Source: Panacagrimonas sp.
Lineage (GTDB): Bacteria; Pseudomonadota; Gammaproteobacteria; Nevskiales; Nevskiaceae
Reading direction: 5' to 3'
DNA: 64,000 bases
NCBI GenBank assembly: GCA_052387695.1
Contig: JBQTIX010000044.1
Location: 54,620-118,619 of the forward strand
In this document: positions 1 to 64,000 of the stretch, one piece after another
Position numbering within the stretch: the stretch's first letter is position 1
How the letters are laid out: each line of letters begins with the position of its first letter
Made by a program: the position numbers and the translations under genes
Notes under the pieces: model-generated
The model's database searches: none
The model's input: the letters and a program-made list of their open reading frames with translations, nothing else
Told to the model about the DNA's origin: nothing

Positions 1-246
1 TGACCCAGGCATACGCCGAGGATCGGGAATTTGCCCTGTAACTGCGCGATCAGGTCCAGGCACACGCCGGCCTCGTTGGGCGTGCACGGTCCCGGGGAGA
101 GCACGATGTGGCTGGGCTTGCGTGCCGCCACCTCGTCCACCGTGATCTGGTCGTTGCGATGCACCTCGACCTCCGCCCCCAGCTCTCCGAGGTACTGCAC
201 GAGGTTGTAGGTGAAAGAATCGTAGTTATCGATCATGAGGATCATA
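1..246 (-). CDS. Glutamine amidotransferase, anthranilate synthase / aminodeoxychorismate synthase component II (TrpG/PabA family). N-terminal 82 aa lie in the window; the gene continues past the window start.
   Basis: Reverse translation of 1-246 gives [81 protein letters not shown], near-identical in pattern to E. coli PabA/TrpG N-terminus (class I GATase, GVCLG catalytic Cys). Confidence 0.85.
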
Positions 247-526
247 TTGGCGCCTAGAGCTTTGAATATATTGATTTGTACCCGCCGTTATCTGGGTCGG
301 ATACGCCCTTCGATACCCCCACGCTACTTCATCGCAGAGGGCAGTTGCTCAAGGGTGAGTCGCCAGCGATTCATGTCGAAAAAGGCCGAAACGTAAAGAC
401 CCCGTCATGTTACCCGTGGCTTCGGCGATGCGATACGACTGCGCAACACGGCCCTGCATCGGGCGGGCGCTTGGAATGGTCCGTCTGAGTCGGCCCCGTT
501 CGGGCCTGCAAGGGGCCGCCCCATCC

Positions 527-712
527 GGTAGTGCATCAGTATGAAATCCGTTCGCACCGAGTGGTAGCGCCGCGACAGCGGCACTGATTGCGCAGCAATG
601 CTGCGTATCGAGGTGCCGGGCGTGCCCTTGATACGCGACGCTTCCCTCGGTACGCCCGCTGCGCGGCTACTCGGGCCGAACGGAGTTCTGGAATTCAAAC
701 TGATGCACTACC
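527..712. mobile_element. MITE-like non-autonomous element, copy 1 (~186 bp) with terminal inverted repeats GGTAGTGCATCAGT...ACTGATGCACTACC; flanked by 8-bp direct repeat CCCCATCC.
   Basis: Near-identical copies at ~7489-7677 (inverted) and ~47903-48094. The termini are reverse complements. The same 8 bp (CCCCATCC) occurs immediately outside both ends, as for a target-site duplication. The ORFs the track shows here (405-698, 588-815, 598-1944) run through the repeat in all copies and are judged spurious. Confidence 0.75.
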
Positions 713-811
713 CCCCATCCTCATGCAGAGGCGGCCCGATCGCGGGGCCGTGGCCTTTTGGTCCGCTCATCCGGACAATGGCGCTCCTGTTCGCTGCCGC
801 GCTCCAGACCC

Positions 812-1992
<1,181 letters not shown>

Positions 1993-1996
<4 letters not shown>

Positions 1997-4900
1997 ACGA
2001 CCAGCGTCCTGCTCCGGTGCACGTCCCCGGGCCCACTGCCTTGCGCGCGGTACTGGGCGGGGCATTTGCCAAGGGCATGGATTACGCGCGTCGCGGGCAG
2101 GTCCTGGGCGTGTGGTGGGAGACGCCCGCCGGACCCCTGGCGGCGCGTGTGCAGGGGACCGAGGACGAGCCCTACCAGTGCCGGATCACCTGGTCCGACC
2201 TGAAGGGGCGGCTGGAGGTGGAAGGTGAATGCAGTTGCCCGGTCGGATTCAACTGCAAGCACGTTGCAGCCGCGCTGATCCAGGCCAACATCCGGCCGCC
2301 ATCGGACCACCCGCCGGACGAGGCGGAGGTGCCGCCGCCGGTGCTGTCGATGCACGCGCCCGACCAGAGGATGGAGCCGGATTGGCAGCGACAGGTTCGT
2401 CAGCCCTTTCCCGGCGCGCCGCCGCGCGCCAGCCGCAGCCCGTTCGAACGGTGGAGGGATGCGCTCAAGTCCGCGGTCGAGCCGGGAAGATCGGCTGCGC
2501 CGCCACCGGATGTGCCGGAACGGTTGCTGTACCTGTTGTCGCCCGACCCCGACGTCCCGGTGCCGCGCGGGGTGCAGGTGCAGCCGGTGGTGGCGCGAGC
2601 GCTCAAGGGGGGCGGCTTCAGCACGCCCAAGCCGCTGAACAACGGTCCCGAAAGTCAGGCGCGCTACGTGACGGACGGGGATCGGCGTCTGCTGTCCCTG
2701 ATGCGGGCGCAGCAGTCGCCTGGCGCCGGATTTCGCGTCGAGCAGGACTGGGGCGTGGAGTTGTTGCGCAAACTGCTCGACAGCGGGCGTTGCCACTGGC
2801 TCGATGTGAACACCCCCGCGCTCAGGTCCGGACCGGAACGCCGCGGACAATTCATGTGGGACCTGGGCGCCGACGCGCACAGCCGGCCGCGGCTCGACGT
2901 GCCGAATTCGGCCGCGGTACTGCCGCTTGCGCCGCCCTGGTATGTCGATACGCGCGCGCAGCTCGCCGGTCCCGTCGAGACTGGACTACCGCCGGGAGTC
3001 TGCTGCCAGTTGTTGCTGGCGCCGCCGCTGGCGCCCGCCGATGCAACGCAACTGCTGGCCGATTGGGGAGCGGCGCTGGGTGAGTGGTCGCAGGCCGTGC
3101 CGGCCCCGCCGCAACCGCGGATCGACCGGCGCAAGGGAATCAAGCCGGTGCCGGTGTTCGAACTCTCGCGCACCTTGCTGCGCCGGTACTACGGGCCGGA
3201 AGAATGGTTCGACGTGGGACGGCTGAGTTTCGACTACGACGGCGTGCGCGCCCCGCCCGGCGGCGCCGACCAGGCCCTGATGCAGGTCGATGGCGATCGC
3301 GTGATCGAGATCACGCGATCGCCGGACCGCGAGAACAAGGCCAGTCAGAACCTGCGCTCGATCGGAATTCTTCCGATGCAGGACGACTACGGCCGGCCGA
3401 TGCCCTACTGGGTGCCCAATCCCACCGTCGGCCGCGCCGGATGGATCGACTTTCTCGCCGTGCAGGCGCCGAAGCTGCGTGAGAAGGGCTGGCGCATCGA
3501 GGTCGCGGAGGATTTCCCCTGGCGCCTGCATGAGCCGGATGACATCTGGGACGCAGACATCGAGGAGGGTCGTGACTGGTTTGACCTAGCGCTCGACGTG
3601 ATGGTCGATGGGACGCGCACGAAGCTGCTGCCCTTGCTGGTGGCGCTGCTCCACCAGACCTCGGACCGGCTCGACCTGCCCAGGCTCAAGGCCCTGTCCG
3701 ACGACGCTCCGGTCGTGATCCGCGACGAACACGGCCGCCTGATCCGCCTGCCCGCGGGGCGCATCAAGCCGATCCTCGGCACCCTGCTGGAGCTGTACGA
3801 CGAGCGACCGCTCAGCGCCGACGGCCGCCTGCGCCTGCCGCGCAACGCCGGCATGCTGCTCGACGGTCTGGGCGAACACCTGCGTTACTCCGGCGGCGGG
3901 ACCGTGCGCGAACTGGCGGAGCGGCTGCGCGGCGTCTCCGGCCTGGACCCGGTGGAGCCGCCCGCCGGTCTCCAGGGCGAACTGCGTGATTACCAGCGTC
4001 ACGGCCTGTCCTGGTTGCAGTTCCTGCGGCGCATGGACCTGGCCGGGGTGCTGGCCGACGACATGGGCCTGGGCAAGACCGTGCAGACCCTCGCGCACGT
4101 TCTGCTCGAAAAAGAACAAGGCCGGCTGGATCGGCCGGCGCTGGTGATCGCCCCGACCAGCCTGATGTTCAACTGGCGCCGCGAGGCCGGACGCTTTGCC
4201 CCCGCGCTGCGCGTGCTGGTGCTGCATGGGCTGGATCGCCGACGGGATTTCGAGCGCATCACCGAACACGATCTGGTGCTGAGCACCTATCCACTGCTGG
4301 CGCGCGACATCGAGGTACTGAAGGCGCAGCCCTGGCATCTGCTCGTGCTCGACGAGGCGCAGAACATCAAGAACGCCAAGTCCAAATCGGCACAACTGGT
4401 GGCGCAACTCGACACGCGGCATCGGCTGGCGCTCACCGGCACGCCGCTGGAGAATCATCTCGGCGAACTGTGGTCGCTGTTCCATTTCCTGATGCCGGGT
4501 TATCTGGCCGACGAGCGCGCGTTCCGCCGCCGCTTCCGCACGCCGATCGAGAAACACGGCGACGCCGAAGTCCGCACGCAACTCGCTCGCAGGATCGCGC
4601 CTTTTCTGCTGCGCCGGACCAAGCAGGAAGTCGCCTCGGAACTGCCGCCGCGCACCGAGATCATCCGCAGCGTCGCGCTCGAAGGCGCCCAGCGCGATCT
4701 GTACGAAACCGTGCGCGCAGCGATGCAGGAAAAGGTGCGGCGCGAGATCGAACAGCGCGGCCTGGCGCGTTCACAGATCGTCGTGCTCGATGCCCTGCTG
4801 AAACTGCGCCAGATCTGTTGCGATCCGCGTCTGCTGAAAATGGAATCGGCCAGGTCCGTGCGCGAATCGGCCAAGCTGGATTTGCTGATGAACCTGCTGC

Positions 4901-5379
4901 CGGAAATGCTCGACGAGGGCCGGCGCGTGCTGTTGTTCTCGCAATTCACCTCGATGCTGGCCCTGATCGAAGAAGAGTTGAAGGCGCGCGGCATCGCCTA
5001 CCTGAAACTCACCGGCGACACCAAGGACCGACAGAGCCTGGTGGATCGCTTTCAGAAGCAGGAAGTGCCGTTGTTCCTGATCAGCCTCAAGGCCGGCGGC
5101 GTGGGCCTCAACCTCACCGCCGCCGACACCGTGATCCACTACGACCCCTGGTGGAATCCCGCCGTCGAGAACCAGGCTACGGACCGTGCGCACCGCATCG
5201 GCCAGGACAAGCCGGTGTTCGTCTACAAGCTCTACACGGAGAACACGGTCGAAGAGAAGATCGCCGCGCTTCAGGCGGTCAAGCGCGAACTGGCAGATGC
5301 GCTGTTTGGAGAGGGCACCGCCGGCACGATCAAGCTCGACGGCGAGACACTGGCGAAGCTGTTCGATCCGCTGGCCTGA
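1993..5379 (+). CDS. SNF2-family DNA/RNA helicase with N-terminal SWIM zinc finger
   Basis: N-terminus has SWIM-like CxCxnCxH (CRITW...[15 protein letters not shown]). C-terminal half has SNF2 motifs I ([14 protein letters not shown]) and II ([11 protein letters not shown]), plus helicase C ([47 protein letters not shown]). The track start is TTG at 1993, overlapping the pgk stop; the true start may be the ATG at ~2068 (MDYARRGQ). Confidence 0.9.
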
Positions 5380-5524
5380 GGTGCGTGGAGGTCCGGTATT
5401 CGGCCGTGCGCTCCTGGGTCGGCCCGGACCGGGTCGGGCGAATCCGCCGAAGCGGACGACGTATGCCCCGCGTGATACGTTTCCGCACCCTCTCACGACG
5501 ACCAAGAGGACGGGGGAATCGGGG

Positions 5525-6355
5525 ATGCGCATCAACCATAAGCAGAGCGCGGGCCTTGTCCTGCTGGCGGTAGGGGCCTTGTCGGGCTGCGCCGCGATCC
5601 AGGAGGTTCGGCAGGAGGTGCAGCAGAGCGAGGTGTTTCGCGATGCCCGCGACATGGTCGGCAAAGCGGTCAACACCCTCAGCGGCGAAGCCAAGGCGAT
5701 CAAGCAACGCATGCAGCGTTATGTCAAGGACAAAGCGCTGCTGGAAAAATTTCACGACGCTGCCGCGCACAGCGAGTCCGCATTGCTGTCGGTCCTGCAC
5801 CAATCCCGCCTTCCCGCCAGCGGCCAGACCGGGGGCGACGGCAAACCGGGCACCCGTCCCGGCGCGTCGCCGCGCAGGCGCACCGAGTTTCCGCTGCCGG
5901 AGAAGTATTCCGGCGATATGCGCTGGCCGCTCGATGCCGGCATCGTCAGCTCCGAGTACGGCGCCCGCTGGGGCAAGGCGCACAAGGGCATCGATATCGC
6001 GGCGGACGTCGGCGAGCCGGTGCACGCGGTGGCCGACGGCGTGGTGATCTACGCCGACGACAAGATGAGCGGCTACGGCAACGTGGTGATCCTGCAACAC
6101 GACGATCAGACCACCACGTTCTACGCCCACAACAGCGAGATGAAGGTCGCCGCAGACATGCCGGTCAAGCGCGGCGAAGTGATCGCCCTGGTCGGCAACA
6201 CCGGCCGTTCCACCGGACCCCACACCCACTTCGAGATCCGGGTCGGCGACGAGGCGGTCGATCCGCGCACCCTGCTACCGGAAAAGAAAAAGTTCGCAGA
6301 AGACGGAAATATTGCCGAAGACCCGGACGACGCGCCCGCAGCAGCCCCGCGATAA
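5525..6355 (+). CDS. M23-family metallopeptidase lipoprotein (NlpD/LytM-like, no LysM)
   Basis: Start MRINHKQSAGLVLLAVGALSGCAA (lipoprotein signal + lipobox Cys). M23 motifs HKGIDIAADVGEPV, YGNVVILQH and HTHFEIR. Internal start chosen within ORF 5186-6355. Confidence 0.85.
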   Translation: MRINHKQSAGLVLLAVGALSGCAAIQEVRQEVQQSEVFRDARDMVGKAVNTLSGEAKAIKQRMQRYVKDKALLEKFHDAAAHSESALLSVLHQSRLPASGQTGGDGKPGTRPGASPRRRTEFPLPEKYSGDMRWPLDAGIVSSEYGARWGKAHKGIDIAADVGEPVHAVADGVVIYADDKMSGYGNVVILQHDDQTTTFYAHNSEMKVAADMPVKRGEVIALVGNTGRSTGPHTHFEIRVGDEAVDPRTLLPEKKKFAEDGNIAEDPDDAPAAAPR

Positions 6356-6686
6356 GCCTTGCCCTACCCCTCGGACTAAAGACATCAACATGAGCCGGGC
6401 GATTCAGCGTCGTGCGCGGTGCCAGACCCGTGCCCACGAACACCATGTCGAACCGCTGCGCGGGACGTTCCCGCGGATCGGTTTGTGATGTCTGTTTCCT
6501 CTCCTCCTTCTATCGAGATGCTGCTGGAAGTCCTGCCCCGCCCTGCGTGGTGCTCGTAGTGCGGGATGAGGATGGCGACCCCGATGTTAGCGGGCTAGGT
6601 TCGTCCTGAAAGTCCCCACCCGGGATCGGTAGATGCATGTTGACCGTGGCACGCGGTCCAAGGAAGTCGGTGGCGCGCGCGGGCAA

Positions 6687-7328
6687 TCAACCCGGAGGCC
6701 GAAAGAAGCTGGCGATAAACCTCACCAGCGCATCGCGGTCCTTGAGTCCCATCATGCTGTGCGAGATCTGCTCATCGATCAGCAGCGACGACATGCCGTG
6801 AACCAGGCACCAGGAGGCGATCACACCCCCCCCGATCACCATCGGATTGCCGTTCTTGCCCACGATTCCGGCGACGACCCGGAACAGGTACGAGATACCT
6901 TCCGCAAATGCGGCATTCGTGGTCTGGCTCATATTGCCGCCGACGGCGAGGCGTCGCCCGGGGAGTGCGCGCGGTCCCATCATGAGGCCGTAAAGGCCCG
7001 GCTCGGTGCAGGCAAACCGGATGTAGCCCTGTGCCATGGCGACGGACTGCTCCATGGGATCGGTGCTGGATTCGAAACCGGCCTTCATCGCGTCCCGCAG
7101 CAGTTGGTCGCCCTCCGCCGCGATGGCCGAGAACAGGTCCTTCATGTCCGCGAAATGCGTATACGGCGCCGTCTGCGAAACCCCGGCGCGCCGCGCAACC
7201 CCGCGAAGGCTCAGGCCCTCGATGCCTTCCTTGCGAAGCATCTCGAGGCCGGCACGGACCAGCGCCGCCCGCAGATCGCCATGGTGGTAGCGATCTGGCG
7301 GCTTGCGGGTCGGGATTTTTCGGGCCAC
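6687..7328 (-). CDS. TetR/AcrR-family transcriptional regulator
   Basis: N-terminal HTH (GIEGLSLRGVARRAGVSQTAPYTHF) typical of TetR; 213 aa. Confidence 0.85.
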   Translation of the reverse strand: MARKIPTRKPPDRYHHGDLRAALVRAGLEMLRKEGIEGLSLRGVARRAGVSQTAPYTHFADMKDLFSAIAAEGDQLLRDAMKAGFESSTDPMEQSVAMAQGYIRFACTEPGLYGLMMGPRALPGRRLAVGGNMSQTTNAAFAEGISYLFRVVAGIVGKNGNPMVIGGGVIASWCLVHGMSSLLIDEQISHSMMGLKDRDALVRFIASFFRPPG

Positions 7329-7350
7329 TCGCTCTCCTGCGCGTCTATCT

Positions 7351-7391
7351 TGACACTGTCATCATTGCCGTTCTAGTCTTGACGCCGTCAA
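7351..7391. promoter_or_regulatory. Two operator-like palindromes, TGACAcTGTCA (~7351-7361) and TTGACGcCGTCAA (~7379-7391), in the promoter region of the TetR gene 6687-7328.
   Basis: Inverted repeats 23-63 bp upstream of the TetR start on the minus strand. TetR regulators typically bind such palindromes (autoregulation). Confidence 0.4.
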
Positions 7392-7488
7392 CATGTGGAA
7401 TTGCAGCTTATCGCGCTGACGACGAAGCGATGCGGGTGTGCGGAACCACAGCATATCGGACCACGCCGCAGGAACCCGCTCGGATTCC

Positions 7489-7677
7489 GGGTAGTGAGTC
7501 AGTTTGAATTTATTCGAACCGTTCATCCCGAGTAGCGCCGGCCCGTTCGTCCCGAGTAGCCGCGAAGCGGCGTATCGAGGGAAGCGCCGCGTATCGAGGG
7601 AGCGCCGGTGCCTCGATACGCACTGCGCTTCGCGCAGAGGCTACTCGGCACGAACGGAATTCAAACTGACCCACTAC
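7489..7677. mobile_element. MITE-like element copy 2, inverted relative to copy 1, flanked by GGATTC(C/T)G 8-bp direct repeat.
   Basis: Same family as 527-712; termini GGTAGTGAGTCAGTTTGAATT...AATTCAAACTGACCCACTACC. Flank GGATTCCG / GGATTCTG. Confidence 0.75.
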
Positions 7678-7740
7678 CGGATTCTGCATGCCTCCACGCC
7701 ACGCCATGACGCTCGATAAAACCAGGAAGGAGGGAAACGA

Positions 7741-10146
7741 ATGCTGACATCACCTTATGCGGCTGCGGCCGTCTTGCTCGGAGCGTGGTCGTTCGGGTTC
7801 TGCGCCGCGGCCGAAGAGACGTCACCGGCCGACGCTGAAGGGGATGCCCCGGCCTTGCCGTCGGGATTGCTCGAAACGATTCCGGTGGAGGTCCCCTCCC
7901 CGGACATTGTCGAAAAAAGTGAGGCCGAAAACACCGCGACGTCAGCCCGCATCGACGAGATCGTGGTCAGCGCACAGAAGCGCGAGGAGAACGTTCGCGA
8001 CGTTCCCATTTCAATCCAGGCGTTTGGAGGCGAAGACCTCGCAGCGCGAGGCATCGAGAACACCAGACAGCTCGATCGCGTCGTGCCCAGCTTGCAGTTC
8101 GCGAGCATCGCCGCGTTCCCGCTGGTTTTCATTCGCGGCCTGGGATCGGACAATTTCGTTCCCTCGGCGGACCCGAGCATCGCGACCTACATCGACGGCA
8201 TCTATGTCCCGAACGGTGCCGCATCGGTTCACTCGCTATCCAACATCGGGAGAGTCGAAGTGCTGAAGGGTCCGCAGGGAACCCTGTTCGGGCGCAACGC
8301 GACCGGAGGCGCCATCAGCGTGGTGACACGGGAGCCGGGGGATGATTTCCAGACCTCCCTGGAAGGGCAGGTCGGCAACTTCGATACCCGTTCGATCAAG
8401 GGCAACCTGTCCGGTCCGCTCACCTCCTGGTTTTCCGCCGCGCTCTCGGGAGAAACCCAGCGCCGTGACGCCTACTACACCCATGTCACGGACGACCTGC
8501 CCGCCGATGAACTCGACGCGATTCGGCTGAAGCTGCTGTTCCGTCCTTCCGACGCCCTGTCGATCAGCCTGAGCGGCTACCGGTCGGAGCAGTCGGGGCT
8601 GTACGCCGTTCTGTACAAGAACGTCGACCCCAGTCTGCTCGGCAGCCTGGCCGGGATGCAGCCGCAGGAGGACAACTATGTCGGAGAGGGCGACGCTCCT
8701 TCTTCGACGGAAGCCAGCCAGAAATTGCTCTTCGGCACGCTGAGCTGGGAGTTGCCCTGGTTCGACCTGAAGCTGCTGGGCAGCGACCAGCGGCACCGCG
8801 GATCGGGAGAACTGGATTTCGATGGCTCGCCGTCGCCCGTCTCTGCCCTGACCGCGACGAATGTATTCACCGACCTTCGCACCGGAGAACTGCAACTGGT
8901 CTCCCACGATGAAAGCTGGGGGGCGACGCATTTCACCTGGGTAGCGGGCCTCTATTACCTTGAGAGCAGCGCCGGTTTCGATCCCGCCGTGGTGCAGATC
9001 GCGCCCGACTTCGTCGAATCGGCACTCGCGCTGACGGGTCTGCCGGTCCTGACCCAACTGGGCGCGCGGCTCGGCGAACTCTTCAACGCCTTCGGACTGC
9101 GGGCGACTCCGCTGGGCGATGGCGGGCTGTCGCTCCTGGCGCGCGGAGTTCTCGATACCCGCAGTTACTCGGCCTATGTGCAGGGAAGCTTCCATCTGAG
9201 CGACTGGATGGACCTGACCCTCGGCGGCAGGGCACAGCGCGAGAAGCGCTTTCTGACCCAGGCACAGACGGACCTGTCGGATTTCAGCGGCAATGGCAGC
9301 ACCACCGTGCTCCCGTTCGACCTGCAGAGCGCTCGCTCCTCGAACTTCTCGCCCAAGGCGGTCGTGAGCCTGCGGCCCGCACATGGGGCCATGGTCTACC
9401 TGTCGTACTCGGTGGCGTACAAGAGCGGGACGTACAACGTCGTCAATACCTACGTTGCGCCCAACTACATCGTGCCGGAGCGGGTCTATTCGGTGGAACT
9501 CGGGACCAAGCTGGAGTTCGCCGACGGCTCTGTTCGACTGGACGCGGCGCTGTTCGACAGCCACATCAGGAACCTGCAATCCGGATTCACCTCTCTGCTG
9601 TCTGGCGGAATCGTGCAGTTCTTCAGCGTACCCCGGGCGAGATCGCGGGGAGTGGAAGCGAATCTGAGCTGGATTCCGCTGCCCGTCTGGAATCCCGGTC
9701 TGGCGCTGACGCTCAACGCGGCCTATGTCGATGCGATCTACCAGGAGTTTCCGAACGGGCCGGGCTATGGCGAGACGCTCGGCCTCTACTCCGGGACAAT
9801 GGATCACAGCGGCAACCAGTTGACCCACACGCCCAGGCGGTCTGGCAATGTCGGTGTCGTGCAGAGGATCCCGCTTGGACAGGGCGTGCTGGAAGTCGCG
9901 ATGGACGACTACTACAACTCAAAAACGTATTCCACCGCACAGAACGGCGTGCCGCAGGAGAGCTTCGCGGTTCTCAACGGTCGCGTCGGCTATCTATATG
10001 CGCCGTGGAACCTGAGCCTGGTCCTGTTCGGACAGAACCTGTTGGACCGTCGTTACCATGTGTTGCGCGGGCCTACCGACTTCGGGCTCGAAAGCACGCT
10101 CGCTGCGCCGCGCCAATATGGAGTGCGGGTGGGCTGGCAGTTCTGA
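7741..10146 (+). CDS. TonB-dependent outer-membrane receptor
   Basis: Signal peptide, plug-domain motifs (IVVSAQKREENVRDVPISIQ), 801 aa, C-terminal aromatic residue (…RVGWQF) typical of TBDT barrels. Confidence 0.9.
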   Translation: MLTSPYAAAAVLLGAWSFGFCAAAEETSPADAEGDAPALPSGLLETIPVEVPSPDIVEKSEAENTATSARIDEIVVSAQKREENVRDVPISIQAFGGEDLAARGIENTRQLDRVVPSLQFASIAAFPLVFIRGLGSDNFVPSADPSIATYIDGIYVPNGAASVHSLSNIGRVEVLKGPQGTLFGRNATGGAISVVTREPGDDFQTSLEGQVGNFDTRSIKGNLSGPLTSWFSAALSGETQRRDAYYTHVTDDLPADELDAIRLKLLFRPSDALSISLSGYRSEQSGLYAVLYKNVDPSLLGSLAGMQPQEDNYVGEGDAPSSTEASQKLLFGTLSWELPWFDLKLLGSDQRHRGSGELDFDGSPSPVSALTATNVFTDLRTGELQLVSHDESWGATHFTWVAGLYYLESSAGFDPAVVQIAPDFVESALALTGLPVLTQLGARLGELFNAFGLRATPLGDGGLSLLARGVLDTRSYSAYVQGSFHLSDWMDLTLGGRAQREKRFLTQAQTDLSDFSGNGSTTVLPFDLQSARSSNFSPKAVVSLRPAHGAMVYLSYSVAYKSGTYNVVNTYVAPNYIVPERVYSVELGTKLEFADGSVRLDAALFDSHIRNLQSGFTSLLSGGIVQFFSVPRARSRGVEANLSWIPLPVWNPGLALTLNAAYVDAIYQEFPNGPGYGETLGLYSGTMDHSGNQLTHTPRRSGNVGVVQRIPLGQGVLEVAMDDYYNSKTYSTAQNGVPQESFAVLNGRVGYLYAPWNLSLVLFGQNLLDRRYHVLRGPTDFGLESTLAAPRQYGVRVGWQF

Positions 10147-10275
10147 TGGTCTCGTGAACGGCGATGCCGGGTGCGGCCTCTGCCATTCCTGGCTTGTGAT
10201 CAGACTTGCCACGTTCAGGAAGACGCGAAGGCGGCTCGCGCCGAACCCAGGCCTGATAAGCGATCTCCTCCTGCT

Positions 10276-11121
10276 TCAGAACGGACGGCCGGCGAAGAAC
10301 GCCCGCGCCACCCGGTTGAACTCTTCCGGCGCCTCGTACTGCGGCCAGTGCGCGCCATCGGCTTCCATCACGTAGAGCCGTGCATCCGGAAGGCGCCCGG
10401 CGGCGGCCCGGGCGGCCTCCATGTCATGGATCGGGTTGTCGCGCGTCCACAGCAGCATCGTCTCCTGACCGATCCGTTCCAGGGGCAGGAGGAACTCGTC
10501 GTGCCGCGGCAGCATGCGGTTGACCAGCGGCGTCACCTCGCGACCCTCGGGCATCAGGTAGAACCTCAGACGCAGGTTCACCATCTCGTCCGTGACCAGG
10601 TGATGGTTGTTGGGGTGGATCAGCCACGCGATGCGGTGCTTCACGCTCTCGAAGCTCGGTGCCAGGCCCGCCGCCTTCTTCGATCGTTCCATGAGGTCGA
10701 GCATGTCGGCGCGGCCTTTCTCGCTGACGATGGGAATCCCGGCGCCGGTATTGAGCATCACCCGCCCCGTACGCTCCGGATACTTCGTGGCGAAAAAGCC
10801 GGAAACCCAGCCGCCTAGAGACTCGCCCGAGAGATGGGCCTTGTCGATCTTCAGCGCATCCATCAGTTCCCGCACCTGCTCGGCGAGCACCGGCGGCGTG
10901 TACTCCATCGCCTTGCGCGTCGATAGCGCATGGCCGACATAGTCGAAGGCGATGCAGCGGAACTCGTCGGAAAGGGCGACGAGGTTCTTGCAGTAGGCCT
11001 CCAGGTGCCCGCCGATGCCGTGCTGGAACAGGATGACCGGCGCGTCCCTGGGGCCCGCCTCGGCGACGCGGATGCGACCGAAGCTCGCGGTGTCGACGTA
11101 GTGAATCGTGGTACCCAGCAT
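10276..11121 (-). CDS. Alpha/beta-fold hydrolase, meta-cleavage product (C-C bond) hydrolase-like (BphD/MhpC/HsaD family)
   Basis: MLGTTIHYVDTASFGRIRVAEAGPRDAPVILFQHGIGGHLEAY…; nucleophile elbow GESLGG; ~282 aa. Internal ATG 11121 chosen (the ORF 10276-11277 N-terminal extension overlaps the upstream TetR stop). Confidence 0.85.
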   Translation of the reverse strand: MLGTTIHYVDTASFGRIRVAEAGPRDAPVILFQHGIGGHLEAYCKNLVALSDEFRCIAFDYVGHALSTRKAMEYTPPVLAEQVRELMDALKIDKAHLSGESLGGWVSGFFATKYPERTGRVMLNTGAGIPIVSEKGRADMLDLMERSKKAAGLAPSFESVKHRIAWLIHPNNHHLVTDEMVNLRLRFYLMPEGREVTPLVNRMLPRHDEFLLPLERIGQETMLLWTRDNPIHDMEAARAAAGRLPDARLYVMEADGAHWPQYEAPEEFNRVARAFFAGRPF

Positions 11122-11135
11122 ATCGAGCCACAGGC

Positions 11136-11822
11136 TCACGAGCGTGCTCCTTTGAGTGTCTTGAGATGCCCGGCGAGAATCAGCTTCCACTCGTCGAGCA
11201 GTAGGCGGAACAGCGCGTCGTCGCGCTGCCACAGGGCGCGCACGGAGAAGCCGCGCACGATGCTGATCGTCAGCCACAGCACCTTTTCCGCCGTCGGCCG
11301 CGGCAGGCCCTGCGTGCAGAGAACGTCCAGCCAGGCCGCCTCGATGCCGAGCCGGCTGTTGCGGGTGTAGGCATAGATCTGATCGCGCAGGGCGCGGTCC
11401 TTGCTGCCGGCGAGCACCAGATCGAGCACGGTGGTGAAGTCCGGACCGAGAAAGAAATCCATGCAGTCCTGGATGATGGCTTCGATCGGATCGCCACCGC
11501 TGCGAGCCACGCGGGCACGTGCCTGTCCGCGTTCCAGGCCCTCGCGCATCAGGTTCTCGGCGGTGGCCAGCACCAGGCTGTCCTTGGTCGGGAAGTGGTA
11601 TTGCTGGGCGCCGCGCGAAACTTTCGCCACTCGGGCGACCTCGTCGGTGCGCAGACCCGCGTAACCCTTGCGACGCAGCACGGTCGCCGCCGCCGTGAGC
11701 ACCCGGCCGCGCATTTCATCGCTGCGCTCAGCCTGCGTGCGGCGCTTGGCCCGGACCGTCTTCACGGGGCGTGACCGACGGGGCAGCCCGGCGCCGTCCA
11801 GGACGGTCTCAGTACTCGACAT
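11136..11822 (-). CDS. TetR-family transcriptional regulator (within the dioxygenase operon)
   Basis: HTH region LRTDEVARVAKVSRGAQQYHFPTKDSL; 228 aa. Confidence 0.85.
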   Translation of the reverse strand: MSSTETVLDGAGLPRRSRPVKTVRAKRRTQAERSDEMRGRVLTAAATVLRRKGYAGLRTDEVARVAKVSRGAQQYHFPTKDSLVLATAENLMREGLERGQARARVARSGGDPIEAIIQDCMDFFLGPDFTTVLDLVLAGSKDRALRDQIYAYTRNSRLGIEAAWLDVLCTQGLPRPTAEKVLWLTISIVRGFSVRALWQRDDALFRLLLDEWKLILAGHLKTLKGARS

Positions 11823-12123
11823 GGATTCGCCCGTCGATGATTTTCACCGGGTAGGTACGCAGCGGCTCGCTGCACGGCGAGATGTTCGCCACGCCGGTCG
11901 CGATATCGAAGCCGCAGAAGTGCCAGCCGCAGATCACGTTCGTGCCGTCGATCATGCCGTCCTCCGACAGCGAGGCGGCCTCGTGGGTGCAGGTATCGTC
12001 GGTGACGTAGTAGCCGCCGTTGAGATGGTAGATCGCGATCCTGGTGCCGTCCGGCAGCACCGCATTCTTGATTTCGCCTTCGAACAGTTCTTCGGCCGGG
12101 AGGAGGGGATGGAGGGTGGACAT
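11809..12123 (-). CDS. Rieske [2Fe-2S] ferredoxin component of a ring-hydroxylating dioxygenase
   Basis: 104 aa with CTHEAASLSEDG…ICGWHFCGFD (CxH…CxxH Rieske ligands). Confidence 0.85.
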   Translation of the reverse strand: MSTLHPLLPAEELFEGEIKNAVLPDGTRIAIYHLNGGYYVTDDTCTHEAASLSEDGMIDGTNVICGWHFCGFDIATGVANISPCSEPLRTYPVKIIDGRIHVEY

Positions 12124-12125
12124 GA

Positions 12126-12884
12126 TCAGAGCATCGTGGTGCCGCCGTTCACGCTGATGACCTGCCCGGTCACGAACGCGGCCTCGGTGGTGGAGAGATA
12201 GGCGACCATCGAGGCGACTTCCGCCATCGTGCCCGGTCGCCCCATGGGCACGATCTCGATCACCTTGCGCACCAGTTCAGGGTTGCGGGCCGCGACCTCA
12301 TCGAGTTGCGGTGTGCTCACGACGCAGGGCGCAACCGTGTTCACCGTGATGCCGTCTTTTGCGAATTCCCTCGCCAGGCCCGTGGTCATGCCATGCATGC
12401 CTCCCTTGGCCGCGTTGTAGGCCGCGTGATCGAACAGCCCGTTGCGCACCGAGTCGGCACCCAGGTTCACGATGCGCCCATAGCCCTGCGCTTTCATGAT
12501 CGGCAGCGCATACCAGCAGCACCAGATACAAGTCCACAGATTGCGGTCGATGGTCGTGCGCAGGGTGTCCGGCGTGTGATCCAGGAACGGCCGCAGAACG
12601 CCGCCACCGGCGTTGTTGGCGAGGATGTCGAGCCGGCCGTACGCCGTCATTGCGGCTTTGATCGTGCGCTCGGCGACGTCCTGCTGCGAAAGGTCGCCCG
12701 CTTCTGTCACAACCAGGGTCCCGCCTGCGCGTAGCCGTGTTGCAGCCTCGTCGAGCGAGCTTGCATCGAGATCGGCGATCACCAGTCTCGCGCCCTCGGC
12801 CGCATAGCGTTCCGCGATCGCGTACCCGATGCCGCGGCCGGCGCCGGTGACCACGGCGACCCGGTCCTTCAGTCGCAGGCTCAT
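12126..12884 (-). CDS. Short-chain dehydrogenase/reductase (cis-dihydrodiol dehydrogenase-like)
   Basis: N-terminal VAVVTGAGRGIGYAIA Rossmann motif, 252 aa SDR; position between extradiol dioxygenase and ferredoxin matches BphB/HcaB/BenD-type role. Confidence 0.85.
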   Translation of the reverse strand: MSLRLKDRVAVVTGAGRGIGYAIAERYAAEGARLVIADLDASSLDEAATRLRAGGTLVVTEAGDLSQQDVAERTIKAAMTAYGRLDILANNAGGGVLRPFLDHTPDTLRTTIDRNLWTCIWCCWYALPIMKAQGYGRIVNLGADSVRNGLFDHAAYNAAKGGMHGMTTGLAREFAKDGITVNTVAPCVVSTPQLDEVAARNPELVRKVIEIVPMGRPGTMAEVASMVAYLSTTEAAFVTGQVISVNGGTTML

Positions 12885-13795
12885 GGAATCGCCTGCTCGA
12901 TCTCGCCGATCTTGCCGAAGGCCGGCGTCGGTGTGCTGCCCCAGGTGTCCAGCGTGCCCGGCACCGGCTCCAGCAGGCGCGCCTCGCGGGCCCCGGTTTC
13001 CGGGAAGGTCTCCATGCCGAAGCTGTACTCGACGGTCATGCGGTCCGGATCCAGGAAGTACAGGAAGATGCTTTCCGAGGGCTGGTGGCGTCCGGGGCCG
13101 AACACGATCTCGACCTCGTTCTTCTTCATGCGGTTCATGCCGCTGCCCACGTCGTCGATATCCTTGACCATGAAGTTGACGTGGTTCAGGTGATCGTCCG
13201 TCCCGGTCAGCACGGCGAACGAGTGATGCAGCGGGTTCGGGAAGGCGCGCAGGAAGGCGGCGAATCCGGGCACGAAATCAGACAGCTTGAAGCCCAGCTT
13301 GGCGGTGAACCAGTGCATTGCCAGATCGAAGTTGCCCACGTTGATGACGATGTGACCCAGGCGCTCGATCTTCGTCACCGTCGGGACGTAGGGCTGCGCC
13401 AAATGCATCATCTGCACGAAGTACTCCAGGCACAGCCCGCTTCCCGGCAGGCGGAAGCGGAATCCGGCCACGGTGCGCAAGGCCTTGAGTTCCTCGGCCG
13501 TGACGTCCTCAATGGCGAGCCCCAGTCCCTGCACGTATTCCCTTGCCCGTTCGAGATCGCGGCGACTCTCCAGCTCGAAGCCCACGCGCTTGAGACCCGG
13601 CCTGGCCGCCGGATACAGCAGGACGTTGTGATGATCCTGCGAGCAGCGCAGGGCAACCACCTGGTCGCTCGCCTCGGTCACTGCCAGACCCACCAGGTCG
13701 CGGTAGAACGCGGTGCTGCGATCGAGTTGGGTGACGTTGAGCGCGACGTACGCGAGCCGGCGGTAGCGGAACGGGATGTCCATGGCGGCCTTCAC
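12881..13795 (-). CDS. Extradiol (meta-cleavage) ring dioxygenase, type I VOC superfamily
   Basis: 304 aa, two-domain VOC-like pattern (LAYVALNVTQLDRSTAFYRDLVGL… / LGHIVINVGNFDLAMHWF…); position in operon. ATGA overlap with upstream and downstream genes. Confidence 0.8.
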   Translation of the reverse strand: MKAAMDIPFRYRRLAYVALNVTQLDRSTAFYRDLVGLAVTEASDQVVALRCSQDHHNVLLYPAARPGLKRVGFELESRRDLERAREYVQGLGLAIEDVTAEELKALRTVAGFRFRLPGSGLCLEYFVQMMHLAQPYVPTVTKIERLGHIVINVGNFDLAMHWFTAKLGFKLSDFVPGFAAFLRAFPNPLHHSFAVLTGTDDHLNHVNFMVKDIDDVGSGMNRMKKNEVEIVFGPGRHQPSESIFLYFLDPDRMTVEYSFGMETFPETGAREARLLEPVPGTLDTWGSTPTPAFGKIGEIEQAIP

Positions 13796-14283
13796 AGGAT
13801 GATGCTGATGCGACCGTTGGGCTTGAGACCGTCCATGTCGAGGATGCAGCGCTTCTCGCGGATGCGCAGGCCCTCGGCGGTCACCGCCAGGCGGTACCGG
13901 TAGCTGCCGATGTAGGTCTCGGTGATGCCCATCTTGGTCCGGTGGGTCAGCACCGCCGCGCCGACATCCAGTTCGTCGTCCTTGCGTCCGCGGATGCGCA
14001 CGTTGCTGACCAGATGTCGCGTCTTCGAGCGGGGGAATTCGGCATGCGCCGTGCGCTTGAGCAGCCGCTCCACGCGCTGCTCCAGTCGGAAGCGGTCATC
14101 CGCAATGTAGAACAGCGAGTTGTCCGGCGAAGCGTTCGGCGCCGAGTCGGTGGTGGGCACGTAGTAACAGGCGTCGGCCGTGAACAGGGTCAGCCATTCC
14201 TTGAGCCGCCACTCGTCCAGCAGCTCGGCTTCGAGGAACATGAAGTCCTCGACCTGGTCGCGGGTGACTGTCTCGATATTCAT
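13792..14283 (-). CDS. Aromatic ring-hydroxylating dioxygenase beta (small) subunit
   Basis: [43 protein letters not shown]… (SnoaL/NTF2-like beta subunit signature), ~164 aa. ATGA start/stop overlap with the alpha-subunit gene at 14281-14285. Confidence 0.85.
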   Translation of the reverse strand: MNIETVTRDQVEDFMFLEAELLDEWRLKEWLTLFTADACYYVPTTDSAPNASPDNSLFYIADDRFRLEQRVERLLKRTAHAEFPRSKTRHLVSNVRIRGRKDDELDVGAAVLTHRTKMGITETYIGSYRYRLAVTAEGLRIREKRCILDMDGLKPNGRISIIL

Positions 14284-15575
14284 CAGGTGCCTCCCTTGGC
14301 CATCGCCGTGGCCTGTGTCCGCCGCTGCCACTCGGTCCAGAACGCGCGCATCTGCAACTCGTCGTCGTAGTCGGCCCGGGCCTTCTTCATGCCTTTGGAG
14401 ATGTCGGTCCAGGGGGCTTCGCGCAGGTTCTCGAAGCCGCGCTGACACTGCTCCAGAGCCTCCACGTCATCCGGCGTGGCGAAGCCGCCGGGACCGAGGA
14501 ATTCGAGAAAGTTGGACAGCCGGTACTTGCGCGCCCAGGCGCTCTCTTCGGCCGGTGCCAGCGCCCAGCCGGACACCTGCATCGCATCGGGGGCGGTGGG
14601 GAAGTAGGTCCGCACCGTGATCGCCATGATGTCGTTGATCACGAGGTTCGGAAAAATGAACATGTTGCGGTTGGAGTAGGCGATGCGGTCCGCGCGTTCC
14701 TTGCCGAAGCGCTCGACGAGGCGCGCATGCACCTTGGTCAGTTCGACCTTGCCCTCCTCGCCCCACAACGGAATCCACTGTGCCACCGGCCGCCCCCAGG
14801 GCGCGCGGTACTCGATCACCGCATGGCCGTTGCCGAGGTCGTAGCCGGTCCCCTCGAACGGCACCGGCGACATGCTGCCCTGGGAGTTCTTCAGGTAATC
14901 GACATAGGTCGCGTGGGTGTTGATGGCGTGGTAGCCGTCGATGCTGTTCTCGGTGAGCAGCTTCCAGTTGGCGCGGATCTGGTACTCCTGGGTGCCGCCG
15001 ACCAGGGTCATGCCGGCCTCGGACTGGTCGGCGACGATATCGATCCACTCCTTGGCCCCGGCGAGGTAGTCGTGCAGGGACTGCACGCCGCGATCGAAGC
15101 AGACGAACCAGAAACCGCGGTAGGAGTCGATGCGCGGCACCGGGACGAGATTGGCCGAGCCGTCGGCGTTGAAGTCCTCGGGATAGCACTCGCTGCCGGG
15201 CTGGCTCTTGAGCGCGCCGTCCGAACCGAACACCCAGCCGTGGTAGAAGCACTGGAAGGCCTTGGCGTTGCCCTTGCGCTCGCGGCACACCTGCGCACCG
15301 CGATGCGGGCAGGCGTTGAAGAAGGCGTTGATCGTGTTCTTCGTATCGCGCGTGAACAGCAGAGTGCGCCTGGCGACGGTGCGCGTGACGAAATCACCGG
15401 GCTTGAGCAGTTCCGACTCGTGGCCGACATAGAGCCAGCACGTGTCGAAGATGGTCTTGTACTCGTCGCGCATGATCTGACCGTCGGTGAAACTGCGGCG
15501 CGCGACCTTGAATCGCTGACGCTCCAGGTCGTTGACGACGACCGGGGTCTCGGGGCTCATTTTCAGGATTGTCAT
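14283..15575 (-). CDS. Aromatic ring-hydroxylating dioxygenase alpha (large) subunit, Rieske non-haem iron oxygenase (benzoate/toluate-type family)
   Basis: Rieske motif [26 protein letters not shown]; catalytic-domain motifs ([41 protein letters not shown]); 430 aa. Confidence 0.9.
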
Positions 15576-15648
15576 CGGGTGTTCTCGGTCAGCTCAGGTG
15601 ATGACCACGCCAGCGTGGCTCGGAATATCGAAGAAGGCGCCGCCTCGC

Positions 15649-17355
15649 TCACGAGGGCCGGGCGGCGTCGAGCAGCTCGGGAAAGTCGGTTTCGAAAAAC
15701 TCCTGCGCCCCACGCTGGCCGGATTTGCGACGCTCGGCCTCGCTGGCCCGCAGCTCGGTACGGCGGATCTTCCCGGACACGGTCTTGGGTAGTTCGCAGA
15801 ATTCGATCACGCGTATCTTCTGGTAGGGCGCCAGACGCGTGCGCGTGAACGCCAGAATGGCGCGCGCCGTCTCCGCATTGGCGGCGACACCGGGCTTGAG
15901 GATGATGCAGGCCTTGGGCACGCAGAGGCGCTTGGGGTCGGGGCTCTCGACGACCGCGGCCTCGGCCACGGCGGGGTGCTCGATGAGGGCACTCTCCAGC
16001 TCGAACGGCGAGATGCGGTAGTCCGAACTCTTGAACACGTCGTCGGTGCGGCCGACGAACCAGAAAAAGCCGTCGGCGTCGCGTGAGGCGACGTCCCCGG
16101 TTCCGTAGTGGCTGCCGCCGAGCGCCTTGTTCGTCTTTTCCTCGTCACCCGCGTAGCCGGCCATGACGCCGGCCGGACGTGGATCGAGCGACACGGACAC
16201 TTCGCCCTCCGCGACGGGCTGGCCGTCGATGTCGAGCAGTTCGAGCCGGTAGCCGGGCAGCGGCCGTCCCATCGAGCCGTAGCGCAGGGGCTGGCCGGGC
16301 GGGTTGCCGAGCATGGCGGTGGACTCGGTCTGGCCGTAGCCCTCGCGGATGAGCTGTCCCCAGGCGGCTTTCACGCGTTCGATCACCTCGGGGTTGAGCG
16401 GCTCGCCGGCGCTGACCAGTTCGCGCAGCCTCACCGGGTACTTCGTCAGATCCTCCAGGATCAGCGTGCGCCAGGCGGTCGGCGGCGCGCACAGCGTGGT
16501 CACTCCGCAGCGCACCAGCGTGCTCAGGGTCTTCGCCGCATCAAAGCGGCCCTGGTTGTAGATGAAGATCGTCGCACCCACCGTCCAGGGCGCGAAGAAG
16601 CAGCTCCAGGCGTGCTTGGCCCAGCCGGGCGAGCTGATGTTGAGATGCACGTCGTCCGGTTGCAGGCCCAGCCAGTACAGGGTGCTCAGGTGACCGACCG
16701 GGTAGCTGCGCTGGGTGTGCAGCACCATCTTCGGTTTCGAGGTGGTCCCCGAGGTGAAGTACAGCACGCAGGGATCGCCGGACCGGGTCGGGCCATCAGG
16801 CGTGAACGACGGGGCGATCGCAGCACTCTGCGCGTAGTCGGTCCAGCCCTGAGCGCCTCCGCCCACCGACACGCGCACGCAGCCGTCGGCGATACCGGCG
16901 AACTTCGCGAGGTTGGAAGCATCCACGATCACCCCGCGCATCTGTCCACGCTCGATGCGGTCGCGCAGATCGGCCTCCGACAGCAGCATCGTCGCCGGGC
17001 TCAGCACCGCGCCGATCTTCATCGCCGCCAGCATGAGTTCCCACAACTCGACACGGTTGGGCAGCATCACCAGCAGACGGTCGCCGCGACCGATGCCCAG
17101 GCCGCGCAGGAAGTTCGCGGCGCGGTCGCTCGCGATGCGCAGCTCGTCGAAGCTGGCCCGCGTCTCGCCTCCGGCTTCGTCGACGATCCACAGCGCGGTC
17201 CGCCCGTTGCCGCGAGCCAGGTCGTCGAAGTGGTCCAGCGCCCAGTTGAACTCCGGCATTTCCGGCCAGCGGAATTCCGCCATGGCGGCGGCGTAGTCCT
17301 GGCGATGGCGCATCAGCAGATCACGTGCGGTGCGAAATGCGGTGTTGGGATTCAT
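15649..17355 (-). CDS. AMP-forming acyl-CoA synthetase/ligase (aromatic or medium-chain acid-CoA ligase)
   Basis: 568 aa; AMP-binding motif YFTSGTTSKPKMV; GYGQTE; C-terminal …SGKIRR. Class I adenylate-forming enzyme. Confidence 0.85.
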   Translation of the reverse strand: MNPNTAFRTARDLLMRHRQDYAAAMAEFRWPEMPEFNWALDHFDDLARGNGRTALWIVDEAGGETRASFDELRIASDRAANFLRGLGIGRGDRLLVMLPNRVELWELMLAAMKIGAVLSPATMLLSEADLRDRIERGQMRGVIVDASNLAKFAGIADGCVRVSVGGGAQGWTDYAQSAAIAPSFTPDGPTRSGDPCVLYFTSGTTSKPKMVLHTQRSYPVGHLSTLYWLGLQPDDVHLNISSPGWAKHAWSCFFAPWTVGATIFIYNQGRFDAAKTLSTLVRCGVTTLCAPPTAWRTLILEDLTKYPVRLRELVSAGEPLNPEVIERVKAAWGQLIREGYGQTESTAMLGNPPGQPLRYGSMGRPLPGYRLELLDIDGQPVAEGEVSVSLDPRPAGVMAGYAGDEEKTNKALGGSHYGTGDVASRDADGFFWFVGRTDDVFKSSDYRISPFELESALIEHPAVAEAAVVESPDPKRLCVPKACIILKPGVAANAETARAILAFTRTRLAPYQKIRVIEFCELPKTVSGKIRRTELRASEAERRKSGQRGAQEFFETDFPELLDAARPS

Positions 17356-17391
17356 CGCTTTCCTCCTTCCATTGTTTTCAGATCGTCGGGC

Positions 17392-18423
17392 TCAGGCCGC
17401 GACGCCGCGCGCCCGGAGCAGATCGAGCGCCACGTCCTCGATCATGTCTTCCTGGCCGCCTACTGTCTTGCGCCGGCCCATCTCGATCAGGATATCGCGA
17501 GCAGTCACGCCAAACTTCTTCTCGGCGCGTTTGGCGAAGAGCAGAAATGAGGAGTAGGTGCCCGCATAGCCCAGGGTCAGCGAGTTACGATCGATGCGGA
17601 CCGGAAAGTCCATGATCGGCGTCACCTGGTCTTCCGCCACGTCCATGATCCTGAACAGATCGACCCCGGTGACGATGCCCATGCGCTCGGCCACGGCGAT
17701 GAACACTTCCATCGGCGTGTTGCCAGCGCCGGCACCCATGCCGCCGCAGGCGCAGTCGATGCGACTCGCGCCCGCCGCAACGGCGGCCACGGAGTTGGCC
17801 ACGCCCATCGCGAGATTGTGATGGCCGTGGAAGCCGATCTCCGTCTCGGGCTTGAGCGCCTCGCGCAGCGCGGCGACGCGGACGCTGACGTCGTCCGGCA
17901 GCATGTAGCCGGCGGAGTCGGTGGTGTAGATGCAGTTGGCGCCGTAGCTTTCCATCAGCCTGGCCTGCTCGACGATCTTGGCCGCGTCCGCCATGTGCGA
18001 CATCATCAGGAAGCCGACGGTGTCCAGGCCCAGCTTGCGGCCCAGCGCGATGTGCTGCTCGGAGACGTCGGCTTCCGTGCAATGCGTGGCCACGCGGATG
18101 CAGGCGATGCCGCAGTCCGCCGCCATGCGCAGTTCGTCGACCGTGCCGATGCCCGGCAACAGCAGGGCCGAAACCTTGGCCTGCTTCATCAGCGGTACGA
18201 CGGCACGGAGATAGTCCTCGTCGCTGGCCGCCGCAAAACCGTAGTTGACCGAGTCGCCTCCCAGGCCGTCGCCGTGCGTGACCTCGATCAGGGGCACGCC
18301 GGCTTCGTCGAGCCCGGTCGCGATGGTCTTCATCTGCTCGATGCTGATCTGGTGCCGCTTGGGGTGCATGCCGTCGCGCAGCGACATGTCGTGCACCGTA
18401 ATCCGTCGTCCCTTGAGATTCAT
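17392..18423 (-). CDS. 4-hydroxy-2-oxovalerate aldolase (BphI/DmpG/MhpE)
   Basis: [56 protein letters not shown]… highly characteristic of HOA aldolase; 343 aa. Confidence 0.9.
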
Positions 18424-18442
18424 GTGTGGTTTCCTTGCGCGC

Positions 18443-19345
18443 TCAAGCGGCGACCTTCCAGCGACCCGCGAGCATCTCGCGTGCGAACACTTCGCCGGTG
18501 CGCGAAGCGGCAGCGGTCATGATGTCCAGGTTGCCGGCGTACTTCGGCAGGTAGTCTCCGAGACCCTCGACTTCCAGGAAGATCGATACGCGCTTACCGT
18601 CGAAGACGGGGCCGTTCTTGAGCCGGTAGCCCGGCACGTACTTCTGCACCTCGGCGAGCATGCGATGCACGGAGTCAGTGATCGCCTTCTGATCCGGCTC
18701 GGTCGCGGTCAGGCAATGCACCGTGTCGCGCATCATCAACGGAGGCTCGGCCGGGTTGATGATGATGATGGCCTTGCCACGCGTAGCACCGCCGACCTTC
18801 TCGACGCCGCGCGCCGTCGTGCGCGTGAACTCGTCGATATTCTTGCGCGTGCCCGGGCCGACGGATTTCGACGACACCGTGGCGATGATCTCGCCGTACT
18901 CCACCGGCTGTACGCGCGAGACGGCGGCGACCATCGGGATGGTCGCCTGTCCGCCACAAGTGACCATGTTCACGTTCGTGGAGCCCAGGCGGATCTGCTC
19001 CGCGAGGTTCACCGGCGGAATGCAGAAGGGGCCGATCGCGGCCGGGGTGAGGTCGATCATCAGCACCCCCCGCTCGGTGAGCTTGCGCGAGTTGTCCGCA
19101 TGCACGTAGGCCGAGGTCGAATCGAAGGCGATGCGGATGTCGTCCGCCGTCACATGCGGCAGCAGGCCATCGACGCCCTGGTCGGTGGTCTTCAGGCCCA
19201 TCGCCCTGGCCCGGGCCAGGCCCTCGGACGTCGGGTCGATGCCGACCATCCAGACCGGCTCCAGCACCTCACTGCGCTTGAGCTTGTAGAGCAGGTCGGT
19301 CCCGATATTGCCGGGTCCGATCAACGCGCATCTGATCTTGTTCAT
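18443..19345 (-). CDS. Acetaldehyde dehydrogenase (acetylating) (BphJ/DmpF/MhpF)
   Basis: [51 protein letters not shown]…; 300 aa; adjacent to HOA aldolase as in all meta-pathway operons. Confidence 0.9.
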
Positions 19346-19581
19346 CTCGATCGTTGGATCCTGTTCCGATGGTCCTTGCTGAAATCTGCTGCACGGCTTT
19401 CCGCCTCGGGCCCGGTCAGCGGTCTGTCTGATATAGACGCGAGCAACAGCGGCAGCTCATCGTCAGAAATGCCCAGGGCGTCCCGCCAGAATTCGGCCTG
19501 ATGGCGAATATCCGGGTCGATGCGGCGGCAGACGCGAATCACTGACAAGACCCACCTCCTCGTGCCTTCTGAGCGGCTCAT
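19342..19581 (-). CDS. Small hypothetical protein (79 aa) translationally coupled (ATGA overlap) to the acetaldehyde dehydrogenase gene
   Basis: ORF in first position of the operon where the 2-oxopent-4-enoate hydratase normally sits. No recognisable motif. Coupling and position only. Confidence 0.3.
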
Positions 19582-19934
19582 TCGGCCCGTCGTTTAGCGT
19601 GCAAAACAAAACTGATACGGCACCATACGGCACCCTTTCAGATTAATCAACATACAGGCTAGCCCGCTTGTAAGATAAAATGGTCTCCTGCATCGAACGG
19701 GAGCTCAAGGCGGCGCCCCGGCAAGGCCACCGGGTCCGTAGCAGAGCCGGATCAGAGCGAGTCCGATCAAAGTGTTCCACCCCCGGCCACCGACCACGGG
19801 CTCCGCCGGAGCCCCTGCATCGGCCTGCGAGCCGCACCGGGAATTCATCGAGACACAGGTGACCCTGGAACGCAACGCGCGGTCCACCTACCAGGACCTC
19901 GTCGATCACCTCGGCTTTATTGGGCTGCGTCGCA

Positions 19935-20636
19935 TCAGGACGTATCGGAGAACACCGCGCTCGCGGCGATATAGCCGAGTGCCTTGGCGAGGCGGTTCAG
20001 TTCGGCGCCATCACGCTTGCCAACGTTCCGGATGCAGTAAGTGACGATCATCTCGCTCAGTGCATCCGCAACGTCGTTGTCGGCTGCCGGTCGGCTCAGG
20101 CCCTTGCGCTTGACCGTCGCCAGCGAGCGGCGGGTCTGCACACCGGTCCGATCGATCATTGCCTGGTACAGGCTGGCTACGCTGGGGTCGTGGGGTGCGG
20201 TGTCGCTCACCGCAGCGAGAATGGCCTGGTGTTTCCTGAAGGTCTGGACCACGCCGACCAGTGCTTGCTGGAGGTCCTTTCTCTGAGCGTCATCCGCATT
20301 GCCGAGCCAGGCGCCGGTGCTCGCGATCAACTCTTCGGTGACTTGGCCCATCAGGCGCGCCACGAGCTCGCCCTTGTCGCGGAAGTGCAGGTAGAACGTG
20401 GCACGCGAGATTCCCGCCTCCTGAGTGAGCTGCTCAACCGACAGGGCAGCGAAGCGCTGGCCTTTTTCCAGGAGTCGCTCCATCGCCGCAAGCAGGCGAT
20501 CCTCGATGGACTCCCTGGGCTGATGTCCAGGTTTGGCGCGCGTCGCTCGGGTCGGTCTGGATTCGATGCGGGGCATGAGAGGGGGCGGAGGGAGTTGTGG
20601 ACCTCGATGGTCATAGTGTCGATTATAAATTGACAC
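19935..20636 (-). CDS. TetR-family transcriptional regulator, divergent from the 20699-24401 gene cluster
   Basis: HTH LSVEQLTQEAGISRATFYLHFRDKGEL; GTG start at 20636, alternative ATG at 20576. Confidence 0.85.
   Translation of the reverse strand: MSIYNRHYDHRGPQLPPPPLMPRIESRPTRATRAKPGHQPRESIEDRLLAAMERLLEKGQRFAALSVEQLTQEAGISRATFYLHFRDKGELVARLMGQVTEELIASTGAWLGNADDAQRKDLQQALVGVVQTFRKHQAILAAVSDTAPHDPSVASLYQAMIDRTGVQTRRSLATVKRKGLSRPAADNDVADALSEMIVTYCIRNVGKRDGAELNRLAKALGYIAASAVFSDTS
20616..20636. promoter_or_regulatory. Operator-like palindrome GTGTCGAT-tataa-ATTGACAC in the TetR/divergent-operon intergenic region
   Basis: 8-bp arms (1 mismatch) with a 5-bp AT-rich spacer, centred between the divergent genes. 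Classic TetR operator geometry. Confidence 0.4.
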
Positions 20637-20698
20637 GATGTCTATAACATGGGAATCTCCCTCGATACTTCACCGCCTGCAACGAGAGGAGCGCGCCG

Positions 20699-21667
20699 AT
20701 GATCAAGCCACAGGATGCCGAGTTTCACTTCAAGGCCGACTCGCACTGGCAGTGGGTGGAAACGATCGCGCTCCCCTTCCACGTGCCGGGCACGACCTTG
20801 AACGGCATCGTCTACGTCCTGACGCGCCCGATGCTCGGCGTGTGCATGTGCGATGTCTCGCTGCACGATCGCATCACGGATCTCTGGGAGGAGCAGCTCT
20901 ACATCGATAACCAGCAGCATCTGCCCTGCCCGAAGTCCCTGCTGTCGTTCTCGCTGCCAAACGGGCTCACGGTCGAGGCGACAGAGCCGACGCGCCGCTA
21001 CAAGGTGAAGTACGAGGGCATCGACGACACGCGCTTCGAGCTCGACTTCGTCGCGCTGCATGATCCCTACGATCTCAACGATCCGGAAATGGATCCGATG
21101 GCCGCCAAGCGGGCGAACCCGGCCTGGGATACCTCGTGGTCTGGACACTACGACGTCACGTATCGCGTGACCGGCGAACTGGTGGCGCGTGGCAGGCGCT
21201 ACGTCGTCGACTGCGTGGACACCGGTGATCGCAGCTGGGGCCCGCGGCCCGAGCGTGACAATTCCTCGGTGATCTGGTGGCACGCGAGCTTCGACGAAGC
21301 GCTGACCGTGCACCTGTTCACGGGTCACGACATCGCCAGGACCAATGCCATGGGGCCGCACGTCAGCGGCTACGTGCTCGACCAGGGCAAGCTCTACGGC
21401 ATCGCGTCCTCACGCGGCACGCAGGAATATCGCAAGGCCGTGCCGATGGGCGGCGAACTGGAAGTCACCGACGTACGCGGCAAGACGTTCGCGATGAGCT
21501 ACTCCGCACTCAACTCCTGCTATTGGGCGCCGTATCCCTCGAACACCTATCTGCAATCCTTTCTGCGAGTGAACCATGCGGGACGACTAGGCTATGGTGT
21601 GCAACAGGTCGGCCTCAGCCGCGCCTACCTGACCCGCAACCGCGACGCGATCCGCGCACGCTGCTGA
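20699..21667 (+). CDS. Hypothetical protein (322 aa), paralogue of 23484-24401
   Basis: Good RBS (GAGGAG). Shares local motifs with 23484-24401 (…D.G(D/A).RSWGPRPERD vs …IAAGPRNWDALRHY…, W-rich beta-type composition). No family recognised from sequence. Confidence 0.7.
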   Translation: MIKPQDAEFHFKADSHWQWVETIALPFHVPGTTLNGIVYVLTRPMLGVCMCDVSLHDRITDLWEEQLYIDNQQHLPCPKSLLSFSLPNGLTVEATEPTRRYKVKYEGIDDTRFELDFVALHDPYDLNDPEMDPMAAKRANPAWDTSWSGHYDVTYRVTGELVARGRRYVVDCVDTGDRSWGPRPERDNSSVIWWHASFDEALTVHLFTGHDIARTNAMGPHVSGYVLDQGKLYGIASSRGTQEYRKAVPMGGELEVTDVRGKTFAMSYSALNSCYWAPYPSNTYLQSFLRVNHAGRLGYGVQQVGLSRAYLTRNRDAIRARC

Positions 21668-21716
21668 GCACGCGGCCGCCGCGCCGGGGATAACAACGAC
21701 AACAAGAGGAGACCGC

Positions 21717-22913
21717 ATGCCCATCCTGGACAAGAACCGTCCGACCGCCGAGTGGATCGCGCAGCTGCGAACGCGCTTTCCCTGCGAGCGCGAGCTGGAT
21801 CGCGTGCTCACGCGCAAGCTCGAGCGTCGAGCCGGCCCGCCCTACGCGCCGCTGAGCCTGCAGACCTTGCAGACCGGCACCGAGGCGCTGTTGCGCAGCC
21901 AGTTGAAGGACAGCTTCGAGATCACCGAGGCCCGCTGGCTCTCCGGCGGTGCGTCGAAATTGCAGATGGCCTTCGTGCTGCACTGGAACCAGCCCGGCGT
22001 CGGCCGCACCTCGACGCCGCTGGTGCTGCGCATGGAGCCTTCCGAGGCGATCACCGAAACGAGCCGCCTGCGCGAATACCAACTGATCAAGGCGCTGGAG
22101 GGCGTGGTGCCGGTGCCGCCAACCTACTGGATCGATGCCTACGGCGAATTCCTGCCGTATCCGGCCATCGTCTACGGCTTCGCCAAGGGCGTGGCCAAGC
22201 CGACGCGCTCCAGCAGCGGGGTCACCGGCGTGGGCACCTTCATGCCGCCGGACGTGCGCGCAACACTGGGCAAGGACTTCCTCGAACATCTCGCGACCAC
22301 GCACACTTTCGACTGGCGCAAGGCGGATCTATCGTCCTACGACGCGCCTGCGCTGGGCACCCAGGCCGTGGAGCGGCACCTCAACCGCTGGGAGCGCGTG
22401 TGGGAGGAAGATGCCAACGAAGACGTGCCGCTGATGCGCCTGGCAATGGGCTGGCTGCGACGGAACATGCCGCCGGTCGATCACGTCTCGATCGTCCACG
22501 GTGACTATCGTGTCGGCAACTTCCTGTTCACCGAGGACGACAACCGGATCTCCGCGTTGCTCGACTGGGAGCTCGGCTATCTCGGTGATCGCCACGAGGA
22601 TCTGTCGTGGGCGACCAAGACCTTCTTTGGCCACATGGACGAGAGCGGCAAGACCTTCCTCGTCGGCGGTCTCATGCCTCTCGAAGAATTCTTCGCGCGC
22701 TACGAACAGGCCTCGGGTCTGACGGTCGACCGACGGCGGCTTACGTACTACGACATCCTCAACAACTACAAGGGCGTCGCCATCGTGCTCGCCACAGGCT
22801 ACCGCGCGCCGCGCAACGGCAAGACACATCAGGACGTGCTGGTCGGCTGGCTCGCCGGCATCTCCTACAGCCTGCTCGAAGAACTCCGCAACCAACTGGC
22901 AGAGGTGCTGTAG
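21717..22913 (+). CDS. Phosphotransferase-family protein (APH/choline-kinase-like kinase fold)
   Basis: Brenner motif region IVHGDYRVGNFLF and LDWELGYLGDRHEDL (catalytic loop / DxD-like) typical of the APH phosphotransferase family; 398 aa. Confidence 0.85.
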   Translation: MPILDKNRPTAEWIAQLRTRFPCERELDRVLTRKLERRAGPPYAPLSLQTLQTGTEALLRSQLKDSFEITEARWLSGGASKLQMAFVLHWNQPGVGRTSTPLVLRMEPSEAITETSRLREYQLIKALEGVVPVPPTYWIDAYGEFLPYPAIVYGFAKGVAKPTRSSSGVTGVGTFMPPDVRATLGKDFLEHLATTHTFDWRKADLSSYDAPALGTQAVERHLNRWERVWEEDANEDVPLMRLAMGWLRRNMPPVDHVSIVHGDYRVGNFLFTEDDNRISALLDWELGYLGDRHEDLSWATKTFFGHMDESGKTFLVGGLMPLEEFFARYEQASGLTVDRRRLTYYDILNNYKGVAIVLATGYRAPRNGKTHQDVLVGWLAGISYSLLEELRNQLAEVL

Positions 22914-22914
22914 A

Positions 22915-23458
22915 TATGGAACTTCGCGCCACTTTCCAGATCCCCATGCTGATCAAGGCCCTGACCGACGTGGTGCTGCCGGCGGTCGATCCCGACAACA
23001 AGCTCGCGCAGGAGCAGGCGCAGCTCATCATCGGCAGCCTGCATCTCATCGCGCAGCGGATGCCGCTGCAGTACCGCTACGATCGCCACGAGCTCGGCAG
23101 CTTTCTCGAACTTGCGAGACAGCTTGCGCATGGGGCCACCGGCTCGCCGGAAATGGCATCGGCTGCTTCGTCATTGGCATCGAGTGTTGCGACGGGCCGC
23201 GAGGTATTCGCGCGCGTAGGTGCTGAGCCCGGTGAAATCGAAACGGCCAACCTCGCGCTGCGCGAATCCATTGGCCTCGTGGTCCAGGCGGCCGCCACGC
23301 TTCGCGACGAGCCGCGGCGTAAGGCGATCGAGTCCGCGGTCATGGCGCACTCAAAAGAGATGCTGCTCCGCGAGCGCGCCTGGCTCGCGATGCAAGGCTG
23401 GGAAGGCAAGGACCACGCCTTGCCAGCGGTCGAGTCCTTGATCGGCGCCCGCGCTTGA
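22915..23458 (+). CDS. Hypothetical helical protein (181 aa)
   Basis: ATG 2 nt after the stop of the phosphotransferase gene; Ala/Leu-rich. No motif recognised. Confidence 0.5.
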
Positions 23459-23483
23459 ATCGCCACAACCCAGGAGAAACCCG

Positions 23484-24401
23484 TTGAAACAGGATCACGC
23501 GAAATACGAAGGCTTCATCGCCGGCGACGGCAATCCACGCTGGAGCCAGAGCTTCTACTACAACGGCTACGACCCCAAGACCCGTAGCGGCGTGTTCATC
23601 CGTATCGGCCTGCTGGAGAACCAGCGCGAGTCCAATAGCTGGCTGGTCGCCTTCCAGGATGGATCGCCGGTGTTCACGCGCACCAATCTCAACCTGCCGT
23701 ACACCGAGCAGCGCCCGGCAGGAGGGATCGGCATCGCCGGAATGCGCGTGCACGCCGAAGTGCCGCTGAAGAAGACCCGCATCACGTTCGAATCCCAGGA
23801 CTTCTCGCTCGACCTGTGCTGGGACGAACTCCATCCGATGGTGGACTGCATCGCGATGTCGCAGGACAAGGAGGGCTCTTTTGCCAACGAGATCGCCCAT
23901 ATTCATCTCGAAGGTGTGTCCACCGTGACCGGGCATTGGGTCCATCGTGGCCAGCGCACCGACTTCAACGGCAAAGGCTTCCGTGACATCGCCGCCGGTC
24001 CGCGCAACTGGGACGCGCTGAGACACTACCGGCTGGCCTGGCCGGTGTTCGACAACGGCATGGCGCTGGCGGGCATCCACGGCATTTCCACCGGCGGCCA
24101 GTCCGCTTACATGCGCATGTTCCACGACGGCGAGCGCTGGCTGCGCGTCAAGCAGATCGACGATCGCATGACGTTCAGCGAGGACGGCCTGTCGGTGGTC
24201 AGCGCGCAGTGGAGTTTCGTCGATGAAAAAGATCGGAAGTTCGAGTTCACAGCGAGGCCGATGTTCAGCTGGTTGTTCCCGCTCGACACCTTCGTGCTGC
24301 GTGAACAGTTGATGGAGTTCCGCCTGGCTGACGGCACCCTCGGCTACGGTCTGTACGAGACCGGCTATCGCCTGCCCTGGAAGGGAATCGAAAACCCGTG
24401 A
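23484..24401 (+). CDS. Hypothetical protein (305 aa), paralogue of 20699-21667
   Basis: TTG start per track; similar length and shared motifs with 20699-21667. Confidence 0.7.
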   Translation: MKQDHAKYEGFIAGDGNPRWSQSFYYNGYDPKTRSGVFIRIGLLENQRESNSWLVAFQDGSPVFTRTNLNLPYTEQRPAGGIGIAGMRVHAEVPLKKTRITFESQDFSLDLCWDELHPMVDCIAMSQDKEGSFANEIAHIHLEGVSTVTGHWVHRGQRTDFNGKGFRDIAAGPRNWDALRHYRLAWPVFDNGMALAGIHGISTGGQSAYMRMFHDGERWLRVKQIDDRMTFSEDGLSVVSAQWSFVDEKDRKFEFTARPMFSWLFPLDTFVLREQLMEFRLADGTLGYGLYETGYRLPWKGIENP

Positions 24402-24465
24402 CGTCTGAGCTTCGTATCACTGGAGTGAGCGCTACACGAGCGGCCTTGGACGCCATGTAGGCGCC

Positions 24466-25305
24466 TTATGGTTGGCGAAAACGAGTCTCTACTACGCCGT
24501 GGTCTTCGCGAAGGCTTAGCACAACGTCTGCTCGCTCCGGCATCACGCGCAGAGCATGAGTGGTCAGCCGCTCGTAGTGTTTGATGAACCGCTCCAGCTG
24601 AGTTCGAGATTGCAGGCCAAGGGCCGAACGGCCGGCCACTCGCGCCGTGTCTTGCTCCTGCAGCCAACGCCAGCGTCGCACACACTCGAAGTCGGGAACA
24701 CGCAGGAACACCGAGGCGTCCAGCAGCGAGAACCACTCTGCGTACGAAGCCCCGAGATGCTGGTTGACGATGTGGCGCCAGCGACCATCGGCGTCCTCGC
24801 TGGCTTCGAGATCGTTGGCAGGTATGTCCAGTTCGGATTGCGTCTGCGGCGGCACGCCCACGCACCAGCCTTCAAAAAGGACGAGATCGACGGGGCCCTC
24901 GACGGTTGGCCAATCGATTGCCGGCATCCTGTCGTCGTCGGCTTTCGAGAACTCCGGCAGCGCCCGTTTCTCCCCCGGCTGCAGGCTGCGCAGTTTCTGA
25001 AGCGTCTCGATCCCCAGATTTGGGTCGTGAGTGCCCGGCACCCCGCGCGTCGCGAATAGCGGATGGACCTCCATCGCGAGGGTTTGGCGGACCGTGCGAG
25101 GCAGATAGAAATCATCCAGCGAAAGCACGATGGCCCGCAGTCCGTGTTCGGAGGAGAGTTCGGCCTTCAGGAAGACTGCGGCCGTGCTTTTTCCAGATCC
25201 CTGCGCACCGCTTATTCCGAAGATCGGACATCGTTGCTCAGCCTTGCGTCGGACCATCCATACGGCCAACTCGCGATAGGACTCTTGCGTTCGTGAATCC
25301 AGCAT
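24466..25305 (-). CDS. P-loop kinase of the PRK/uridine-kinase-like fold (possibly plant-type D-glycerate 3-kinase family)
   Basis: Walker A GISGAQGSGKST near the N-terminus, 279 aa. Family assignment beyond P-loop kinase is inference. Confidence 0.7.
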   Translation of the reverse strand: MLDSRTQESYRELAVWMVRRKAEQRCPIFGISGAQGSGKSTAAVFLKAELSSEHGLRAIVLSLDDFYLPRTVRQTLAMEVHPLFATRGVPGTHDPNLGIETLQKLRSLQPGEKRALPEFSKADDDRMPAIDWPTVEGPVDLVLFEGWCVGVPPQTQSELDIPANDLEASEDADGRWRHIVNQHLGASYAEWFSLLDASVFLRVPDFECVRRWRWLQEQDTARVAGRSALGLQSRTQLERFIKHYERLTTHALRVMPERADVVLSLREDHGVVETRFRQP

Positions 25306-25356
25306 TTCCCAAGTCTGAACGTTAATCGCGGCGGCGGGAAACGCTGAGGTCTATTC

Positions 25357-25464
25357 CAGGACCGTAGATGCTATGACCCGCGGCGCCTGAGCTAGCCTCA
25401 TCAGTTTCTCAGGCGAAGGAGACGAGCGATGCAGACGACGCGGGTCATAGCATCTACGGTCCTG
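25357..25464. repeat. Perfect 26-bp inverted repeat (CAGGACCGTAGATGCTATGACCCGCG / CGCGGGTCATAGCATCTACGGTCCTG) enclosing a 56-nt loop that itself contains a GCCTGAG/CTCAGGC hairpin
   Basis: Read directly. Right arm ends 1 nt before the stop codon of ORF 25465-25740 (minus strand). Lies in the 5' region of the kinase gene 24466-25305. Confidence 0.6.
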
Positions 25465-25740
25465 TCAGCTCGCGATCTCCAGTCGTTTCTCGATTCGTTC
25501 CGTTCGACTCGACATCCGATCCACTCGCGACGATAAACCAGCGTAGTCCTCATGCAAGCCACTGATGTCCCGATGCATCAGCGACAGTCGCTCCTCGACC
25601 CGCTGCATGCGCAGGGTCATGTCATCGATTCTCTCGACGATCGAATCCACGCGACCCCGGATGTGTCGCAAGTGCTCGAGGACCAAGCTTTCGACCTTCG
25701 TTGCTTCTTCTGCCATAACCCGCTCCATTTTTACCAGCAT
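25465..25740 (-). CDS. Small coiled-coil hypothetical protein (91 aa)
   Basis: Heptad-like, charged sequence (…LRMQRVEERLSLMHRDISGLHEDYAGLSSRVDRMSSRTERIEKRLEIAS). No motif. Confidence 0.4.
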   Translation of the reverse strand: MLVKMERVMAEEATKVESLVLEHLRHIRGRVDSIVERIDDMTLRMQRVEERLSLMHRDISGLHEDYAGLSSRVDRMSSRTERIEKRLEIAS

Positions 25741-25745
25741 AGCTT

Positions 25746-25994
25746 AGCCCGCCTTATTCACGAGGACGCCGGAGAACCCCTTGGCTATTGCCCACCCTTT
25801 CGGCGATCGGAGAGTCCATGCATTCACCCAGCGGCGAGCGGGTTCTCCGGCTGGATCGGCGCTGGCCCGGTTGCGGCGCGCATCGCTCGGTCTTCACTCG
25901 TCCCATAGAACCACTATGGGACTCGCTCCAGACCTTCGCGCTACGCGTCCTCGCCGACGGCTACCGCTTGATCTCCTCATGAATAAGGCGGGCT
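25746..25994. repeat. ~250-bp segment bounded by perfect 15-bp terminal inverted repeats (AGCCCGCCTTATTCA … TGAATAAGGCGGGCT), with an internal CCCATAG-n5-CTATGGG palindrome
   Basis: Read directly. Single copy in this window. MITE-like geometry but no second copy or TSD seen. Confidence 0.4.
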
Positions 25995-26093
25995 CAGAAG
26001 TTGAAGCTCTGCCCATCAACGCCGCCCGCGGTTCTCCCGGCCGATCATCAGCGTCATGATTTCATGCAGGCGCAATGACGAAGACCCGATCCC

Positions 26094-27841
26094 ATGACCG
26101 AATCCGATCCTTCCGTTCCGTCCGATTCCCGCTTCCAGCGCGTCGAGGCGCTGTTCAACGCCGTCTGCGATCTGACGCCGGACCAGGCCGCGCGCTATCT
26201 CGACACGCACTGCCCGGACGCGGGCGAACGCGCCGAAGTGGAGTCGCTCCTGGGCGCGGAGGGGGGCGCCGAACAGCAACTCTCCTCGATCGTCCCCGAC
26301 GCGCTCAATGCCGACGCCGTGCAAGCCGCCGACGCCATGATCGGCCAGACCCTCGGTGCCTGGAGACTGGAGAGCACCCTGGGCCACGGCGGCATGGGCA
26401 CCGTGTACCGGGCCGAGCGTATCGACGGTGAGTACTCGCAGACCGCTGCGCTCAAGCTGATGCGCGACATCGGTCCCTCGCGGGAACTCTCCGCGCGCTT
26501 CATCGCCGAACGGCAGATCCTGGCGCGGCTGGATCATCCGGGCATCGCCCGACTGCTCGACGGGGCGGCACCTGGAACGGCGCGCCCTGGCTGGCGATGG
26601 AGCGCATCGACGGCGAGCCGATCGACACCTGGTGTGCGCGACACGGTCTGCGCGAGCGGCTGAACCTGTTTCGCCAGGTCTGCACCGCGGTCCAGTACGC
26701 TCACCGGAACCTGGTCGTCCATCGGGACCTGAAGCCCTCGAATATCCTGGTCACCGCCGAGGGCCTGCCCAAGCTGCTCGACTTCGGTATTGCCAAGCTG
26801 CTCGACGACGACTCTGCCGACGAGCGCACCCGCACCCAGTTCCGCATGCTCACACCGGAGTACGCCAGTCCGGAACAACTGCTCGGCGAACCCATCACGA
26901 CCGCCAGCGATGTTTATTCTCTCGGCGTCCTGCTGTACCGGCTGCTGACCGGCCTGTCGCCGTACGCCACCACTGCGGACGGCAAGCGCAACCCGGTGGC
27001 GCAGGCGATCACCGAAGGCGAGATCACGAGGCCGAGCCTGGCCGCGCTGCGCAAACAGGCCCAGCCGCCGAGCGCCGCCGACCAGCAACTCGCCCGCAGT
27101 CTGCGTGGCGATCTCGACGCCATCGTGATGCAGGCCCTGCGGCGCCAGCCCGCAGATCGTTACGGCTCGGCCGAAGCGCTCGGCGAGGACTTGCAACGGC
27201 ATCTGGACCTGTTGCCGGTCAGAGCCAGAAGGGAAGGGTCGCGATACCTCATCGCCAAGTTTGCAAGAAGGCGCTGGCGCGCCATCGCCGCGACCGCCGC
27301 AGCGCTCGTCACGCTGATCGCAACGGTCACGTTCTACACCGTGCAGCTCGACCAAAGACGCAGCGAAGCCGAGACCGCACGCAAGGAATCCGATCGCGAA
27401 CGCGCCAACGCCGAGGCCATCTCCAAATTCATGGTGGATCTGATCACCCAGGACAACCCGTACAAGGCCGACTCCAAGGGCAAGACCCTGCGCGAGGTGG
27501 TTGAAGAAGCCGGCAAACGCGCCCGGGAAGAACTCAAGGACCAGCCGCTGGCGGCCGCAAATCTTCTGAAAGCGATTGCCGAATCGCTGTCTGCCAACGG
27601 CGAATTCCATGCGACCGAGCAGTTGAGGCTCGATACCATCGGCTTGTATGACAGCGCCCTCGGCGAGGGTTCGGAGCCCGCCATGGAACTTCGGCTGCAA
27701 CTGATCAGCGATTACGCCAACAGTTCTACCTACTTAATCGTTATTCGGCAGCAAAACCGGACATGGGCCGGAAGGCAGCAAGGAAATGAGGTGGGGGCAG
27801 GCTTGCGAACCCCGGCAGGTTCCCGCGAAAAGCGCTATTGA
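26094..27841 (+). pseudogene. Ser/Thr protein kinase (Hanks-type) interrupted by a 1-bp frameshift in a GGGG run at ~26562-26565. Downstream part has a TM segment and the start of a TPR-like region, then ends abruptly.
   Basis: ORF 26094-26663 carries subdomains I-II (GHGGMGTVYRAE, ALKLM) and ends …[12 protein letters not shown] 26597-27841 (frame +2) continues with [14 protein letters not shown]…, [21 protein letters not shown]. Inserting 1 nt in the G-run restores [23 protein letters not shown]. Confidence 0.7.
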
Positions 27842-28006
27842 CCCGGCCAGCAGATACACCGGACCAAGAGCCTGTCCAAGCGACCCGATCACGTGTGTCT
27901 GAGGGGCCAAGGATTTGCTGGCCACTGATAACGGCGACACGAGGCTCAGCCATGAGCTGCGTCGCAGTCCTATCTGCACATCGATCGAAGCCGAATGAAA
28001 CGGCCA

Positions 28007-29050
28007 TCAGGGCGCGGCGCCCGCGGAGTCCTCGGCGGATTTGGCGGGCTCGGCGATTTGCGGGACGGGCAGCGGCGGAGATGGAATTTCCTCGCGCACC
28101 ACGCGAAACCCGAACGCGTCGCCACTGCCGTCGGCATTGTCCGCGTCGCGATTGGCCGAGCGCAGCGAGCGTGGGTTGTTGCCCCAGCCGCCGCCGCGGT
28201 TGACGCGCTTGCCGCAGTCCGGGCCGGTGACCCAGGCGGAGCCGTCGGTGGGCGCATCGGTATAGTCGCTGTGCCAGCAGTCCTGAACCCATTCCCAGAC
28301 GTTGCCGTGCATGTCGTGCAGGCCCCAGGGATTGGGCGGGAAACTGCCGACCGGAGCGGTGTGGGCGAAGGCGTCGATGCAGAGGACGTTCCAGGTCCAG
28401 TTGGGGTGCTGGCTGAGGCCGGAAAGATCGAGGGTATTGGCGAAGTCGCAGGCTTCTCCGGAGGCATCGCCCCAGCTGTAGCTGCTCACGGTGCCGGCGC
28501 GCGCAGCGTATTCCCACTCCGCTTCGCTGGGCAGCCGGTAGGTCTGCCCGGTCCTGCGGCTGAGCCAGGCGACATATTGCTGGGCGTCGATCCAGTCGAC
28601 GTTGATCACCGGGCGAAAGCCGCGGCCCCAGCCCTCGTCGTCCGGCCGTTTCTGGCAGCCCCCGTCGTCGTGACAGGTGTCCCATTCGAAGAAGGTGGTC
28701 TCGTGACGGCCGATGGAAAACGACGCGATGCTCACCTCGCGAACCGGCTGTTCGTAGGCGTGCCCGACTCCTCCGGTCTCGCCCATGAGGAATGTGCCAC
28801 TGGGCAGCCGGATCATCTCGGGGGTTTCGCTACAGTCGCGGAACGGGGTGAACGGCTGCGGGCTGAGGGCTTGTTCCAGGCGTTCGCAGGTTTTCGGTGC
28901 GGGCGGGGTTGCAGCCCTGGCCACCGGCCTCTTTGTGGCGGGCCGGGCTTTCTTTACCGGAGCAGGAACGGGTGCCGCCGGCTCCTGCGCGTACGCCGCG
29001 GTGCTTGCAACGGCCATGAGCATGGCGAGTCCGGCCCTCCAGCGAATCAT
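28007..29050 (-). CDS. Secreted formylglycine-generating-enzyme (FGE)-sulfatase-domain protein (SUMF1/DUF323 family)
   Basis: Signal peptide, Pro/Ala-rich linker, then FGE-domain motifs (RLPSEAEWEYAARAG, GLHDMHGNVWEWVQD, RGGGW). Confidence 0.85.
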   Translation of the reverse strand: MIRWRAGLAMLMAVASTAAYAQEPAAPVPAPVKKARPATKRPVARAATPPAPKTCERLEQALSPQPFTPFRDCSETPEMIRLPSGTFLMGETGGVGHAYEQPVREVSIASFSIGRHETTFFEWDTCHDDGGCQKRPDDEGWGRGFRPVINVDWIDAQQYVAWLSRRTGQTYRLPSEAEWEYAARAGTVSSYSWGDASGEACDFANTLDLSGLSQHPNWTWNVLCIDAFAHTAPVGSFPPNPWGLHDMHGNVWEWVQDCWHSDYTDAPTDGSAWVTGPDCGKRVNRGGGWGNNPRSLRSANRDADNADGSGDAFGFRVVREEIPSPPLPVPQIAEPAKSAEDSAGAAP

Positions 29051-29280
29051 CGAAATCTATCCTCCATCACGATCTGCATCATATCGGCACGAGATTTGGC
29101 CGGAAGCCGGGCTTTCACTCAGGGCGCCGGCCTCGATCCACCGCCCCCACCCGGTACGCGCCCCGCGCATCGATCACGCGGCGGGTGAGGAACCGCGGCT
29201 CCATCGTCTTTCCGGCCATGCCGGACGCAACATGGAAGGCTTGGCTAGACTTCACCGGACTTCGCCTCGTTCATTCCCGC

Positions 29281-29940
29281 ATGACCGCCACCCCCACCGC
29301 GCTCCTGGCCGGCCATACCGGCCTTGTCGGCCGCCAGCTTCTGACGCAACTGCTGCGTGAAGGCCACTACGGCCGGGTGCTCACCGTCGGGCGCCGTCTT
29401 CCGGACCATACGCATCCGCGCCTGCAATCGATTAAGACCGAGTTGGGCGAGCTGTCCGGACGGGGCACCGCGCTTGCCGCCGATGACGTGTACTGCTGCC
29501 TGGGGACCACGATGCGGGCCGCGGGTTCCCGGGCCGCATTCGAGCGCGTGGATTACCACATGGTGGTGGACCTCGCGCGCGCCACCCGCGCGGCCGGCGC
29601 AAAGCGCTTCTTCATGGTTTCCTCGCTGTCGGCCAGTGCGCGTTCACCGGTGTTCTACAGCCGCGTCAAGGGCCGCGCCGAACAGGCGGTATCCGAGATC
29701 GGATTCGAGACCCTGCACATTCTGCGGCCGTCGCTGCTGCTGGGGCAGCGTACCGAGCGAAGGATCGGCGAGGCGATCGCGCAGAGCATGGCGCCGCTCG
29801 CGAACCGGTTGCTGATGGGCAGGCTGGCGATGTATCGCGCCGTTCGGGGTGAAGACGTGGCGACGGCGATGGTGCAGCTTTCTGCACGCGAGGCCTTGCG
29901 CGGCACGCATGTGTGGACCTTGCCGCTGCCCTCGCCCTGA
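29281..29940 (+). CDS. NAD(P)H-binding Rossmann protein (atypical SDR, HTATIP2/YraR-like)
   Basis: MTATPTALLAGHTGLVGRQLL… (GxTGxxG Rossmann motif), 219 aa. Confidence 0.7.
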   Translation: MTATPTALLAGHTGLVGRQLLTQLLREGHYGRVLTVGRRLPDHTHPRLQSIKTELGELSGRGTALAADDVYCCLGTTMRAAGSRAAFERVDYHMVVDLARATRAAGAKRFFMVSSLSASARSPVFYSRVKGRAEQAVSEIGFETLHILRPSLLLGQRTERRIGEAIAQSMAPLANRLLMGRLAMYRAVRGEDVATAMVQLSAREALRGTHVWTLPLPSP

Positions 29941-29949
29941 GCTTTCACC

Positions 29950-30756
29950 ATGTCGATCGGCCTGCTGCTCAACGGTGATGTCGCCAGCTATTTTCGCGAG
30001 AACGCCGATGTGCCGGGCGTCTTGTGGGTGTTCCAGCACATCCCCAAGACCGCGGGCAGTTCGTTCCGCACCGAGATCGCGCGCAGGCTGCGGCCGCAGG
30101 CCAACGTCGCGGTCAACGGCATGGGCGGACGTCATTTCTCGTCGGTCCAGGAGGCGCTGGACACGTTTCTCGACGAGCTTCCCCGGCGCAAATTCCGTTT
30201 CGCATCGGGGCACCTGAATCGCCGGCAGATCGCCTCGATAGAGACGTGCGGCCGGCCTGTGCGGCTGGCCACCATGCTGCGCAAGCCGGTCGACCGCGTG
30301 ATTTCCGATTTTCGGTATCAGCGCACACCCAAGCATGCCGGGCACCAGAAGTTCATCGCGCAATTCCCGGACTTCGAGTCCTACCTGGAATCACGCAGTT
30401 CGCAGAATCGCATGTTCGAATACCTCAGGACGGGCAGTGCTTCCAGTGCGGACAGCGTGATCGCAGACCTGGAGGCGAACTACACCTTCGTCGGCCTCAC
30501 CGAGATGTATCCGCTGGCGCGGCATCTGCTGTTCACGCTCCTCGGCATCGAGCAGACGCCCGCTCCCGAGTCGCGCAACCGCACCCAGGCCAGCTCCGAC
30601 AACGAGATTCCCAACCTCGATACGCTGCGCGAGCGGATCTCCCGACTCAACGCCGATGACGAGGCGATCTACAGCCATTTCCTGGGCCGGTATCGGGAGA
30701 ATCGCGAAGCGATCGTGCAGTTTCTGCGTGATCGGCGTCGGCGGTCCGGGGATTGA
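29950..30756 (+). CDS. Sulfotransferase-family protein
   Basis: 5'-PSB-like motif VFQHIPKTAGSS near the N-terminus, ~268 aa; 9-nt gap from the upstream gene (operon). Confidence 0.65.
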   Translation: MSIGLLLNGDVASYFRENADVPGVLWVFQHIPKTAGSSFRTEIARRLRPQANVAVNGMGGRHFSSVQEALDTFLDELPRRKFRFASGHLNRRQIASIETCGRPVRLATMLRKPVDRVISDFRYQRTPKHAGHQKFIAQFPDFESYLESRSSQNRMFEYLRTGSASSADSVIADLEANYTFVGLTEMYPLARHLLFTLLGIEQTPAPESRNRTQASSDNEIPNLDTLRERISRLNADDEAIYSHFLGRYRENREAIVQFLRDRRRRSGD

Positions 30757-30893
30757 AGGAACGCCTTTTCGTTCGGCGTCTGTCGCAGGGCAATTGACGC
30801 GGTGCGTAGCCCGGCACGGACCTGGCGTCCTGCTTTCAAGTCGTTGATATCCGCTTATCCGCATAAGAGGATAAGGGGATTACAATAACCCCC

Positions 30894-34784
<3,891 letters not shown>

Positions 34785-35008
34785 TTCTGGATCGCGCCGG
34801 AGATCATGACGATCTCCGTACCTGCGCGGCATGCCCGTCGTTGCCGGCCGGAGGATCGATCACCTTGCGGCAAGCATCGCCCCGGCGCGGGGTATCCAGC
34901 CGCTGACACTCGGAACAGGCATCGCTGGACTATCCTGAATGCAAGGCTGGGGCCGCATGTGAAAATGGATGCGCCCCGGGGTCACGTTGTCTTGCACCAC
35001 CGCCGGGA

Positions 35009-37021
35009 ATGTTCCCGGCCCACGGGATGGCTGCCATGAGCTTGGGACGAATCTTGATCGCGCTGCTGCTCGGTGCCCCTTTTGCCTCGCGCGCCGAGCC
35101 GGTCCCCGCGAAGGACTTCGCCCGCTTCGCGCAGTACGACGAGGTCGAGATTTCGCCGAACGGTGAATACCTGGCGGTTCGTGCGCCGCTGGGGCAGACC
35201 AAGACGCTCGCGGTCCTGCGCTTGAGCGACCTGAAAGTGATGACCGCAATCAATCCGGAGGACGGCGAACAGGTCGCGGGCTTTGCGTGGGTCGGACCCG
35301 ACCGGTTGATGTATTCGCAGGCCCAGTCGAATGGGTTTCTCGCCCAACCCTATCTGACCGGGGAGTTGTTCGCGATCAATGCGGACGGCAAGCAGGCGCA
35401 GTATCTGTATGGCTATCGCGGCAAGACACAGGGGCGCCTGACCACCACCCTGGCATATGGTCAGGCATCGCTGTTCAGCTCGTTTCGGGACGATCCGAAG
35501 CGCGCGCTCATATCCGTTCGCGCTTTCGACGCCAGCGAGCGCACACCGGAACGCATCGATCAGATCGACGTCTACACCGGCCAGCGCGCGGAAGTGACGC
35601 GTGCGCCGGCACCCGGTGGCGCCTCGTTCGCCGCCGACGCGCAGGGGCAGGTGCGCTATGTCTCCGTCACCGACCCGGAGTCACGCATCTTTACGCGGAG
35701 TTGGTGGCGAGCCCCGGACGAGCGCGACTGGCGCGAGGAACCGGTCTTCGCGGGAAAGCCGACCCGATCGAGCCCACTGAATTTTTCTGCCGATGGCAAG
35801 GCGATCTACCTGTCCTCGACCGAGGGCGGCGACAAGACCTGCCTGGTGCGGCGCGACTTCGACGAGGCCGCGACCCGCACCGTGCTCGCCTGCGACGACA
35901 ACGGCGATCTCGTGGAGGTGCTGTACGCGTCCGACGGCCATACGCCGCTGGCGGTCGTGTTCGCCGCTGGCAGGCCGGAAATCCGCTGGCTGGAAACGGA
36001 GCATCCCGAGCGCCGCATCCTGCAAAGGCTGTCGGCCAGTTTCGGCGGCGATTGGGCGGAGCCGGTGTCGGCGACCCGCGATGGTTCGAAACTCGTCCTG
36101 TTCGTGAGCGGTGATCGCAATCCGGGAGACTATTACCTGTACGACCGCGCCACCGACAAGGCGCAGTACCTGATCTCGCAGCGCACCTGGATCGATCCGG
36201 AGCAGATGGCCGAGCAGCGTGTCGTCTCGTTCAAGGCGCGCGATGGCCATCCGCTGTGGGCCTACCTGACACTACCGTCGCGGCGCAAGCAGGACGACAA
36301 GCTTCCGCTCATCGTCTACCCGCACGGGGGGCCCTTCTTCGCCCGCGATCACTGGGGCTGGGATTCCGACGCGCAGTTTCTCGCCAGCCGCGGCTACGCC
36401 GTGCTTCAGGTCAACTTCCGCGGCTCGGAGGGTTACGGCAACCAGCACGCCCTATCGGCAAAGCGCGGCTGGGGCACGCTGATGATCGACGACATCACAG
36501 ACGCCGCGCGGCAGGTGATCGAACAGGGCCTCGCGGACGGATCGCGCGTCTGCATCTATGGCGCCAGCTACGGCGGATACGCCGCGCTGATGAGCGCCGT
36601 GCGAGAGCCCGAGCTCTACCGCTGCGCGGTGAGCTACGTGGGGATCTTCGATATGGCGCTGTTCCAGCGCGATACCGATGTCTCGCGCTCACGCAGCGGC
36701 GCGCGCTATCTCGACGACTGGGTCGCGGGCACGCAGGAAGAAATCCTCAAGCATTCGCCGAGCACCTACATTGAGCGCCTCAAGGCGCCGCTGATGATCA
36801 TTCACGGCGAGTCCGACAGGCGCGTGCCTTTCACGCAGGCCCAGTCGCTGCGCAAGGTGCTCGACGCACGCAAGCATCCTTACGTCTGGCTGACCAAGGC
36901 CAATGAAGGCCACGGTTTCTATGACGAGGCCAACCGCACCGAGGTGTACGAAAAATTGCTGGCGTTCTTCGATCAGAACATCGGGGCAACGGCCACGGCG
37001 GTGGCGCCGCCGCCGGAGTGA
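35009..37021 (+). CDS. S9-family serine peptidase (prolyl oligopeptidase / dipeptidyl aminopeptidase type), secreted
   Basis: Signal peptide (MSLGRILIALLLGAPFASRA); C-terminal alpha/beta hydrolase with GASYGG nucleophile elbow and catalytic Asp/His region; alternative starts at 35027/35036. Confidence 0.85.
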   Translation: MFPAHGMAAMSLGRILIALLLGAPFASRAEPVPAKDFARFAQYDEVEISPNGEYLAVRAPLGQTKTLAVLRLSDLKVMTAINPEDGEQVAGFAWVGPDRLMYSQAQSNGFLAQPYLTGELFAINADGKQAQYLYGYRGKTQGRLTTTLAYGQASLFSSFRDDPKRALISVRAFDASERTPERIDQIDVYTGQRAEVTRAPAPGGASFAADAQGQVRYVSVTDPESRIFTRSWWRAPDERDWREEPVFAGKPTRSSPLNFSADGKAIYLSSTEGGDKTCLVRRDFDEAATRTVLACDDNGDLVEVLYASDGHTPLAVVFAAGRPEIRWLETEHPERRILQRLSASFGGDWAEPVSATRDGSKLVLFVSGDRNPGDYYLYDRATDKAQYLISQRTWIDPEQMAEQRVVSFKARDGHPLWAYLTLPSRRKQDDKLPLIVYPHGGPFFARDHWGWDSDAQFLASRGYAVLQVNFRGSEGYGNQHALSAKRGWGTLMIDDITDAARQVIEQGLADGSRVCIYGASYGGYAALMSAVREPELYRCAVSYVGIFDMALFQRDTDVSRSRSGARYLDDWVAGTQEEILKHSPSTYIERLKAPLMIIHGESDRRVPFTQAQSLRKVLDARKHPYVWLTKANEGHGFYDEANRTEVYEKLLAFFDQNIGATATAVAPPPE

Positions 37022-37045
37022 GGTCGCTGCGCTGCGGGTCGCCCC

Positions 37046-37528
37046 TCAGTGATGATGCCCACCGGCGCCGTGGACATGCCCGTGCTGCATTTCTTCAAAA
37101 CTGGCTTCGCGCACGTCGGTGATCTCGACCGCGAAGTTGAGGTGCTGACCGGCGAGCGCATGGTTGCCGTCCACGGTGACCATGTCGCCGATCACGCGGG
37201 TGATGGTCACGCTGGTCGGGCCGTTCGGGCCCTGGGCCTGGAAGCGCATGCCGACCGAGACGTCCTTCACGCCCTGGAACGCGCGCTTGGGAACCTGCTG
37301 GATCAGCTTGTCGTTGTGCTCGCCGTACGCGTCCGCGGGCGCGATGCGCACCTTGAGCTTGTCGCCCGCAGCCTTGCCGACCAGCGCGGTTTCCAGTCCG
37401 GTGATGATGTTGCCGTGGCCGTGCAGATAGACCAGGGGCTCACCGTTCTTCGAGGCATCGAGAATCTCGCCCTTGTCGTTGGTGAGGGTGTAGAGAATGC
37501 TGACGACGGTGCGTTCGGCGACTTGCAT
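37046..37528 (-). CDS. slyD: FKBP-type peptidyl-prolyl isomerase SlyD with His-rich C-terminal tail
   Basis: MQVAERTVVSILYTLTNDKGEILD…HGHGNIITGLE… and C-terminal HGHVHGAGGHHH metal-binding tail; 160 aa. Confidence 0.85.
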   Translation of the reverse strand: MQVAERTVVSILYTLTNDKGEILDASKNGEPLVYLHGHGNIITGLETALVGKAAGDKLKVRIAPADAYGEHNDKLIQQVPKRAFQGVKDVSVGMRFQAQGPNGPTSVTITRVIGDMVTVDGNHALAGQHLNFAVEITDVREASFEEMQHGHVHGAGGHHH

Positions 37529-37715
37529 GGCGGGATTCCGTTGGGCGAAGGGGCGCAAAAAAGGGCGCAAAGCGTAGCGCAATCGATCACGCTACGGTGA
37601 CCCTCTTTTGAAGGATGCCGACTTGAACGCAACAGGGAATCGCCAGGTCTCAGGCGTCGCCGTCGGGCAGGATGCCGGGCGACGATGAAAGCGTTGGAAC
37701 CGAGGCCACCTCTCC

Positions 37716-38945
37716 ATGTCGTCTGATGCACCTGACATGCGTTTGCCGCGCGCGCGACCCCTGCGTTCCATCCCCATCGTCCTGTGCCTTGCGCTGCTGA
37801 TGCTCGTGTCCGCCTGCAAGGACAGGACCGATGAGGACAAGGGAGGTGAGGAGGTCGCCATTCCGGTCGAGGTCGCGGTGGTCGCAACCGGTCCGATCGA
37901 GGCCGCCTACCGCGGTACCGCGACCCTCGAAGCCGAGGCCGAGGCGGTCGTCGTGGCCAAGCAGGCGGGCGTGATCGAACAGATTCTCGTGGAGGAAGGC
38001 GCGCGCGTGCGCGCCGGCCAGGTGCTGGCTCGGCTGGAGACCGACCGCCTGCGGCTGGAGCTGGCGCGGACGCAGGCCACGGCCGACAAGCTCAACCAGG
38101 ACTTCACCCGTGCCGAGTCCGTCTATCAGCGCAAGCTGATTTCGCGCGAAGCCTGGGAGGGCATCAAGTTCCAGCTCGACGGTGCGCGCGCCGCCAGCGA
38201 CCTGGCGGCGCTGGCCCTGCGCGAGGCCGAGATCCGCTCGCCGATCGAGGGCGTAGTGACGCTACGCCTCATCAAGGCCGGCAACATGATCCAGCCCGGT
38301 GCGTCCGCGTTCCGCGTGACCCGGCTCGACCGGCTGGATGCGCAGGTTTTCGTGCCCGAGCGCGACATCCACAAGCTCGCAGCCGGGCAACCGGCGACGC
38401 TCGGTGTCGATGCCTGGCCGGATCGGACTTTTGCGGGCGCGATCGAGCGCATCAACCCGGTGGTCGATGCGCAGACCGGCACGGTCAAGGTGACGGTGCG
38501 CATGGCCTCCGACCAGCCGCAACTGAAGCCCGGCATGTTCGGCAGGATCGAGGTGCTGTACGACCGGCGCGAGAACGCGGTGCTGGTGCCGCGCGACGCC
38601 GTGATCATCGAGGACGCGAGCACCTCGGTGTTCGTGGTGGCCGACGGCAAGGCGCGACGTCGTGCGGTGCGGCTGGGGTATGGCAATGCGCAGCACGCGG
38701 AAGTGCTGGAAGGGCTGAAGACCGGTGAACAGGTTGTCGTCACCGGCCAGAGCAGCCTCAAGGACGAGGCCCGGGTGGAGGTGGTGAACACGCCCGTTCG
38801 CGAGGCGGCCAAGGAACCTCAGCGTAGGTCGGGTCAAGCCCGCGTGCTTTTCGCGGGCGGACCCGACGGGCGAGGGCCGGAAAACGCGCGGGGCTTCTTG
38901 TTGAGGGCGAACGTCGGTTCCGCCCGCTTGAAGCCGCGGGCTTGA
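37716..38945 (+). CDS. RND efflux periplasmic adaptor (membrane fusion protein, MdtA/AcrA family); C-terminal ~45 aa appear to be encoded by REP-like palindromes
   Basis: Lipoprotein-like N-terminus (LMLVSACKD), coiled-coil hairpin and beta-barrel motifs typical of MFPs. The tail after …VVNTPVRE runs through repeats 38828-38951. Confidence 0.85.
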   Translation: MSSDAPDMRLPRARPLRSIPIVLCLALLMLVSACKDRTDEDKGGEEVAIPVEVAVVATGPIEAAYRGTATLEAEAEAVVVAKQAGVIEQILVEEGARVRAGQVLARLETDRLRLELARTQATADKLNQDFTRAESVYQRKLISREAWEGIKFQLDGARAASDLAALALREAEIRSPIEGVVTLRLIKAGNMIQPGASAFRVTRLDRLDAQVFVPERDIHKLAAGQPATLGVDAWPDRTFAGAIERINPVVDAQTGTVKVTVRMASDQPQLKPGMFGRIEVLYDRRENAVLVPRDAVIIEDASTSVFVVADGKARRRAVRLGYGNAQHAEVLEGLKTGEQVVVTGQSSLKDEARVEVVNTPVREAAKEPQRRSGQARVLFAGGPDGRGPENARGFLLRANVGSARLKPRA

Positions 38946-38975
38946 ACCGACCTACAACCGACCTGCAACCGACCT
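38828..38975. repeat. Two REP-like palindromic units in opposite orientation (GTCGG(G/T)TCAAGCCCGCG…CGCGGGCGGA(C/A)CCGAC), followed by three ACCGACCT direct repeats
   Basis: Read directly; a third unit of the same family is at 47080-47118. Each lies at a gene 3' end. Confidence 0.5.
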
Positions 38976-38979
38976 GCCC

Positions 38980-41900
38980 ATGAACTGGGTCGAACTCTGC
39001 ACGCGGCGCCCCGTCGCGATCAGCATGCTGACCCTGGCGGTGCTGCTGTTCGGCTTCGTCGCGCAGTCACGGCTGGAAGTGACCCTGCTGCCGGACCTGA
39101 GCTATCCCACGCTCACCGTGCGTACCGAGTTGCCCGGCGCGGCGCCGGAGGAAATCGAAACCCTGCTGGCCAAGCCCATCGAGGAAGCGGTGGGCGTGAT
39201 CAGAAACGTGCGCAGAGTCAGCTCGGTGTCGCAGGCCGAGCGCGCGGACGTGCGACTGGAGTTCAACTGGGGCACGAAGATGGACTTCGCCGTGCTCGAC
39301 GTGCGTGAGAAGCTTGACGCGCTCGAACTGCCGCGCGAGTCACGCCGCCCGGTGGTGCTGCGCTTCGATCCGGGCGAGGACCCGATCCTGCGTTACGGCC
39401 TGGCGCTGAAATCCGCTTCGTCCAAGGCCGACGAGGCCGCGCTCAAGCGTCTGCGCCGCCTCGCCGAGGATGAAATCCAGAAGCCGCTCGAAGGCGTTGA
39501 TGGCGTCGCCGCGGTGAAAATTTCGGGCGGGCTCGAAGACGAGGTCCAGGTGCGGGTGGACCTGTCGCGGCTGTCGCAGTTCGGACTCACGCTGGAGCGC
39601 GTGGCCGAACGCCTGAGCGCCGAGAATGCCAACGTCTCGGGCGGCCGCGTCGAGCAGGGCGCGGCGAGTTACCTGGTGCGAACGCTCAACCAGTTTCGCT
39701 CGCTCGACGAAATGCGCGACACCATCCTGCTGACGCGTGATCGTGCAACGACGGACGCGGATGGCAGCGGCCGGCCGGTGTACCTGCGCGACGTCGCCGA
39801 GGTGCGCTCCGGCTTCAAGGAGCGCGAGGCCATCATCCGGATCGATGGCGAGGAGGCAGTCGAGATTGCGCTGTACAAGGAAGGCGACGGCAACACGGTG
39901 TCGGTTGCGCAGCGTGCGCACGAGCGTATCGAGGAACTGCGCAAGCGCCTGCCACCGGAACTCGAATTCAAGACGCTGTACGACCAGTCGCGTTTCATTG
40001 GCGAGGCGATCGCCGAAGTGAAGACGGCGGCGCTGGAAGGCGCGCTGCTGTCGGTCCTGGTGCTGTACCTGTTCCTGCGCAACGCCTGGACCACGGGCAT
40101 TGTCGCCATCGCGATCCCGGTGTCGGTGATCGCGACGTTCAACCTGATGTATGGCTGGGGCCTGTCGCTCAACATCATGTCGCTCGGCGGCATCGCGCTG
40201 GCCATCGGCATGCTGGTCGACGATGCCATCGTCGTGCTCGAAAACATCCACACGCGACACGAACAGGGCATGCCGCTGCGCGAGGCCGCGGTACGCGGCA
40301 CCCGCGAGGTCGCCGGCGCGGTCACGGCGTCCACGCTGACCACGGTAGCGGTGTTCTTCCCCATGGTGTTCGTGGAAGGCATCGCCGGCCAGTTGTTTGC
40401 GGACCAGGCGCTGGTCGTGACCGGGACGCTGATGTTCTCCCTGCTCGTCTCGTTGACCCTGATTCCCATGCTGTCCACGCGCGCGGACCGGTCAACGCCG
40501 GTGCGACCCGCGACGCCCGTCCTGGATGAAGGACCGGGGTGGCGCAAGCGAGTGTCGTGCGGTCGCGTCGCGCTGCTGGAGGCCGGACCCTCGATTCTGC
40601 TCTGGCCCTTCGTTCAGATTTTCCGACTCGTCGCTGGCCTGCTCGGCGCCGTTTTCTCGCCGCTCGCAAAGCTCTGGTTGCGGGGCTACGCGGCCTTTGA
40701 ATCGACCTACCTGCGCATGCTGGACCGCGCACTCGATCATCGCGTCGCCGTCCTGCTCATCGCGACCGGCCTGTTCGCGTCATCGATCGCGATGCTGCCG
40801 CTGATCGGCGTGGAACTACTGCCGCCGTTCAACCAGGGCGAGTTCCGCGCCGAGGTGCGACTGCCACCCGGCACGCCGCTGGAGCGCACCGACGGCGTGC
40901 TGCGCGAGCTGTCGCGCGGGCTCGGCACCGAGGCGGTCGCCAGGCAGAACCTTCAGGCCAATTACACGGTCGCCGGCAACGGCAACCGTCTCGATGCCGA
41001 TACGGAGACCGGCGGCGAGAACGTGGGCAATCTCAACCTGGTTTTGCGGCCGGAGGCTTTCGAATCCGAAGCCGCGGTGATGAAGGCCGTGTCTGCGCGC
41101 ATCGAGGCCATTCCTGGCGCCGAGCATCGCTACGTGCGGCCGACCCTGTTCACCCTGGAGACGCCGCTGGAGATCGAGTTCTCCGGCTATGACCTCGATG
41201 CGCTGTCACGCGTGTCCGAGCGGCTACGCGCGCAGCTGGCGGCCAATCCACGCTACACCGAGGTGCGCACCACGCTCGCGGCCGGGCACCCGGAAATCCA
41301 GGTGCAGTTCGACCAGGAACGCGCCGCGCGCCTCGGCCTCGATACCGCGGTGCTGGCCGATCGCGTGTCGCGCACGGTGCAGGGCAGCGTCGCGACACGC
41401 TACCGGATTGGCGATCGCGAGATCGACGTGCTGGTGCGCGGCGACGAGTCCGCGCGGGCCGGGCTCGATGCCGTCGCCAACCTGATCGTGAATCCGGAAG
41501 CGAGCGAGCCGCTGCGCCTGTCCTCGGTGGCCAGGGTCACGCTCCGGACCGGGCCCAGCGAAATCCGGCGCATCGATCAGACGCGATACGTGACGCTGTC
41601 CGCCAGCCTCGTGAAAGGCGATCTGGGCGAGGCGCAGGTCGAACTGCGGCGCATGATCGCGGCCCTGCAACTACCGCTGGGTGTGAGCGTCACGCTCGCC
41701 GGCCAGAGCGAGGAGATGAAGCGCTCGTTCCAGTCCCTGCAATTCGCGCTCGCGCTCGCGGTGTTCCTGGTGTACCTGGTGATGGCCTCGCAGTTCGAGT
41801 CCCTGGTCCATCCCTTCGTCATTCTGTTCACCATTCCGCTGGCCGCGATCGGCGCGATCCTCTCGCTGTTCCTGACCGGCTCGGTGATCAACGTCGTTGC

Positions 41901-42231
41901 GCTGATCGGGATGATCGTGCTCGCGGGCATCGTGGTGAAGAACGGCATCGTGCTGATCGATCTGGTCAACCGCCTGCGCTCGGAAGGCCACCCTGTGCGC
42001 GAGGCGCTGATGCAGGCCGGACGCTCGCGGTTGCGGCCGATCCTGATGACCACGCTGACGACCCTGCTCGGGCTTCTGCCGATGGCGATTGCCGGCAGCG
42101 AGGGCGCGGAAGTCCGACGGCCGCTGGCGATCACGGTGATCGGCGGGCTGTCGGTTTCGACCCTGCTGACCCTGATCGTGATTCCGGCGGTGTATTCGCT
42201 GGTGAGTCGCGATGCGGAGCGGCGCACATGA
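38980..42231 (+). CDS. RND efflux permease (HAE1 family), first of two tandem permeases (MdtB-like)
   Basis: 1083 aa, 12-TM RND architecture, N-terminal MNWVELCTRRPVAISMLTLAVLLFG. Confidence 0.9.
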   Translation: MNWVELCTRRPVAISMLTLAVLLFGFVAQSRLEVTLLPDLSYPTLTVRTELPGAAPEEIETLLAKPIEEAVGVIRNVRRVSSVSQAERADVRLEFNWGTKMDFAVLDVREKLDALELPRESRRPVVLRFDPGEDPILRYGLALKSASSKADEAALKRLRRLAEDEIQKPLEGVDGVAAVKISGGLEDEVQVRVDLSRLSQFGLTLERVAERLSAENANVSGGRVEQGAASYLVRTLNQFRSLDEMRDTILLTRDRATTDADGSGRPVYLRDVAEVRSGFKEREAIIRIDGEEAVEIALYKEGDGNTVSVAQRAHERIEELRKRLPPELEFKTLYDQSRFIGEAIAEVKTAALEGALLSVLVLYLFLRNAWTTGIVAIAIPVSVIATFNLMYGWGLSLNIMSLGGIALAIGMLVDDAIVVLENIHTRHEQGMPLREAAVRGTREVAGAVTASTLTTVAVFFPMVFVEGIAGQLFADQALVVTGTLMFSLLVSLTLIPMLSTRADRSTPVRPATPVLDEGPGWRKRVSCGRVALLEAGPSILLWPFVQIFRLVAGLLGAVFSPLAKLWLRGYAAFESTYLRMLDRALDHRVAVLLIATGLFASSIAMLPLIGVELLPPFNQGEFRAEVRLPPGTPLERTDGVLRELSRGLGTEAVARQNLQANYTVAGNGNRLDADTETGGENVGNLNLVLRPEAFESEAAVMKAVSARIEAIPGAEHRYVRPTLFTLETPLEIEFSGYDLDALSRVSERLRAQLAANPRYTEVRTTLAAGHPEIQVQFDQERAARLGLDTAVLADRVSRTVQGSVATRYRIGDREIDVLVRGDESARAGLDAVANLIVNPEASEPLRLSSVARVTLRTGPSEIRRIDQTRYVTLSASLVKGDLGEAQVELRRMIAALQLPLGVSVTLAGQSEEMKRSFQSLQFALALAVFLVYLVMASQFESLVHPFVILFTIPLAAIGAILSLFLTGSVINVVALIGMIVLAGIVVKNGIVLIDLVNRLRSEGHPVREALMQAGRSRLRPILMTTLTTLLGLLPMAIAGSEGAEVRRPLAITVIGGLSVSTLLTLIVIPAVYSLVSRDAERRT

Positions 42232-45200
42232 ATCTCACCGCGCTGTCCCTGCGCCGGCCGGTGACGACGATCATGTTCTTCGTCTGCGTGACCGTGATCG
42301 GCATCATCGGCGCGGACCGGTTGCGACTGGAATTTTTGCCGGACATCGAGTTTCCGGCGGTGCTGGTGCTGATCCCGTATCGCAATTCGACGCCGGAGGA
42401 CGTGGAGCGCCGCATCACGCGTCCGGTGGAGGAGGCGCTGGCGACGCTGTCGGGGATCGAACGCATGCGTTCCGAAACCAATGGCGAGGGCGTGAACCTG
42501 TTCGTGCAGTTCGACTGGGGCGAGGACATCGCGATCAAGGGGGTCGAGGCGCGCGACCGCATCGACGCGATCCGCGAGGACTTGCCGCGGGACCTCGATC
42601 GCATCCAGATCCAGAAATTCGACGCGGGCAGCCTGCCGGTTCTCACCCTTCGCGTGTCGGGTGCGCGCGATCTGTCCGATTCATGGGACATGCTGGATCG
42701 CAACCTCAAGCGTCGCATCGAGCGCTTGCCGGGCGTGTCGAGAGTGGAGTTGTACGGCGTCGAGCCCAAGCAGGTGCGCATCGAGCTGCACGCCGACCGC
42801 GTTGCCGCGCATGCCGTGGATCTCAAGCGCCTGGGCGAGTTGATGCAGCGCGCCAATTTCGCACTCACGGCCGGTTCGTTCGTCGAGGCCGGGCGGCGCT
42901 ACTTCGTGAAACCCGAGGGGCGCTTCGACTCGGTCGAGGCGATCCAGGCGATGGTCATCGATGCGCAGGGGCTGCGACTCGGGGACGTTGCGGACATCAT
43001 CTACACCGAGCCGGCGCGCACCTTCGGCCGTCATCTCGATGGACGCTATGCGGTGGGCGTCAACGTATTCAAGGAAACCGGCGCCAATCTTGTGGAGGTC
43101 GCGGATCGCGCGCTCGTCGAGATTGAGTCGGTGCGCAAATTGCCGGAAATGCAGGGCGTGACCTTGTATGTGATGGCCAACATCGGCGCCGACGTGCGCA
43201 AGTCGCTGCGCGATCTGGTCGAGGCCGGGCTGATCGGTGCCCTGCTATCGGTGCTGGTGCTGTACCTGTTTCTGCGCGATGCGCTGATGACGATGATCGT
43301 CACGCTGTCGGTGCCGCTGTCCCTGTGCATGACCCTGGGCGCGATGTTTTTCATGGGCTACTCGCTCAACATCCTCACCCTGATGGGCCTGATGCTGTCG
43401 GTGGGCATGCTGGTGGACAACTCGGTGGTGGTGACCGAGTCGATCTTCAAGACGCGTTCGGAAATCACCGACCCCGGGGCGGCGACGCAACTCGGGGTGA
43501 ACCGTGTGGGACTCGCGGTGACGCTGGGCACGCTGACCACCGGGATTGTTTTCCTGCCGAATGTTTTTGGCGAGCAGAACGACATCACCACCTACCTCTC
43601 GCACGTCGCGGTGACGATCTGCGTCTCGCTCTCCGCGTCCTTGCTGGTGGCGGTGACCCTGATCCCGCAGTTGACGACGCGTTTCGCGCGCGGCTCGGGG
43701 CAGGGTGCGGCCTGGGTGCAGACGCTTTCGCGACACTACGCCGGCTGGCTGAGCTGGACGCTGAAGCATCCGGGCATCACGACGCTGTCCATCGTCCTGA
43801 TTCTCGCCAGCGTCGCCCTTCCGGCCTGGCTGGTGAAGATGGAGCTGTTCCCGCGCGACCAGGGCACGCGCCTGGTGCTGCAATACAACGTCAACAACGT
43901 CTACCGGCTCGACAAGATCGAGGACGCGGTCACGACCATCGAGCAGTACCTGCTGAGTCAGCGCGACGCCTTCGAGATCGAATCGGTGTACTCCTACTTC
44001 GATCTCGGGCGCGCCGAATCCACCATCCTGCTGCGCGATCCGGAACAGCGGACGCGCACGACCGCGGATATCGAGGACGCCATTCGCAAGGGGCTGCCGA
44101 AGATTGCGATCGGCGAGCCGGGCTTCGACACCCAGCGCGCCGGATCGGGCGAGACGCTGTCGGTGCAGATTTTCGGCGAGTCCTCGGAAAACATCCGCAA
44201 GGTCGCGCGCGAGGCCGAGCGCGTCCTGCGCACGGCGCCGGGCCTGACCGACGTGCGGCTCAAGACCGAGGCCAATGACGTCGAGGTGCGCGTGCGGGTC
44301 GATCGCGACAAGGCGCGGCTGTACGAGCTGTCGAGCCAGCAGGTGGCCGAACTGGTGGCCGGTGCGATGCGCGGCGTGGAACTGCGGCCGTATCGCACCG
44401 ATACCGGCGAGGTCGATCTGGTGCTGATGTTCCGGCTGGCCGACCGGCTCGATCTCGACGCGCTCAGGCAACTGCCCATCGTCACGCCGCGCGGCGAGCG
44501 CGTGGCCCTGACCGCGCTCGCGGAATTGTCGCTGGGCGAAGTGCCCGGGCGGGTGGAGCGTGAGGATCGGCAGGTGTCACTGACCATCGACTTCGGCACG
44601 GCGGGCAAACTGACTTCGTCCGAGTCGCGCCAGCAGATCGAACGCACGCTCGGCGCCATGCAGTTTCCGCCGGGCTATGGCTGGGGTTTCGGCCGCGCCT
44701 TCGACGACGAGCAGGAAAACATGCAGGTGATGTTGCAGAACATGATTCTCGCGGTGGCCTGCATTTATCTGGTGATGGCGGCGCTGTTCGAGTCCGTGCT
44801 GGCGCCGACGGCCATCATCAGCGGCATCCTGTTTTCCTTCGTCGGCGTGTACTGGTTCTTTCTCGCCACCGGCACCGATTTCTCGTTCATGGCGATGATC
44901 GGCATGCTGGTGCTCATGGGCGTGGTGGTGAACAACGGCATCGTGCTGGTGGATCATGTCAACCAGCTGCGCGCCCGCGGCATGCCGCGCGAGCAGGCGC
45001 TGATCGAGGGCTCGCGCGATCGGCTGCGGCCCATCCTGATGACCGCTGCGACCACCATCCTGGGTATGGTCCCGTTGGCGATCGAATCGGTCAGCGTGGG
45101 GGGAAACGGCGCACCGCCTTACCATCCGATGGCGCGGGCGGTGATTGGCGGGCTGCTGTTTTCCACGGGGGTGTCGCTGATCGTGCTGCCGACGATTTAT

Positions 45201-45326
45201 CTTGCGCTCGAAGACCTTGGCGAGTGGAGTCGCCGGGTGCTGCATCGGGCGCAATCCTGGCGGGGCTTGTGGCCCGCCCCTTCACGTAACGACTCACGTA
45301 ACGGAGAGACTGACGATGGCCGATGA
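42228..45326 (+). CDS. RND efflux permease (HAE1 family), second tandem permease (MdtC-like)
   Basis: 1032 aa; 4-nt overlap with the upstream permease. Tandem-permease arrangement as in MdtABC heteromultimeric pumps. Confidence 0.9.
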   Translation: MNLTALSLRRPVTTIMFFVCVTVIGIIGADRLRLEFLPDIEFPAVLVLIPYRNSTPEDVERRITRPVEEALATLSGIERMRSETNGEGVNLFVQFDWGEDIAIKGVEARDRIDAIREDLPRDLDRIQIQKFDAGSLPVLTLRVSGARDLSDSWDMLDRNLKRRIERLPGVSRVELYGVEPKQVRIELHADRVAAHAVDLKRLGELMQRANFALTAGSFVEAGRRYFVKPEGRFDSVEAIQAMVIDAQGLRLGDVADIIYTEPARTFGRHLDGRYAVGVNVFKETGANLVEVADRALVEIESVRKLPEMQGVTLYVMANIGADVRKSLRDLVEAGLIGALLSVLVLYLFLRDALMTMIVTLSVPLSLCMTLGAMFFMGYSLNILTLMGLMLSVGMLVDNSVVVTESIFKTRSEITDPGAATQLGVNRVGLAVTLGTLTTGIVFLPNVFGEQNDITTYLSHVAVTICVSLSASLLVAVTLIPQLTTRFARGSGQGAAWVQTLSRHYAGWLSWTLKHPGITTLSIVLILASVALPAWLVKMELFPRDQGTRLVLQYNVNNVYRLDKIEDAVTTIEQYLLSQRDAFEIESVYSYFDLGRAESTILLRDPEQRTRTTADIEDAIRKGLPKIAIGEPGFDTQRAGSGETLSVQIFGESSENIRKVAREAERVLRTAPGLTDVRLKTEANDVEVRVRVDRDKARLYELSSQQVAELVAGAMRGVELRPYRTDTGEVDLVLMFRLADRLDLDALRQLPIVTPRGERVALTALAELSLGEVPGRVEREDRQVSLTIDFGTAGKLTSSESRQQIERTLGAMQFPPGYGWGFGRAFDDEQENMQVMLQNMILAVACIYLVMAALFESVLAPTAIISGILFSFVGVYWFFLATGTDFSFMAMIGMLVLMGVVVNNGIVLVDHVNQLRARGMPREQALIEGSRDRLRPILMTAATTILGMVPLAIESVSVGGNGAPPYHPMARAVIGGLLFSTGVSLIVLPTIYLALEDLGEWSRRVLHRAQSWRGLWPAPSRNDSRNGETDDGR

Positions 45327-45636
45327 GAACAAGGGCAGCGTGCTGGGCGGCACGTTCTGGATGGTGTTGATTTCAACGTTGCTGTTCTGGCTGCCAGGTG
45401 TCGGCGGCTTCATCGGCGGATTGGTGGGCGGCAAGGTCGCTGGAGGAGTCGGCGGCGCGTTGCTGGCCTGGCTGCTGTCTTCGATCCTTGCCGGCGTGCT
45501 GCTCGGCGTGCTCGGCACCATGCTGACCGGCTTCATCCTGATTGGCGCAGTCGCGGGCCTCGGTGGGCTGATGCTGGGGTTCATCGATGCGGGTGCACGG
45601 CTGCTGGGCGCGATCATCGGCGGCTTTCTCGCTTGA
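45316..45636 (+). CDS. Small Gly-rich hydrophobic membrane protein (106 aa, glycine-zipper-like TM helices)
   Basis: MADENKGSVLGGTFWMVLISTLLFWLPGVGGFIGGLVGGKVAGGVGGALLAWLL…; 11-nt overlap with the end of the second RND permease. Confidence 0.5.
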   Translation: MADENKGSVLGGTFWMVLISTLLFWLPGVGGFIGGLVGGKVAGGVGGALLAWLLSSILAGVLLGVLGTMLTGFILIGAVAGLGGLMLGFIDAGARLLGAIIGGFLA

Positions 45637-45763
45637 GCGGTGGCACCTCATCTCCCGTTCCGCGCAGTGCAGAGGAACAGGTCCAGACGCACCTTTCTGG
45701 TGCGCGGACTGAACCATATCGGTTCGATAAACTCGCTCCACGTCGTCCACACCGGAGCTAGAG

Positions 45764-46933
45764 ATGAACGTCGAACCGTTTTCCGTCCACGTGCCTGAGG
45801 CGGTCCTGAACGATCTTCAGGAGCGGCTGGCACGCACGCGCTGGGCACCGGACTTCGCCAACGAGCGGTGGGCCTTCGGCACCGAGGCGGGGTATCTGCG
45901 CAGTCTCGTCGATCACTGGCGTACCGACTACGATTGGCGCAAGCACGAGTCGCTCATCAACGCGTGGCCGCAGTTCCGCACGAACATCGACGGCATGCCG
46001 ATCCACTTCATCCACGTGCGCGGCAAGGGGCCGAATCCGACGCCACTGATCGTCAATCACGGCTGGCCCTGGACGTTCTGGGATCTGCAAAAGCTGATCG
46101 GGCCGCTGTCCGATCCCGCCGCGTATGGCGGCGATCCAGCCGATGCCTTCGATGTCGTCGTGCCCTCCCTGCCCGGCTATGGTTTCTCCACCCCCCTGAC
46201 CAGGACGGGCCTCAATTTCTGGACCACGGCCGATGTGTGGGTGAAGCTGATGGAGGGCCTGGGCTATCCGCGTTTTGCGACTCAGGGCGGCGATTGGGGC
46301 GCTCTGATCTCGGCGCAGCTCGGACACAAGTACGCGGACCGCCTGATCGGCAATCACATCACGCTGATGCTGCCGCTGGACTTTCCGCAGACGCCTGAAA
46401 GCGGCCCGACACCGGCGGATTTTTCAGCGGACGAAGCCGCGTTTGGCGAACGCACGGCGCACTTCTTCGGCGCCGAAGCCGGCTACTACTTTCTGCAAAC
46501 CACCAAGCCGCAGACCCTGGCCTTCGCGCTCAACGATTCGCCGGTCGGGCTGCTGTCCTGGATTCTGGAAAAGCGCCGTACCTGGAGCGATTGCGACGGC
46601 GACGTCGAGCGTCGTTTCAGCAAAGACGATCTGCTGACCACGGTGATGATCTACTGGGTCACGCAGAGTTTTGGTACGTCCGCGCGCTATTACTACGAGG
46701 CGCTGCACCATGCCTGGAAGCCCTCGTTTCCCGGTTTTCCGGTGGTGCGCGCGCCAACCGGCATCGCGGTGTTCAAAAATGAAGTGATCCTGCAACCGCG
46801 CAAGTGGGCCGAGCGTTACTACAACCTCCAGCGCTGGACCGTGTTCGATTCCGGAGGGCACTTCGCGCCGATGGAAGAGCCGCAGATCATGATCGACGAC
46901 ATCCGCGCGTTCTTCCGATCGCTGTGCGGTTGA
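45764..46933 (+). CDS. Epoxide hydrolase (microsomal-EH-like alpha/beta hydrolase with N-terminal EH domain)
   Basis: Epoxide hydrolase N-terminal signature (…RLARTRWAPDFANERWAFGTEAGYLRSLVDHWRTDYDWRKHE…), oxyanion-hole HGWP, 389 aa. Confidence 0.85.
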   Translation: MNVEPFSVHVPEAVLNDLQERLARTRWAPDFANERWAFGTEAGYLRSLVDHWRTDYDWRKHESLINAWPQFRTNIDGMPIHFIHVRGKGPNPTPLIVNHGWPWTFWDLQKLIGPLSDPAAYGGDPADAFDVVVPSLPGYGFSTPLTRTGLNFWTTADVWVKLMEGLGYPRFATQGGDWGALISAQLGHKYADRLIGNHITLMLPLDFPQTPESGPTPADFSADEAAFGERTAHFFGAEAGYYFLQTTKPQTLAFALNDSPVGLLSWILEKRRTWSDCDGDVERRFSKDDLLTTVMIYWVTQSFGTSARYYYEALHHAWKPSFPGFPVVRAPTGIAVFKNEVILQPRKWAERYYNLQRWTVFDSGGHFAPMEEPQIMIDDIRAFFRSLCG

Positions 46934-47079
46934 GCAAACCCAGGGCGGGGATTGGGGACGCTCCGCGAACGCCGAAACTCGCCGGCAGGTCGGGTGAAAG
47001 TCGGGCGTAGATTGGCTCAAGGCCACGGCTTTTCGTGGCCGGAGCCGACATGCGCCGGTCGTCGTCGAGGGCGCGCAGT

Positions 47080-47118
47080 GTCGGTTCCGCCCGCATAAAG
47101 CTGCGGGCTTGAACCGAC
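47080..47118. repeat. REP-like palindromic unit GTCGGTTCCGCCCGC…GCGGGCTTGAACCGAC, third copy
   Basis: Same family as 38828-38951; located between convergent genes. Confidence 0.5.
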
Positions 47119-47161
47119 CTACATCTCTCGGTGAGATCAATCGAACCGGTGCAGACCTTCC

Positions 47162-47794
47162 CTACGCACAGAGCCTGACCGCCTTCTGGAACGCCGGTCG
47201 CGCCTCGATCCGGGCCAGGTAATCCCCGATCGCAGAAAAGCGCTCGATCGGCGCGTGGCCCTTCATGGCCGGAATCGCCTTGCCGTTGGCCAGGTGCAGG
47301 TCGTAGGCCACCAGGATGTCTGCGCCCGTGAGTTGCGCGCCGGCGACGTATTCGCTCTTCAACAGGGTCTTGTTGAGATAAGTGAACAAGGTCTCGTACT
47401 CGCCGTCGATGAAGCCCTTGAGTCCCGGCGCGTCGGTCTGCGTCATGCCGCACAGCAGGTCCATCAGGATGGGGAGCATCAGCGTCGACTCCGCCGCATG
47501 CATCCAGTGCTGGTAGGCCAGAAACTCGGCCGTTCCGGCGGCCGGACGCAGACGGCCGTTGCCGTACTTGTCGATCACGTAATCCACGATCGCGCCGGAC
47601 TCCGTGATGGTGTTCTCGCCGTCCTGGATCACCGGCGCCTTGCCCATCGGCGAGACCTTCCACAGCGACTCAGGTGAGCGGAACGTCTGCGGATTGCGTT
47701 CGTGGCGCACCAGTTCGTACTGCAGGCCGAGTTCTTCGGCGAGCCAGACGATGCGATCGGAACGGGACAGGACCAGATGATGAATCTTCAGCAT
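47162..47794 (-). CDS. Glutathione S-transferase
   Basis: MLKIHHLVLSRSDRIVWLAEELGLQYELVRHERNPQTFRSPESLWKVSPMGKAPVIQDG (thioredoxin-like GST N-domain) plus helical C-domain; 210 aa. Confidence 0.85.
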   Translation of the reverse strand: MLKIHHLVLSRSDRIVWLAEELGLQYELVRHERNPQTFRSPESLWKVSPMGKAPVIQDGENTITESGAIVDYVIDKYGNGRLRPAAGTAEFLAYQHWMHAAESTLMLPILMDLLCGMTQTDAPGLKGFIDGEYETLFTYLNKTLLKSEYVAGAQLTGADILVAYDLHLANGKAIPAMKGHAPIERFSAIGDYLARIEARPAFQKAVRLCA

Positions 47795-47902
47795 GCGACT
47801 CTCCTCGCGGGTGTTGGGGGCTGCGCGTTCTGTTGCCGCGCTGGTGAAAGTTAGCACGCCTCGCAGCGTGCCTCGAAGGGAGGTCAAGCCCCACGCAGCG
47901 TA

Positions 47903-48094
47903 GGTAGTGCATCAGTATGAAATCCGTTCGCACCGAGTAGCGCCATTGCGTAGCAATGCCGCGTATCGAGGTGCCGGGCGTGCCCTCGATGCGCGACGCT
48001 TCCCTCGATACGCCCGCTGCGCGGCTACTCGGGACGAACGGGCCGGCGCTACTCGGGCCGAACGGGGTTCTGGAATTCAAACTGATGCACTACC
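47903..48094. mobile_element. MITE-like element copy 3 (same orientation as copy 1), flanked by GCAGCGT(A/G) direct repeat
   Basis: ~95% identical to 527-712 including both termini. Confidence 0.75.
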
Positions 48095-48992
48095 GCAGCG
48101 TGCACTCCCGTGACACGGTTTCACGCAACAATTCGACCAGCCGCAGGCTGCCGGGGCCGGCCACATCGCGATCGGCAAAGATCACGTAGAGCGTGACGAT
48201 CCGCTCCTGCCCTTCGCGCAGCGGCAGCGGCTTGAGCGTGCCGGCGGCGAGCTCGTCGCGGATCTTGTCCTCCGGCAGCCAGGCGAATCCAAAACCCATG
48301 CGCGTGGCCTCGATCGACGTCGCCATATGGCTCACGGTCCAGCGCTGCTTGGAGTCGAGCGACAGCGGGGTGGCGTCCCGCCGGCTGCCCGAATCGCGCA
48401 CGACCAGGTGCCGGTGCGCGCGCAGGTCGGCGCGGCTCAAGGGCCGCTGGAGTTGATGCAAGGCGTGTTCGGGATGCGCCACCGCAAGAAAGCGCGTCTG
48501 CATCAGCGGATCGCCGAGAAAGCCCGGCGGGATGCGCGGCGAGATCGCGATGTCCGCTTCGCCCCTGAGCAGGGCTTCGGACGTGCCATCCAGCACCGAC
48601 TCGATCAGGTCGATGCGCGTATGCGGACTCTCCGCGCAGAAGCGGTCGAGCACGCGCAGCAACAGCCAGGTCGGAAAGATGATCTCGACCGCCAGGCGGA
48701 TCTGCGCCTCCCAGCCGGCCGACAGCGAACCCGCCGCGCGTTCCAGCCCTTCGGCCTCCTCCATCAGCGCCTTCGCGCGGCGGTACAGCAGTTGACCGGT
48801 CGGTGTCAGCACCGCCTTGCGTCCCTGCACCTCGAAGGCCGCCACGCCGAGCAGCGACTCGATCTTCTGCACCGCGTAGGTGATCGCGGACTGGCTCTTG
48901 TGCAGCGACTCCGCGGCCTGCGCGTAACCGCCGGCCTCGACCACGGCCATCAGCGCCCGCCATTGTTCGAGAGTGATGCGCGGTCCGCTCAT
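48090..48992 (-). CDS. LysR-family transcriptional regulator
   Basis: N-terminal HTH (ITLEQWRALMAVVEAGGYAQAAESLHKSQSAITYAVQKIE), 300 aa; divergent from the DoxX-pirin operon. Confidence 0.85.
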   Translation of the reverse strand: MSGPRITLEQWRALMAVVEAGGYAQAAESLHKSQSAITYAVQKIESLLGVAAFEVQGRKAVLTPTGQLLYRRAKALMEEAEGLERAAGSLSAGWEAQIRLAVEIIFPTWLLLRVLDRFCAESPHTRIDLIESVLDGTSEALLRGEADIAISPRIPPGFLGDPLMQTRFLAVAHPEHALHQLQRPLSRADLRAHRHLVVRDSGSRRDATPLSLDSKQRWTVSHMATSIEATRMGFGFAWLPEDKIRDELAAGTLKPLPLREGQERIVTLYVIFADRDVAGPGSLRLVELLRETVSRECTLR

Positions 48993-49101
48993 TGATCGAA
49001 CGATTCGATGGGTTTGAGCCGAATATTGTGCTTTTTTATCCGCTCGTCGAGGACTTTAATAGATGCAGCTTCCACTCACCCACCCCTTCCGGAGTTTCCC
49101 G

Positions 49102-49485
49102 ATGACCTCTCTCCAGACACTCGCCGCACCCGCCGGCCGCGTCCTGCTCGCCGCGCTGTTCCTGCTCTCCGGTCTCGGCAAGCTCGGTGCGTATGCCGGC
49201 ACCGTCGCCTACATGGCCGCGATGGGCGTGCCGGGTGCGCTGCTGCCCCTGGTGATCGCGCTCGAAGTGCTCGGCGGGCTGGCCATCATCCTCGGCTGGC
49301 ACACGCGGCTCGTCGCCTTCCTGCTCGCCGGCTTCAGCCTGGTTTCGGCCGCACTGTTTCATCATGATTTCGCAGACCAGGTCCAGATGATCATGTTCCT
49401 CAAGAACGTTTCGATCGCCGGCGGCTTCCTGTTGCTGATCGCACACGGCGCCGGGGCCTGGAGCCTCGATGCCCGTCGCTCCTGA
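49102..49485 (+). CDS. DoxX-family membrane protein
   Basis: MTSLQTLAAPAGRVLLAALFLLSGLGKLGAYAGTVAYMAAMGVPGALLPLVIALEVLGGLAIILGW…. Confidence 0.75.
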   Translation: MTSLQTLAAPAGRVLLAALFLLSGLGKLGAYAGTVAYMAAMGVPGALLPLVIALEVLGGLAIILGWHTRLVAFLLAGFSLVSAALFHHDFADQVQMIMFLKNVSIAGGFLLLIAHGAGAWSLDARRS

Positions 49486-49516
49486 TCGAACACCCTTTCA
49501 AAAACTGGAGAACACC

Positions 49517-50404
49517 ATGAACACGCTCAACCGCTCACTCGCCCAGGTCATCCCTTCGGTCGCTACCTCCGACGGCGCCGGGGTCAAGCTGCGCCGCAGT
49601 ATCGGCAACCAGCGCGGCCTGTATCTCGATCCTTTCCTGATGCTCGACGAGTTCGGCACCGACCATCCGGGCGATTACATCGCCGGCTTCCCCTCGCACC
49701 CGCACCGTGGATTCGAGACCGTCACCTACATGCTCGATGGCCGCATGCAGCACCGCGACCATCTCGGCAACGTCGGCGATCTAGGCCCCGGCAGTGTGCA
49801 GTGGATGACGGCCGCACGCGGCGTGATCCACTCGGAGATGCCGATGCAGGAGAGCGGCCGCATGCGCGGCTTCCAGCTCTGGATCAACCTGCCGGCCGCC
49901 GAAAAGATGAAGCCCGCGGGCTATCGTGACCTCGCTGCGAGTGCGATTCCGGTGATCGCACTGCCAGGCGGTGGAAGCGTGAAAGTGATTGCTGGCACCG
50001 CCGAAGTCGCGGGCAATCTCGTCCGTGGCCCGATCAATGGACCGGACCAGCCTCTGAGCACGGACCCGCTGTATCTCGACGTGGAACTGGCCGCTGGCGC
50101 ACGCTTCGAACACACCGTCACGGCAGGGCACAACGCGTTCGCCTACGCCTACGAAGGCAGCATCGTCATCGGCGAAGGTGAATCCGCCAAGCCGCTGCCG
50201 ACTCAGGCCGCCGGCATCCTGGGACCCGGCGATGGCGTCGTGATCACCGCCGGACCGCAGGGCGCGCGCCTGATCCTGCTCGCCGGCAAGCCGCTGCGCG
50301 AACCGATCGTGCAGTACGGGCCGTTCGTGATGAATACGCGCGAGGAGATCGAGCAGGCGGTTCGGGATTATCAGAGTGGGGAGCTGACGAAGGTCGCTGC
50401 GTGA
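49517..50404 (+). CDS. Pirin-family protein (quercetinase-like cupin)
   Basis: …FPSHPHRGFETVTYMLDGRMQHRDHLGN… metal-binding His/Glu motif of pirins; 295 aa. Confidence 0.85.
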   Translation: MNTLNRSLAQVIPSVATSDGAGVKLRRSIGNQRGLYLDPFLMLDEFGTDHPGDYIAGFPSHPHRGFETVTYMLDGRMQHRDHLGNVGDLGPGSVQWMTAARGVIHSEMPMQESGRMRGFQLWINLPAAEKMKPAGYRDLAASAIPVIALPGGGSVKVIAGTAEVAGNLVRGPINGPDQPLSTDPLYLDVELAAGARFEHTVTAGHNAFAYAYEGSIVIGEGESAKPLPTQAAGILGPGDGVVITAGPQGARLILLAGKPLREPIVQYGPFVMNTREEIEQAVRDYQSGELTKVAA

Positions 50405-50545
50405 GAATGGCGTAGCGACGTAGACAAGGGTGGGCCAGCGCGCCGCCTCCCCGTAGGGCGCATTCATGCGCCCTACGGCGGGATCACCCGAATTCGACCG
50501 CGTCCACTGTCGCATCACAATGCGATCCTGACGAGGAGAACCATC

Positions 50546-52189
50546 ATGCTGATGTCCGCACAGGAATACCGCGAATCGCTGCGCGCCTATCGCCCCGTGG
50601 TCTACGTCGATGGCCGCAGGATCGAATCGGTGGCGGACGAGGCTGCACTGCAACCCGGCGTTCGCGCTGTCGGCCTCACCTACGACTACGCGCATCGCGC
50701 GGACGTGGCGCCGCTGATGACCGCGGTACAGAACACCACCGGCAAGACCGTCAACCGCTTCACCCACATCGGAACCAGCAGCGGCGATCTGCTCAACAAG
50801 CTGGAAGCCACGCGCCTGGTCTGCCAGGAAACCGGCTGCGCGCAGCGGTATCTTACTTACGATGCGATGAACGCCATCGGCCAGGTCTGCGCGCGCATCG
50901 ACGACGCCAAGGGCACACGCGAACACCGCCAGCGCTTCGACGCTTATCTGTCTGAAGTCCAGGACCGTGATCTCACCCTGGGCGTGGCGATGACCGACGC
51001 CAAGGGCGATCGCAGCAAGCGCCCGCACCAGCAGGGCAACGCCGATACCTACGTGCACGTGGTCAGCCGGAACGCGAAAGGCGTCGTGATCTCCGGTACC
51101 AAGGCCATCGTCACCGGCGCCCCGTACATGCACGAACTGCTGGTCATGCCCTGCCGCAACATGAGCGAGGAGGATGCGGCCTTCGCGATGTGCTGCGCGG
51201 TGCCGCTCGACGCCAAGGGCCTGACCATCGTCGCACGGCCCGCCGGCCGGCCGGGCGAAAAGGCCGCGCTGTTCTCCAACCGTTACGGTCAATCCACCGG
51301 CGTCTGCATCTTCGAAAACGTGTTCGTGCCCTGGGAGCGCGTGTTCTTCGCTGGCGAGTGGGAGCATTCCGGCTTTCTCACCTACCAGTACGCCACGCAC
51401 CACCGGCATACCTGCATCGGCGCACGAGCGGGCTTCGGCGATCTGCTGATCGGCGCCGGCGCGCTGATGTGCGAGGCCAATGGGTTCGATCCGGAAAAGG
51501 AAACGCATCTGCGCGAGCAGATGGTCGATCTGATCAAGATCACCGAGGGCTTCTATGCCTGCGGCGTCGCCGCCTCCGTCTATGGCGCGGCCGACGCGTT
51601 GAACGGCACCTTCGTGCCCGACCCGGTGTTCGCCAATATCGGCAAACTGCTGCTCGCCACCCAGATTTACGACATGCAGCGCATCGCGCACTACGTCTCG
51701 GGCGGTCTGATCGTGACCCTGCCCGGCCCGGACGAGGACCACAATCCGGCGACGGCCGCGACGCTCGCCGAGGTGCTGCGCGCCAACCCCGACGTGCCTT
51801 ACGACAAGCGCATCCAGACCGCGCGCTTTATCGAGGATCTCACCGCTTCGTACCAGGGCGGCTGGTATTCGGTGATCAGCCTGCACGGCGGGGGCTCGCC
51901 TGCCGCGATGAAGCAGGAGATTTACCGGCACTACCCCGTGGGCGACAAGGTTGCCCTGGTGGAGCGCCTGCTGGACCGCGGCGTGCTCGCCGACACAAGC
52001 CGCTCCATCACGCGCAACCGCCAGCCAGGGAAGTGCTGCGCCAAGGGCTGCGCGGAACCCGGAAAATCCATCATGGAGCCTTTGCCGAAACCGGTTACGG
52101 ACGCGACCTCACCGGATATTCCGCGGAAGAAATTGAAAGCGCCCAGCAAAACCTCTCCCGCCCCAAAAACGAGGCGACCCCGGAGTTGA
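50546..52189 (+). CDS. 4-hydroxybutyryl-CoA dehydratase / vinylacetyl-CoA isomerase family protein (AbfD-like), with a ~50-aa Lys/Pro-rich C-terminal extension
   Basis: N-terminus MLMSAQEYRESLRAYRPVVYVDGRRIE closely parallels Clostridium AbfD MLMTAEQYIESLRKL…; conserved HTCIGARAGFGDLLIGA and HGGGSP segments. Confidence 0.8.
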   Translation: MLMSAQEYRESLRAYRPVVYVDGRRIESVADEAALQPGVRAVGLTYDYAHRADVAPLMTAVQNTTGKTVNRFTHIGTSSGDLLNKLEATRLVCQETGCAQRYLTYDAMNAIGQVCARIDDAKGTREHRQRFDAYLSEVQDRDLTLGVAMTDAKGDRSKRPHQQGNADTYVHVVSRNAKGVVISGTKAIVTGAPYMHELLVMPCRNMSEEDAAFAMCCAVPLDAKGLTIVARPAGRPGEKAALFSNRYGQSTGVCIFENVFVPWERVFFAGEWEHSGFLTYQYATHHRHTCIGARAGFGDLLIGAGALMCEANGFDPEKETHLREQMVDLIKITEGFYACGVAASVYGAADALNGTFVPDPVFANIGKLLLATQIYDMQRIAHYVSGGLIVTLPGPDEDHNPATAATLAEVLRANPDVPYDKRIQTARFIEDLTASYQGGWYSVISLHGGGSPAAMKQEIYRHYPVGDKVALVERLLDRGVLADTSRSITRNRQPGKCCAKGCAEPGKSIMEPLPKPVTDATSPDIPRKKLKAPSKTSPAPKTRRPRS

Positions 52190-52450
52190 GCGCCAGCAGG
52201 ACTGCCAGGATGGGTGCATCGGCGATTTCGCCCGGCGTTTTCGCAGGTGCGGCGATGACCGCAAACAGTGCCGCCAATCGCAAGTGCATTGGCTCATTGC
52301 AGCTTGCGCGCTGTGGGTGACGTGTCCCCGTAATCCCGCGATGTATGCCTGAGCTGTGCGAACTGGACCGCGCCGCGCCCACGCGGTGATGACCGGAAAT
52401 ACAAAGGGCCGCACGAAGCGGCCCTTTGGTGAAACCTGTGACAGGAGCGC

Positions 52451-53233
52451 TTACAGCTCGAAGGTCTTCTTCAGGCTGATGATGGCCTTGGGGCCGTCGT
52501 CATCGAACGACACGGTGCCGAACCCGTCGCCCTCTTCGAACGAGGTGGCGTAAATGCCCAACGCCATCGCAAAGCCGTTGTCGAGCGTCTTGGTGACCGA
52601 GATGCTGTAGTCCTCGTAGCCGTCCTCGCCGTCCGCGCTCCAGGCTACTTCGGCACCGTCGCCGCTGGTGAATCCGGCTTGCAGACCCAGGGTCAGGGTC
52701 TCGGACAGCGGGAAGTTCGCGAGCAGATTCACGTACAGCGCGTCGGTGTCCTTATCGAGCGCATCGGCGAAGAACTCGTTGAAGTCGCCAAGATAGTCTT
52801 CCGTGTAGTAAACCTGTACTGCGAAATAACTGATCGATGCCTTGGCATAGACCTCCCAGTAATCGGCATCGGTCGGGATGTTGTCGGCGCCCGGATCCAG
52901 GTCTTCCTCGTCTTCGGAAAAGACGTAGTAGATCGCGCCGAAGTCGAGTCCCAACCCTCCCACCTTGAATCCGTAACCGGCATAGAGGTCGATTTCCGTG
53001 GCGCCCGCAGCAGCCGCGCCGCCAGTGTTCGAGACCCAGGTGCCGCCATACAGACCCGAGTCGGCTGCGTAATCGAGACCACCCTGAACAGCCGCACCGC
53101 TGGAAGACTCGATTCCTCGGAAAACGTACTCGCTGAACACGCCCACGTTGCCAGTTGCGCCAGCAAAGGCTGCCGGACTGGCCAATGCACCCGCTCCGAC
53201 CATGGAAACCATCAACACACGCTTGAAGTTCAT
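52451..53233 (-). CDS. Outer-membrane beta-barrel protein (porin-like, acidic, C-terminal …TFEL)
   Basis: Signal peptide MNFKRVLMVSMVGAGALASPAAFA, alternating amphipathic strands, Gly/aromatic-rich, strong RBS. Confidence 0.6.
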   Translation of the reverse strand: MNFKRVLMVSMVGAGALASPAAFAGATGNVGVFSEYVFRGIESSSGAAVQGGLDYAADSGLYGGTWVSNTGGAAAAGATEIDLYAGYGFKVGGLGLDFGAIYYVFSEDEEDLDPGADNIPTDADYWEVYAKASISYFAVQVYYTEDYLGDFNEFFADALDKDTDALYVNLLANFPLSETLTLGLQAGFTSGDGAEVAWSADGEDGYEDYSISVTKTLDNGFAMALGIYATSFEEGDGFGTVSFDDDGPKAIISLKKTFEL

Positions 53234-53513
53234 AGCTCGATGCCTCTCCTGTTGAGGTACTGATTTAGGAATATCCACTCGGCGAACGGACTCCCCCGAT
53301 GGTTCACCGACCCTTCCCGCCATTTGGAGCCGGACCTTGAGATGGCCGACCCTTCACTTGCAGCGCGATGCCGGGCAAGCTCCGCGCGCTCCGACTGGCC
53401 TTAGCAAACACCATGCCGTTGGCCGTCAATGTGTTAGCAACCCACGCGACAAAAGATCAAAAGACCTTGACCGGATATAGCTGGGGTCAGGCTTCGGACC
53501 AGGAGCCCGGCAG

Positions 53514-54029
53514 TCAGACTCCACTGCTCTTGAGCATGGCCTCAACCGCGGCCTTGATCTCGTCGTCCGACAGGTCCGGGTTGCCGCCGCGTGCCGGCAT
53601 GGAATTCTTGCCCTTGATCGCAGACACGACCAGCCCATCCACTCCGCCGACCGCCGAAGCACGCGCAGACCATGCGGCACCGTCGCCGCTCTTCGGTGCG
53701 CCGAGCACGCCCGCCATGTGGCAGGCATTGCAGGCATTGGCGAGAACCTGTTCCGCTGTGTACGGCGCGCGGGCGGTCTTGGTGACCGCCACTTTCACCA
53801 GTGCGGCGGGGTCGGTGACGACGCGGGCCACCGGTTTGATGCGCTCTTCGAGCTTGACCAGGGCCTCGGGATCGGCGCCCTTGTCCGGAATGACGATCCG
53901 GGCGGCCACGATGCAGATGAAGAAGATCGCACCCAGCGCTGCGAGCACCAAGCCGAAATTGACGAAGAAAACCTGGTCGTGGTTCTTGTGTTCCAAGCGG
54001 AAGCCCCCTTTTACAACGACGTAAAACAT
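53514..54029 (-). CDS. Cytochrome c5-family c-type cytochrome, membrane-anchored
   Basis: N-terminal TM helix, haem-binding CNACHMAG and distal Met region (GKNSMPARGG). The ORF 53514-54299 upstream part is antisense to tRNA-Arg, so start set at ATG 54029. Confidence 0.75.
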   Translation of the reverse strand: MFYVVVKGGFRLEHKNHDQVFFVNFGLVLAALGAIFFICIVAARIVIPDKGADPEALVKLEERIKPVARVVTDPAALVKVAVTKTARAPYTAEQVLANACNACHMAGVLGAPKSGDGAAWSARASAVGGVDGLVVSAIKGKNSMPARGGNPDLSDDEIKAAVEAMLKSSGV

Positions 54030-54129
54030 CCCTTGCGACGCCCGCGAAGTATACCCGCTGGCATGCTTCGGTCTGCAACGCCCACCGAGACTGTGTAAGG
54101 CTCGCGGTGCGGCTACATTCTGATCGACA

Positions 54130-54190
54130 CGCCCGCAACTCAACTGGGTAGAGTACTGCCCTCCGAAGGCAATCGTCAGACGATTTCCCT
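54130..54190 (+). pseudogene. Partial tRNA-Arg-like copy (D-arm + anticodon arm with CCG anticodon) directly upstream of the intact tRNA-Arg(CCG)
   Basis: 54139-54171 (CTCAACTGGGTAGAGTACTGCCCTCCGAAGGCA) matches the intact gene's D/anticodon arms almost exactly. Acceptor and T arms are absent or replaced by an unrelated hairpin. Confidence 0.45.
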
Positions 54191-54212
54191 GCTGTAGAAT
54201 CAGCGCCCACAA

Positions 54213-54289
54213 GCGCCTGTAGCTCAGCTGGATAGAGTACTGCCCTCCGAAGGCAGTGGTCGGACGTTCGAATCGTCTCAGGCGCACCA
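54213..54289 (+). tRNA. tRNA-Arg (anticodon CCG)
   Basis: GCGCCTGTAGCTCAGCTGGATAGAGTACTGCCCTCCGAAGGCAGTGGTCGGACGTTCGAATCGTCTCAGGCGCACCA: canonical cloverleaf, 7-bp acceptor stem, encoded CCA. Confidence 0.9.
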
Positions 54290-54316
54290 AATCAAGCACT
54301 TAGGCCACTTTCGCCG

Positions 54317-54490
54317 GTGCCCAAGCCTCGCGGTGTCCATGTAGGGCAAAGGTCTTTCGAGCCCTCCGCATTTCTCCGTGCCCAAACGAGGGCGCTGGTC
54401 GCGGTGCCCGTCCGGTGCCCAAATCGTGCCCACGCGGTGCCCAAATCGGGTTGGCCTTCGCGCCAAATGACGACTGCTCACCCGTGCCCA
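54317..54490. promoter_or_regulatory. Array of 7 direct repeats of GTGCCCA(A); four consecutive copies phased at exactly 11 bp (54404, 54415, 54426, 54437)
   Basis: Read directly. Lies between tRNA-Arg (+) and the 3' end of the HEPN-like gene (-). Confidence 0.5.
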
Positions 54491-54565
54491 AAGCTGGGCG
54501 AAAAACATCCGTAGGGCGAACCGGCAATCGCTCGCCGAACGCCACGAGGCGCGGGTTGCGGCCCG

Positions 54566-55222
54566 TCACACGACCGGGAACGCGATGCCGCCGTAGTCGA
54601 CCTCCGGGTGTTCGAGCATTAGCTCAAGGGTGATGGGCACCAGGTCGCCGAGCAGGGATGCTCCATCGCCGACCTGCTGCCGATTGACGCGCCCGTTCCA
54701 GGTCGCGCCCCCGTGGACCAGCTGATTGCGCAGGACGTATAGCCGGTCGAATACGATCCCCAGTACCACCAGCGTGTCCTGGCCCATGACCGAGCGCAGC
54801 GCAGCCTTCTGGCCGGCGGTGAACTGCTGCTTCCAGGCATCGCTGCTGTCGTGCTCGCGCAGCGCGCGCCAGAAAGGTTCGAAGACGAACCGATTGTCGA
54901 TGAGCACGCGCACCGGCCCGGTGAACTTCTCGAAGATCAGCCGGTGCAGCCGCTGCTCCGAATCCACGGAGAGCAGCCGCGCCAAGAACTGCCTCAGCAG
55001 TTCGCGTTCCGTCTGCTCGAATCCAAACGCTTGCGCATAGGCGGCGTTGAAGGCGATCCACAGGAAGATGAACCTTGCGTCGAGGTCCTCCGCTTCGGCC
55101 TCGGCGCGACGCAGCCAGGAGACGGCGCGATGGATACGAATGCGCGTGTCCTGGTCGTAGCTCGCCTCGCGATCCTTGAGTTTCGCCTTCAGCGCATCGG
55201 CCTGTGCTTGCATTGCGGACAT
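54566..55222 (-). CDS. HEPN-like protein (putative RNase / abortive-infection-type toxin), 218 aa
   Basis: C-terminal LYVLRNQLVHGGATW contains the HEPN Rx4-6H motif in its common RNxxxHG form; otherwise all-alpha composition. Family not assignable from sequence alone. Confidence 0.5.
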   Translation of the reverse strand: MSAMQAQADALKAKLKDREASYDQDTRIRIHRAVSWLRRAEAEAEDLDARFIFLWIAFNAAYAQAFGFEQTERELLRQFLARLLSVDSEQRLHRLIFEKFTGPVRVLIDNRFVFEPFWRALREHDSSDAWKQQFTAGQKAALRSVMGQDTLVVLGIVFDRLYVLRNQLVHGGATWNGRVNRQQVGDGASLLGDLVPITLELMLEHPEVDYGGIAFPVV

Positions 55223-55435
55223 GGGGCGTGAGCGGTAGTGGCGGTTCCCTACTGTGATGGACGAATTTCGTAGATCGCAAGTCCTTGGTTTTGGGGTGCT
55301 CGCGACGACAGGGTCATGGCCTAAACGCTCGGGGAGTCAACGGCTTCCTCTGTTCGGGAGGCTCTAGCGGGCGCAAACTCGCACCGAGAGGGCCATGGCA
55401 GAAGTGCCGCGCCGTGATAACAGAACGCCAAGGGG

Positions 55436-56737
55436 ATGTGGGTGAACTTAGCCGAGCAAAAGAAGAACTTTGTGACAGAACAACTGTTGGCGGCCTATAA
55501 GAAACCTGTGCCGGCGATCGCGGAAATAGCGGGTTTTGAACTGTCGGTCGACGAGGAAAGATTTCCGGCGGTCGTGCAGGAAACCTCCTATCGGGCGTTC
55601 GCCCCGGCGAACGTCGGTGTCCACCTTCCGCGGTTTCAGGCGCTGGCCGAACGTTTGGCGTCTGAGCGCCCAGCCGCCGTTCGGGCGCTGATCGAGGAGG
55701 AAATCGAATGGGCCGCCGGCATCGAATCTGGATTTGTCCCCGAACTCCGCCCCCGCTCGCTGCGGCGATATCGCGCCGCCTTATCGGTCCTAGTCGACCT
55801 GCTGGGCCAGAACTGGGTCTATCGATTCCGTGATCACCAACTGGAGATGGCGCCTCCCGACTTCACCGAGGCATCCAGTTCGCCAGAAGGTGTCGCGAAG
55901 CAGAAGCGGCAAATCAGGCTGGCAATGAAGACGGAGAGGCTGGCGCAACTGCAGCCCGAATCTGTTCGTCGATTCATTTTTGAAATGGAGGCCTCCAGAT
56001 CCCACCACGGGAAGCCCGAATGCTCAATCCTGGACTTGGTCGCCGACGGCAGCGCCTTGATCGACGACCTGACCGCCGCCAAGGCCGCTCTGGATGCTGG
56101 CAACGCAGAGCCGTTTCTAAACGTCGTTCAGCCCTATCTTCAGCTCGCGCAAGAGGATGATCGCTGCCCCGAGACCGGCCTGCGTCTGATCGATATTTGG
56201 CGTTATTTCCGCTATTTCTGGTCGCTGCCGTACTTCAGCACGCCAGGCCGAAACCTGTTCTATCTGGTCCGAGATCGGGCCCGCCCATTTCACCCTATCA
56301 TCGGCATCGCAGCTCTCGGCAACTTGATCGTACGTTTAGCAGATCGGGAGCGATTCCTGGGTTGGGACGTGGAGGGCATCCAGGCGTCTGTCGACGCCGC
56401 CCCTGATCCAGCCGAGCGGCAGACGCTTTTGGAACATCTGTATCGGCACTACTTGCGACAACTCGAAGTCGATATTGCCTCGCTGGACCCCAAGGGGATT
56501 GTGACGGCGGCCGAACTTGCGGCACCGACCATGGATCTTGTCCAGCGGCTCCTGTCAGATGCCCGCGAGAGTGCTTACCGAAGCGTCCGACGTACGTCGT
56601 CGGTCGTCGGTCGTCATAGCCTCTGGGGCTGTGTCGCGACCGATGACGCAAAGGCAGACGTCCTCGTCATCGGCGGCCGCACGTGCTTGGGCAAGCGAGA
56701 GGCGAATTGGCGTACCTTCGGTTCCGGCTTGGTATGA
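55436..56737 (+). CDS. Hypothetical protein (433 aa); central region RLIDIWRYFRYFWSLPYFSTPGRNLFYLVRDRARPFHPIIGIAALGN. Possibly DUF4338-like, but this is a recollection, not a verified match.
   Basis: Divergent from the HEPN-like gene. C-terminal ~60 codons overlap the convergent gene 56555-58216, so the true 3' end or frame is uncertain. Confidence 0.45.
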   Translation: MWVNLAEQKKNFVTEQLLAAYKKPVPAIAEIAGFELSVDEERFPAVVQETSYRAFAPANVGVHLPRFQALAERLASERPAAVRALIEEEIEWAAGIESGFVPELRPRSLRRYRAALSVLVDLLGQNWVYRFRDHQLEMAPPDFTEASSSPEGVAKQKRQIRLAMKTERLAQLQPESVRRFIFEMEASRSHHGKPECSILDLVADGSALIDDLTAAKAALDAGNAEPFLNVVQPYLQLAQEDDRCPETGLRLIDIWRYFRYFWSLPYFSTPGRNLFYLVRDRARPFHPIIGIAALGNLIVRLADRERFLGWDVEGIQASVDAAPDPAERQTLLEHLYRHYLRQLEVDIASLDPKGIVTAAELAAPTMDLVQRLLSDARESAYRSVRRTSSVVGRHSLWGCVATDDAKADVLVIGGRTCLGKREANWRTFGSGLV

Positions 56738-58216
56738 CTTCACCTCGATGCGCATCGACCACGCGCTGAAACGATCGCGCAGTTCAAAATCGTAGGTGCC
56801 CGTCCCTTGGTACCGGAGATCCGCGCCCCCGGGTTCGCCGGACTGCACGACGATCCCGGTCTCGAAGAGGGCGTCCGCGAACGCCTTTTCCGCCAGTTGT
56901 CCGATTTTTAGCAGCCGTCTGAAGTCGGCTTGCTCCTGGGCGATTGCCTCCGCATGGCTCAGTCCGGCAGCCAATGAAGTCGGGTCCGCTGCGAGTTTTC
57001 GCACCCGCGCCATGTCGACGCCTGATCGACGGATTTCCAGGTACTCGCGGCACCCCTCGCGATCGCCAGAAAGCTCCAAAAGGTCTTCGGTGCACGAGCC
57101 GGTCAGCAGCAGCAGGTGAGTGCGGCACTCGGTGGACATCAACGCCTGCGAGAGTTTGGCGTTGTCGGCCTTCCATTTCTGAAGACGAATCAGCGCGTCG
57201 CGATGGAGCTCTGCGTGGAGGTGCTTGATCTGCAGGACCGCGTCGCTCAGCTGACGCCCCAGGTCGACTAGGGTGAGCCGTCCCGGGAGGGGTAGGTCGA
57301 CGCCAAGCGGCATCAGGCTTGCCATCCAATCCATGGCGGGATCGAGTTCGTGGAGGTTCTCGAATATCTCCGTGCCGACGTCGTGCTCTTGCCCTCCGTC
57401 AAACGCACGCATTTCGTAGGCCGCTTTGAAGTCTCCTCGGCGATTAGGAATCACCTTTCGCTCGCCGATCGCGACTAGTCCGAGATGCCGAAGGCAGCGC
57501 CCGAGCCACTGCTCGGCCTGCTCTGCGGAAAGTCTGAGATGGGCTGCAAGAGCCGCGACCATGCCGGTCCGTTCGATGGTTTTGAGAATTGCTTCAAGAG
57601 CCCAACTCATGGCGGGATCGAAGTCGAACCCCTTTAGACTCGCGATGACGAAAGTCTCCCCCGGGCCGCGGGAGAGATCGTTGAGGAACGATGCGTGTCC
57701 CTGGCGACGTTCGTCGGCCGGAACGCTTGGCTCGACGAGGCCGAGGATCTTCGAGATCACGCGTGCCATCGCGTTGGCGTCCTTCCCGAACTTACCTTGC
57801 CGGATGCGCCTGTTCACGTCATCTGACGCGTCGTACAGCTTGAGCTCGTTCAGTGGTTCGGAAAGCTGCATGCCTTGATGGATCAGCAACGTCCGCCAGT
57901 CGGCGCCGACGGCGTGCAGAATGTCGAGCACAGGCTCCCCGATTGGACTCGTAGCCGATTCCTGGGCCAACTCGTGCCGGGCCTTGAGGACGCCGAAGCG
58001 ATTCGGGATCACCGCAAAACCTCGCGAACGGTCGAGCAGACCACCGAGGCTGTATCGAGACAGTAGGCCACAGAGCGCGCTGCACCATGCCAGCTTCTCT
58101 GTGTCGCCACCTGCAACTGGCATTGCGGCGAGGGTTCCGCATTTGGTCACATCGGCAAGCATATCCTCCGGTTCGAACCGCATCCCGGGCAGGCCCCAGC
58201 CGGCTTCGATGAGCAT
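56555..58216 (-). CDS. Large hypothetical protein with a DUF3883-like C-terminal domain (restriction-endonuclease-like fold)
   Basis: C-terminus …GTGTYDFELRDRFSAWSMRIEVKSYQAGTEGTPIRLSLAQARAAADDEDVCLCVI resembles the DUF3883 pattern (GYDfe…IEVK…S..E). The track ORF extends to 58528, but residues 1-58 are encoded by the tandem-repeat region, so ATG 58216 (MLIEAGWGLPG) is proposed. Confidence 0.5.
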   Translation of the reverse strand: MLIEAGWGLPGMRFEPEDMLADVTKCGTLAAMPVAGGDTEKLAWCSALCGLLSRYSLGGLLDRSRGFAVIPNRFGVLKARHELAQESATSPIGEPVLDILHAVGADWRTLLIHQGMQLSEPLNELKLYDASDDVNRRIRQGKFGKDANAMARVISKILGLVEPSVPADERRQGHASFLNDLSRGPGETFVIASLKGFDFDPAMSWALEAILKTIERTGMVAALAAHLRLSAEQAEQWLGRCLRHLGLVAIGERKVIPNRRGDFKAAYEMRAFDGGQEHDVGTEIFENLHELDPAMDWMASLMPLGVDLPLPGRLTLVDLGRQLSDAVLQIKHLHAELHRDALIRLQKWKADNAKLSQALMSTECRTHLLLLTGSCTEDLLELSGDREGCREYLEIRRSGVDMARVRKLAADPTSLAAGLSHAEAIAQEQADFRRLLKIGQLAEKAFADALFETGIVVQSGEPGGADLRYQGTGTYDFELRDRFSAWSMRIEVKSYQAGTEGTPIRLSLAQARAAADDEDVCLCVIGRDTAPEAMTTDDRRRTSDASVSTLAGI

Positions 58217-58462
58217 CCCCCATTTCGCGTTGAGCTCCGGAAGGGGAACGACGTCGAGCCCCAGGTAATCGGCGGCGAGGGCGTGAAACTCCTTCGAGGC
58301 CGGTTCTGTGCGGTTGTCCGCGTGTTTTATGCAGGGCACGGGACAGTGCTGGCATGGGTTACTCCGAATCTGGCTTAAGGGGCATTCCGAATTTGTGTGC
58401 TGGCATGAAGAGATCGAATCCGGACCCCGCAGGCCGCGGGGTCCGGACTCGTTGTCGGGCTT

Positions 58463-58830
58463 ACCGACAGCGGTCATACCGCCTCGTGGTGTACGCCACG
58501 CCATGGACTCGAAGGTGTCCGCCGCCAAGTGCGGGTCCGGATTCAGCCGGTGCCGGGAGTACCGGCGGCGGTCTTACCGCCTCGTGGTATTCGCCACGCG
58601 TAGACTCGAACGAGTCCTAAACCGCCAAGTGCGGGGTCCGGATTCAACCGGTGCCGGGGATACCGGCGGCGGTCATACCGCCTCGTGGTGTATGCCACGC
58701 CAGAGACTCGAATCGAGTCCGCTTCCGCTCGTCGCGGGCCCGGGGCTGGCCCGGGGCTGGCCCAGGGCCGGGATTGCCAGCAGCGGTTTTTCTCCGCCTC
58801 GTGGTGGTGCCACGCCTGCCCAGTGCGTAG
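58463..58830. repeat. About 3.5 tandem copies of a ~100-bp highly structured unit (period 98, 101, 116 bp), each containing several perfect hairpins (e.g. GGCGG…CCGCC, CGTGGtgtacgCCACG, ACTCgaacGAGT, CCGGattcaaCCGG)
   Basis: Read directly. An 11-bp-stem hairpin (CCGGACCCCGCaggccGCGGGGTCCGG) lies just upstream at ~58414-58440. One frame spuriously encodes AWRTPRGGMTAAGIPGTG three times. Confidence 0.7.
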
Positions 58831-59193
58831 GGCATCGCCAGATCGAATTGCAAATCGGTGATGTTCGTTTGTACTCGCCGGCACGGACTCCAAGATGCGG
58901 TCAAACGTTGTAAGCGTTTTCCTCAGAGGTACTTGCGACGATGCTGCCATCAGCTGTCGTTAGATCGCGAAGAGGCGCGGAGATATCGCGCACCGTTCCT
59001 GGCGTCCCGTTGCCGGTGCTGCCGGTGCTGCTGATGCGCACGCGGTTACGCGCGAAGATCTCCGCAAGCACATCCGGTTCATCAGGGATCTGGTCGCGGC
59101 GACCGACCTTTACTTGGCCGCAACGATGTAGCGGCGCGTGGCCGGCAAGCGCGTAACCGCCTCCCGGGTGCCGAGGCGGCCAATATGCAGAGG

Positions 59194-59224
59194 AGACACC
59201 GCGGGCCTGAGCCCGCGGTGTCTC
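59194..59224 (-). terminator. Perfect 14-bp-stem hairpin GAGACACCGCGGGC-ctga-GCCCGCGGTGTCTC overlapping the rtcB stop codon (terminator-like; no U-run)
   Basis: Read directly. Confidence 0.4.
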
Positions 59225-60398
59225 ATCCCTTCACGCACATCACCTGCTTGAGCGTATGCACGACCTCCACGAGGTCGGACTGGTTGGCCATCACGGCGTC
59301 GATGTCCTTGTAGGCCCCGGGGATCTCGTCCAGCACCCCGCCGTCCTTGCGGCACTCCACGCCCTCCGTCTGGCGCTTCAGGTCCTCCACCGTGAAGTGG
59401 CGGTTGGCCTCGTTGCGCGACATCTTGCGACCCGCGCCGTGGGCACACGAGCACAGCGATTCCGGATCGCCCTTGCCGCGCACGATGTAGCTGCGCGCAC
59501 CCATGCTGCCCGGAATGATGCCGAGGTCGCCCGCGCCGGCACGGATTGCACCCTTGCGGGTCACCCACACGTCCGCGCCGTAGTGATGCTCGCGCGCCAC
59601 ATAATTGTGGTGGCAGTTGATCGCCTCCTGCGTCGGCGTGAACGGCGGCAGGTGACGCGCCAGTGCCGTGAGCACCAGCGTCATCATCGCGCGACGGTTC
59701 TCCATGGCGTAGTCCTGCGCCCAGCCCACGGCTTCCAGGTAGTCGTCGAACAGCTCGCTGCCCTCCACGAGGTAGGCGAGGTCCCGATCCGGGAGCTGGA
59801 TTAAGTGCCGCTCCATCTCCTTGCGCGCCGACTCGATGAAGAACTGCCCGATGCGGTTGCCGATGCCGCGCGAACCCGAGTGCAGCATCACCCACACGTC
59901 GTCGTTCTCATCGAGACACAGCTCGATGAAGTGATTCCCGCCGCCAAGCGATCCCATCTGCCCCTGCCAGTCGGCCTTGAGCTTGGGGTACTTTGCCTGG
60001 ATGGTCTCGAGGCCCGGCGCGATGCGCTCCAGCGCATCAACCTGCCAGCGGGCATCCTTGTGCGCGCCCATGCCCACCGGCACATCGCGCTCGATCTGGG
60101 AACGAATCGTCTTGAGGCTGTCCGGCAGCGCCGAGGCCTTCAGCGACAGGCGTACCGCATTCATGCCGCAGCCGATGTCCACTCCGACCGCGGCCGGGAT
60201 GATCGCGCCCTTCGTGGGGATCACGGAGCCCACGGTTGCGCCGATACCCAGATGCACATCGGGCATGGCCGCCACATGGTGGTGAATGAACGGCAGGCTC
60301 GCGATGTTCGCAAGCTGCGCCTGCGCGTTGTCGGCGATATCGTCGGTGTAGATCTTCACGGGCACCTTGCCCTGTGACAGAACCTTTCGGATTGGCAT
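59223..60398 (-). CDS. rtcB: RNA-splicing ligase RtcB (3'-phosphate/5'-OH RNA ligase)
   Basis: 391 aa with RtcB hallmarks: metal/GMP-binding His/Cys/Asp residues (…DIGCGMNAV…, GGGNHFIEL, MLHSGSRGIGN, HNYV…, CSCAHGAGR). Confidence 0.9.
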   Translation of the reverse strand: MPIRKVLSQGKVPVKIYTDDIADNAQAQLANIASLPFIHHHVAAMPDVHLGIGATVGSVIPTKGAIIPAAVGVDIGCGMNAVRLSLKASALPDSLKTIRSQIERDVPVGMGAHKDARWQVDALERIAPGLETIQAKYPKLKADWQGQMGSLGGGNHFIELCLDENDDVWVMLHSGSRGIGNRIGQFFIESARKEMERHLIQLPDRDLAYLVEGSELFDDYLEAVGWAQDYAMENRRAMMTLVLTALARHLPPFTPTQEAINCHHNYVAREHHYGADVWVTRKGAIRAGAGDLGIIPGSMGARSYIVRGKGDPESLCSCAHGAGRKMSRNEANRHFTVEDLKRQTEGVECRKDGGVLDEIPGAYKDIDAVMANQSDLVEVVHTLKQVMCVKG

Positions 60399-60470
60399 GA
60401 CACGTCTCTCTTGAAAAGAGCCGCCCGGTCCCCGGGCGGCTAATGGTTTACTACGTTTCGGTGATCCATC

Positions 60471-61598
60471 TCACTTCGCCTTCAGGCTCACGAGCTGGCC
60501 CAGCAGGCCTTCCAGACCACCAAAGACCGTCAGCTTCTCGATCTTCTCGGTCACCTTCTCCAGCGCTTCCAGCTCCTTGAGTCGCATCAGGGTCGGGCTC
60601 TCCTCGATCAGCTTGGCGCTGTTGAGCAGGGAACGGGTTGCGTTCGCCTCCTCGCGGCGGCGAATCACGTTGGCCTGCGCCGCCTTCTCCGCCTGTACCA
60701 CGCTGTTGAGAATCTCCTTCATCTCGCCCGGCAGGATCACGTCCTTCACGCCGACACCGAGAACCTCGATACCCATCTCGGAAACGCGACCCTTCGCGTA
60801 CGAAAAGATGTCCGCGTCCAGGCTCGCCTTGTCGCCGAGCAGCTCGTCCAGCGTCTTTGCAGAAACCGCCTTGCGCAGACCGAACTGCAGCTCGCGGTAC
60901 AGGTAGTCCAGGTACTTGGCGACCTTGGTCTTCACCGTTACCGCATCCGTCACGCGGATGCTGGCCGACAGGTTCACACGCAGGCTCACCTTGTCCTTGG
61001 TCAACAGCTCCTGACCCGCCACCTCGACACTCTGCACGCGCAGCTCGATCACCTCCGCGCTCACGTTCTTCTGGAAGTTCCAGAAGGCATAGGCGCCCGG
61101 CGCCAGGGTCCGCGACAGCTTGCCGTCGACAAACACCAGGCCCGCGGACTCCGCCGGCACGTTCACCGCCACGGCGAAACGCTCCAGCACGCCGATCTGG
61201 CGCAGGCGCTTGGCCGCCGCGTCCGGAACTTCGAGACCCTCCGTCAGCGGCAGCTTCTCCACCGACACCGACACCGGGCCCTTCCAGTACAGCTTGCGGC
61301 TACCCGGTGCGAGCACGTCTTCCAGCTTGCCGTTCTTCGACACCAGGCCGACCTCGGTCACCGCGATATCGGCGAGCACAAACGTGTCGGCCAGCGCGGC
61401 GCCGAGACGCTGCACCAGAACCTCCACATCCTTGCCCGCGTATTCCACGGCCGCGAGATCGAACATGCGCACCTCGCTGCGCGCGAGCAGATCCCAGATC
61501 CAGGTCACGCCCGGACCGAGCACCCGCTCGAAACGACGGTTCTTGTAGAGCAGGGCGCGCTCACCGTCGCCAACCACGACCCGCTTGATTCCCAACAT
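60471..61598 (-). CDS. SPFH/band-7 (stomatin/prohibitin/flotillin-like) domain protein
   Basis: 375 aa; characteristic SPFH segment DVILPGEMKEILNSVVQAEKAAQANVIRRREEANATRS and C-terminal coiled coil. Internal ATG 61598 chosen (the upstream ORF extension is Cys/Arg-rich junk). Confidence 0.8.
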   Translation of the reverse strand: MLGIKRVVVGDGERALLYKNRRFERVLGPGVTWIWDLLARSEVRMFDLAAVEYAGKDVEVLVQRLGAALADTFVLADIAVTEVGLVSKNGKLEDVLAPGSRKLYWKGPVSVSVEKLPLTEGLEVPDAAAKRLRQIGVLERFAVAVNVPAESAGLVFVDGKLSRTLAPGAYAFWNFQKNVSAEVIELRVQSVEVAGQELLTKDKVSLRVNLSASIRVTDAVTVKTKVAKYLDYLYRELQFGLRKAVSAKTLDELLGDKASLDADIFSYAKGRVSEMGIEVLGVGVKDVILPGEMKEILNSVVQAEKAAQANVIRRREEANATRSLLNSAKLIEESPTLMRLKELEALEKVTEKIEKLTVFGGLEGLLGQLVSLKAK

Positions 61599-61932
61599 GG
61601 CATTTCTCCTTTGGGGGTGGTGGCAGCAACAACATCCAGTCCGCGCTCGCTGCCATGACGCGGACTGTTCAACGAAATAGGAAGGGCGGCCCCTGACGAC
61701 ACCGCGGGGAGAAAGGGCGATCACCGTCGGGAGATGGCGGGGTCCGGTACGCGGCCCGTGCCGACAGCACACGGTGATGCGTACCCTTGTCCGTCATCCG
61801 CCGAAAGCAACGGCGATCTCTCGGCCGTCGGTGTCGCTGTGGCTTCCGGACTCATCTGGCCGAGGCCCGAATCCGCCGGACGCCACACGGGGCTTCCCCG
61901 GTTTGCAGCAACACTGGTTTTCAAGACCAGAT

Positions 61933-62005
61933 CGAAGTGGAGCGGGAGTCGAACCCGCGACAGGCGCATTACGAATACGCTGCTCTACCCTCTGAGCTAT
62001 CCAGT
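61933..62005 (-). tRNA. tRNA-Thr(CGT)-like gene, probably a degenerate or remnant copy
   Basis: Minus strand reads CACTGGA-TA-GCTCAGAGGGTAGAGC-A-GCGTATTCGTAATGCGC-CTGTC-GCGGGTTCGACTCCCGC-TCCACTT-C. D, anticodon (CGT) and T arms are canonical, but the acceptor stem has 2 mismatches and no CCA. Confidence 0.45.
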
Positions 62006-62218
62006 GGTGAAAGGGCATCAGCCCTTCCGAGGCATCGGCCGTCGTGCGTCCACGGCATACGCACCGGCAATGCCGGGCGCACCGGACGGGTGGGACATCT
62101 CCCGAACCCGCGCCGCTGTGAACCGCCGTACAGATCGATGCCGATTGGCGTCTCGTGGGAAACGCCAATTCATGGGGCGGGCTGCGACATCAACTCCGCC
62201 GAATCTCGAACTCCTTCG

Positions 62219-62317
62219 CGAACGGAAAACAAAACGCCCCGGGAGGCAGGCCTTCCGGGGCGTTCGCGAATCTATCGGAAGGTCGGAGTACCGACCTTCC
62301 TGTTTGTCGTCAGGTCA
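62219..62317. terminator. Back-to-back terminator hairpins: CGCCCCGGgaggcaggccttCCGGGGCG with AAAACAAAA upstream (intrinsic terminator for the minus strand), and GGAAGGTCGGagtaCCGACCTTCC followed by TGTTTGT (plus strand)
   Basis: Read directly; GC-rich stems with flanking T/A-runs. Confidence 0.5.
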
Positions 62318-62597
62318 GGTCAGTCGATGGCAAGCATCGGCTACATTCGTCGGCAGGCTGGGCGCCCGCAAGCCGAACGACGCCGTGTCCAGGCATTCAT
62401 GCCCGGATGTGCGTGATGGTTGATGGGTGGACCTGAGAATCATCGAAGGTTGATTGGAAAAACTGCACCGACCGGTGCGAAGGGCGCGCACTCTACGCTC
62501 GGTGATTGTGAGATTCAACAAAGATTCCAAATAAATTGTGCAAGCGATCACGAACGTCCGGATTGCGCTTTGTGTTTTCGTTGCATCATTTCAGCGC

Positions 62598-62627
62598 TTG
62601 ATTTCGTTACTGTAGCACGCTACAGTA
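62598..62627 (+). promoter_or_regulatory. Sigma70-like promoter (TTGATT -35, 17-bp spacer, TACAGT -10) overlapped by a near-consensus LexA SOS box TACTGTAGCACGCTACAGTA (62608-62627)
   Basis: The box matches the E. coli-type consensus TACTGTA-N6-TACAGTA (CTGT-N8-ACAG) at all conserved positions and is embedded in the spacer/-10, the classic SOS promoter layout. Sits in a locally low-GC region. Confidence 0.6.
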
Positions 62628-62631
62628 ACGA

Positions 62632-62919
62632 CGCTGAACATCAAGGTCGAAAGACCGCTTTCACAGGATCACGAATTTCAATGTCACGCCATTCCACCCC
62701 ATCGCTTCAAGCGACGACCCGAGAAATCGGGACGGGTGGACTGTGCCCGTGGCATTCCTATTTGTTTGCGGACTTTGGTCTGCCCACGAATAAGGATTGT
62801 CTGCACATGCGGTAACCGCGACTCCACACCTTCGGGTGGCAGGTCGCAAACCTGCCAACCAGAACTGGTGAAGAGGGATTCCAGAATCACGGAACCCCCG
62901 GCAGGCCGAAAGGTTTGCC
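62632..62919 (+). ncRNA. Predicted SOS-inducible ~290-nt transcript (putative sRNA or small-protein mRNA). Contains hairpins and one 44-codon ORF (62681-62815, MSRHSTPSLQATTREIGTGGLCPWHSYLFADFGLPTNKDCLHMR). Ends in a strong intrinsic terminator CCCCCGGCA…TGCCGGGGG-TTTTT (62885-62919).
   Basis: Defined only by promoter/LexA box upstream and terminator downstream. No homology claimed. Confidence 0.35.
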
Positions 62920-63410
62920 GGGGGTTTTTCGTTGTCCCCGCGCAGAGATTGTCGGAGAGATCGAACGTGGGCCGGAGAAGTTCGGCGCCGCGCTGCTCTC
63001 TCCGGATCGATGCGAATCCCAATGAACCGGTGGACCAGCCGCCACCGGAATGCTCTCTAACAATCTGGACTGTCGTAAGCGGTGGGTCCCAGCGCGGGAC
63101 TGACTCAATGTCAGTCCCGCGTAAACCCACCGCGGCGCATGCCGGGCCTCAATGGACGAAGAACGCTCGACGGCATGGGAAGCCGTGTGCTCGGGCGGAT
63201 GAATGCCCGCGCCCGGATGCCTCCGGCGCGCGGCTGATGATCGTGCGGGCGCCCGGTGCCCGACTTCTACATGAAGCCATCGAAACTCAATCACCCGGGC
63301 GTGAGGTCGCGACCACCAGACGACCGGGACGCCACGGGGGTAGGACCGTGGACGGGGTGGGCGCGCGTGCCTCGTTGTTCGAGCTGCAGCGCTTGATGCA
63401 CTTCAGCAAC

Positions 63411-63484
63411 GCAAGGCTGGCCTAGCGGTCGGGCTCCTGCCTTCCAAGCAGACGAGACGGGTTCGACTCCCGTGCCTTGCTCCA
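63411..63484 (+). tRNA. tRNA-Gly (anticodon TCC)
   Basis: GCAAGGC…CTGCcttCCAaGCAG…ACGGGTTCGACTCCCGTGCCTTGCTCCA; anticodon loop CTTCCAA with U33/A37; discriminator U + CCA. Confidence 0.8.
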
Positions 63485-63488
63485 ATTC

Positions 63489-63576
63489 GGATGGTTCGCA
63501 TAGCGGCCATTGCACCTGGCTGTAAACCAGGCGACCCCTCGGGTCTTCCAAGGTTCGAGTCCTTGACCATCCACCA
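63489..63576 (+). tRNA. tRNA-Tyr (anticodon GTA), long variable arm
   Basis: GGATGGT…CTGGCTGTAAACCAG + extra arm GCGACCCCTCGGGTC + T-arm GGTTCGAGTCC + CCATCCACCA. Confidence 0.85.
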
Positions 63577-63605
63577 GTACGCGTTCTTCAGTATTCAATT
63601 TTTAT

Positions 63606-63681
63606 GGTGGCCGTAGCTCAACGGCAGAGCCCCTGGTTGTGAGCCAGGAGGTCGCGGGGTCAGCACCCGTCGGTCACCCCA
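63606..63681 (+). tRNA. tRNA-His (anticodon GTG) with G-1 / C73
   Basis: G-GTGGCCG-TA-GCTCAACGGCAGAGC-C-CCTGGTTGTGAGCCAGG…CGGTCAC-C-CCA. The extra 5' G pairing with discriminator C is the His identity element. T-loop reads GTCAGCA (non-canonical), so confidence is reduced. Confidence 0.7.
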
Positions 63682-63686
63682 ACATC

Positions 63687-63829
63687 GGGTCGTTCGTCCA
63701 AGGGCAGGACCCCGGACTCTTTGATTCGGCGAAGCCGGATCAAAGCAAAACCGTGCTCTGTGTTGTTGAAGCGGCTGCACCGCTTCAACAATGCGGCCGA
63801 TCTCGGTTCAAGTCCGAGGCGACCCACCA
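63687..63829 (+). ncRNA. 143-nt tRNA-like gene with a ~72-nt insertion in the variable region: canonical acceptor stem (GGGTCGT/GCGACCC), D-arm, T-arm (CTCGGTTCAAGTCCGAG) and CCA, but an 8-nt anticodon-like loop
   Basis: Read directly. The extra region contains perfect hairpins (CTTTGAT…ATCAAAG; TTGTTGAAGCGGctgcaCCGCTTCAACAA). Position inside a tRNA operon. Confidence 0.45.
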
Positions 63830-63832
63830 AAT

Positions 63833-63917
63833 GCCGACGTGGTGAAACGGAATACACGCGACGCTCAGAACGTCGTGCCCTCAGGGCTTGCGAGTTCAAG
63901 TCTCGCCGTCGGTACCA
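63833..63917 (+). tRNA. tRNA-Leu (anticodon CAG), long variable arm
   Basis: GCCGACG…CGACGctCAGaaCGTCG + extra arm TGCCCTCAGGGCTTG + T-arm GCGAGTTCAAGTCTCGC + CGTCGGTACCA. Confidence 0.85.
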
Positions 63918-63922
63918 ACTCC

Positions 63923-64000
63923 ACCCCCGTAGCTCAGCGGAACCAGAGCGTCCGCTTACGAAGCGGAAAGTCGGAGGTTCAAATCCTCCCGGGGGTACCA
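63923..64000 (+). tRNA. tRNA-Arg (anticodon ACG)
   Basis: ACCCCCG-TA-GCTCAGCGGAACCAGAGC-G-TCCGCTTACGAAGCGGA-AAGTC-GGAGGTTCAAATCCTCC-CGGGGGT-A-CCA. Confidence 0.85.

Follow-up and report, generated by a model that had tools for sequence, protein, structure and literature searches.

The 54.1-62.0 kb block of the window (the whole 64-kb stretch of Panacagrimonas DNA analysed) very probably represents two independent neighbours, an RNA-repair operon and a decaying defence-island segment. The former, a conserved RNA-repair operon of the b7a-tRNA / Band-7 (SPFH) / RtcB type, runs from ~62.31 to 59.19 kb on the minus strand, while the latter, at 54.3-59.1 kb, is a variable, decayed defence-island segment situated between the operon and tRNA-Arg(CCG). 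Every feature of the original prediction was present at or near its predicted position. The assignment of RtcB and SPFH to an RNA-repair module was borne out, with a three-part linkage to a tRNA-like RNA that is conserved, as was the description of the tRNA-Arg side as a variable, island-like stretch lacking a working integrase; no intact gene for one is present.

The conserved SPFH-RtcB operon and its structured leader

The RtcB RNA ligase (391 aa; 59223-60398, minus strand) matches the full Pfam RtcB profile (E 7e-134), and alignment to the P. horikoshii and T. thermophilus RtcB proteins indicated that the motifs MPDVH, GVDIGCG, GGGNHF, HSGSRG and CAHGAGR are kept; with every catalytic motif present, the enzyme is predicted to be catalytically intact. 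Its partner is a 375-aa SPFH/Band-7 ("slipin") protein (60471-61598, minus strand, start at 61598) in which a beta-rich N-terminal region is followed by the SPFH domain and the C-terminal part forms a long coiled coil; the protein has no clear membrane anchor. In ~65 of the 80 genomes where the SPFH protein was detected, RtcB was encoded directly downstream of it, and the linkage of SPFH, RtcB and the tRNA-like RNA is kept across Nevskiales and Lysobacterales. The flanks in Lysobacterales consist of housekeeping genes, and no other conserved neighbour of SPFH-RtcB was identified among the related loci. The probable end of the operon is marked by a strong hairpin that takes in the stop codon of rtcB (59190-59227, minus strand; inverted repeat I7, 17-nt arms, 94% complementary). 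No sigma-70-like promoter site was found for the operon.

The operon appears to open with a long structured non-coding leader, in which elements A and B are followed by one tRNA-like RNA and then by trailing hairpins. The tRNA-like RNA (61934-62006, minus strand) corresponds to a band-7-associated tRNA-like RNA, or b7a-tRNA; it is reported as tRNA-Thr(cgt)-like by ARAGORN and scores 48 bits with the Rfam tRNA model. Among related loci with enough upstream DNA, 81 of 84 carry such an element 300-600 nt upstream of SPFH on the same strand. In an alignment of 82 copies, the D and T arms both show 100% pairing, the sequence of the D arm being essentially invariant and that of the T arm nearly so. 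Pairing in the anticodon stem reaches 99.7%, with two-sided changes in each of its five pairs, and conservation in the acceptor stem is confined to the inner four pairs. The covariation score of 0.270 compares with 0.080 for shuffles and at most 0.061 for slid controls. The anticodon-like loop retains U33 (61/73) and A37 (67/73), and the triplet itself is hypervariable, with 25 different anticodons. The RNA is under structural selection; with only four conserved acceptor pairs, no CCA and an unconserved anticodon, it cannot be an ordinary tRNA.

This element had been predicted to be a degenerate tRNA-Thr bounding an integrated element. Its tRNA scores, its imperfect acceptor stem, the missing CCA and a real tRNA array only 1.4 kb away would all fit a real tRNA gene in decay, or the remnant of an att site at the right end of such an element. 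However, the loci that carry it at the same distance and strand relative to SPFH come from two orders, acceptor truncation is the norm for the family and the anticodon stem co-varies, a pattern that would not survive decay, and the element is set within further conserved RNA structure. We therefore regard a decayed tRNA or att site as extremely unlikely, and treat the element as a conserved part of the operon leader.

Further structure flanks the tRNA-like RNA. Hairpins on its 3' side (61860-61933, minus strand) form part of the leader and show compensatory changes in relatives. Just 5' of it, BLAST and RNAalifold revealed element B, a conserved three-helix RNA (62042-62143, minus strand) detectable by BLAST in ~65 distant loci, with 13 of its 24 RNAalifold consensus pairs kept through changes on both sides. 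Element A (62220-62312, minus strand), made up of one hairpin and then a terminator-like one that carries a U-tract, is conserved upstream of the module in ~30 loci, and in L087 and L088 it lies directly upstream of an rtcB without SPFH. Element A matched no Rfam family, and may represent an insulator, an attenuator or a small RNA.

The variable segment adjoining tRNA-Arg(CCG)

At the far end of the block lies a genuine tRNA-Arg(CCG) gene (54213-54289, plus strand; identified by ARAGORN, Rfam tRNA 64.6 bits), preceded by a partial copy of its D and anticodon arms (54130-54182, plus strand; 53 nt at 85% identity to 54214-54266). For L001, a close relative, the match to the window stops at 54271, inside the tRNA-Arg 3' end, and the sequences diverge beyond it; since relatives diverge there, the tRNA-Arg 3' end is an insertion hot spot. 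Adjacent to it is a GTGCCCA(A) repeat cluster (54317-54491, plus strand) of five exact GTGCCCAA copies, interspersed with the two variants GTGCCCGT and GTGCCCAC. Over the whole 64-kb window there are seven exact GTGCCCAA matches, five of them within the cluster and all five on the plus strand; the expectation is ~1.8, and none of 100 shuffles reached seven. The array that had been predicted is hence real, although its 11-nt phasing is confined to the central copies. Synteny breaks on each side of the cluster in L093 and L094, and the repeats are possibly protein-binding sites at a recombination hot spot.

The adjacent 218-aa HEPN-like ORF (54566-55222, minus strand) is an intact, solitary gene, and both its predicted fold and its RNxxxHG motif (RNQLVHG) are genuine. 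The protein matched none of the Pfam HEPN families, and is a member of a large HEPN-fold family that has no Pfam model. Members of this family occur mostly alone, in islands or amid housekeeping genes, with RtcB nearby in just two of nine independent contexts, and in L093 and L094 the gene is flanked by different genes than in the window. Compared with the RNases of the HEPN superfamily (HEPN-MNT toxins, AbiV, Csm6/Csx1, RiboL-PSP), it lacks a neighbouring MNT antitoxin or CARF domain and is solitary, sometimes accompanied by a WYL regulator; its RNase activity is putative, and the protein would presumably act alone as an RNase-type effector.

The two proteins that follow, originally proposed as further module components, are both truncated fragments of phage-defence genes. 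The 433-aa ORF (55436-56737, plus strand) is a 3'-truncated DruA (PADLOC DruA 1.3e-59) that matches positions 60-322 of 675 in the PADLOC profile and 63-121 of 297 in the Pfam DruA profile; its homology stops near 56580, and the tail of the ORF overlaps the 3' end of TmtA in antisense. Relative to Druantia, it thus has a significant PADLOC match but is missing the C-terminal half of the protein and every partner gene. The second, a 5'-truncated Tiamat TmtA-like fragment (56555-58336, minus strand; PADLOC TmtA 3.9e-27, profile positions 418-979 of 1063), retains roughly the C-terminal 55%: its stronger homologues, almost all of them ~1,060-1,140 aa long, align from their own residue ~440 on, so that, despite a significant match to Tiamat, ~440 N-terminal residues are missing here. 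The predicted ~550-aa protein does exist as a mechanical ORF (56555-58528, minus strand) extending into the ~100-bp repeats, with homology spanning ~593 aa, but the DUF3883-like end ascribed to it reflects only a weak DUF3883/NOV_C resemblance (E 0.14). Both fragments are most likely non-functional debris.

Beyond these lie hairpin-rich tandem repeats of ~100 bp (58405-58815, minus strand), found by repeat searches and folding. Tandem Repeats Finder reported 2.6 copies of a 101-bp unit (58462-58720), a second search gave three core copies, and a further degenerate copy was visible by eye at ~58775-58815, which makes the earlier figure of 3.5 copies a fair count. One reading frame of the repeats resembles an integrase C-terminus, a resemblance that is suggestive only. 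That the repeats are functional non-coding RNAs of the RtcB operon, either Y-RNA-like or tRNA-like, might be argued from their position downstream of rtcB with the best folds on the same strand, their folding far above shuffles (z about -7.3), and a compensatory change between copies in one hairpin (GCCGG/CCGGC versus GTCGG/CCGAC). Against this, the two strands fold equally well, the repeats have no Rfam match, and a strong hairpin and an opposite-strand RiboL-PSP remnant intervene between them and rtcB. Moreover, no counterpart occurs 3' of rtcB in ~65 other loci or in L081, which is 91% identical to the window up to 58970, and no further copy was detected in the window, in 95 related loci, or in plasmids and phages. 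We consider such a functional role very unlikely: lying beyond the operon's terminator-like hairpin and in no related locus, the repeats are not part of the module, and are probably a lineage-specific recombination or duplication scar outside the operon.

The intervening RiboL-PSP-HEPN remnant (58964-59128, plus strand), detected by tblastn and Pfam, preserves the last ~52 codons of a gene; by tblastn it is 74.5% identical to the L081 protein over residues 131-182, and it matches positions 149-189 of 191 in PF18735 (E 2e-6). In L081 SPFH-RtcB is followed by an intact RiboL-PSP-HEPN gene convergent with rtcB, and no repeats are present; in L001 the region equivalent to 54656-59931 of the window is absent. 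The left segment differs in content between close relatives, and in the other genomes examined that content is unlinked to SPFH-RtcB.

Linkage between the two segments

The original prediction united the whole block as one RNA-damage and RNA-repair module of the toxin or abortive-infection type, in which RNA cut by HEPN is resealed by RtcB, with the 433-aa, DUF3883 and SPFH proteins in accessory roles. Consistent with this, the HEPN fold and motif are genuine, a second HEPN gene (RiboL-PSP) adjoins rtcB in L081 and has left a remnant in the window, and in L087 a close RtcB homologue (84% identical) and a member of the HEPN-like family are 3.7 kb apart. However, the linkage on which such a unit depends is not kept in orthologous genomes: HEPN-like, DruA and TmtA genes adjoin SPFH-RtcB in 0 of 80 other genomes and are missing altogether at 79 of these loci, the sole trace being a HEPN-like fragment in L001. 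Conversely, RtcB is not within 6-10 kb in seven of the nine HEPN-like contexts. DruA and TmtA are truncated pieces of known DNA-phage defence genes, and the genes of the block sit on different strands, split by a terminator-like hairpin, pseudogenes and repeats. By the terms of the original prediction itself, both this lack of kept linkage and the broad conservation of the SPFH-RtcB part count against it. A single module is accordingly very unlikely, and we favour two independent neighbours.

Against the reading as independent neighbours, the presence of HEPN genes near this rtcB appears somewhat non-random, with the RiboL-PSP remnant abutting rtcB, the HEPN-like gene 4 kb off, and the L081 and L087 cases.

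Proposed mechanism and comparison with known systems

From established RtcB biochemistry, and by analogy with Ro60 and Y RNA, a mechanism can be inferred in which RtcB would reseal RNAs cut to leave 2',3'-cyclic-phosphate (or 3'-phosphate) and 5'-OH ends. SPFH, as a soluble protein, would use its coiled coil to oligomerise into a scaffold in the form of a ring or cage, and the tRNA-like RNA, as cofactor, tether or decoy, would steer the complex to damaged tRNA-like substrates.

A module of b7a-tRNA, Band-7 and RtcB, not yet validated, was predicted by Burroughs & Aravind (2016), according to a secondary description (bioRxiv 10.1101/312249). Judged from that description, the present operon matches the module, with an identical three components and order, so that the arrangement, previously thought undescribed, had for its conserved part already been predicted in 2016. 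Beyond what the secondary description covers, the operon has conserved RNA structure flanking the tRNA-like unit on both sides, together with the upstream hairpin/terminator element. A single tRNA-like unit is present in this lineage; in most relatives two such units abut, and the distal one bears a GNRA-type tetraloop instead of an anticodon loop. An SPFH gene also occurs within the rtc locus of P. aeruginosa (PMC13086221).

The Salmonella rsr-yrlBA-rtcBA operon comprises Ro60/Rsr, the Y-RNA-like YrlA with its tRNA-like domain, RtcB, RtcA and the regulator RtcR. By comparison, SPFH here replaces Ro60/TROVE, and RtcA and RtcR are not adjacent; the tRNA-like RNA differs from YrlA in scoring 22.7 bits on the YrlA model (threshold 69 bits) and in retaining a full anticodon-like arm. 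Common to both operons are RtcB, a scaffold-type protein and a tRNA-mimicking non-coding RNA, for which the roles proposed in either system are those of cofactor, tether or nuclease decoy.

The SPFH-RtcB operon and its tRNA-like leader RNA

Through a survey combining ORF listing, ARAGORN, Tandem Repeats Finder and Rfam, we recovered all of the features that the original prediction had assembled into a single RNA-damage and RNA-repair island at 54130-62005. That interpretation is partly right in theme (RNA repair, HEPN, and island-like variability); its main claims, of genes acting together as one module, of a right boundary derived from a tRNA and of an arrangement not described before, are wrong. 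The left segment consists of variable debris that differs among close relatives, along with one intact gene of probable HEPN fold. On the right is a conserved operon, a further member of a known, predicted RNA-repair system; what remains is defence-island debris.

The RtcB locus (59223-60398, minus strand; Pfam RtcB, E 7e-134) aligns with the solved Pyrococcus horikoshii and Thermus thermophilus enzymes and keeps the metal-binding and His-guanylylation motifs, including CAHGAGR. It is directly adjoined, on the same strand, by a Band-7/SPFH gene (60471-61598) whose start at 61598 has AGGAG 5' of it, while a hairpin with 17-nt arms overlapping the rtcB stop codon probably marks the operon end. 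Thousands of homologues of the SPFH protein were identified, the nearest (97% identity) from a Panacagrimonas metagenome-assembled genome (MAG), with identities of at least 73% in the best 120 protein matches and at least 70% in the best 80 genomes, comprising Nevskiales and Lysobacterales. By analogy with other SPFH proteins, it may reasonably be predicted to form a soluble ring or cage. rtcB lies directly downstream of the SPFH gene in approximately 65 of the 80 fetched loci, among which no other conserved neighbours of the module were found; in Lysobacterales its flanks are housekeeping genes. Two loci (L087 and L088) possess an rtcB 84% identical to that of the window without an SPFH gene.

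Upstream of the SPFH gene, ARAGORN called a tRNA-Thr(cgt) at 61934-62006 (minus strand; Rfam tRNA, 48 bits), which had been taken for a degenerate tRNA forming the right boundary of the island. Same-strand tRNA-like genes were found by ARAGORN upstream of SPFH in 66 of the 80 fetched loci, and a motif search placed the element in 81 of the 84 loci with sufficient upstream DNA; the sequence therefore belongs to the leader of the SPFH-RtcB operon. Two abutting tRNA-like units occur in 64 loci, the distal unit adjoining the first on its 5' side in most relatives (L003, 2060-2133; L004, 6404-6477; and 62 other loci) and there mostly bearing a GNRA-type tetraloop where the anticodon loop would be. 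In the clade of the window the distal unit has been lost, and a small hairpin remains in its place.

Cloverleaf pairs were counted across 82 aligned proximal units. The D and T arms are paired in 100% of cells, the former essentially invariant and the latter nearly so, and the anticodon stem is paired in 99.7%, with both-side changes in all five pairs. Of the acceptor stem, only the inner four pairs are kept, and the outer three fail to pair in 66-71 of the 80 distinct sequences. Covariation scored 0.270; shuffles gave 0.080 and slid partners no more than 0.061. The window RNA has mismatches at 1-72 and 3-70 and lacks a following CCA; given that the family as a whole keeps only the inner four acceptor pairs, these features represent the family norm rather than decay. 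The loop frame is largely canonical (U33 in 61 of 73 sequences, A37 in 67 of 73), and 25 different triplets occupy the anticodon position among 73 seven-nucleotide loops; differences in anticodon stem and triplet (CGT, TGT) are seen even between relatives whose surrounding DNA is approximately 90% identical. A functional tRNA-Thr(CGU) was rejected, since the RNA lacks a seven-pair acceptor with a CCA-ready 3' end and anticodon identity is not conserved among orthologues.

Further structured elements surround the tRNA-like RNA. Hairpins on its 3' side are kept by compensatory changes. Just 5' of it, element B (62042-62143) is detectable by BLAST in approximately 65 distant loci. Its fold has two hairpins inside an outer stem, and compensatory change retains 13 of the 24 pairs. 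The GG-N10-GC spacing of element B prompted a reading as a sigma-54 promoter; this was excluded in favour of the RNA fold, since the GG lacks conservation and covariation at these positions is that of an RNA hairpin. Farther upstream, element A (62220-62312, minus strand) consists of a hairpin and a terminator-like hairpin that lie between two copies of the palindrome TTCGCGAA. It precedes the module in approximately 30 loci or genomes, and also lies directly upstream of the SPFH-less rtcB (2359-2441 of L087; also L088). An Rfam search of both elements returned no family match, with element A reaching only sub-threshold scores against terminator-like families.

Variable defence-gene remnants at tRNA-Arg

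The left segment lies next to tRNA-Arg(CCG) (54213-54289, plus strand), which is preceded by a partial copy at 54130-54182 which proved real (85% identity over 53 nt). The GTGCCCA array was likewise confirmed: five of the seven GTGCCCAA matches in the window fall inside 175 nt, against 1.8 expected in 64 kb. These GTGCCCA(A) repeats (54317-54491, plus strand) sit exactly at the synteny breaks of relatives, an insertion in L094 lying on their HEPN-gene side and L093 diverging on their tRNA side, and they may represent protein-binding sites tied to recombination.

Several of the genes that follow are truncated. The 433-aa ORF (55436-56737, plus strand) is a fragment of DruA covering only profile positions 60-322 of 675, and no Druantia partner genes, including the DruE helicase, were matched among the proteins of the region. 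The long ORF on the minus strand (56555-58528) is a TmtA-like (Tiamat) fragment that keeps ~55% of the protein at the C-terminal end and matches only profile positions 418-979 of 1063, its homologues being ~1,060-1,140 aa in length and aligning from their own residue ~440. A RiboL-PSP-HEPN gene, intact in L081, is reduced here to its final ~52 codons, between the ~100-bp repeats and rtcB.

Content at the 3' end of the tRNA varies, with L001, L093, L094 and L081 each unlike the window in the 54.3-59.1 kb interval. L081 retains 91% identity from 63082 down to 58970 and is divergent beyond, and other genes flank the HEPN-like gene on either side in L093 and L094. The closest relative, L001 (a MAG; SPFH 97% identical), ceases to match the window within the tRNA-Arg 3' end and carries ~100 nt in place of window positions 54656-59931, such that its rtcB is cut after codon 156 and runs into the final 29 codons of the HEPN-like gene (L001 3286-3928). 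Relative to the window this is a deletion of 5.3 kb, unless the junction is an artefact of assembly, which is possible. The varied content of relatives fits a recombination hot spot rather than a functional module. Of the proposal that the block is a tRNA-integrated island, the variability at the tRNA 3' end was borne out; however, neither an integrase ORF nor flanking direct repeats of the tRNA 3' end were found, the only trace of an integrase being a peptide vestige in the ~100-bp repeats.

These repeats (101-bp unit, 58462-58720) are confined to one spot within the window and fold equally well on both strands. They have no counterpart in related loci, plasmids or phages and no Rfam match, and their identification with a known mobile element was accordingly dropped. 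One of their reading frames gives GVAYTTRRYDRRRY, and the sole metagenome match to the core is the C-terminus of a tyrosine recombinase (integrase), GHADPRTTRRYDRARY, a single 21-nt hit that could be chance given the size of the collection and is kept as a lead only. Ahead of the degenerate upstream copy stands DLQFDLAM...G...TTTRRR, similar to an integrase end. These similarities make a thin case for the repeats as a putative duplicated vestige of an integrase 3' end. As att copies of the tRNA-Arg 3' end, the repeats gave z 3.0 and p 0.013 before correction for 42 comparisons, which is not significant, and their orientation is wrong for attL/attR. An inverted match of 23-25 nt between 54527-54551 and the repeats was judged to be at chance level.

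The 218-aa ORF with the motif RNQLVHG (54566-55222, minus strand) has no match in Pfam, NCBIfam, PADLOC or PDB sequences. Its family numbers more than 5,000 proteins and conserves DRLYVLRNQLVHGGATW; R165, N166 and H170 of the R-x4-6-H motif are invariant in 36 aligned members, and the AlphaFold model of the 218-aa protein is all-alpha (pLDDT 84.8). We regard the protein as a probable member of the HEPN superfamily, from a family that has no name. Nine independent contexts of this family comprise islands (with integrase, IS21, WYL regulators, PLD or type I restriction) or plain housekeeping surroundings. RtcB lies nearby in only two of the nine, the window and L087, and the proposed HEPN-RtcB linkage was abandoned. 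No MNT antitoxin was found beside the gene in any of the nine contexts, and in the window it has no co-oriented neighbour. Members of the family are often found near a WYL-WCX regulator gene, sometimes overlapping it in a probable operon (L087, 3272-6648; L093, 822-5644; L097, 9012-10654). DUF2779 and double-AAA ATPase genes also occur near these loci, which hints at a recurring island type.

tRNA genes near the operon and a possible bait function

A dense tRNA array adjoins the SPFH-RtcB operon in several lineages, including the window (63411-64000, plus strand), L082 and L083 (7134-8243), L005 (1428-4971) and L006 (738-3738). In close relatives it comprises 12-13 genes with spacers mostly of 4-12 nt, among which a His or Lys tRNA gene may be present or absent; L005 and L006 carry 32 and 20 genes, respectively. 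On the far side of the array in close relatives, a second defence island (L081-L083, ~1-7700) includes Fic, a ubiquitin-like conjugation set (Multi_ubiq/Prok-E2, JAB/ThiF, BubE), FRG and HNH genes.

Within the array of the window, and 1.7 kb from the RtcB ligase operon, the intron mode of ARAGORN identified a tRNA-Lys (63687-63829, plus strand) whose anticodon loop is split after position 36 by 68 nt of inserted sequence. The same gene is intact as tRNA-Lys(UUU) in three close relatives (L083, L082 and L001), and the window copy differs further by T34C and by a C-to-G substitution in the anticodon stem. Two long hairpins form within the insert, the first pairing with the anticodon (fold z -6.6), and neither the window, the fetched loci nor viral contigs yielded a further copy. 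A scar, a pseudogene or something stranger may lie behind it.

In the band-7-associated tRNA-like RNA of the operon leader, an almost invariant tRNA body with a canonical U33/A37 frame, yet a triplet and stem that change fast even between close relatives, raises the idea of a bait, decoy or specificity guide for anticodon-loop nucleases. A soluble, vault-like SPFH cage would present this RNA alongside RtcB, allowing cleavage of tRNAs to be sensed or absorbed before repair, with the nearby tRNA features forming part of the same tRNA-damage countermeasure locus. We regard this as unlikely. If true, the tRNA array, the interrupted tRNA-Lys and the repeated arrival of HEPN genes by rtcB would belong to one countermeasure locus instead of being coincidences.

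Comparison with known RtcB systems

According to a Wolin-laboratory preprint (bioRxiv 10.1101/312249), Burroughs and Aravind (2016) described RtcB encoded beside a Band-7 protein, and the combination of a tRNA-like RNA, Band-7 and RtcB was already predicted in 2016; contrary to the original prediction, the arrangement of the conserved part is thus not new. The operon of the window has every feature of the b7a-tRNA (band-7-associated tRNA-like RNA)/Band-7/RtcB system as outlined in that preprint, which describes the RNA as predicted and still to be validated by experiment. No later work on Band-7, RtcB and a tRNA-like RNA was found in the literature searched; an SPFH gene has been reported inside the rtc locus of Pseudomonas aeruginosa (2026; PMC13086221). 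What appeared to be a novel toxin/repair island is a known, computationally predicted RtcB operon beside defence-gene debris, and the 54.1-62.0 kb block does not warrant listing among new defence systems.

Two other RtcB systems differ from this operon. Classical RtcR-RtcA-RtcB loci carry an adjacent RtcA cyclase and RtcR sigma-54 activator, both of which are absent from the window region and from the conserved neighbours. In contrast to the YrlA/Rsr-Ro60 system, the operon holds only SPFH and RtcB, and no TROVE/Ro60 match was found in the tested ORFs flanking it. The identity of the tRNA-like region as YrlA (Rfam RF02553) was also rejected, at 22.7 bits and E 0.03-0.45 against a gathering threshold of 69 bits. 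The comparative picture of this predicted operon type offers handles on what bacterial RtcB systems repair and on the part played in them by tRNA-mimicking RNAs. These include a tRNA-like RNA with an invariant body, a four-pair acceptor stem and a hypervariable anticodon; others are the usual occurrence of two tandem units, the co-varying helices around them, and an SPFH protein, predicted to be soluble, whose identity stays at 70% or more over the two orders.

Follow-up and report, generated by a model that had tools for sequence, protein, structure and literature searches.

We propose, with a probability of roughly 75%, that the array of GTGCCCA repeats lying just past a tRNA-Arg(CCG) gene of Panacagrimonas sp. 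is the accessory-site arm of an attL-type junction, left at this tRNA by an integrative island whose relatives use PF12167 (IntBPP-1) tyrosine integrases. In the window (i.e. the whole 64,000-nt stretch of DNA that was analysed) the site is most likely an orphan: the arm of a decayed tRNA-targeting island whose integrase has since been lost. We stress that it is a scar of an ordinary kind, and that its motif recurs across many bacteria. An earlier note on this DNA had suggested that the array may mark an integration site, a reading that gains from the recurrence of heptamer arrays beside tRNA and tyrosine integrase genes as well as around attP cores. The window presents a tRNA gene beside the array, phased direct repeats with differing spacers and an IHF-type site between the two, as is typical of arm regions; an adjacent cognate integrase and a second junction (attR), which belong to the same picture, are missing from it (Table 1).

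The array is a real, non-random feature. On the + strand, exact GTGCCCA copies start at 54317, 54378, 54415, 54426, 54437 and 54484 (n = 6), accompanied by two near-copies (GTGCCCG, start 54404; GTGTCCA, start 54333). Within 174 bp (54317-54490) this amounts to seven GTGCCC copies (six GTGCCCA and one GTGCCCG), four of which are phased at exactly 11 bp (starts 54404, 54415, 54426 and 54437, the first being the GTGCCCG variant); the seven-copy cluster of the earlier note thus stands, as does its placement between convergent genes, with the tRNA (+) before the array and the ORF at 54566-55222 (-) after it. The spacers are mutually different, and the offset of the fifth GTGCCCA is identical in loci of the tRNA-Met class. 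A short tRNA-like string (gagccctccg, 54359-54368; weak as evidence) was also noticed among the dispersed copies.

Table 1. Coordinates (window numbering) of the features at and around the GTGCCCA array.
Feature	Position	Strand	Remarks
Cytochrome c5 gene	53514-53996	-	Upstream of the tRNA; product 100% identical to a Panacagrimonas sp. MAG protein
tRNA-Arg(CCG) 5' partial copy	54130-54182	+	85% identity over 53 nt; extends through the anticodon arm
Promoter-like site, TCGTCA-16 nt-TAGAAT	54173-54200	+	12 nt upstream of the complete tRNA; 0.1 expected in shuffles
Complete tRNA-Arg(CCG)	54213-54289	+	Rfam tRNA, 64.6 bits
IHF consensus WATCAANNNNTTR (AATCAAGCACTTA)	54290-54302	+	Exact; directly 3' of the tRNA
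Dispersed copies	54317-54384	+	GTGCCCA (54317), GTGTCCA variant (54333), GTGCCCA (54378)
Phased block, four copies	54404-54443	+	GTGCCCG, GTGCCCA, GTGCCCA, GTGCCCA; taken as the central group of putative arm-type sites
Spacer box aaatgacgactgctcaccc (consensus AAATGAC...)	54465-54483	+	Immediately 5' of the fifth copy
Fifth GTGCCCA	54484-54490	+	80 nt after the first phased copy
218-aa ORF	54566-55222	-	RNQLVH (Rx4H, HEPN-like) motif; neighbour, outside the site
DruA fragment	55436-56737	+	E = 1.3e-59; profile positions 60-322 of 675
TmtA fragment	56555-58528	-	E = 3.9e-27; profile positions 418-979 of 1063

Composition does not account for such a density. The whole 64-kb window holds 21 exact copies of GTGCCCA (9.8 +/- 3.0 expected), a number that none of 100 shuffles reached. 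The 15 copies outside the cluster, scattered over both strands, somewhat exceed the same expectation (9.8 +/- 3.0) while remaining within the range of the shuffles (maximum 18). First-order Markov simulations (n = 300) gave at most 2 copies per 175 nt (6 were observed) and never an 11-bp phased triple; the Poisson probability of encountering at least 6 copies in a 175-nt span is ~1e-13. The earlier note had conceded that a heptamer common by composition would undo its reading; shuffles and simulations alike stay below the observed density, and this objection fails.

Elements of this family have their recombination core in a gene of the same kind as the complete tRNA-Arg(CCG), and the first copy of the array starts 28 nt past the end of this tRNA, placing the presumed arm beside the core. 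The same tRNA was the sole match of an Rfam scan covering 53500-59500 (E <= 1), in which the array matched no RNA family. Within the partial copy, tRNA positions 11-43 are matched at 94% by 54139-54171, and the acceptor stems of the two tRNAs differ (CCTG/CAGG, co-varying, in the complete gene versus CCCG in the half-copy); we read the partial copy as the probable remnant of a tRNA that was split by recombination in or near its anticodon loop. The promoter-like site preceding the complete tRNA is the only one found in 53900-54700, and TAGAAT-type boxes occupy the equivalent position in three other loci (L114, L128 and L159).

The IHF site, which is a consensus match only, has 0 mismatches and was equalled in none of 200 shuffles. 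At 15 of 26 tRNA-adjacent arrays a similar match (<= 1 mismatch) was found, which in 13 cases lay on the + strand and 0-16 nt past the tRNA, and in L184 a GTGCCC is located at offset +29 past its tRNA and IHF-like site, as in the window. The phased block is separated from the fifth copy by a spacer of ~36 nt, at the end of which sits the AAATGAC box, recorded also in L123, L234, L138, L142, L148, L153, L186, L184 and L170. A nucleotide profile (nhmmer) built from 11 other loci matched the window at 54404-54494 (E = 1.6e-13); for the spacer, box and fifth copy alone, the best match in the window was 54452-54493 (E = 0.015). What the window has in common with the relatives is the whole architecture (half tRNA, full tRNA, IHF consensus, phased block, AAATGAC box and fifth copy) and not the heptamer alone.

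In a relative, L091 (77% identity in cytochrome c5), cytochrome c5 and tRNA-Arg(CCG) are divergent as in the window. Past its tRNA, a plain terminator hairpin is followed by an isocitrate dehydrogenase gene, with neither array nor partial tRNA, and the two sequences part directly after the tRNA 3' end. Hence, the array and the half-tRNA are additions at the window locus.

Other arrays, too, have a half tRNA next to a full one. Six loci (L118, L123, L131, L184, L185 and L235) carry 5' half-copies of tRNA-Arg(CCG), 92-117 nt upstream of the full tRNA, that span tRNA positions 1 to ~43 and end at the anticodon stem; L131 has two of them with a 104-nt period, an equivalent half plus full arrangement involves tRNA-Arg(CCT) in L144, and an inverted 3' half takes the place of the 5' half in L114 and L159. 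The linkage between partial tRNA-Arg copy and array, pointed out before for this one locus, is therefore recurrent, with half tRNA, full tRNA and array occurring together in at least 7 independent loci. In one half-copy of L131 the anticodon stem is a hybrid (ccgcc pairs with ggcag), which is the expected product of an anticodon-loop crossover between two tRNA alleles. None of the fetched flanks contained a 3' half tRNA, the counterpart expected at the right-hand junction.

A scan of metagenome contigs for the triple pattern gave at least 120 matches, and the first 80 loci were analysed: 48 of these had differing spacers, and in 32 the first two spacers were identical. Half of the differing-spacer arrays (24/48) had a tRNA within 300 nt upstream on the same strand (10 Arg(CCG), 10 Met(CAT) and 4 others), while among the 32 identical-spacer loci only L129 (a four-copy tRNA-Met array) had a tRNA or integrase feature. 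At ten metagenome loci (L116, L117, L123, L124, L129, L133, L151, L157, L170 and L179) an integrase ORF running in the same direction starts ~440-830 nt past the array. Pfam assigned the three of these integrases that were submitted to Phage_integrase plus Arm-DNA-bind_2 (PF12167, E 1e-18 to 1e-23), the remaining ones having been detected by an HMM of the PF12167-type N-terminal domain. They belong to what Smyshlyaev et al. 2021 (PMC8138268) class as subgroup IntBPP-1. In the loci studied in detail (L117, L123 and L229-L235) an xre-type HTH gene faces the array or precedes the integrase, directly upstream of which lies a small conserved ORF. The N-terminal domain is among the best-conserved parts of the integrase (with 16 columns invariant over residues 1-36).

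Orphan arrays are common. An integrase of this type was missing within 2.5 kb downstream of 22 of the 28 metagenome arrays having at least 2 kb of downstream sequence, and so the life of an array may be independent of a linked integrase. Two loci illustrate the theme: in L181 an internally deleted integrase gene comes right after the array, and L128 is a 4.9-kb integrase-less island bounded by tRNA plus array on one side and a 16-nt anticodon-loop repeat on the other.

Viral contigs were scanned by motif, which returned 8 loci for the triple GTGCCCA-N4-GTGCCCA-N4-GTGCCCA and 15 for the pair GTGCCCAAANNGTGCCCAC. These loci range from 26 to 67% GC (26-72% for viral and metagenome array loci combined), and 13 of the 18 examined had an integrase-like ORF 5-235 nt from the array; all nine of these 13 ORFs that were submitted to Pfam contained a Phage_integrase domain. 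In seven loci (L083, L097, L099, L101, L103, L107 and L108) the layout is that of an attP, with arrays or pairs ~170-300 bp apart around a tRNA 3' fragment. Two of them are the Gordonia phages Dardanus (L107) and Schmidt (L108), whose GTGCCCA pairs flank a tRNA-derived core that matches the annotated AttP of Mycobacterium phage Angelica. Motif-independent evidence came from a protein-first test on six close integrase relatives with upstream flanks: L234 has an array beside a tRNA-Val fragment, L231 a pair of the variant GGGCCCA at 11 bp, and L235 a degenerate array next to two copies of tRNA-Arg(CCG), one half and one full; the flanking sequence examined held no array in the other three. Among GenBank phages the island-type integrase has no close relative (maximum 29% identity).

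The array-adjacent integrases belong to several lineages (PF12167, weak PF14657 and no Pfam arm-domain match), and profile comparison of their N-terminal domain groups detected no similarity (hhalign probability 0.7%). Considering how dissimilar these domains are, a single shared reading domain is not established.

In the window, the place held by regulatory and integrase genes in intact relatives is occupied by the 218-aa ORF, which had no match in Pfam, NCBIfam, PADLOC or PDB. Its homologues (80 genomes) have no GTGCCCA array nearby, indicating that the array is not tied to this gene; four of them adjoin other tRNAs. Further on, the fragments of DruA and TmtA fall in a stretch (55.2-59.2 kb) across which third-position GC drops below that of the surrounding genes, and the region looks like a decayed defence island. 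Of all ORFs tested between 49.8 and 61.8 kb, only Gcw_chp, DruA, TmtA, RtcB and SPFH gave matches. Neither a tyrosine integrase nor a pseudogene of one was found across the 64 kb (tblastn with five integrases; three HMMs). As the module of xre gene, small ORF and integrase is gone, and a HEPN-like gene and the DruA and TmtA fragments stand in its stead, we regard the site as an orphan. A search for the second att site yielded no further tRNA 3' part or anticodon-loop core in the window, beyond which the source contig continues. A 25-nt repeat of 80% identity (59084-59108) was considered as an att repeat and dismissed as a chance match, having no array or tRNA-like features.

The layout of the site resembles that of several characterized systems. 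In the P' arm of lambda attP, the core is followed by the H' IHF site and then by the contiguous arm-type sites P'1, P'2 and P'3, read by the integrase N-terminal domain. The window has the same order of core, IHF site and direct repeats about one helical turn apart, and differs from lambda in its word (GTGCCCA), its larger number of copies (7-8), its longer distance from the core (115-155 nt from the tRNA end) and the lack of a linked integrase. In mycobacteriophage L5, the DNA next to int contains TGCAACTC pairs with an 11-bp spacing, which lie 225 bp from each other on either side of a tRNA-Gly-derived core, and we take these pairs to be the experimentally mapped Int arm-type sites. The GTGCCCA pairs of Dardanus, Schmidt and other viral contigs copy this geometry with a word and an integrase lineage other than those of L5. 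Of such a site the window has one side only, joined to a complete tRNA.

PMC2951348 gives an overview of what arm-type sites and IHF do, and also describes the attL of KplE1 (CPS-53) at E. coli argW, where closely spaced repeat blocks are bound by TorI and not only by the integrase. Its likeness to the window extends to the target, tRNA-Arg(CCG), to the order of tRNA, attL and recombination genes, and to an attL packed with integrase arm-type sites and blocks for the recombination directionality factor TorI (PMC2951348). The KplE1 attL overlaps the integrase promoter and uses GTTCG-like words, whereas the array of the window sits between convergent gene ends and its integrase is missing. A persisting att-type sequence beside a tRNA, without recombinase and followed by cargo or defence genes, likewise recalls CIMEs and decayed, 'grounded' prophages. 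CIMEs are cis-mobilizable, integrase-less islands flanked by att sites; the window, unlike them, holds no second att site, so that mobilisation in trans cannot be argued.

We reason that, in intact elements of this type, several integrase molecules would dock through their N-terminal domains on the phased repeats along one face of the helix, and that the IHF-type bend beside the tRNA would allow these molecules to place their catalytic domains at the crossover site within the tRNA gene; the complex thus assembled could carry out integration or excision. Cooperative binding on one DNA face, as put forward in the earlier note, fits arm-type sites in such a recombination complex, and does not hold for the transcriptional regulator that the note also had in mind. 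The element would have split the resident tRNA in its anticodon loop, leaving the 5' half at 54130-54172; along with the arm, it would have brought a promoter of its own and a complete copy of tRNA-Arg(CCG). This putative split and replacement of the resident tRNA is suggested by the hybrid stem of L131, the acceptor-stem difference in the window and the promoter-like site of the complete tRNA. Today the site in the window is presumably a relic; at best, an integrase encoded at another place in the genome could still use it.

The alternative to be weighed most carefully, which we nonetheless hold to be rather unlikely, also sees the site as an att-site arm and has the heptamers dock a recombination directionality factor (Xis/TorI-like) or a small HTH protein of the island. 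The KplE1 attL at argW, with its five TorI sites (including a block of three 2 nt apart; PMC2951348), provides a precedent, intact relatives have a conserved small ORF (TYLTTDELAxRIKYD...HYIRPFGGRKILY) directly upstream of int, and the variant-motif locus L231 differs in this small protein as well as in the integrase N-terminal domain. The small ORF, however, belongs to no Pfam family (and had no match in PDB either), and among arrays with a recombination gene nearby the one component found beside most is a tyrosine integrase (in a survey centred on tyrosine integrases). That either arm of actinophage attP has this heptamer, arranged like the arm-type repeats of L5, favours the integrase N-terminal domain as the reader; together with the co-occurrence of arrays and integrases, it leads us to infer that this domain, rather than an excision factor, reads the heptamer.

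Readings that dispense with site-specific recombination fare worse. Since OmpR/PhoB-type boxes are head-to-tail repeats of a 7-bp site and a 4-bp spacer, the 7+4 periodicity of the array would fit an operator for a transcription factor of this binding mode, controlling the tRNA or the neighbouring genes. Arm sites can moreover act in repression, as those of KplE1 do at the integrase promoter (PMC2951348). We consider such an operator very improbable, given that the genes on either side point towards the array (which in intact relatives directly adjoins the 3' end of the xre-like gene) and that the only promoter-like site of the region precedes the tRNA. The motif, besides, follows tRNAs of varied identity in hosts of 36-72% GC, which favours a mobile element over a host regulon. 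Phased direct repeats about one helical turn apart are equally typical of the iterons of plasmid replication origins and recall parS centromeres, and one viral locus, L085, has an origin-like look (GTGCCCAAAAC tandem units amid other short tandem repeats); even so, we give an iteron array or parS-like centromere of the adjacent island a slighter chance still. The flanking ORFs of the window yielded no Rep, ParA or ParB-like match, the locus has no AT-rich region where unwinding could begin (GC 0.56-0.70 throughout), and the arrays are tied to tRNA genes and integrases (about half of those with differing spacers lie just past a tRNA, and ten are followed by an integrase a few hundred nt on); accordingly, neither the replication-related nor the partition role entertained in the earlier note is retained. 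The least probable reading, in which the cluster arose by chance or from base composition or is simply an 11-bp microsatellite, takes what force it has from the 32 of 80 metagenome loci with identical first two spacers, nearly all of them simple tandem satellites, on account of which phasing alone is not diagnostic. We rule it out for the window, where the spacers differ, the flanking architecture is conserved and matched by the nhmmer model, and the observed density was approached by no shuffle or Markov simulation.

More broadly, and far more tentatively than the att-arm reading of the window itself, we suggest that 11-bp-phased GTGCCCA may be a widely shared 'arm code' in the att sites of tyrosine integrases from Actinobacteria, low-GC hosts (26% GC) and Proteobacteria, in spite of their unlike N-terminal domains. 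Within it, a tRNA-Arg(CCG) sub-family would break up the resident tRNA at the anticodon loop and supply a promoter and a complete replacement, repeated insertions would give rise to tandem 5' half-tRNAs, and arrays without integrase would persist as docking pads that later elements could use. In the literature, we found no paper naming GTGCCCA as an arm site (only primers and unrelated uses); for DUF3596/PF12167, the classification paper alone was found, and no described arm sites for the IntBPP-1 subgroup.

For Panacagrimonas sp., the result sets the left boundary of a decayed defence island at tRNA-Arg(CCG), and suggests that the only intact tRNA-Arg(CCG) seen in the window was brought in by the island. 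A tRNA followed in turn by an IHF box, a block of three or four GTGCCCA with 11-bp phasing, an AAATGAC box and a further copy makes a cheap signature, which could flag integration sites of the IntBPP-1 type and island boundaries even where the integrase is gone. The result also raises the question of why a single heptamer serves several integrase lineages whose sequences are otherwise unrelated. As a single locus the site is of modest interest; the reuse of the heptamer across phyla and the half-tRNA/full-tRNA signature are worth pursuing.

The 11-bp phasing of the GTGCCCA heptamer was found around attP cores (the phage-side integration sites) of several viral loci, namely those of the Gordonia phages Dardanus and Schmidt (L107 and L108), of L083, L097 and L103, and of L082/L086 (at 26% GC). 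No N-terminal similarity was detectable (hhalign probability 0.7%) between the integrases beside these cores and the island-type ones, i.e., the tyrosine integrases with an Arm-DNA-bind_2 domain (PF12167) encoded near the metagenome arrays. Judging by sequence, a single arm word, GTGCCCA, is apparently reused by different lineages and phyla. The phasing of the heptamer alone is insufficient to identify an att arm (the accessory-site side of an integration site), as shown by 32 of the first 80 metagenome loci, in which the first two spacers are identical, and by the viral contig L085, where GTGCCCAAAAC belongs to a run of 11-bp tandem units that adjoins several further short tandem repeats and looks like part of an origin region.

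In the window as well as in seven comparison loci, the complete tRNA is preceded by tandemly arranged copies of the 5' half of tRNA-Arg (positions 1 to ~43), with a period of 84-117 nt. One of the two half-copies of L131 has a hybrid anticodon stem, and an inverted 3' half of the tRNA takes the place of the 5' half-copy in L114 and L159. Taken together, this layout, the hybrid stem and the inverted halves suggest that the elements split the tRNA within the anticodon loop and supply a new tRNA, equipped with a promoter of its own, in its place. The 4.9-kb island of L128, which is devoid of an integrase, is bounded on one side by tRNA-Arg(CCG) with its array and on the other by a 16-nt stretch that repeats the anticodon loop and 3' stem and follows an IHF-like box; we regard it as a candidate cis-mobilizable element.

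The 218-aa protein encoded next to the array had no match in Pfam, NCBIfam, PADLOC or PDB, and has more than 550 relatives in Proteobacteria, Acidobacteriota and further phyla. In four other genomes the stop codon of a homologue faces another tRNA gene, ~60-100 nt away. Farther downstream, in what seems to be a decayed defence island, the ORFs of the DruA and TmtA fragments overlap at their 3' ends. A unit of ~100 bp is present three times (69-90% identity) between the TmtA fragment and rtcB, each copy bearing GC-rich hairpins (e.g., GGGGTCCGGATTC / GAATCCGGACCCC); these units look like REP- or MITE-type repeats.

Features of the window and of the comparison loci (L-numbers)
Feature	Location	Strand	Details
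tRNA-Arg 5' half-copies	window 54130-54182; L131 (two copies), L118, L123, L184, L185, L235, L144
218-aa protein ORF	window 54566-55222	-	RNQLVH motif (Rx4H, HEPN-like)
Homologues of 218-aa protein facing a tRNA	L009, L017, L032, L037		tRNAs Thr, Pro, Met, Phe
Decayed defence island	window 55436-58528
Truncated Druantia DruA	within window 55436-58528		PADLOC E=1.3e-59, covering positions 60-322 of the 675-position profile
Truncated TmtA	within window 55436-58528		E=3.9e-27, covering positions 418-979 of the 1063-position profile
~100-bp repeat units	window 58410-58700
tRNA-Thr(CGT)	window 61934-62006	-
Tight tRNA cluster	window 63411-64000 (window end)	+	Gly, Tyr, His, Leu, Arg(ACG)
Integrase-free island	L128:1-5000
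16-nt repeat	L128:4984-4999
Tandem-repeat region	L085:4780-4900
Variant array	L231:2340-2380		GGGCCCA-N4-GGGCCCA

In L231, which encodes a relative of the island-type integrases, the array is built of GGGCCCA in place of GTGCCCA. The N-domain of this integrase departs from the family consensus (F14Y and Q27Y), and the small ORF upstream of it is likewise unlike the family. The locus could serve as a test case for a specificity swap.

Follow-up and report, generated by a model that had tools for sequence, protein, structure and literature searches.

The window analysed here (the whole stretch of DNA under study, 64 kb in length) carries, with all of the relevant genes on the minus strand, an SPFH/Band-7 gene (60471-61772), rtcB (59223-60398), a tandem array of repeats (58419-58840), and a TmtA-like open reading frame (ORF) (56555-58384), in this order along that strand. 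The rtcB gene, which follows the SPFH/Band-7 gene, encodes 391 amino acids (Pfam RtcB, 7e-134) and is the last gene in common with the related loci; by its RtcB homologs, among them one from Panacagrimonas at 81% identity, the organism falls near the Nevskiaceae. A hairpin with a 14-bp stem (GAGACACCGCGGGC-tcag-GCCCGCGGTGTCTC; 59193-59224, minus strand) overlaps the rtcB stop codon and has no U-tract after it; this is likely to be the 3' structure of the rtcB transcript. The spacer between rtcB and the array (58841-59192; about 350 bp) had neither a family match nor a homolog in the relatives, and its 68-codon open frame (59110-58901, minus strand) had no match in Pfam or NCBIfam. No sigma-70-like promoter was detected in 58000-59400, and AT-rich segments are lacking in the repeat units, so that the single units are unlikely to be transcribed independently. 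In the exact-protein look-up, RtcB, a 218-aa ORF on the far side of the array (see below), and a 135-aa ORF of the array itself were all without record.

The TmtA-like ORF on the other side of the array is a 5'-truncated gene fragment (PADLOC TmtA, 2.3e-26, covering profile positions 429-979 of 1063; no Pfam hit); the Tiamat defence system consists of TmtA as its only protein. In an exhaustive HMMER search, its homologs were approximately 1100 aa long and were aligned to the ORF only from their residue 430-465 or thereabouts, and no trace of the missing N-terminal 450 residues was found by tblastn in 54000-60000, including 58400-59222. The coding homology starts at 58279-58384, just left of the terminal palindrome of the array at 58410; the truncation breakpoint (58385-58410) touches this palindrome, and there is no start codon at the junction. 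Because the full-length homologs carry C-terminal NOV_C (DUF3883) hits, which are weak, as is their N-terminal GHKL-ATPase signal, the label 'DUF3883-like' given to this gene in the preliminary description was fair, and its placement of the repeats between that gene and rtcB was correct. Left of the TmtA-like fragment are a lone DruA-like ORF (PADLOC DruA, 1.3e-59), the unannotated 218-aa ORF, and a set of five attL-like GTGCCCAAA iterons (54316-54492) adjoining a tRNA-Arg gene (54213-54289), of which there is also a degenerate partial copy (54130-54182). No integrase, transposase, or RAYT was seen among the genes flanking the array. In our reading, 54290-59222 is what is left of at least one integrated element, with the array at the rtcB-proximal edge; the array would thus lie in a scar that separates the rtcB operon from a decayed defence island, and it touches a deletion or insertion breakpoint.

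When the unit phase was set to start at the CCGC-N5-GCGG hairpin, the array was divided into four units: V0 (58427-58521; 95 bp), V1 (58522-58621; 100 bp), V2 (58622-58724; 103 bp), and V3 (58725-58840; 116 bp). TRF reported 58462-58720 (period 101, 2.6 copies, 83% matches), and a repeat search gave three copies, 98 and 101 bp apart. The tandem array of approximately 100-bp units noticed in the preliminary description is therefore real, with a copy number of four, not 3.5. The identity is 86% for V1-V2, 78% for V0-V1, 82% for V0-V2, and 62-64% for V3 against the others; the range of 85-90% first given for the copies applies to the central pair, V1-V2, and not to the remaining pairs. As had been supposed, the array is non-coding, the period of 101 not being divisible by 3, and it is likewise not a CRISPR, the whole 101-bp period being repeated without unique spacers.

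In each unit, five or six perfect, GC-rich Watson-Crick stems of 4-6 bp follow one another (CCGC/GCGG, CCGG/CCGG, GCCGG/CCGGC, GGCGGT/ACCGCC, CGTGG/CCACG, and GACTC/GAGTC), in agreement with the several perfect stem-loops per unit described at the outset. V1 has six consecutive perfect hairpins, and its minimum free energy (MFE) fold on the minus strand is six beads on a string, with an ensemble frequency of 57%. V2 also has six hairpins, and its differences from V1 are confined to loops and linkers. In V0, five of the six hairpin positions are present, and the third hairpin is GTCGG/CCGAC, as compared with GCCGG/CCGGC in V1 and V2, with both arms altered (C-G to T-A). V3, the most diverged of the four, retains the hairpins CCGC/GCGG, GCGG/CCGC (kept around a 7-nt loop, as compared with a 3-nt loop elsewhere), and CGTGG/CCACG; an unrelated hairpin, TGCCC/GGGCA, stands at the place of GACTC/GAGTC in the other units, and an 11-bp microsatellite (GGCCCGGGGCT × 2.9; 58737-58768, by TRF) stands in place of the CCGG-loop-CCGG hairpin. 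As this internal microsatellite shows, the locus is prone to slippage. At the left end, the array closes with a perfect palindrome (58419-58447) with 12-bp arms (58419-58430 with 58436-58447) and a 5-nt loop, extending to 58410-58456 with 21-nt arms at 86% complementarity. This palindrome is the first hairpin of V0 (CCGC-aggcc-GCGG) together with an inverted copy of the GGGGTCCGGA(T/C)TC that follows it; the inverted copy covers the next 10-15 bases and lengthens the hairpin. The separate upstream hairpin with an 11-bp stem in the preliminary description is thus present, with a stem of 12 bp, and is a part of V0, not an element of its own.

The number of stem-covered bases per 420 nt was 193 in the array, against a window mean of 45 (standard deviation, 23) and 106 in the second-best region; the array is the densest hairpin cluster of the window. 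In comparison DNA (0.96 Mb of other bacterial loci, some of them from genomes of 70-75% GC), the maximum was 167 stem bases per 420 nt. The region had been called hairpin-rich, and on both scales it is an extreme outlier. For the whole array, the MFE z-score was -6.1 (minus strand) and -5.5 (plus strand). Taken singly, V1 and V2 gave z-scores of -2.1 to -2.5 on both strands and V0 one of -2.8 on the plus strand, whereas V3 and the minus strand of V0 were close to 0. The peculiarity of the array is a string of short perfect local stems, not overall stability, the units being only modestly unusual energetically.

Between V1 and V2, none of the 57 stem positions differs, as against 14 of the 43 loop and linker positions (Fisher's test, p = 1.8e-6), which bears out the earlier remark that the substitutions lie mostly in loops; the stem-sparing bias has the same direction in all six pairwise comparisons of the units. 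Where stems do change between units, both arms change (the third hairpin of V0 and the GACTC/GAGTC position of V3). Since the palindromes are intact, the loops diverge, and the stem changes are two-sided, the formation of hairpins in a single strand (RNA or single-stranded DNA) must either be under selection or be enforced by a mechanism, with RNA and single-stranded DNA being indistinguishable here. Formal covariation among the four related units was not significant (two double-change pairs, a number matched in 86 of 500 shuffles), and the asymmetry of G.U against A.C did not point to either strand (five cases for the minus and six for the plus strand, all of them at the edges of stems). The conservation of the stems could also stem from palindrome-correcting template switching rather than from selection. 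With a third of the unpaired positions variable between V1 and V2, a conserved single-stranded core of the catalytic or protein-binding type is unlikely. A CsrA/RsmA-sponge reading was dropped, as there is no recurrent GGA motif in the loops.

For the comparison with relatives, we used nine rtcB loci (L001, L002, L003, L125, L126, L127, L128, L131, and L132) with RtcB identities of 78-92%. The array was absent from all nine (by BLAST on seven and by the covariance model described below on all nine), and a hairpin cluster of comparable density was found in none of them. The gap downstream of rtcB was 4-117 bp in eight of the loci and about 150 bp in L003; with gaps so short, there is usually no room for such an array in the relatives. 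The neighbours downstream of rtcB differ in nearly every one of these loci. The nucleotide homology to the closest relative (L001; 92% RtcB identity) covers a tRNA-like gene, the SPFH gene, and rtcB, and ends at 59223, the last base of the stop codon. The functional tie to RtcB that had been proposed was not upheld by these comparisons: co-occurrence of the array with rtcB was seen in 0/9 related loci, and the homology ends at the rtcB stop. We infer that the array is not an RtcB-specific RNA and that the RtcB connection is not supported. A literature search for RtcB-linked tandem-repeat RNAs in bacteria gave nothing relevant.

Further copies were searched for at several scales. A covariance model was built from V0-V3, and the window was scanned with filters off; exactly the four units were recovered (84.9 bits for V0, 105.7 for V1, 116.4 for V2, and 61.6 for V3), with nothing else better than E = 0.07. 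Pattern search, BLAST, and the covariance model all gave no second copy in the 64 kb. Other, unrelated REP- or MITE-like repeats are present in the window (D2, D3, and D11). In the GTDB genomes, the pattern CCGCCTCGTGGTN{3,4}GCCACG, which with 18 specified bases was too permissive, gave at least 119 single chance matches in unrelated taxa, and outside the pattern itself those loci shared nothing with the array by BLAST. The JGI metagenomes, scanned with a 24-base pattern, yielded two single-copy matches; neither BLAST nor inspection of the sequence gave anything beyond the pattern, and TRF found no array there. Pattern scans of viral contigs gave one single-copy match (L129), presumed to be due to chance, in the first scan and none in the second, and plasmid and phage BLAST searches gave no match to the array. 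In a search meant to catch arrays miscalled as genes, the six-frame translation of the array was compared with 5.8 billion predicted proteins, and no similar protein was found. A Logan contig (run SRR34758883), reached via the DruA-like ORF, is 100% identical to 54466-57219 and ends before the array; because of this identity, the strain is present in public reads. As for the edges of the array, a 9-10-nt repeat, (A)GATCGAA, occurs at both of them, no more than expected by chance. A target-site-duplication or MITE reading from AGATCGAAT at both edges, and a link of the edge motif to TTCGATCTGG beside the tRNA-like gene, were both rejected as within chance expectation.

With respect to known RNA families, the Rfam scan suggested in the preliminary description matched no family in the array: at the gathering thresholds, tRNAs alone were found in the whole window, all outside the array, and at E<=10 the region 58000-59300 gave only chance hairpin matches (miRNA models, the raiA-hairpin, and a frameshift-site hairpin), with no tRNA, YrlA, Y_RNA, or self-cleaving ribozyme. 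ARAGORN found no tRNA or tmRNA in the array, and no cloverleaf. The Y-RNA-like or tRNA-like identity suggested earlier was not supported, as neither Rfam (YrlA, tRNA) nor ARAGORN gave a match. Tandem self-cleaving ribozyme units of known classes (hammerhead, twister, HDV-like, and others) were also rejected, there being no such family at E<=10 and no conserved unpaired core. Neither the flanking genes of the array nor ten other ORFs, of 418-801 aa, matched Ro60/TROVE.

On the minus strand of every unit, the segment CGGTTGAATCCGGACCCCGCA matches the T-arm and 3' acceptor strand of the E. coli tRNA-fMet at 19/22 positions. The local score was 27 with tRNA-fMet, whereas it was 15.5 (standard deviation, 2.3) with shuffled sequences, and none of 19 other tRNAs scored above 20; the sequence used for the initiator tRNA-Met was verified in 5426 E. 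coli genomes. The weak points of the match are its shortness, its post hoc choice, and the absence of one T-loop base and of the CCA end. As the 3' end of the target tRNA is frequently found in integrative elements, the segment fits an att-derived origin.

Given the above, we tentatively regard the array as a palindromic minisatellite similar to REP/BIME elements and specific to this lineage, serving as a hairpin barrier or representing a recombination scar, a reading that we hold with somewhat less than even confidence. An orphan module of approximately 100 bp, made of six short GC-rich palindromes, would have been amplified to four tandem copies at the junction of the conserved SPFH-rtcB operon and a decayed integrated island (iterons, DruA-like ORF, and truncated TmtA-like gene), where it may behave like REP/BIME-type extragenic palindromes. 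If the minus strand is transcribed by read-through from rtcB, approximately 22 successive hairpins would stall 3'-5' exonucleases, and the chain, which closes with the 12-bp stem and then AUUCGAUCUCUUCAU, may help to end transcription before the remnant of the island. At the level of DNA, the palindromes would likely be the cause, or a by-product, of the rearrangement that truncated the TmtA-like gene. Several points argue for such a barrier or scar: the array lies downstream of the last gene of the operon, as REP/BIME elements do; it has four units of extreme hairpin density with conserved stems and two-sided stem changes; synteny with the closest relative ends at the rtcB stop, and the TmtA-like gene lacks its first 450 codons or so with a breakpoint that abuts the palindrome; and the array contains the 11-bp microsatellite, no promoter-like site in its units, and no known RNA family. 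On the other hand, a 14-bp hairpin belonging to rtcB already lies some 350 bp before the array, neither strand is favoured, a second copy is missing from the 64 kb, the units are direct and have no conserved tag, the covariation is no better than in shuffles, and template switching could conserve the stems.

The same breakpoints can be explained by a relic of a mobile element at the DNA level, an alternative that is possible but rather doubtful. The units would then derive from an att site or end-region carrying the 3' end of the initiator tRNA, amplified by slippage or recombination, and the hairpins would serve, or have served, a recombinase or transposase in single-stranded DNA, with no present RNA function. 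The array coincides with two breakpoints (synteny is lost at the rtcB stop, and the TmtA-like gene is truncated on the other side), the 5 kb around it form a decayed island beside tRNA-Arg with its five iterons, the tRNA-fMet-like segment recurs in each unit, the stems are pure Watson-Crick palindromes without strand asymmetry, and the end of the array is an inverted duplication, all of which is consistent with this origin. However, the flanking genes include no recognizable integrase, transposase, or RAYT, the tRNA-fMet match is subject to the limits given above and the units are rejected by both the Rfam tRNA model and ARAGORN, the edge repeat (A)GATCGAA is within chance expectation, and nothing similar was found in plasmids, phages, or viral contigs.

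That the array is a neutral minisatellite, in which a palindrome-rich stretch was duplicated by slippage and has no function, is in our estimation unlikely. The stems would in this case merely seem conserved, through intrastrand template switching and faster mutation of the exposed loops. The orphan status of the array (nothing similar in relatives, metagenome and viral pattern scans, plasmids, phages, or predicted proteins), its location in decaying DNA beside a pseudogene, the microsatellite inside it, the lack of a strand signal, and the weak formal covariation speak for this reading. Against it stand the bias between stem and unpaired positions (0/57 as compared with 14/43), which is very strong, the presence of hairpins at the same positions in V0 and V3 despite different sequences, and a hairpin density above everything in about 1 Mb of comparison DNA.

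Structured non-coding RNAs tied to RtcB, be they repair substrates, decoys, Y-RNA-like or tRNA-like RNAs, or a precursor cut to units of approximately 100 nt that are re-ligated or circularised, are very improbable here. The array does lie on the 3' side of rtcB and, on the rtcB strand, ends in a strong hairpin; the conservation of stems is compatible with a structured RNA, the minus-strand fold of V1 is well defined, and Y-RNA-like RNAs with tRNA-like domains and RtcB-containing RNA-repair operons have been described in bacteria (PMC4201824, PMC7790460). However, the nine related rtcB loci are without the array and the homology ends at the stop codon, no YrlA, tRNA, or ribozyme matched at E<=10, no Ro60/TROVE match came from the scanned ORFs (ten of 418-801 aa, plus the flanking genes), no promoter-like site was detected, and the variation of one third of the unpaired positions between V1 and V2 leaves no core of the ribozyme or protein-binding type. 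The most specific version, in which the array was recently acquired in this lineage, is co-transcribed with rtcB on the minus strand, and is cut to multi-hairpin RtcB-client RNAs of approximately 100 nt (re-ligated or circularised, or serving as decoys of toxins or phage factors), we consider scarcely credible; if true, this would couple a tandem-repeat RNA of bacteria functionally to an RNA ligase.

Apart from the array, two elements upstream of SPFH-rtcB were observed. Directly upstream, on the minus strand, a 'tRNA-Thr(CGU)' (61934-62006) has two mismatched acceptor pairs and no encoded CCA; the genuine tRNAs of the window for which ARAGORN gave 3' ends have an encoded CCA. The ortholog in L001 reads tRNA-Arg(CCU), with compensatory changes in the anticodon stem, and in L131 there are two tandem tRNA or tRNA-like genes at this place, the second of which is Thr(UGU) with an acceptor of only 4 bp. 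The Rfam YrlA model gave sub-threshold scores on these tRNA-like elements (22.7 bits in the window, 61934-62056, and 32.4 bits in L131; gathering score, 69), and the tRNA-like element of the window is closer to this model than the array is. Further upstream, the minus strand carries a two-hairpin leader (62215-62325) that ends in a U-tract terminator; it is conserved in front of rtcB or SPFH-rtcB in four genomes with otherwise different contexts and can form an alternative CCUUCCG/CGGAAGG pairing, typical of attenuators. The tRNA-like gene and the two-hairpin leader are probably more relevant to RtcB biology than the array, and a tRNA-like gene with a defective acceptor stem and an anticodon varying between orthologous loci, together with a conserved leader, would be the lead to follow in that respect.

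As for the array, a functional hairpin chain would provide an unusually clean example of tandem, modular extragenic palindromes under selection for single-strand structure; it might then be used as a natural terminator or as a cassette that stabilises RNA, or be a hotspot of recombination bordering a defence island. As an orphan known from a single locus, the array is of limited general significance.

Among known systems, the type III antitoxins of the ToxI type have units of about 34-45 nt that form pseudoknots and lie upstream of an endoRNase toxin of the ToxN/AbiQ type. The array resembles them in the succession of tandem direct repeats, a strong hairpin, and a gene on the same strand; it is unlike them in that its units are 95-116 nt and the downstream gene is a truncated TmtA-like fragment. 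The MIRU-VNTRs of mycobacteria and the NIME arrays of Neisseria are tandem intergenic units of 50-150 bp that are prone to slippage and have diverged outer copies, and in NIME arrays, short inverted repeats flank the units and are used as sites of integration. The array shares with them the tandem intergenic units, the slippage, and the diverged outer copies, and the integration-site repeats of NIME resemble the att-like, tRNA-3'-end-like segment in each unit; in contrast, MIRU-VNTRs and NIMEs are dispersed at many loci per genome and are not chains of perfect hairpins. YrlA RNAs (Rfam RF02553) are encoded beside Ro60 orthologs; their long stem bears stem-loops that resemble a T-arm and a D-arm (PMC4201824). 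Like these, the array is a candidate structured RNA near an RNA-repair ligase gene, with a short T-arm-like segment; unlike these, it has no YrlA match, D-arm, closing stem, or Ro60 neighbour.

REPs are imperfect palindromic repeats of 20-40 bp, for which roles in termination, in mRNA stabilisation, and in the protection of mRNA 3' ends have been proposed (PMC3733652, PMC3116915). With respect to the REP/BIME elements of Gammaproteobacteria (including REPINs and the GTAG/CGTC-tagged REPs), the array lacks the tag, the single palindrome type, and the alternating orientation. The GTAG/CGTC tag is not conserved, GTAG occurring before one hairpin of V1 and CGTC in a loop of V3; each unit comprises six different perfect palindromes of 13-17 bp, whereas a REP is a palindrome of one 20-40-bp type; all the units are direct tandem repeats, whereas REPs occur in inverted, alternating pairs; and classical REPs are dispersed, whereas the array has no second copy in 64 kb and no RAYT in the flanking genes. 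The array is nevertheless like the REP/BIME elements in being made of short GC-rich extragenic palindromes downstream of the last gene of an operon, clustered, non-coding, and lineage-specific, with conserved stems.

Between rtcB and the array (the four tandem hairpin-rich units at 58419-58840), the spacer of about 350 bp contains a 68-codon open frame on the minus strand (58901-59110), which ends in …IPDEPDVLAEIFARNRVRISSTGSTGNGTPGTVRDISAPLRDLTTADGSIVASTSEENAYNV*. This frame has a protein-like reading, lacks a start codon at its head and gave no match in Pfam or NCBIfam; it may represent what is left of the C-terminal part of a gene that was lost. On the other side of the array, the TmtA-like gene (56555-58384, minus strand) lacks the N-terminal ~450 codons, and its sequence is overlapped, in convergent orientation, by the 3' end of a lone DruA-like ORF on the plus strand (55436-56737; PADLOC DruA, 1.3e-59). 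No further Druantia genes were seen near this ORF, and both genes look like remnants of defence genes. Next to them, an unannotated 218-aa ORF (54566-55222, minus strand) had no match in Pfam, NCBIfam or PADLOC; it was matched at the nucleotide level (68.5%) by the gene for a 215-aa protein (734-1257) in the rtcB locus of a relative, L003, where that gene lies a few kb from rtcB, amid PLD-like, PD-(D/E)XK and WYL genes.

The region 54130-54520 looks like the att-site arm of an integrated element of which the integrase is gone: ahead of the tRNA-Arg(CCG) gene (54213-54289) stands a degenerate, 85% identical copy of the gene's 5' two-thirds (54130-54182), and behind the gene come five GTGCCCAAA iterons (54316-54492). 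A Logan contig, L130, was 100% identical to the window at 54466-57219; thus, reads of the same strain are publicly available in run SRR34758883. Two further repeat families were found in the window, namely a ~190-bp element in two copies (527-712 and 47903-48104; 94-100% identity), which looks MITE-like, and a 44-bp nested palindrome, also in two copies (38913-38956 and 47080-47123; 93%). The array is unrelated to either family. Five tRNA genes (Gly, Tyr, His, Leu and Arg) are clustered at 63411-64000, where the window ends on the right.

Upstream of the SPFH-rtcB operon, a two-hairpin element was located on the minus strand (62215-62325), with GGAAGGUCGG...CCGACCUUCC followed by AACGCCCCGGAAGGCC...CCGGGGCGUUUU. 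Counterparts were present in the rtcB loci of three relatives (L003, 4860-4965; L127, 5712-5815; L001, 3020-3125); in the four genomes the element is kept 5' of rtcB or SPFH-rtcB, and the remaining neighbours vary. The 3' arm of hairpin 1 is able to pair with the terminator's 5' arm, giving the element an attenuator-like logic. No Rfam family matched the element, of which the sequence conservation among the four genomes is too high for covariation.

Immediately 5' of SPFH-rtcB, a 'tRNA-Thr(CGU)' was assigned on the minus strand (61934-62006, within the tRNA-like element at 61934-62056). Its acceptor has mismatches at two pairs (1:72 and 3:70), and CCA is not encoded, unlike in those tRNAs of the window of which the 3' ends were printed by ARAGORN. 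The orthologue in L001, the closest relative (3382-3455), reads Arg(CCU), with compensatory changes in the anticodon stem. In another relative, L131, the counterpart is a tRNA or tRNA-like pair (1633-1779), in which an Arg(ACG) tRNA precedes a Thr(UGU) element with an acceptor of only 4 bp; of the former, the window retains a 3' remnant only. The element is likely to be a conserved tRNA-like non-coding RNA attached to the SPFH-rtcB operon. Rfam YrlA matched it with 22.7 bits in the window and with 32.4 bits in L131, both below the gathering score of 69.

Follow-up and report, generated by a model that had tools for sequence, protein, structure and literature searches.

Long tRNA arrays pack many tRNA genes into a dense operon, are patchy among relatives and often have HNH or rtcB neighbours. 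The T4 tRNA cluster contains a stable RNA of 139 nt, species 1 RNA (rnaC), which to our knowledge has no known function. Among interrupted tRNA genes, group I introns are found in cyanobacterial tRNA-Leu(UAA) and tRNA-fMet, Azoarcus tRNA-Ile and Agrobacterium tRNA-Arg, and are recognised by a conserved catalytic core (P3-P9), by G as the last intron base and by the pairing of U with G at the 5' splice site. The bulge-helix-bulge that marks protein-spliced tRNA introns consists of two 3-nt bulges holding the splice sites, with a 4-bp helix between them; we know of no such splicing endonuclease in the bacterial host studied here. Class II tRNAs carry a variable arm of ~10-25 nt between positions 44 and 48 together with a normal 7-nt anticodon loop, and tmRNA combines a tRNA-Ala-like domain bearing G3:U70 with a tag reading frame and pseudoknots. 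Long tRNA arrays are reported to undergo frequent insertions, duplications and deletions and to include pseudogenes, and in the Anabaena trn operon three of the 26 genes give no detectable tRNA (PMC8421152).

Here we describe a tRNA-shaped gene of 143 nt from Panacagrimonas sp., situated near the end of a 64,000-nt stretch of contig JBQTIX010000044.1, the whole of which is called the window below. On sequence grounds, the element reads as a tRNA-Lys(CUU) gene that is split directly after its anticodon by a 68-nt hairpin-forming sequence belonging to no known intron class.

Results

The element is a member of a tRNA array, which holds at least six genes since the window stops within the sixth (Table 1). 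The spacers between the genes are, in order, 4, 30, 5, 3 and 5 nt, so that the element sits flush between its neighbours, 5 nt past the CCA of tRNA-His and 3 nt ahead of tRNA-Leu. CCA is encoded in all array genes whose 3' end was read (Gly, Tyr, His, the element and Arg), and by BLAST the array tRNA-His is nearest to the tRNA-His genes of plasmid arrays. In its dense operon structure and its accessory region the locus resembles the long mobile arrays (PMC8421152) and the irregular tRNA polycistrons (PMC5389517); divergent tRNAs and encoded CCA ends are further features shared with the mobile arrays, in which rtcB is also often nearby. The lesion of the element is unlike the irregular tRNAs of such arrays, in that it consists of a single clean 68-nt hairpin insert right after the anticodon with the rest of the gene intact, and we found no clean post-anticodon insertion of this kind in the papers that we consulted.

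The RtcB protein of the window has no exact counterpart on record; its best match has 92% identity, and its named matches are in Nevskiaceae and Panacagrimonas, which points to a Nevskiaceae-like gammaproteobacterium as host. Six RtcB loci fetched from relatives (80-92% identity) have no tRNA array, so the array appears to be accessory, and the ordinary tRNA that relatives might have shown at the same slot was found in none of them. A Band_7-RtcB pair also occurs, with no adjacent tRNA array, in loci L001 and L013. Because the RtcB-Band_7 synteny is ancestral and exists without an array in relatives, the closeness of RtcB is probably incidental and its linkage to the array probably a coincidence. 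DruA-like and TmtA-like defence-type genes lie between a tRNA-Arg(CCG) gene (54213-54289) and RtcB.

Table 1. Position of the element, its parts and its neighbours in the 64,000-nt window
Feature	Position	Strand	Basis or remark
RtcB RNA ligase gene	59223-60398	-	Pfam PF01139, E = 7e-134; 3.3 kb from the element
tRNA array	63411-64000	+	ARAGORN and Rfam; six genes in 590 nt
tRNA-Gly(TCC)	63411-63484	+	
tRNA-Tyr(GTA)	63489-63576	+	
tRNA-His(GTG)	63607-63681	+	
tRNA-shaped gene (the element)	63687-63829	+	143 nt; direct reading
5' part of tRNA-Lys(CUU)	63687-63721	+	direct reading; ARAGORN intron-mode call
Hairpin H1	63719-63745	+	MFE and centroid folds; pair probabilities 0.8-1.0
68-nt insertion UGAUUCGGCGAAGCCGGAUCAAAGCAAAACCGUGCUCUGUGUUGUUGAAGCGGCUGCACCGCUUCAAC, at tRNA positions 36/37	63722-63789	+	ARAGORN i(36,68)
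Hairpin H2	63752-63799	+	fold; core probabilities >0.99; Watson-Crick 12-bp core also found independently
3' part of tRNA-Lys(CUU)	63790-63829	+	direct reading; ARAGORN intron mode; BLAST of the in-silico-spliced form
tRNA-Leu(CAG)	63833-63917	+	
tRNA-Arg(ACG)	63923-64000	+	cut by window end

The original prediction, of a gene with acceptor stem, D arm, T arm and CCA between tRNA-His and tRNA-Leu, was confirmed in both coordinates and anatomy. The acceptor stem GGGUCGU/GCGACCC, which had been called a perfect 7-bp helix, does have seven pairs, but these are six Watson-Crick pairs and U7.G66; it is followed by A73 and the encoded CCA. The D arm is GUCC-AAGGGCA-GGAC and the T arm CUCGG-UUCAAGU-CCGAG. 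Between them the sequence can be read as an anticodon-like arm with a 5-bp stem CCGGA/UUCGG (one G.U) and an 8-nt loop CUCUUUGA, after which 72 nt lead to the T stem, several times the length of any class II variable arm, as had been noted. The linear reading of the gene is then GGGUCGU-UC-GUCC-AAGGGCA-GGAC-C-CCGGA-CUCUUUGA-UUCGG-(72 nt)-CUCGG-UUCAAGU-CCGAG-GCGACCC-A-CCA.

If a canonical tRNA is taken to be a contiguous cloverleaf of 70-95 nt that scores at least 29 bits with the covariance model, the element as it stands is not one. ARAGORN with default settings gives no call on it, and Rfam returned no RF00005 match over it even at E<=10. With introns allowed and the default threshold, ARAGORN calls tRNA-Lys(ctt) i(36,68) at exactly 63687-63829; the background of this mode was one call in total in twenty random 64-kb Markov sequences. 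Excision of the 68 nt yields a canonical tRNA-Lys(CUU) of 75 nt with a 5-nt variable loop. Its 5' part runs GGGUCGU, U8 C9, D arm, C26, CCGGA, C32 U33 and the anticodon CUU, and its 3' part continues with A37 A38, UGCGG, the variable loop CCGAU, the T arm, GCGACCC, A73 and CCA, so that the spliced form has a 7-bp acceptor, a 4-bp D arm, the anticodon arm CCGGA-CUCUUAA-UGCGG, CCGAU, the T arm and ACCA. This form scores 112.1 in ARAGORN, within the range of the neighbouring tRNAs (105-124), and the originally proposed model with its 72 nt collapsed scores 109.4 under the label tRNA-???(cttt).

The assignment to tRNA-Lys(CUU) agrees with several further features. The loop CUCUUAA of the spliced form is the loop of every tRNA-Lys(CUU) that we aligned, and the nucleotides of the tertiary pairs (U8, A14, A15:U48, G18 G19 and the T loop UUCAAGU) are present. 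The 25-nt GGTTCAAGTCCGAGGCGACCCACCA, which covers the T arm, the 3' acceptor strand, A73 and CCA, is identical in the tRNA-Lys(UUU) genes of two soil-metagenome tRNA arrays (L005 and L006), which also share the 5' acceptor strand GGGTCGT, and weak phage matches to the intact element are likewise annotated as tRNA-Lys. The E. coli tRNA-Lys acceptor stem is also GGGUCGU...CGACCC-A-CCA. The D arm GTCCAAGGGCAGGAC occurs as well in a tRNA-Gln of a Catellatospora array. Taken over acceptor, A73, CUCUUAA loop, class I variable loop and D/T-arm nucleotides, the spliced form has what is expected of a tRNA-Lys(CUU) with one defect only, the mismatch of G40 with the G30 that it faces in the anticodon stem.

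In BLAST, alignments of the spliced sequence with annotated phage tRNA-Lys genes began at query positions 23-29 and ended at 67-75, thereby spanning the 35/36 junction; tRNA-Lys(ctt) of Streptomyces phage Genie2 is one such match. The intact element and a collapsed control with the extra sequence treated as a variable arm aligned over the T arm and acceptor only. Since the ARAGORN intron call and these junction-spanning alignments agree, we assign the insertion to the boundary of positions 36 and 37 in a tRNA-Lys(CUU). The earlier suggestion of a tRNA interrupted by an insertion is upheld by the calling and alignment of the spliced tRNA, but the break lies at 36/37 and comprises 68 nt, rather than 72 nt in the variable region.

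The element is predicted to fold with an energy of -73.3 kcal/mol (z = -6.6), and none of 200 shuffled sequences folded equally well. Both the MFE and the centroid fold retain the acceptor stem and the T arm, while hairpin H1 supplants the proposed anticodon stem. H1 has 12 bp (CUUUGAUUCGGC / GCCGGAUCAAAG, one U.G) and a GAA loop; the anticodon C-U-U is paired with A-A-G of the insert, and the 5' junction lies inside the helix. In H2, 15 pairs in a row (63760-63794), two of them G.U, form a core that is capped by a CUGCA loop and extended by five more pairs. Its 3' strand takes in the tRNA sequence from A37 through the variable loop, which places the 3' junction inside a helix too, and it stops two bases short of the T stem. 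The helices of the tRNA part are intact (7/7, 4/4 and 5/5 pairs), as are the 12 and 15 consecutive pairs of the insert helices, and at each of the three places where the inverted repeats are imperfect a G.U keeps the pairing.

These folds bear on two points of the earlier description. The 8-nt anticodon-like loop is present in the sequence, but in the partition function of the full-length RNA the probability of its stem is ~0, and a cloverleaf with this stem is 12.7-17.2 kcal/mol less stable than the hairpin fold. Nor do the 72 nt form perfect hairpins of their own: the 5' strand of H1 (63719-63730) is the anticodon-like loop together with the 3' strand of the proposed stem (CUUUGAUUCGGC), so that H1 and the stem are mutually exclusive. 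Because both the anticodon and the 3' half of its stem are taken up by the insert hairpins, the unprocessed RNA is predicted to be unable to decode, and the full-length molecule to be incapable of presenting an anticodon.

The composition of the insert suggests where it came from. Its opening, UGAUUCGGC, duplicates in diverged form positions 37-44 of the same tRNA (AAUGCGGC), which accounts for the alternative 3' stem strand of the original reading. The last 8 nt of this opening, GAUUCGGC, match AAUGCGGC at six of eight positions, and the insert is thus bracketed by an imperfect direct repeat. The duplicate is followed by GAA and then by the anticodon plus 37-44 in inverted copy (GCCGGAUCAAAG), which gives rise to H1, and then a linker CAAAAC and H2, whose 5' strand is complementary to the tRNA from A37 through the variable loop. 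A make-up of this kind is the signature of local duplication or template switching, and an event at the DNA level is the most likely source of the insertion.

Other origins fit less well. MITE and REP elements have multiple genome copies, terminal inverted repeats and a target-site duplication. A repeated or mobile element appears less likely here, as there is no second copy of the insert in the 64-kb window or the 19 other fetched loci and BLAST found no match to it in the phage or plasmid collections. By inspection, an integrase att-site scar was set aside, the duplicated segment being just 8 nt, and so was an IS200/IS605-type insertion at TTGAT, the flanks of which fail to restore a tRNA.

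We compared the insert with the known classes of intron and structured RNA, and Rfam gave no intron or ribozyme match to it at E<=10. With the group I catalytic core of ~100 nt as a size criterion (PMC4033280), a group I intron was rejected: the insert has 68 nt and ends in C, U36 pairs with A, and there is no Intron_gpI match at E<=10. The element is like the known group I cases in that the insert lies in the anticodon loop beside the anticodon and the last exon bases pair in a P1-like hairpin, but group I introns total ~200 nt or more, end in G rather than C and have the splice-site U paired with G rather than A. No bulge-helix-bulge was found with the mature tRNA body enforced, either in the best or in suboptimal folds, both junctions lying in or at the base of continuous helices; a manual check of the register gave one of four central pairs. 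A standard tRNA left after removal of a recognised intron had been foreseen as one outcome, and ARAGORN does call tRNA-Lys(CUU), but the insert is of no recognised intron class. In the same way, tmRNA was rejected on a negative ARAGORN tmRNA search at the default threshold, a G-C pair at 3:70 and no Rfam tmRNA match, and YrlA/Y RNA and known ribozymes on having no Rfam match. A class II tRNA would need 72 nt in its variable arm and an 8-nt anticodon loop, with an anticodon stem of negligible probability, and its collapsed form has no homology through the anticodon arm.

The element is known from one sequence only. When the array, or just the element, was compared by BLAST with phage and plasmid collections, the matches were confined to neighbouring tRNAs or the T arm; in IMG/VR nothing matched the exact patterns of its 3' 25-mer, its 5' 24-mer, an internal 25-mer of the insert or the 3' ends of tRNA-Leu and tRNA-His; and an exact-pattern scan of JGI metagenomes found ordinary tRNA-Lys(UUU) only, with no homologue of the insert. 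The sole match of a GTDB genome scan for D arm, gap and T loop, in Catellatospora, is false and spans two adjacent tRNAs, and a Euzebya plasmid match is an ordinary tRNA-Thr. When IMG/VR was scanned with a gapped pattern designed for long genes like tRNA-Lys, it yielded L007, a sequence of 129 nt that is rich in hairpins and has a Lys acceptor stem at its ends but a poor T stem; it may be an attP-like remnant, and we do not count it as a homologue.

Among eight other arrays (~170 tRNAs), examined with ARAGORN in intron mode and a custom finder of long tRNAs, there was one further long case. This is a tRNA-like gene of 133 nt in an unrelated array of a Pseudomonas megaplasmid (L014:3109-3241), directly abutting the tRNA that follows. 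It cannot be reduced to a clean tRNA, and its extra region holds an inverted copy of its own D-arm sequence, so that it appears to repeat the mutational theme of the element, an inverted self-copy.

Discussion

The explanation we favour, with modest confidence, is that the element is an insertion-inactivated tRNA-Lys(CUU) gene (a pseudogene) of an accessory array which still yields a tRNA-shaped RNA. A tRNA-Lys(CUU) gene in a horizontally acquired accessory array would have gained the 68-nt insert by local duplication and inverted copying, and would be co-transcribed with the neighbouring array genes. As the acceptor/T-arm half that these enzymes read is intact, RNase P would be expected to cut at G1 and the usual enzymes to trim the encoded CCA end. 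The product would be a stable tRNA-like RNA of 143 nt with its anticodon locked in a helix, which would not decode and would probably be left uncharged by LysRS. The single defect of the spliced form is informative here: G40 breaks the mature stem (G30.G40) but forms a U.G pair in H2, which argues against selection on the spliced tRNA. Two other observations are less discriminating. The intact helices with G.U-only departures would fit a very young event, and selection on structure equally; and a clean tRNA on removal of exactly 68 nt, with the anticodon paired to the insert, is also expected of a real intron.

The first of these points leads to a different reading, in which the element encodes a selected, non-decoding tRNA-like RNA of 143 nt, a decoy or a regulator in the manner of T4 species 1 RNA. 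The element may likewise be a tRNA-derived regulatory RNA, the last of the options in the original prediction. The acceptor/T-arm half would then recruit tRNA-processing or tRNA-binding factors, and three hairpins would replace the anticodon arm. Every helix is intact, the z-score of the fold is -6.6, and G40 favours H2 over the mature anticodon stem; moreover, all three imperfections in the 27 hairpin pairs are G.U, for which we estimate, roughly, p ~0.02-0.04 under neutrality. Non-canonical roles of array tRNAs are also left open by the authors of the array study (PMC8421152). The layout is the same as that of T4 rnaC: like it, the element lies in a tRNA cluster, is ~140 nt long, has its ends paired beside a canonical T arm and contains long internal hairpins, one of them directly before the T arm. 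However, T4 rnaC lacks a D arm, an encoded CCA and a clean acceptor stem of 7 bp, and deleting a segment does not turn it into a canonical tRNA; BLAST against the phage collection gave no sequence similarity between the two. A selected RNA family would usually recur, so it counts against this reading that no homologue appeared in the phage and plasmid collections by BLAST or in IMG/VR, JGI metagenomes and GTDB species genomes by exact patterns. In addition, the insert resembles locally duplicated and inverted sequence, long genes are rare in arrays (the one other case noted above), and no target or partner is evident. We therefore regard a selected RNA as unlikely; were it true, bacteria would have in the element a counterpart of T4 species 1 RNA, itself still unexplained.

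It is improbable, in our view, that the insert is a short intron of a new bacterial type, in which an endonuclease would cut at 36/37 and at the end of the insert, leaving a 2',3'-cyclic phosphate and a 5'-OH, and RtcB would join the exons to a functional tRNA-Lys(CUU); splicing might be confined to stress conditions that induce RtcB and the array tRNAs. Its attraction is that removal of the exact 68 nt beside the anticodon restores a canonical tRNA, and the element does resemble the protein-spliced introns of archaea and eukaryotes (EndA/TSEN and RtcB) in that the insert is short (<100 nt), lies beside the anticodon and pairs with it, with an RtcB gene nearby. In cyanobacteria rtcB often adjoins long tRNA arrays, and the two are induced together (PMC8421152). 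On the other hand, the element belongs to a bacterium, its insert lies at 36/37 and not at 37/38, no low-energy fold contains a bulge-helix-bulge, and both junctions are buried inside continuous helices. The ancestral RtcB-Band_7 synteny, present without an array in relatives, weakens the argument from RtcB, the mature anticodon stem would bear the G.G mismatch, and the ~170 array tRNAs offer no other example. The strong form of this proposal, a protein-dependent intron with hairpin-embedded junctions, a putative endonuclease, sealing by RtcB and conditional production of tRNA-Lys(CUU), is more doubtful again. If the element were spliced, it would be the first bacterial case of tRNA splicing by enzymes rather than by self-splicing, would offer bacterial RtcB a natural splicing substrate and would overturn the view that bacterial tRNA introns are all self-splicing.

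The unusual long-arm tRNA of the original prediction is scarcely credible. In this decoding tRNA, CCGGA/UUCGG would be the anticodon stem, a four-base anticodon CUUU in an 8-nt loop would read AAAG, and the variable arm would have 72 nt. The stem and loop do exist in the sequence, the collapsed form scores well in ARAGORN, H2 emerges two nucleotides before the T stem as the variable arm of class II tRNAs and allo-tRNAs does, and engineered tRNAs with a long variable arm tolerate hairpin tags (PMC7590224). But the 3' strand and loop of a stem with negligible probability are taken up by the 12-bp helix, H2 and its linker are 3-5 times longer than any natural variable arm, the match of the collapsed form to real tRNAs is confined to the T arm and acceptor, and homology puts the extra sequence in the anticodon loop; it would also have to be by unexplained chance that AAUGCGG-CCGAU stands exactly as far from the T stem as a tRNA requires.

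If the element is the inactivated tRNA-Lys(CUU) gene that we favour, it would be a tidy example of gene decay in mobile tRNA arrays. It would also call for caution in annotation, as a standard search misses the gene and a search in intron mode reports a tRNA with an intron. A short self-complementary insert would have masked the tRNA's own anticodon while sparing the half of the molecule that is read in processing, and the cell would probably still produce a tRNA-shaped RNA.

Surroundings of the tRNA Array

The roughly 1.4 kb directly upstream of the tRNA array contain no Pfam-recognisable ORF, no sigma-70 consensus promoter was found in them, and they carry many perfect hairpins, among them one (62887-62925) with a U run after it. 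Of the 12 perfect hairpins of at least 10 bp in the window, three lie in this region and a fourth belongs to the tRNA-Lys(CUU)-like element within the array. On its other side the region is separated from Band_7, the gene paired with RtcB, by a tRNA-Thr(CGT) gene with two mismatches at the top of the acceptor stem in the Rfam alignment; this gene, possibly damaged or a remnant, could mark the border of the inserted region. Further out, between a tRNA-Arg(CCG) gene and RtcB, DruA-like and TmtA-like genes occupy window 55436-58528, a stretch that looks like a small defence-type island adjoining RtcB, Band_7 and the tRNA array.

Within the array, the T loop of tRNA-His (GUCAGCA) is non-canonical, with G54 and G58 at positions where U54 and A58 are usual. 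This tRNA scores lowest among the intact array tRNAs, both in Rfam (47.7 bits) and in ARAGORN, and the tRNA-His genes that it matches most closely belong to plasmid-borne arrays in Pseudomonas, Mycolicibacterium and Pseudarthrobacter. When the neighbouring element is read on the minus strand, its second hairpin (H2) in extended form is followed at once by G-UUUUGCUUUGAU, and it therefore resembles an intrinsic terminator for putative antisense transcription toward Band_7 and RtcB, a likeness that may be coincidence.

Positions of the features discussed (window coordinates unless a locus is named)
Feature	Position	Strand	Score
tRNA-Arg(CCG)	54213-54289		
DruA-like (DUF4338) gene	55436-56737	+	PADLOC 1.3e-59
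TmtA-like gene	56555-58528	-	3.9e-27
tRNA-Thr(CGT)	61934-62006	-	
Hairpin-rich region	62007-63410		
Perfect hairpins in it	62233-62264, 62277-62300, 62604-62631, 62887-62925, 63080-63133		
tRNA-His	63607-63681	+	
Extended H2, minus-strand reading	63740-63799	-	
Hairpin-rich sequence, 129 nt	L007:1618-1746	-	
Long tRNA-like gene, 133 nt	L014:3109-3241	+	
Irregular tRNA-like gene	L005:368-446	+	
Irregular tRNA-like gene	L006:1333-1417	-	

Irregular tRNA-like Sequences at Other Loci

An acceptor stem of the tRNA-Lys type (GGGUCGU/ACGACCC), followed by ACCA, closes the hairpin-rich sequence of the IMG/VR locus UViG_3300036859_000186 (L007). Only three of the five T-stem pairs form in this sequence, and no other tRNA lies in its vicinity; possibly it is an attP-like 3' fragment of a tRNA, or else a tRNA-like gene that has decayed.

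The long gene on the Pseudomonas sp. FeN3W plasmid CP136011.1 (L014) stands in a tRNA array unrelated to the window's, 2 nt upstream of tRNA-Ala. Its acceptor stem has 7 bp, its D and T arms are canonical, and its 7-nt hairpin loop lacks U33. Among some 60 extra nucleotides, UGAGCUA is an inverted copy of the gene's own D-arm sequence GUAGCUCA. ARAGORN in intron mode returns tRNA-Arg(ccg) i(43,47), a solution that is forced.

The mutually homologous irregular genes of two soil-metagenome tRNA arrays (L005, L006), for which ARAGORN makes no call, share the acceptor GGGCGCG/CGCGCCU followed by ACCA, an anticodon-like loop CUUCUAA (UCU) and about 22 extra nucleotides 5' of the T arm; their D arm is not recognisable. 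Because the T-stem difference between the L006 and L005 copies is compensatory (GCGAG/CUCGC versus GAGAG/CUCUC), sequence comparison suggests that this gene is maintained.
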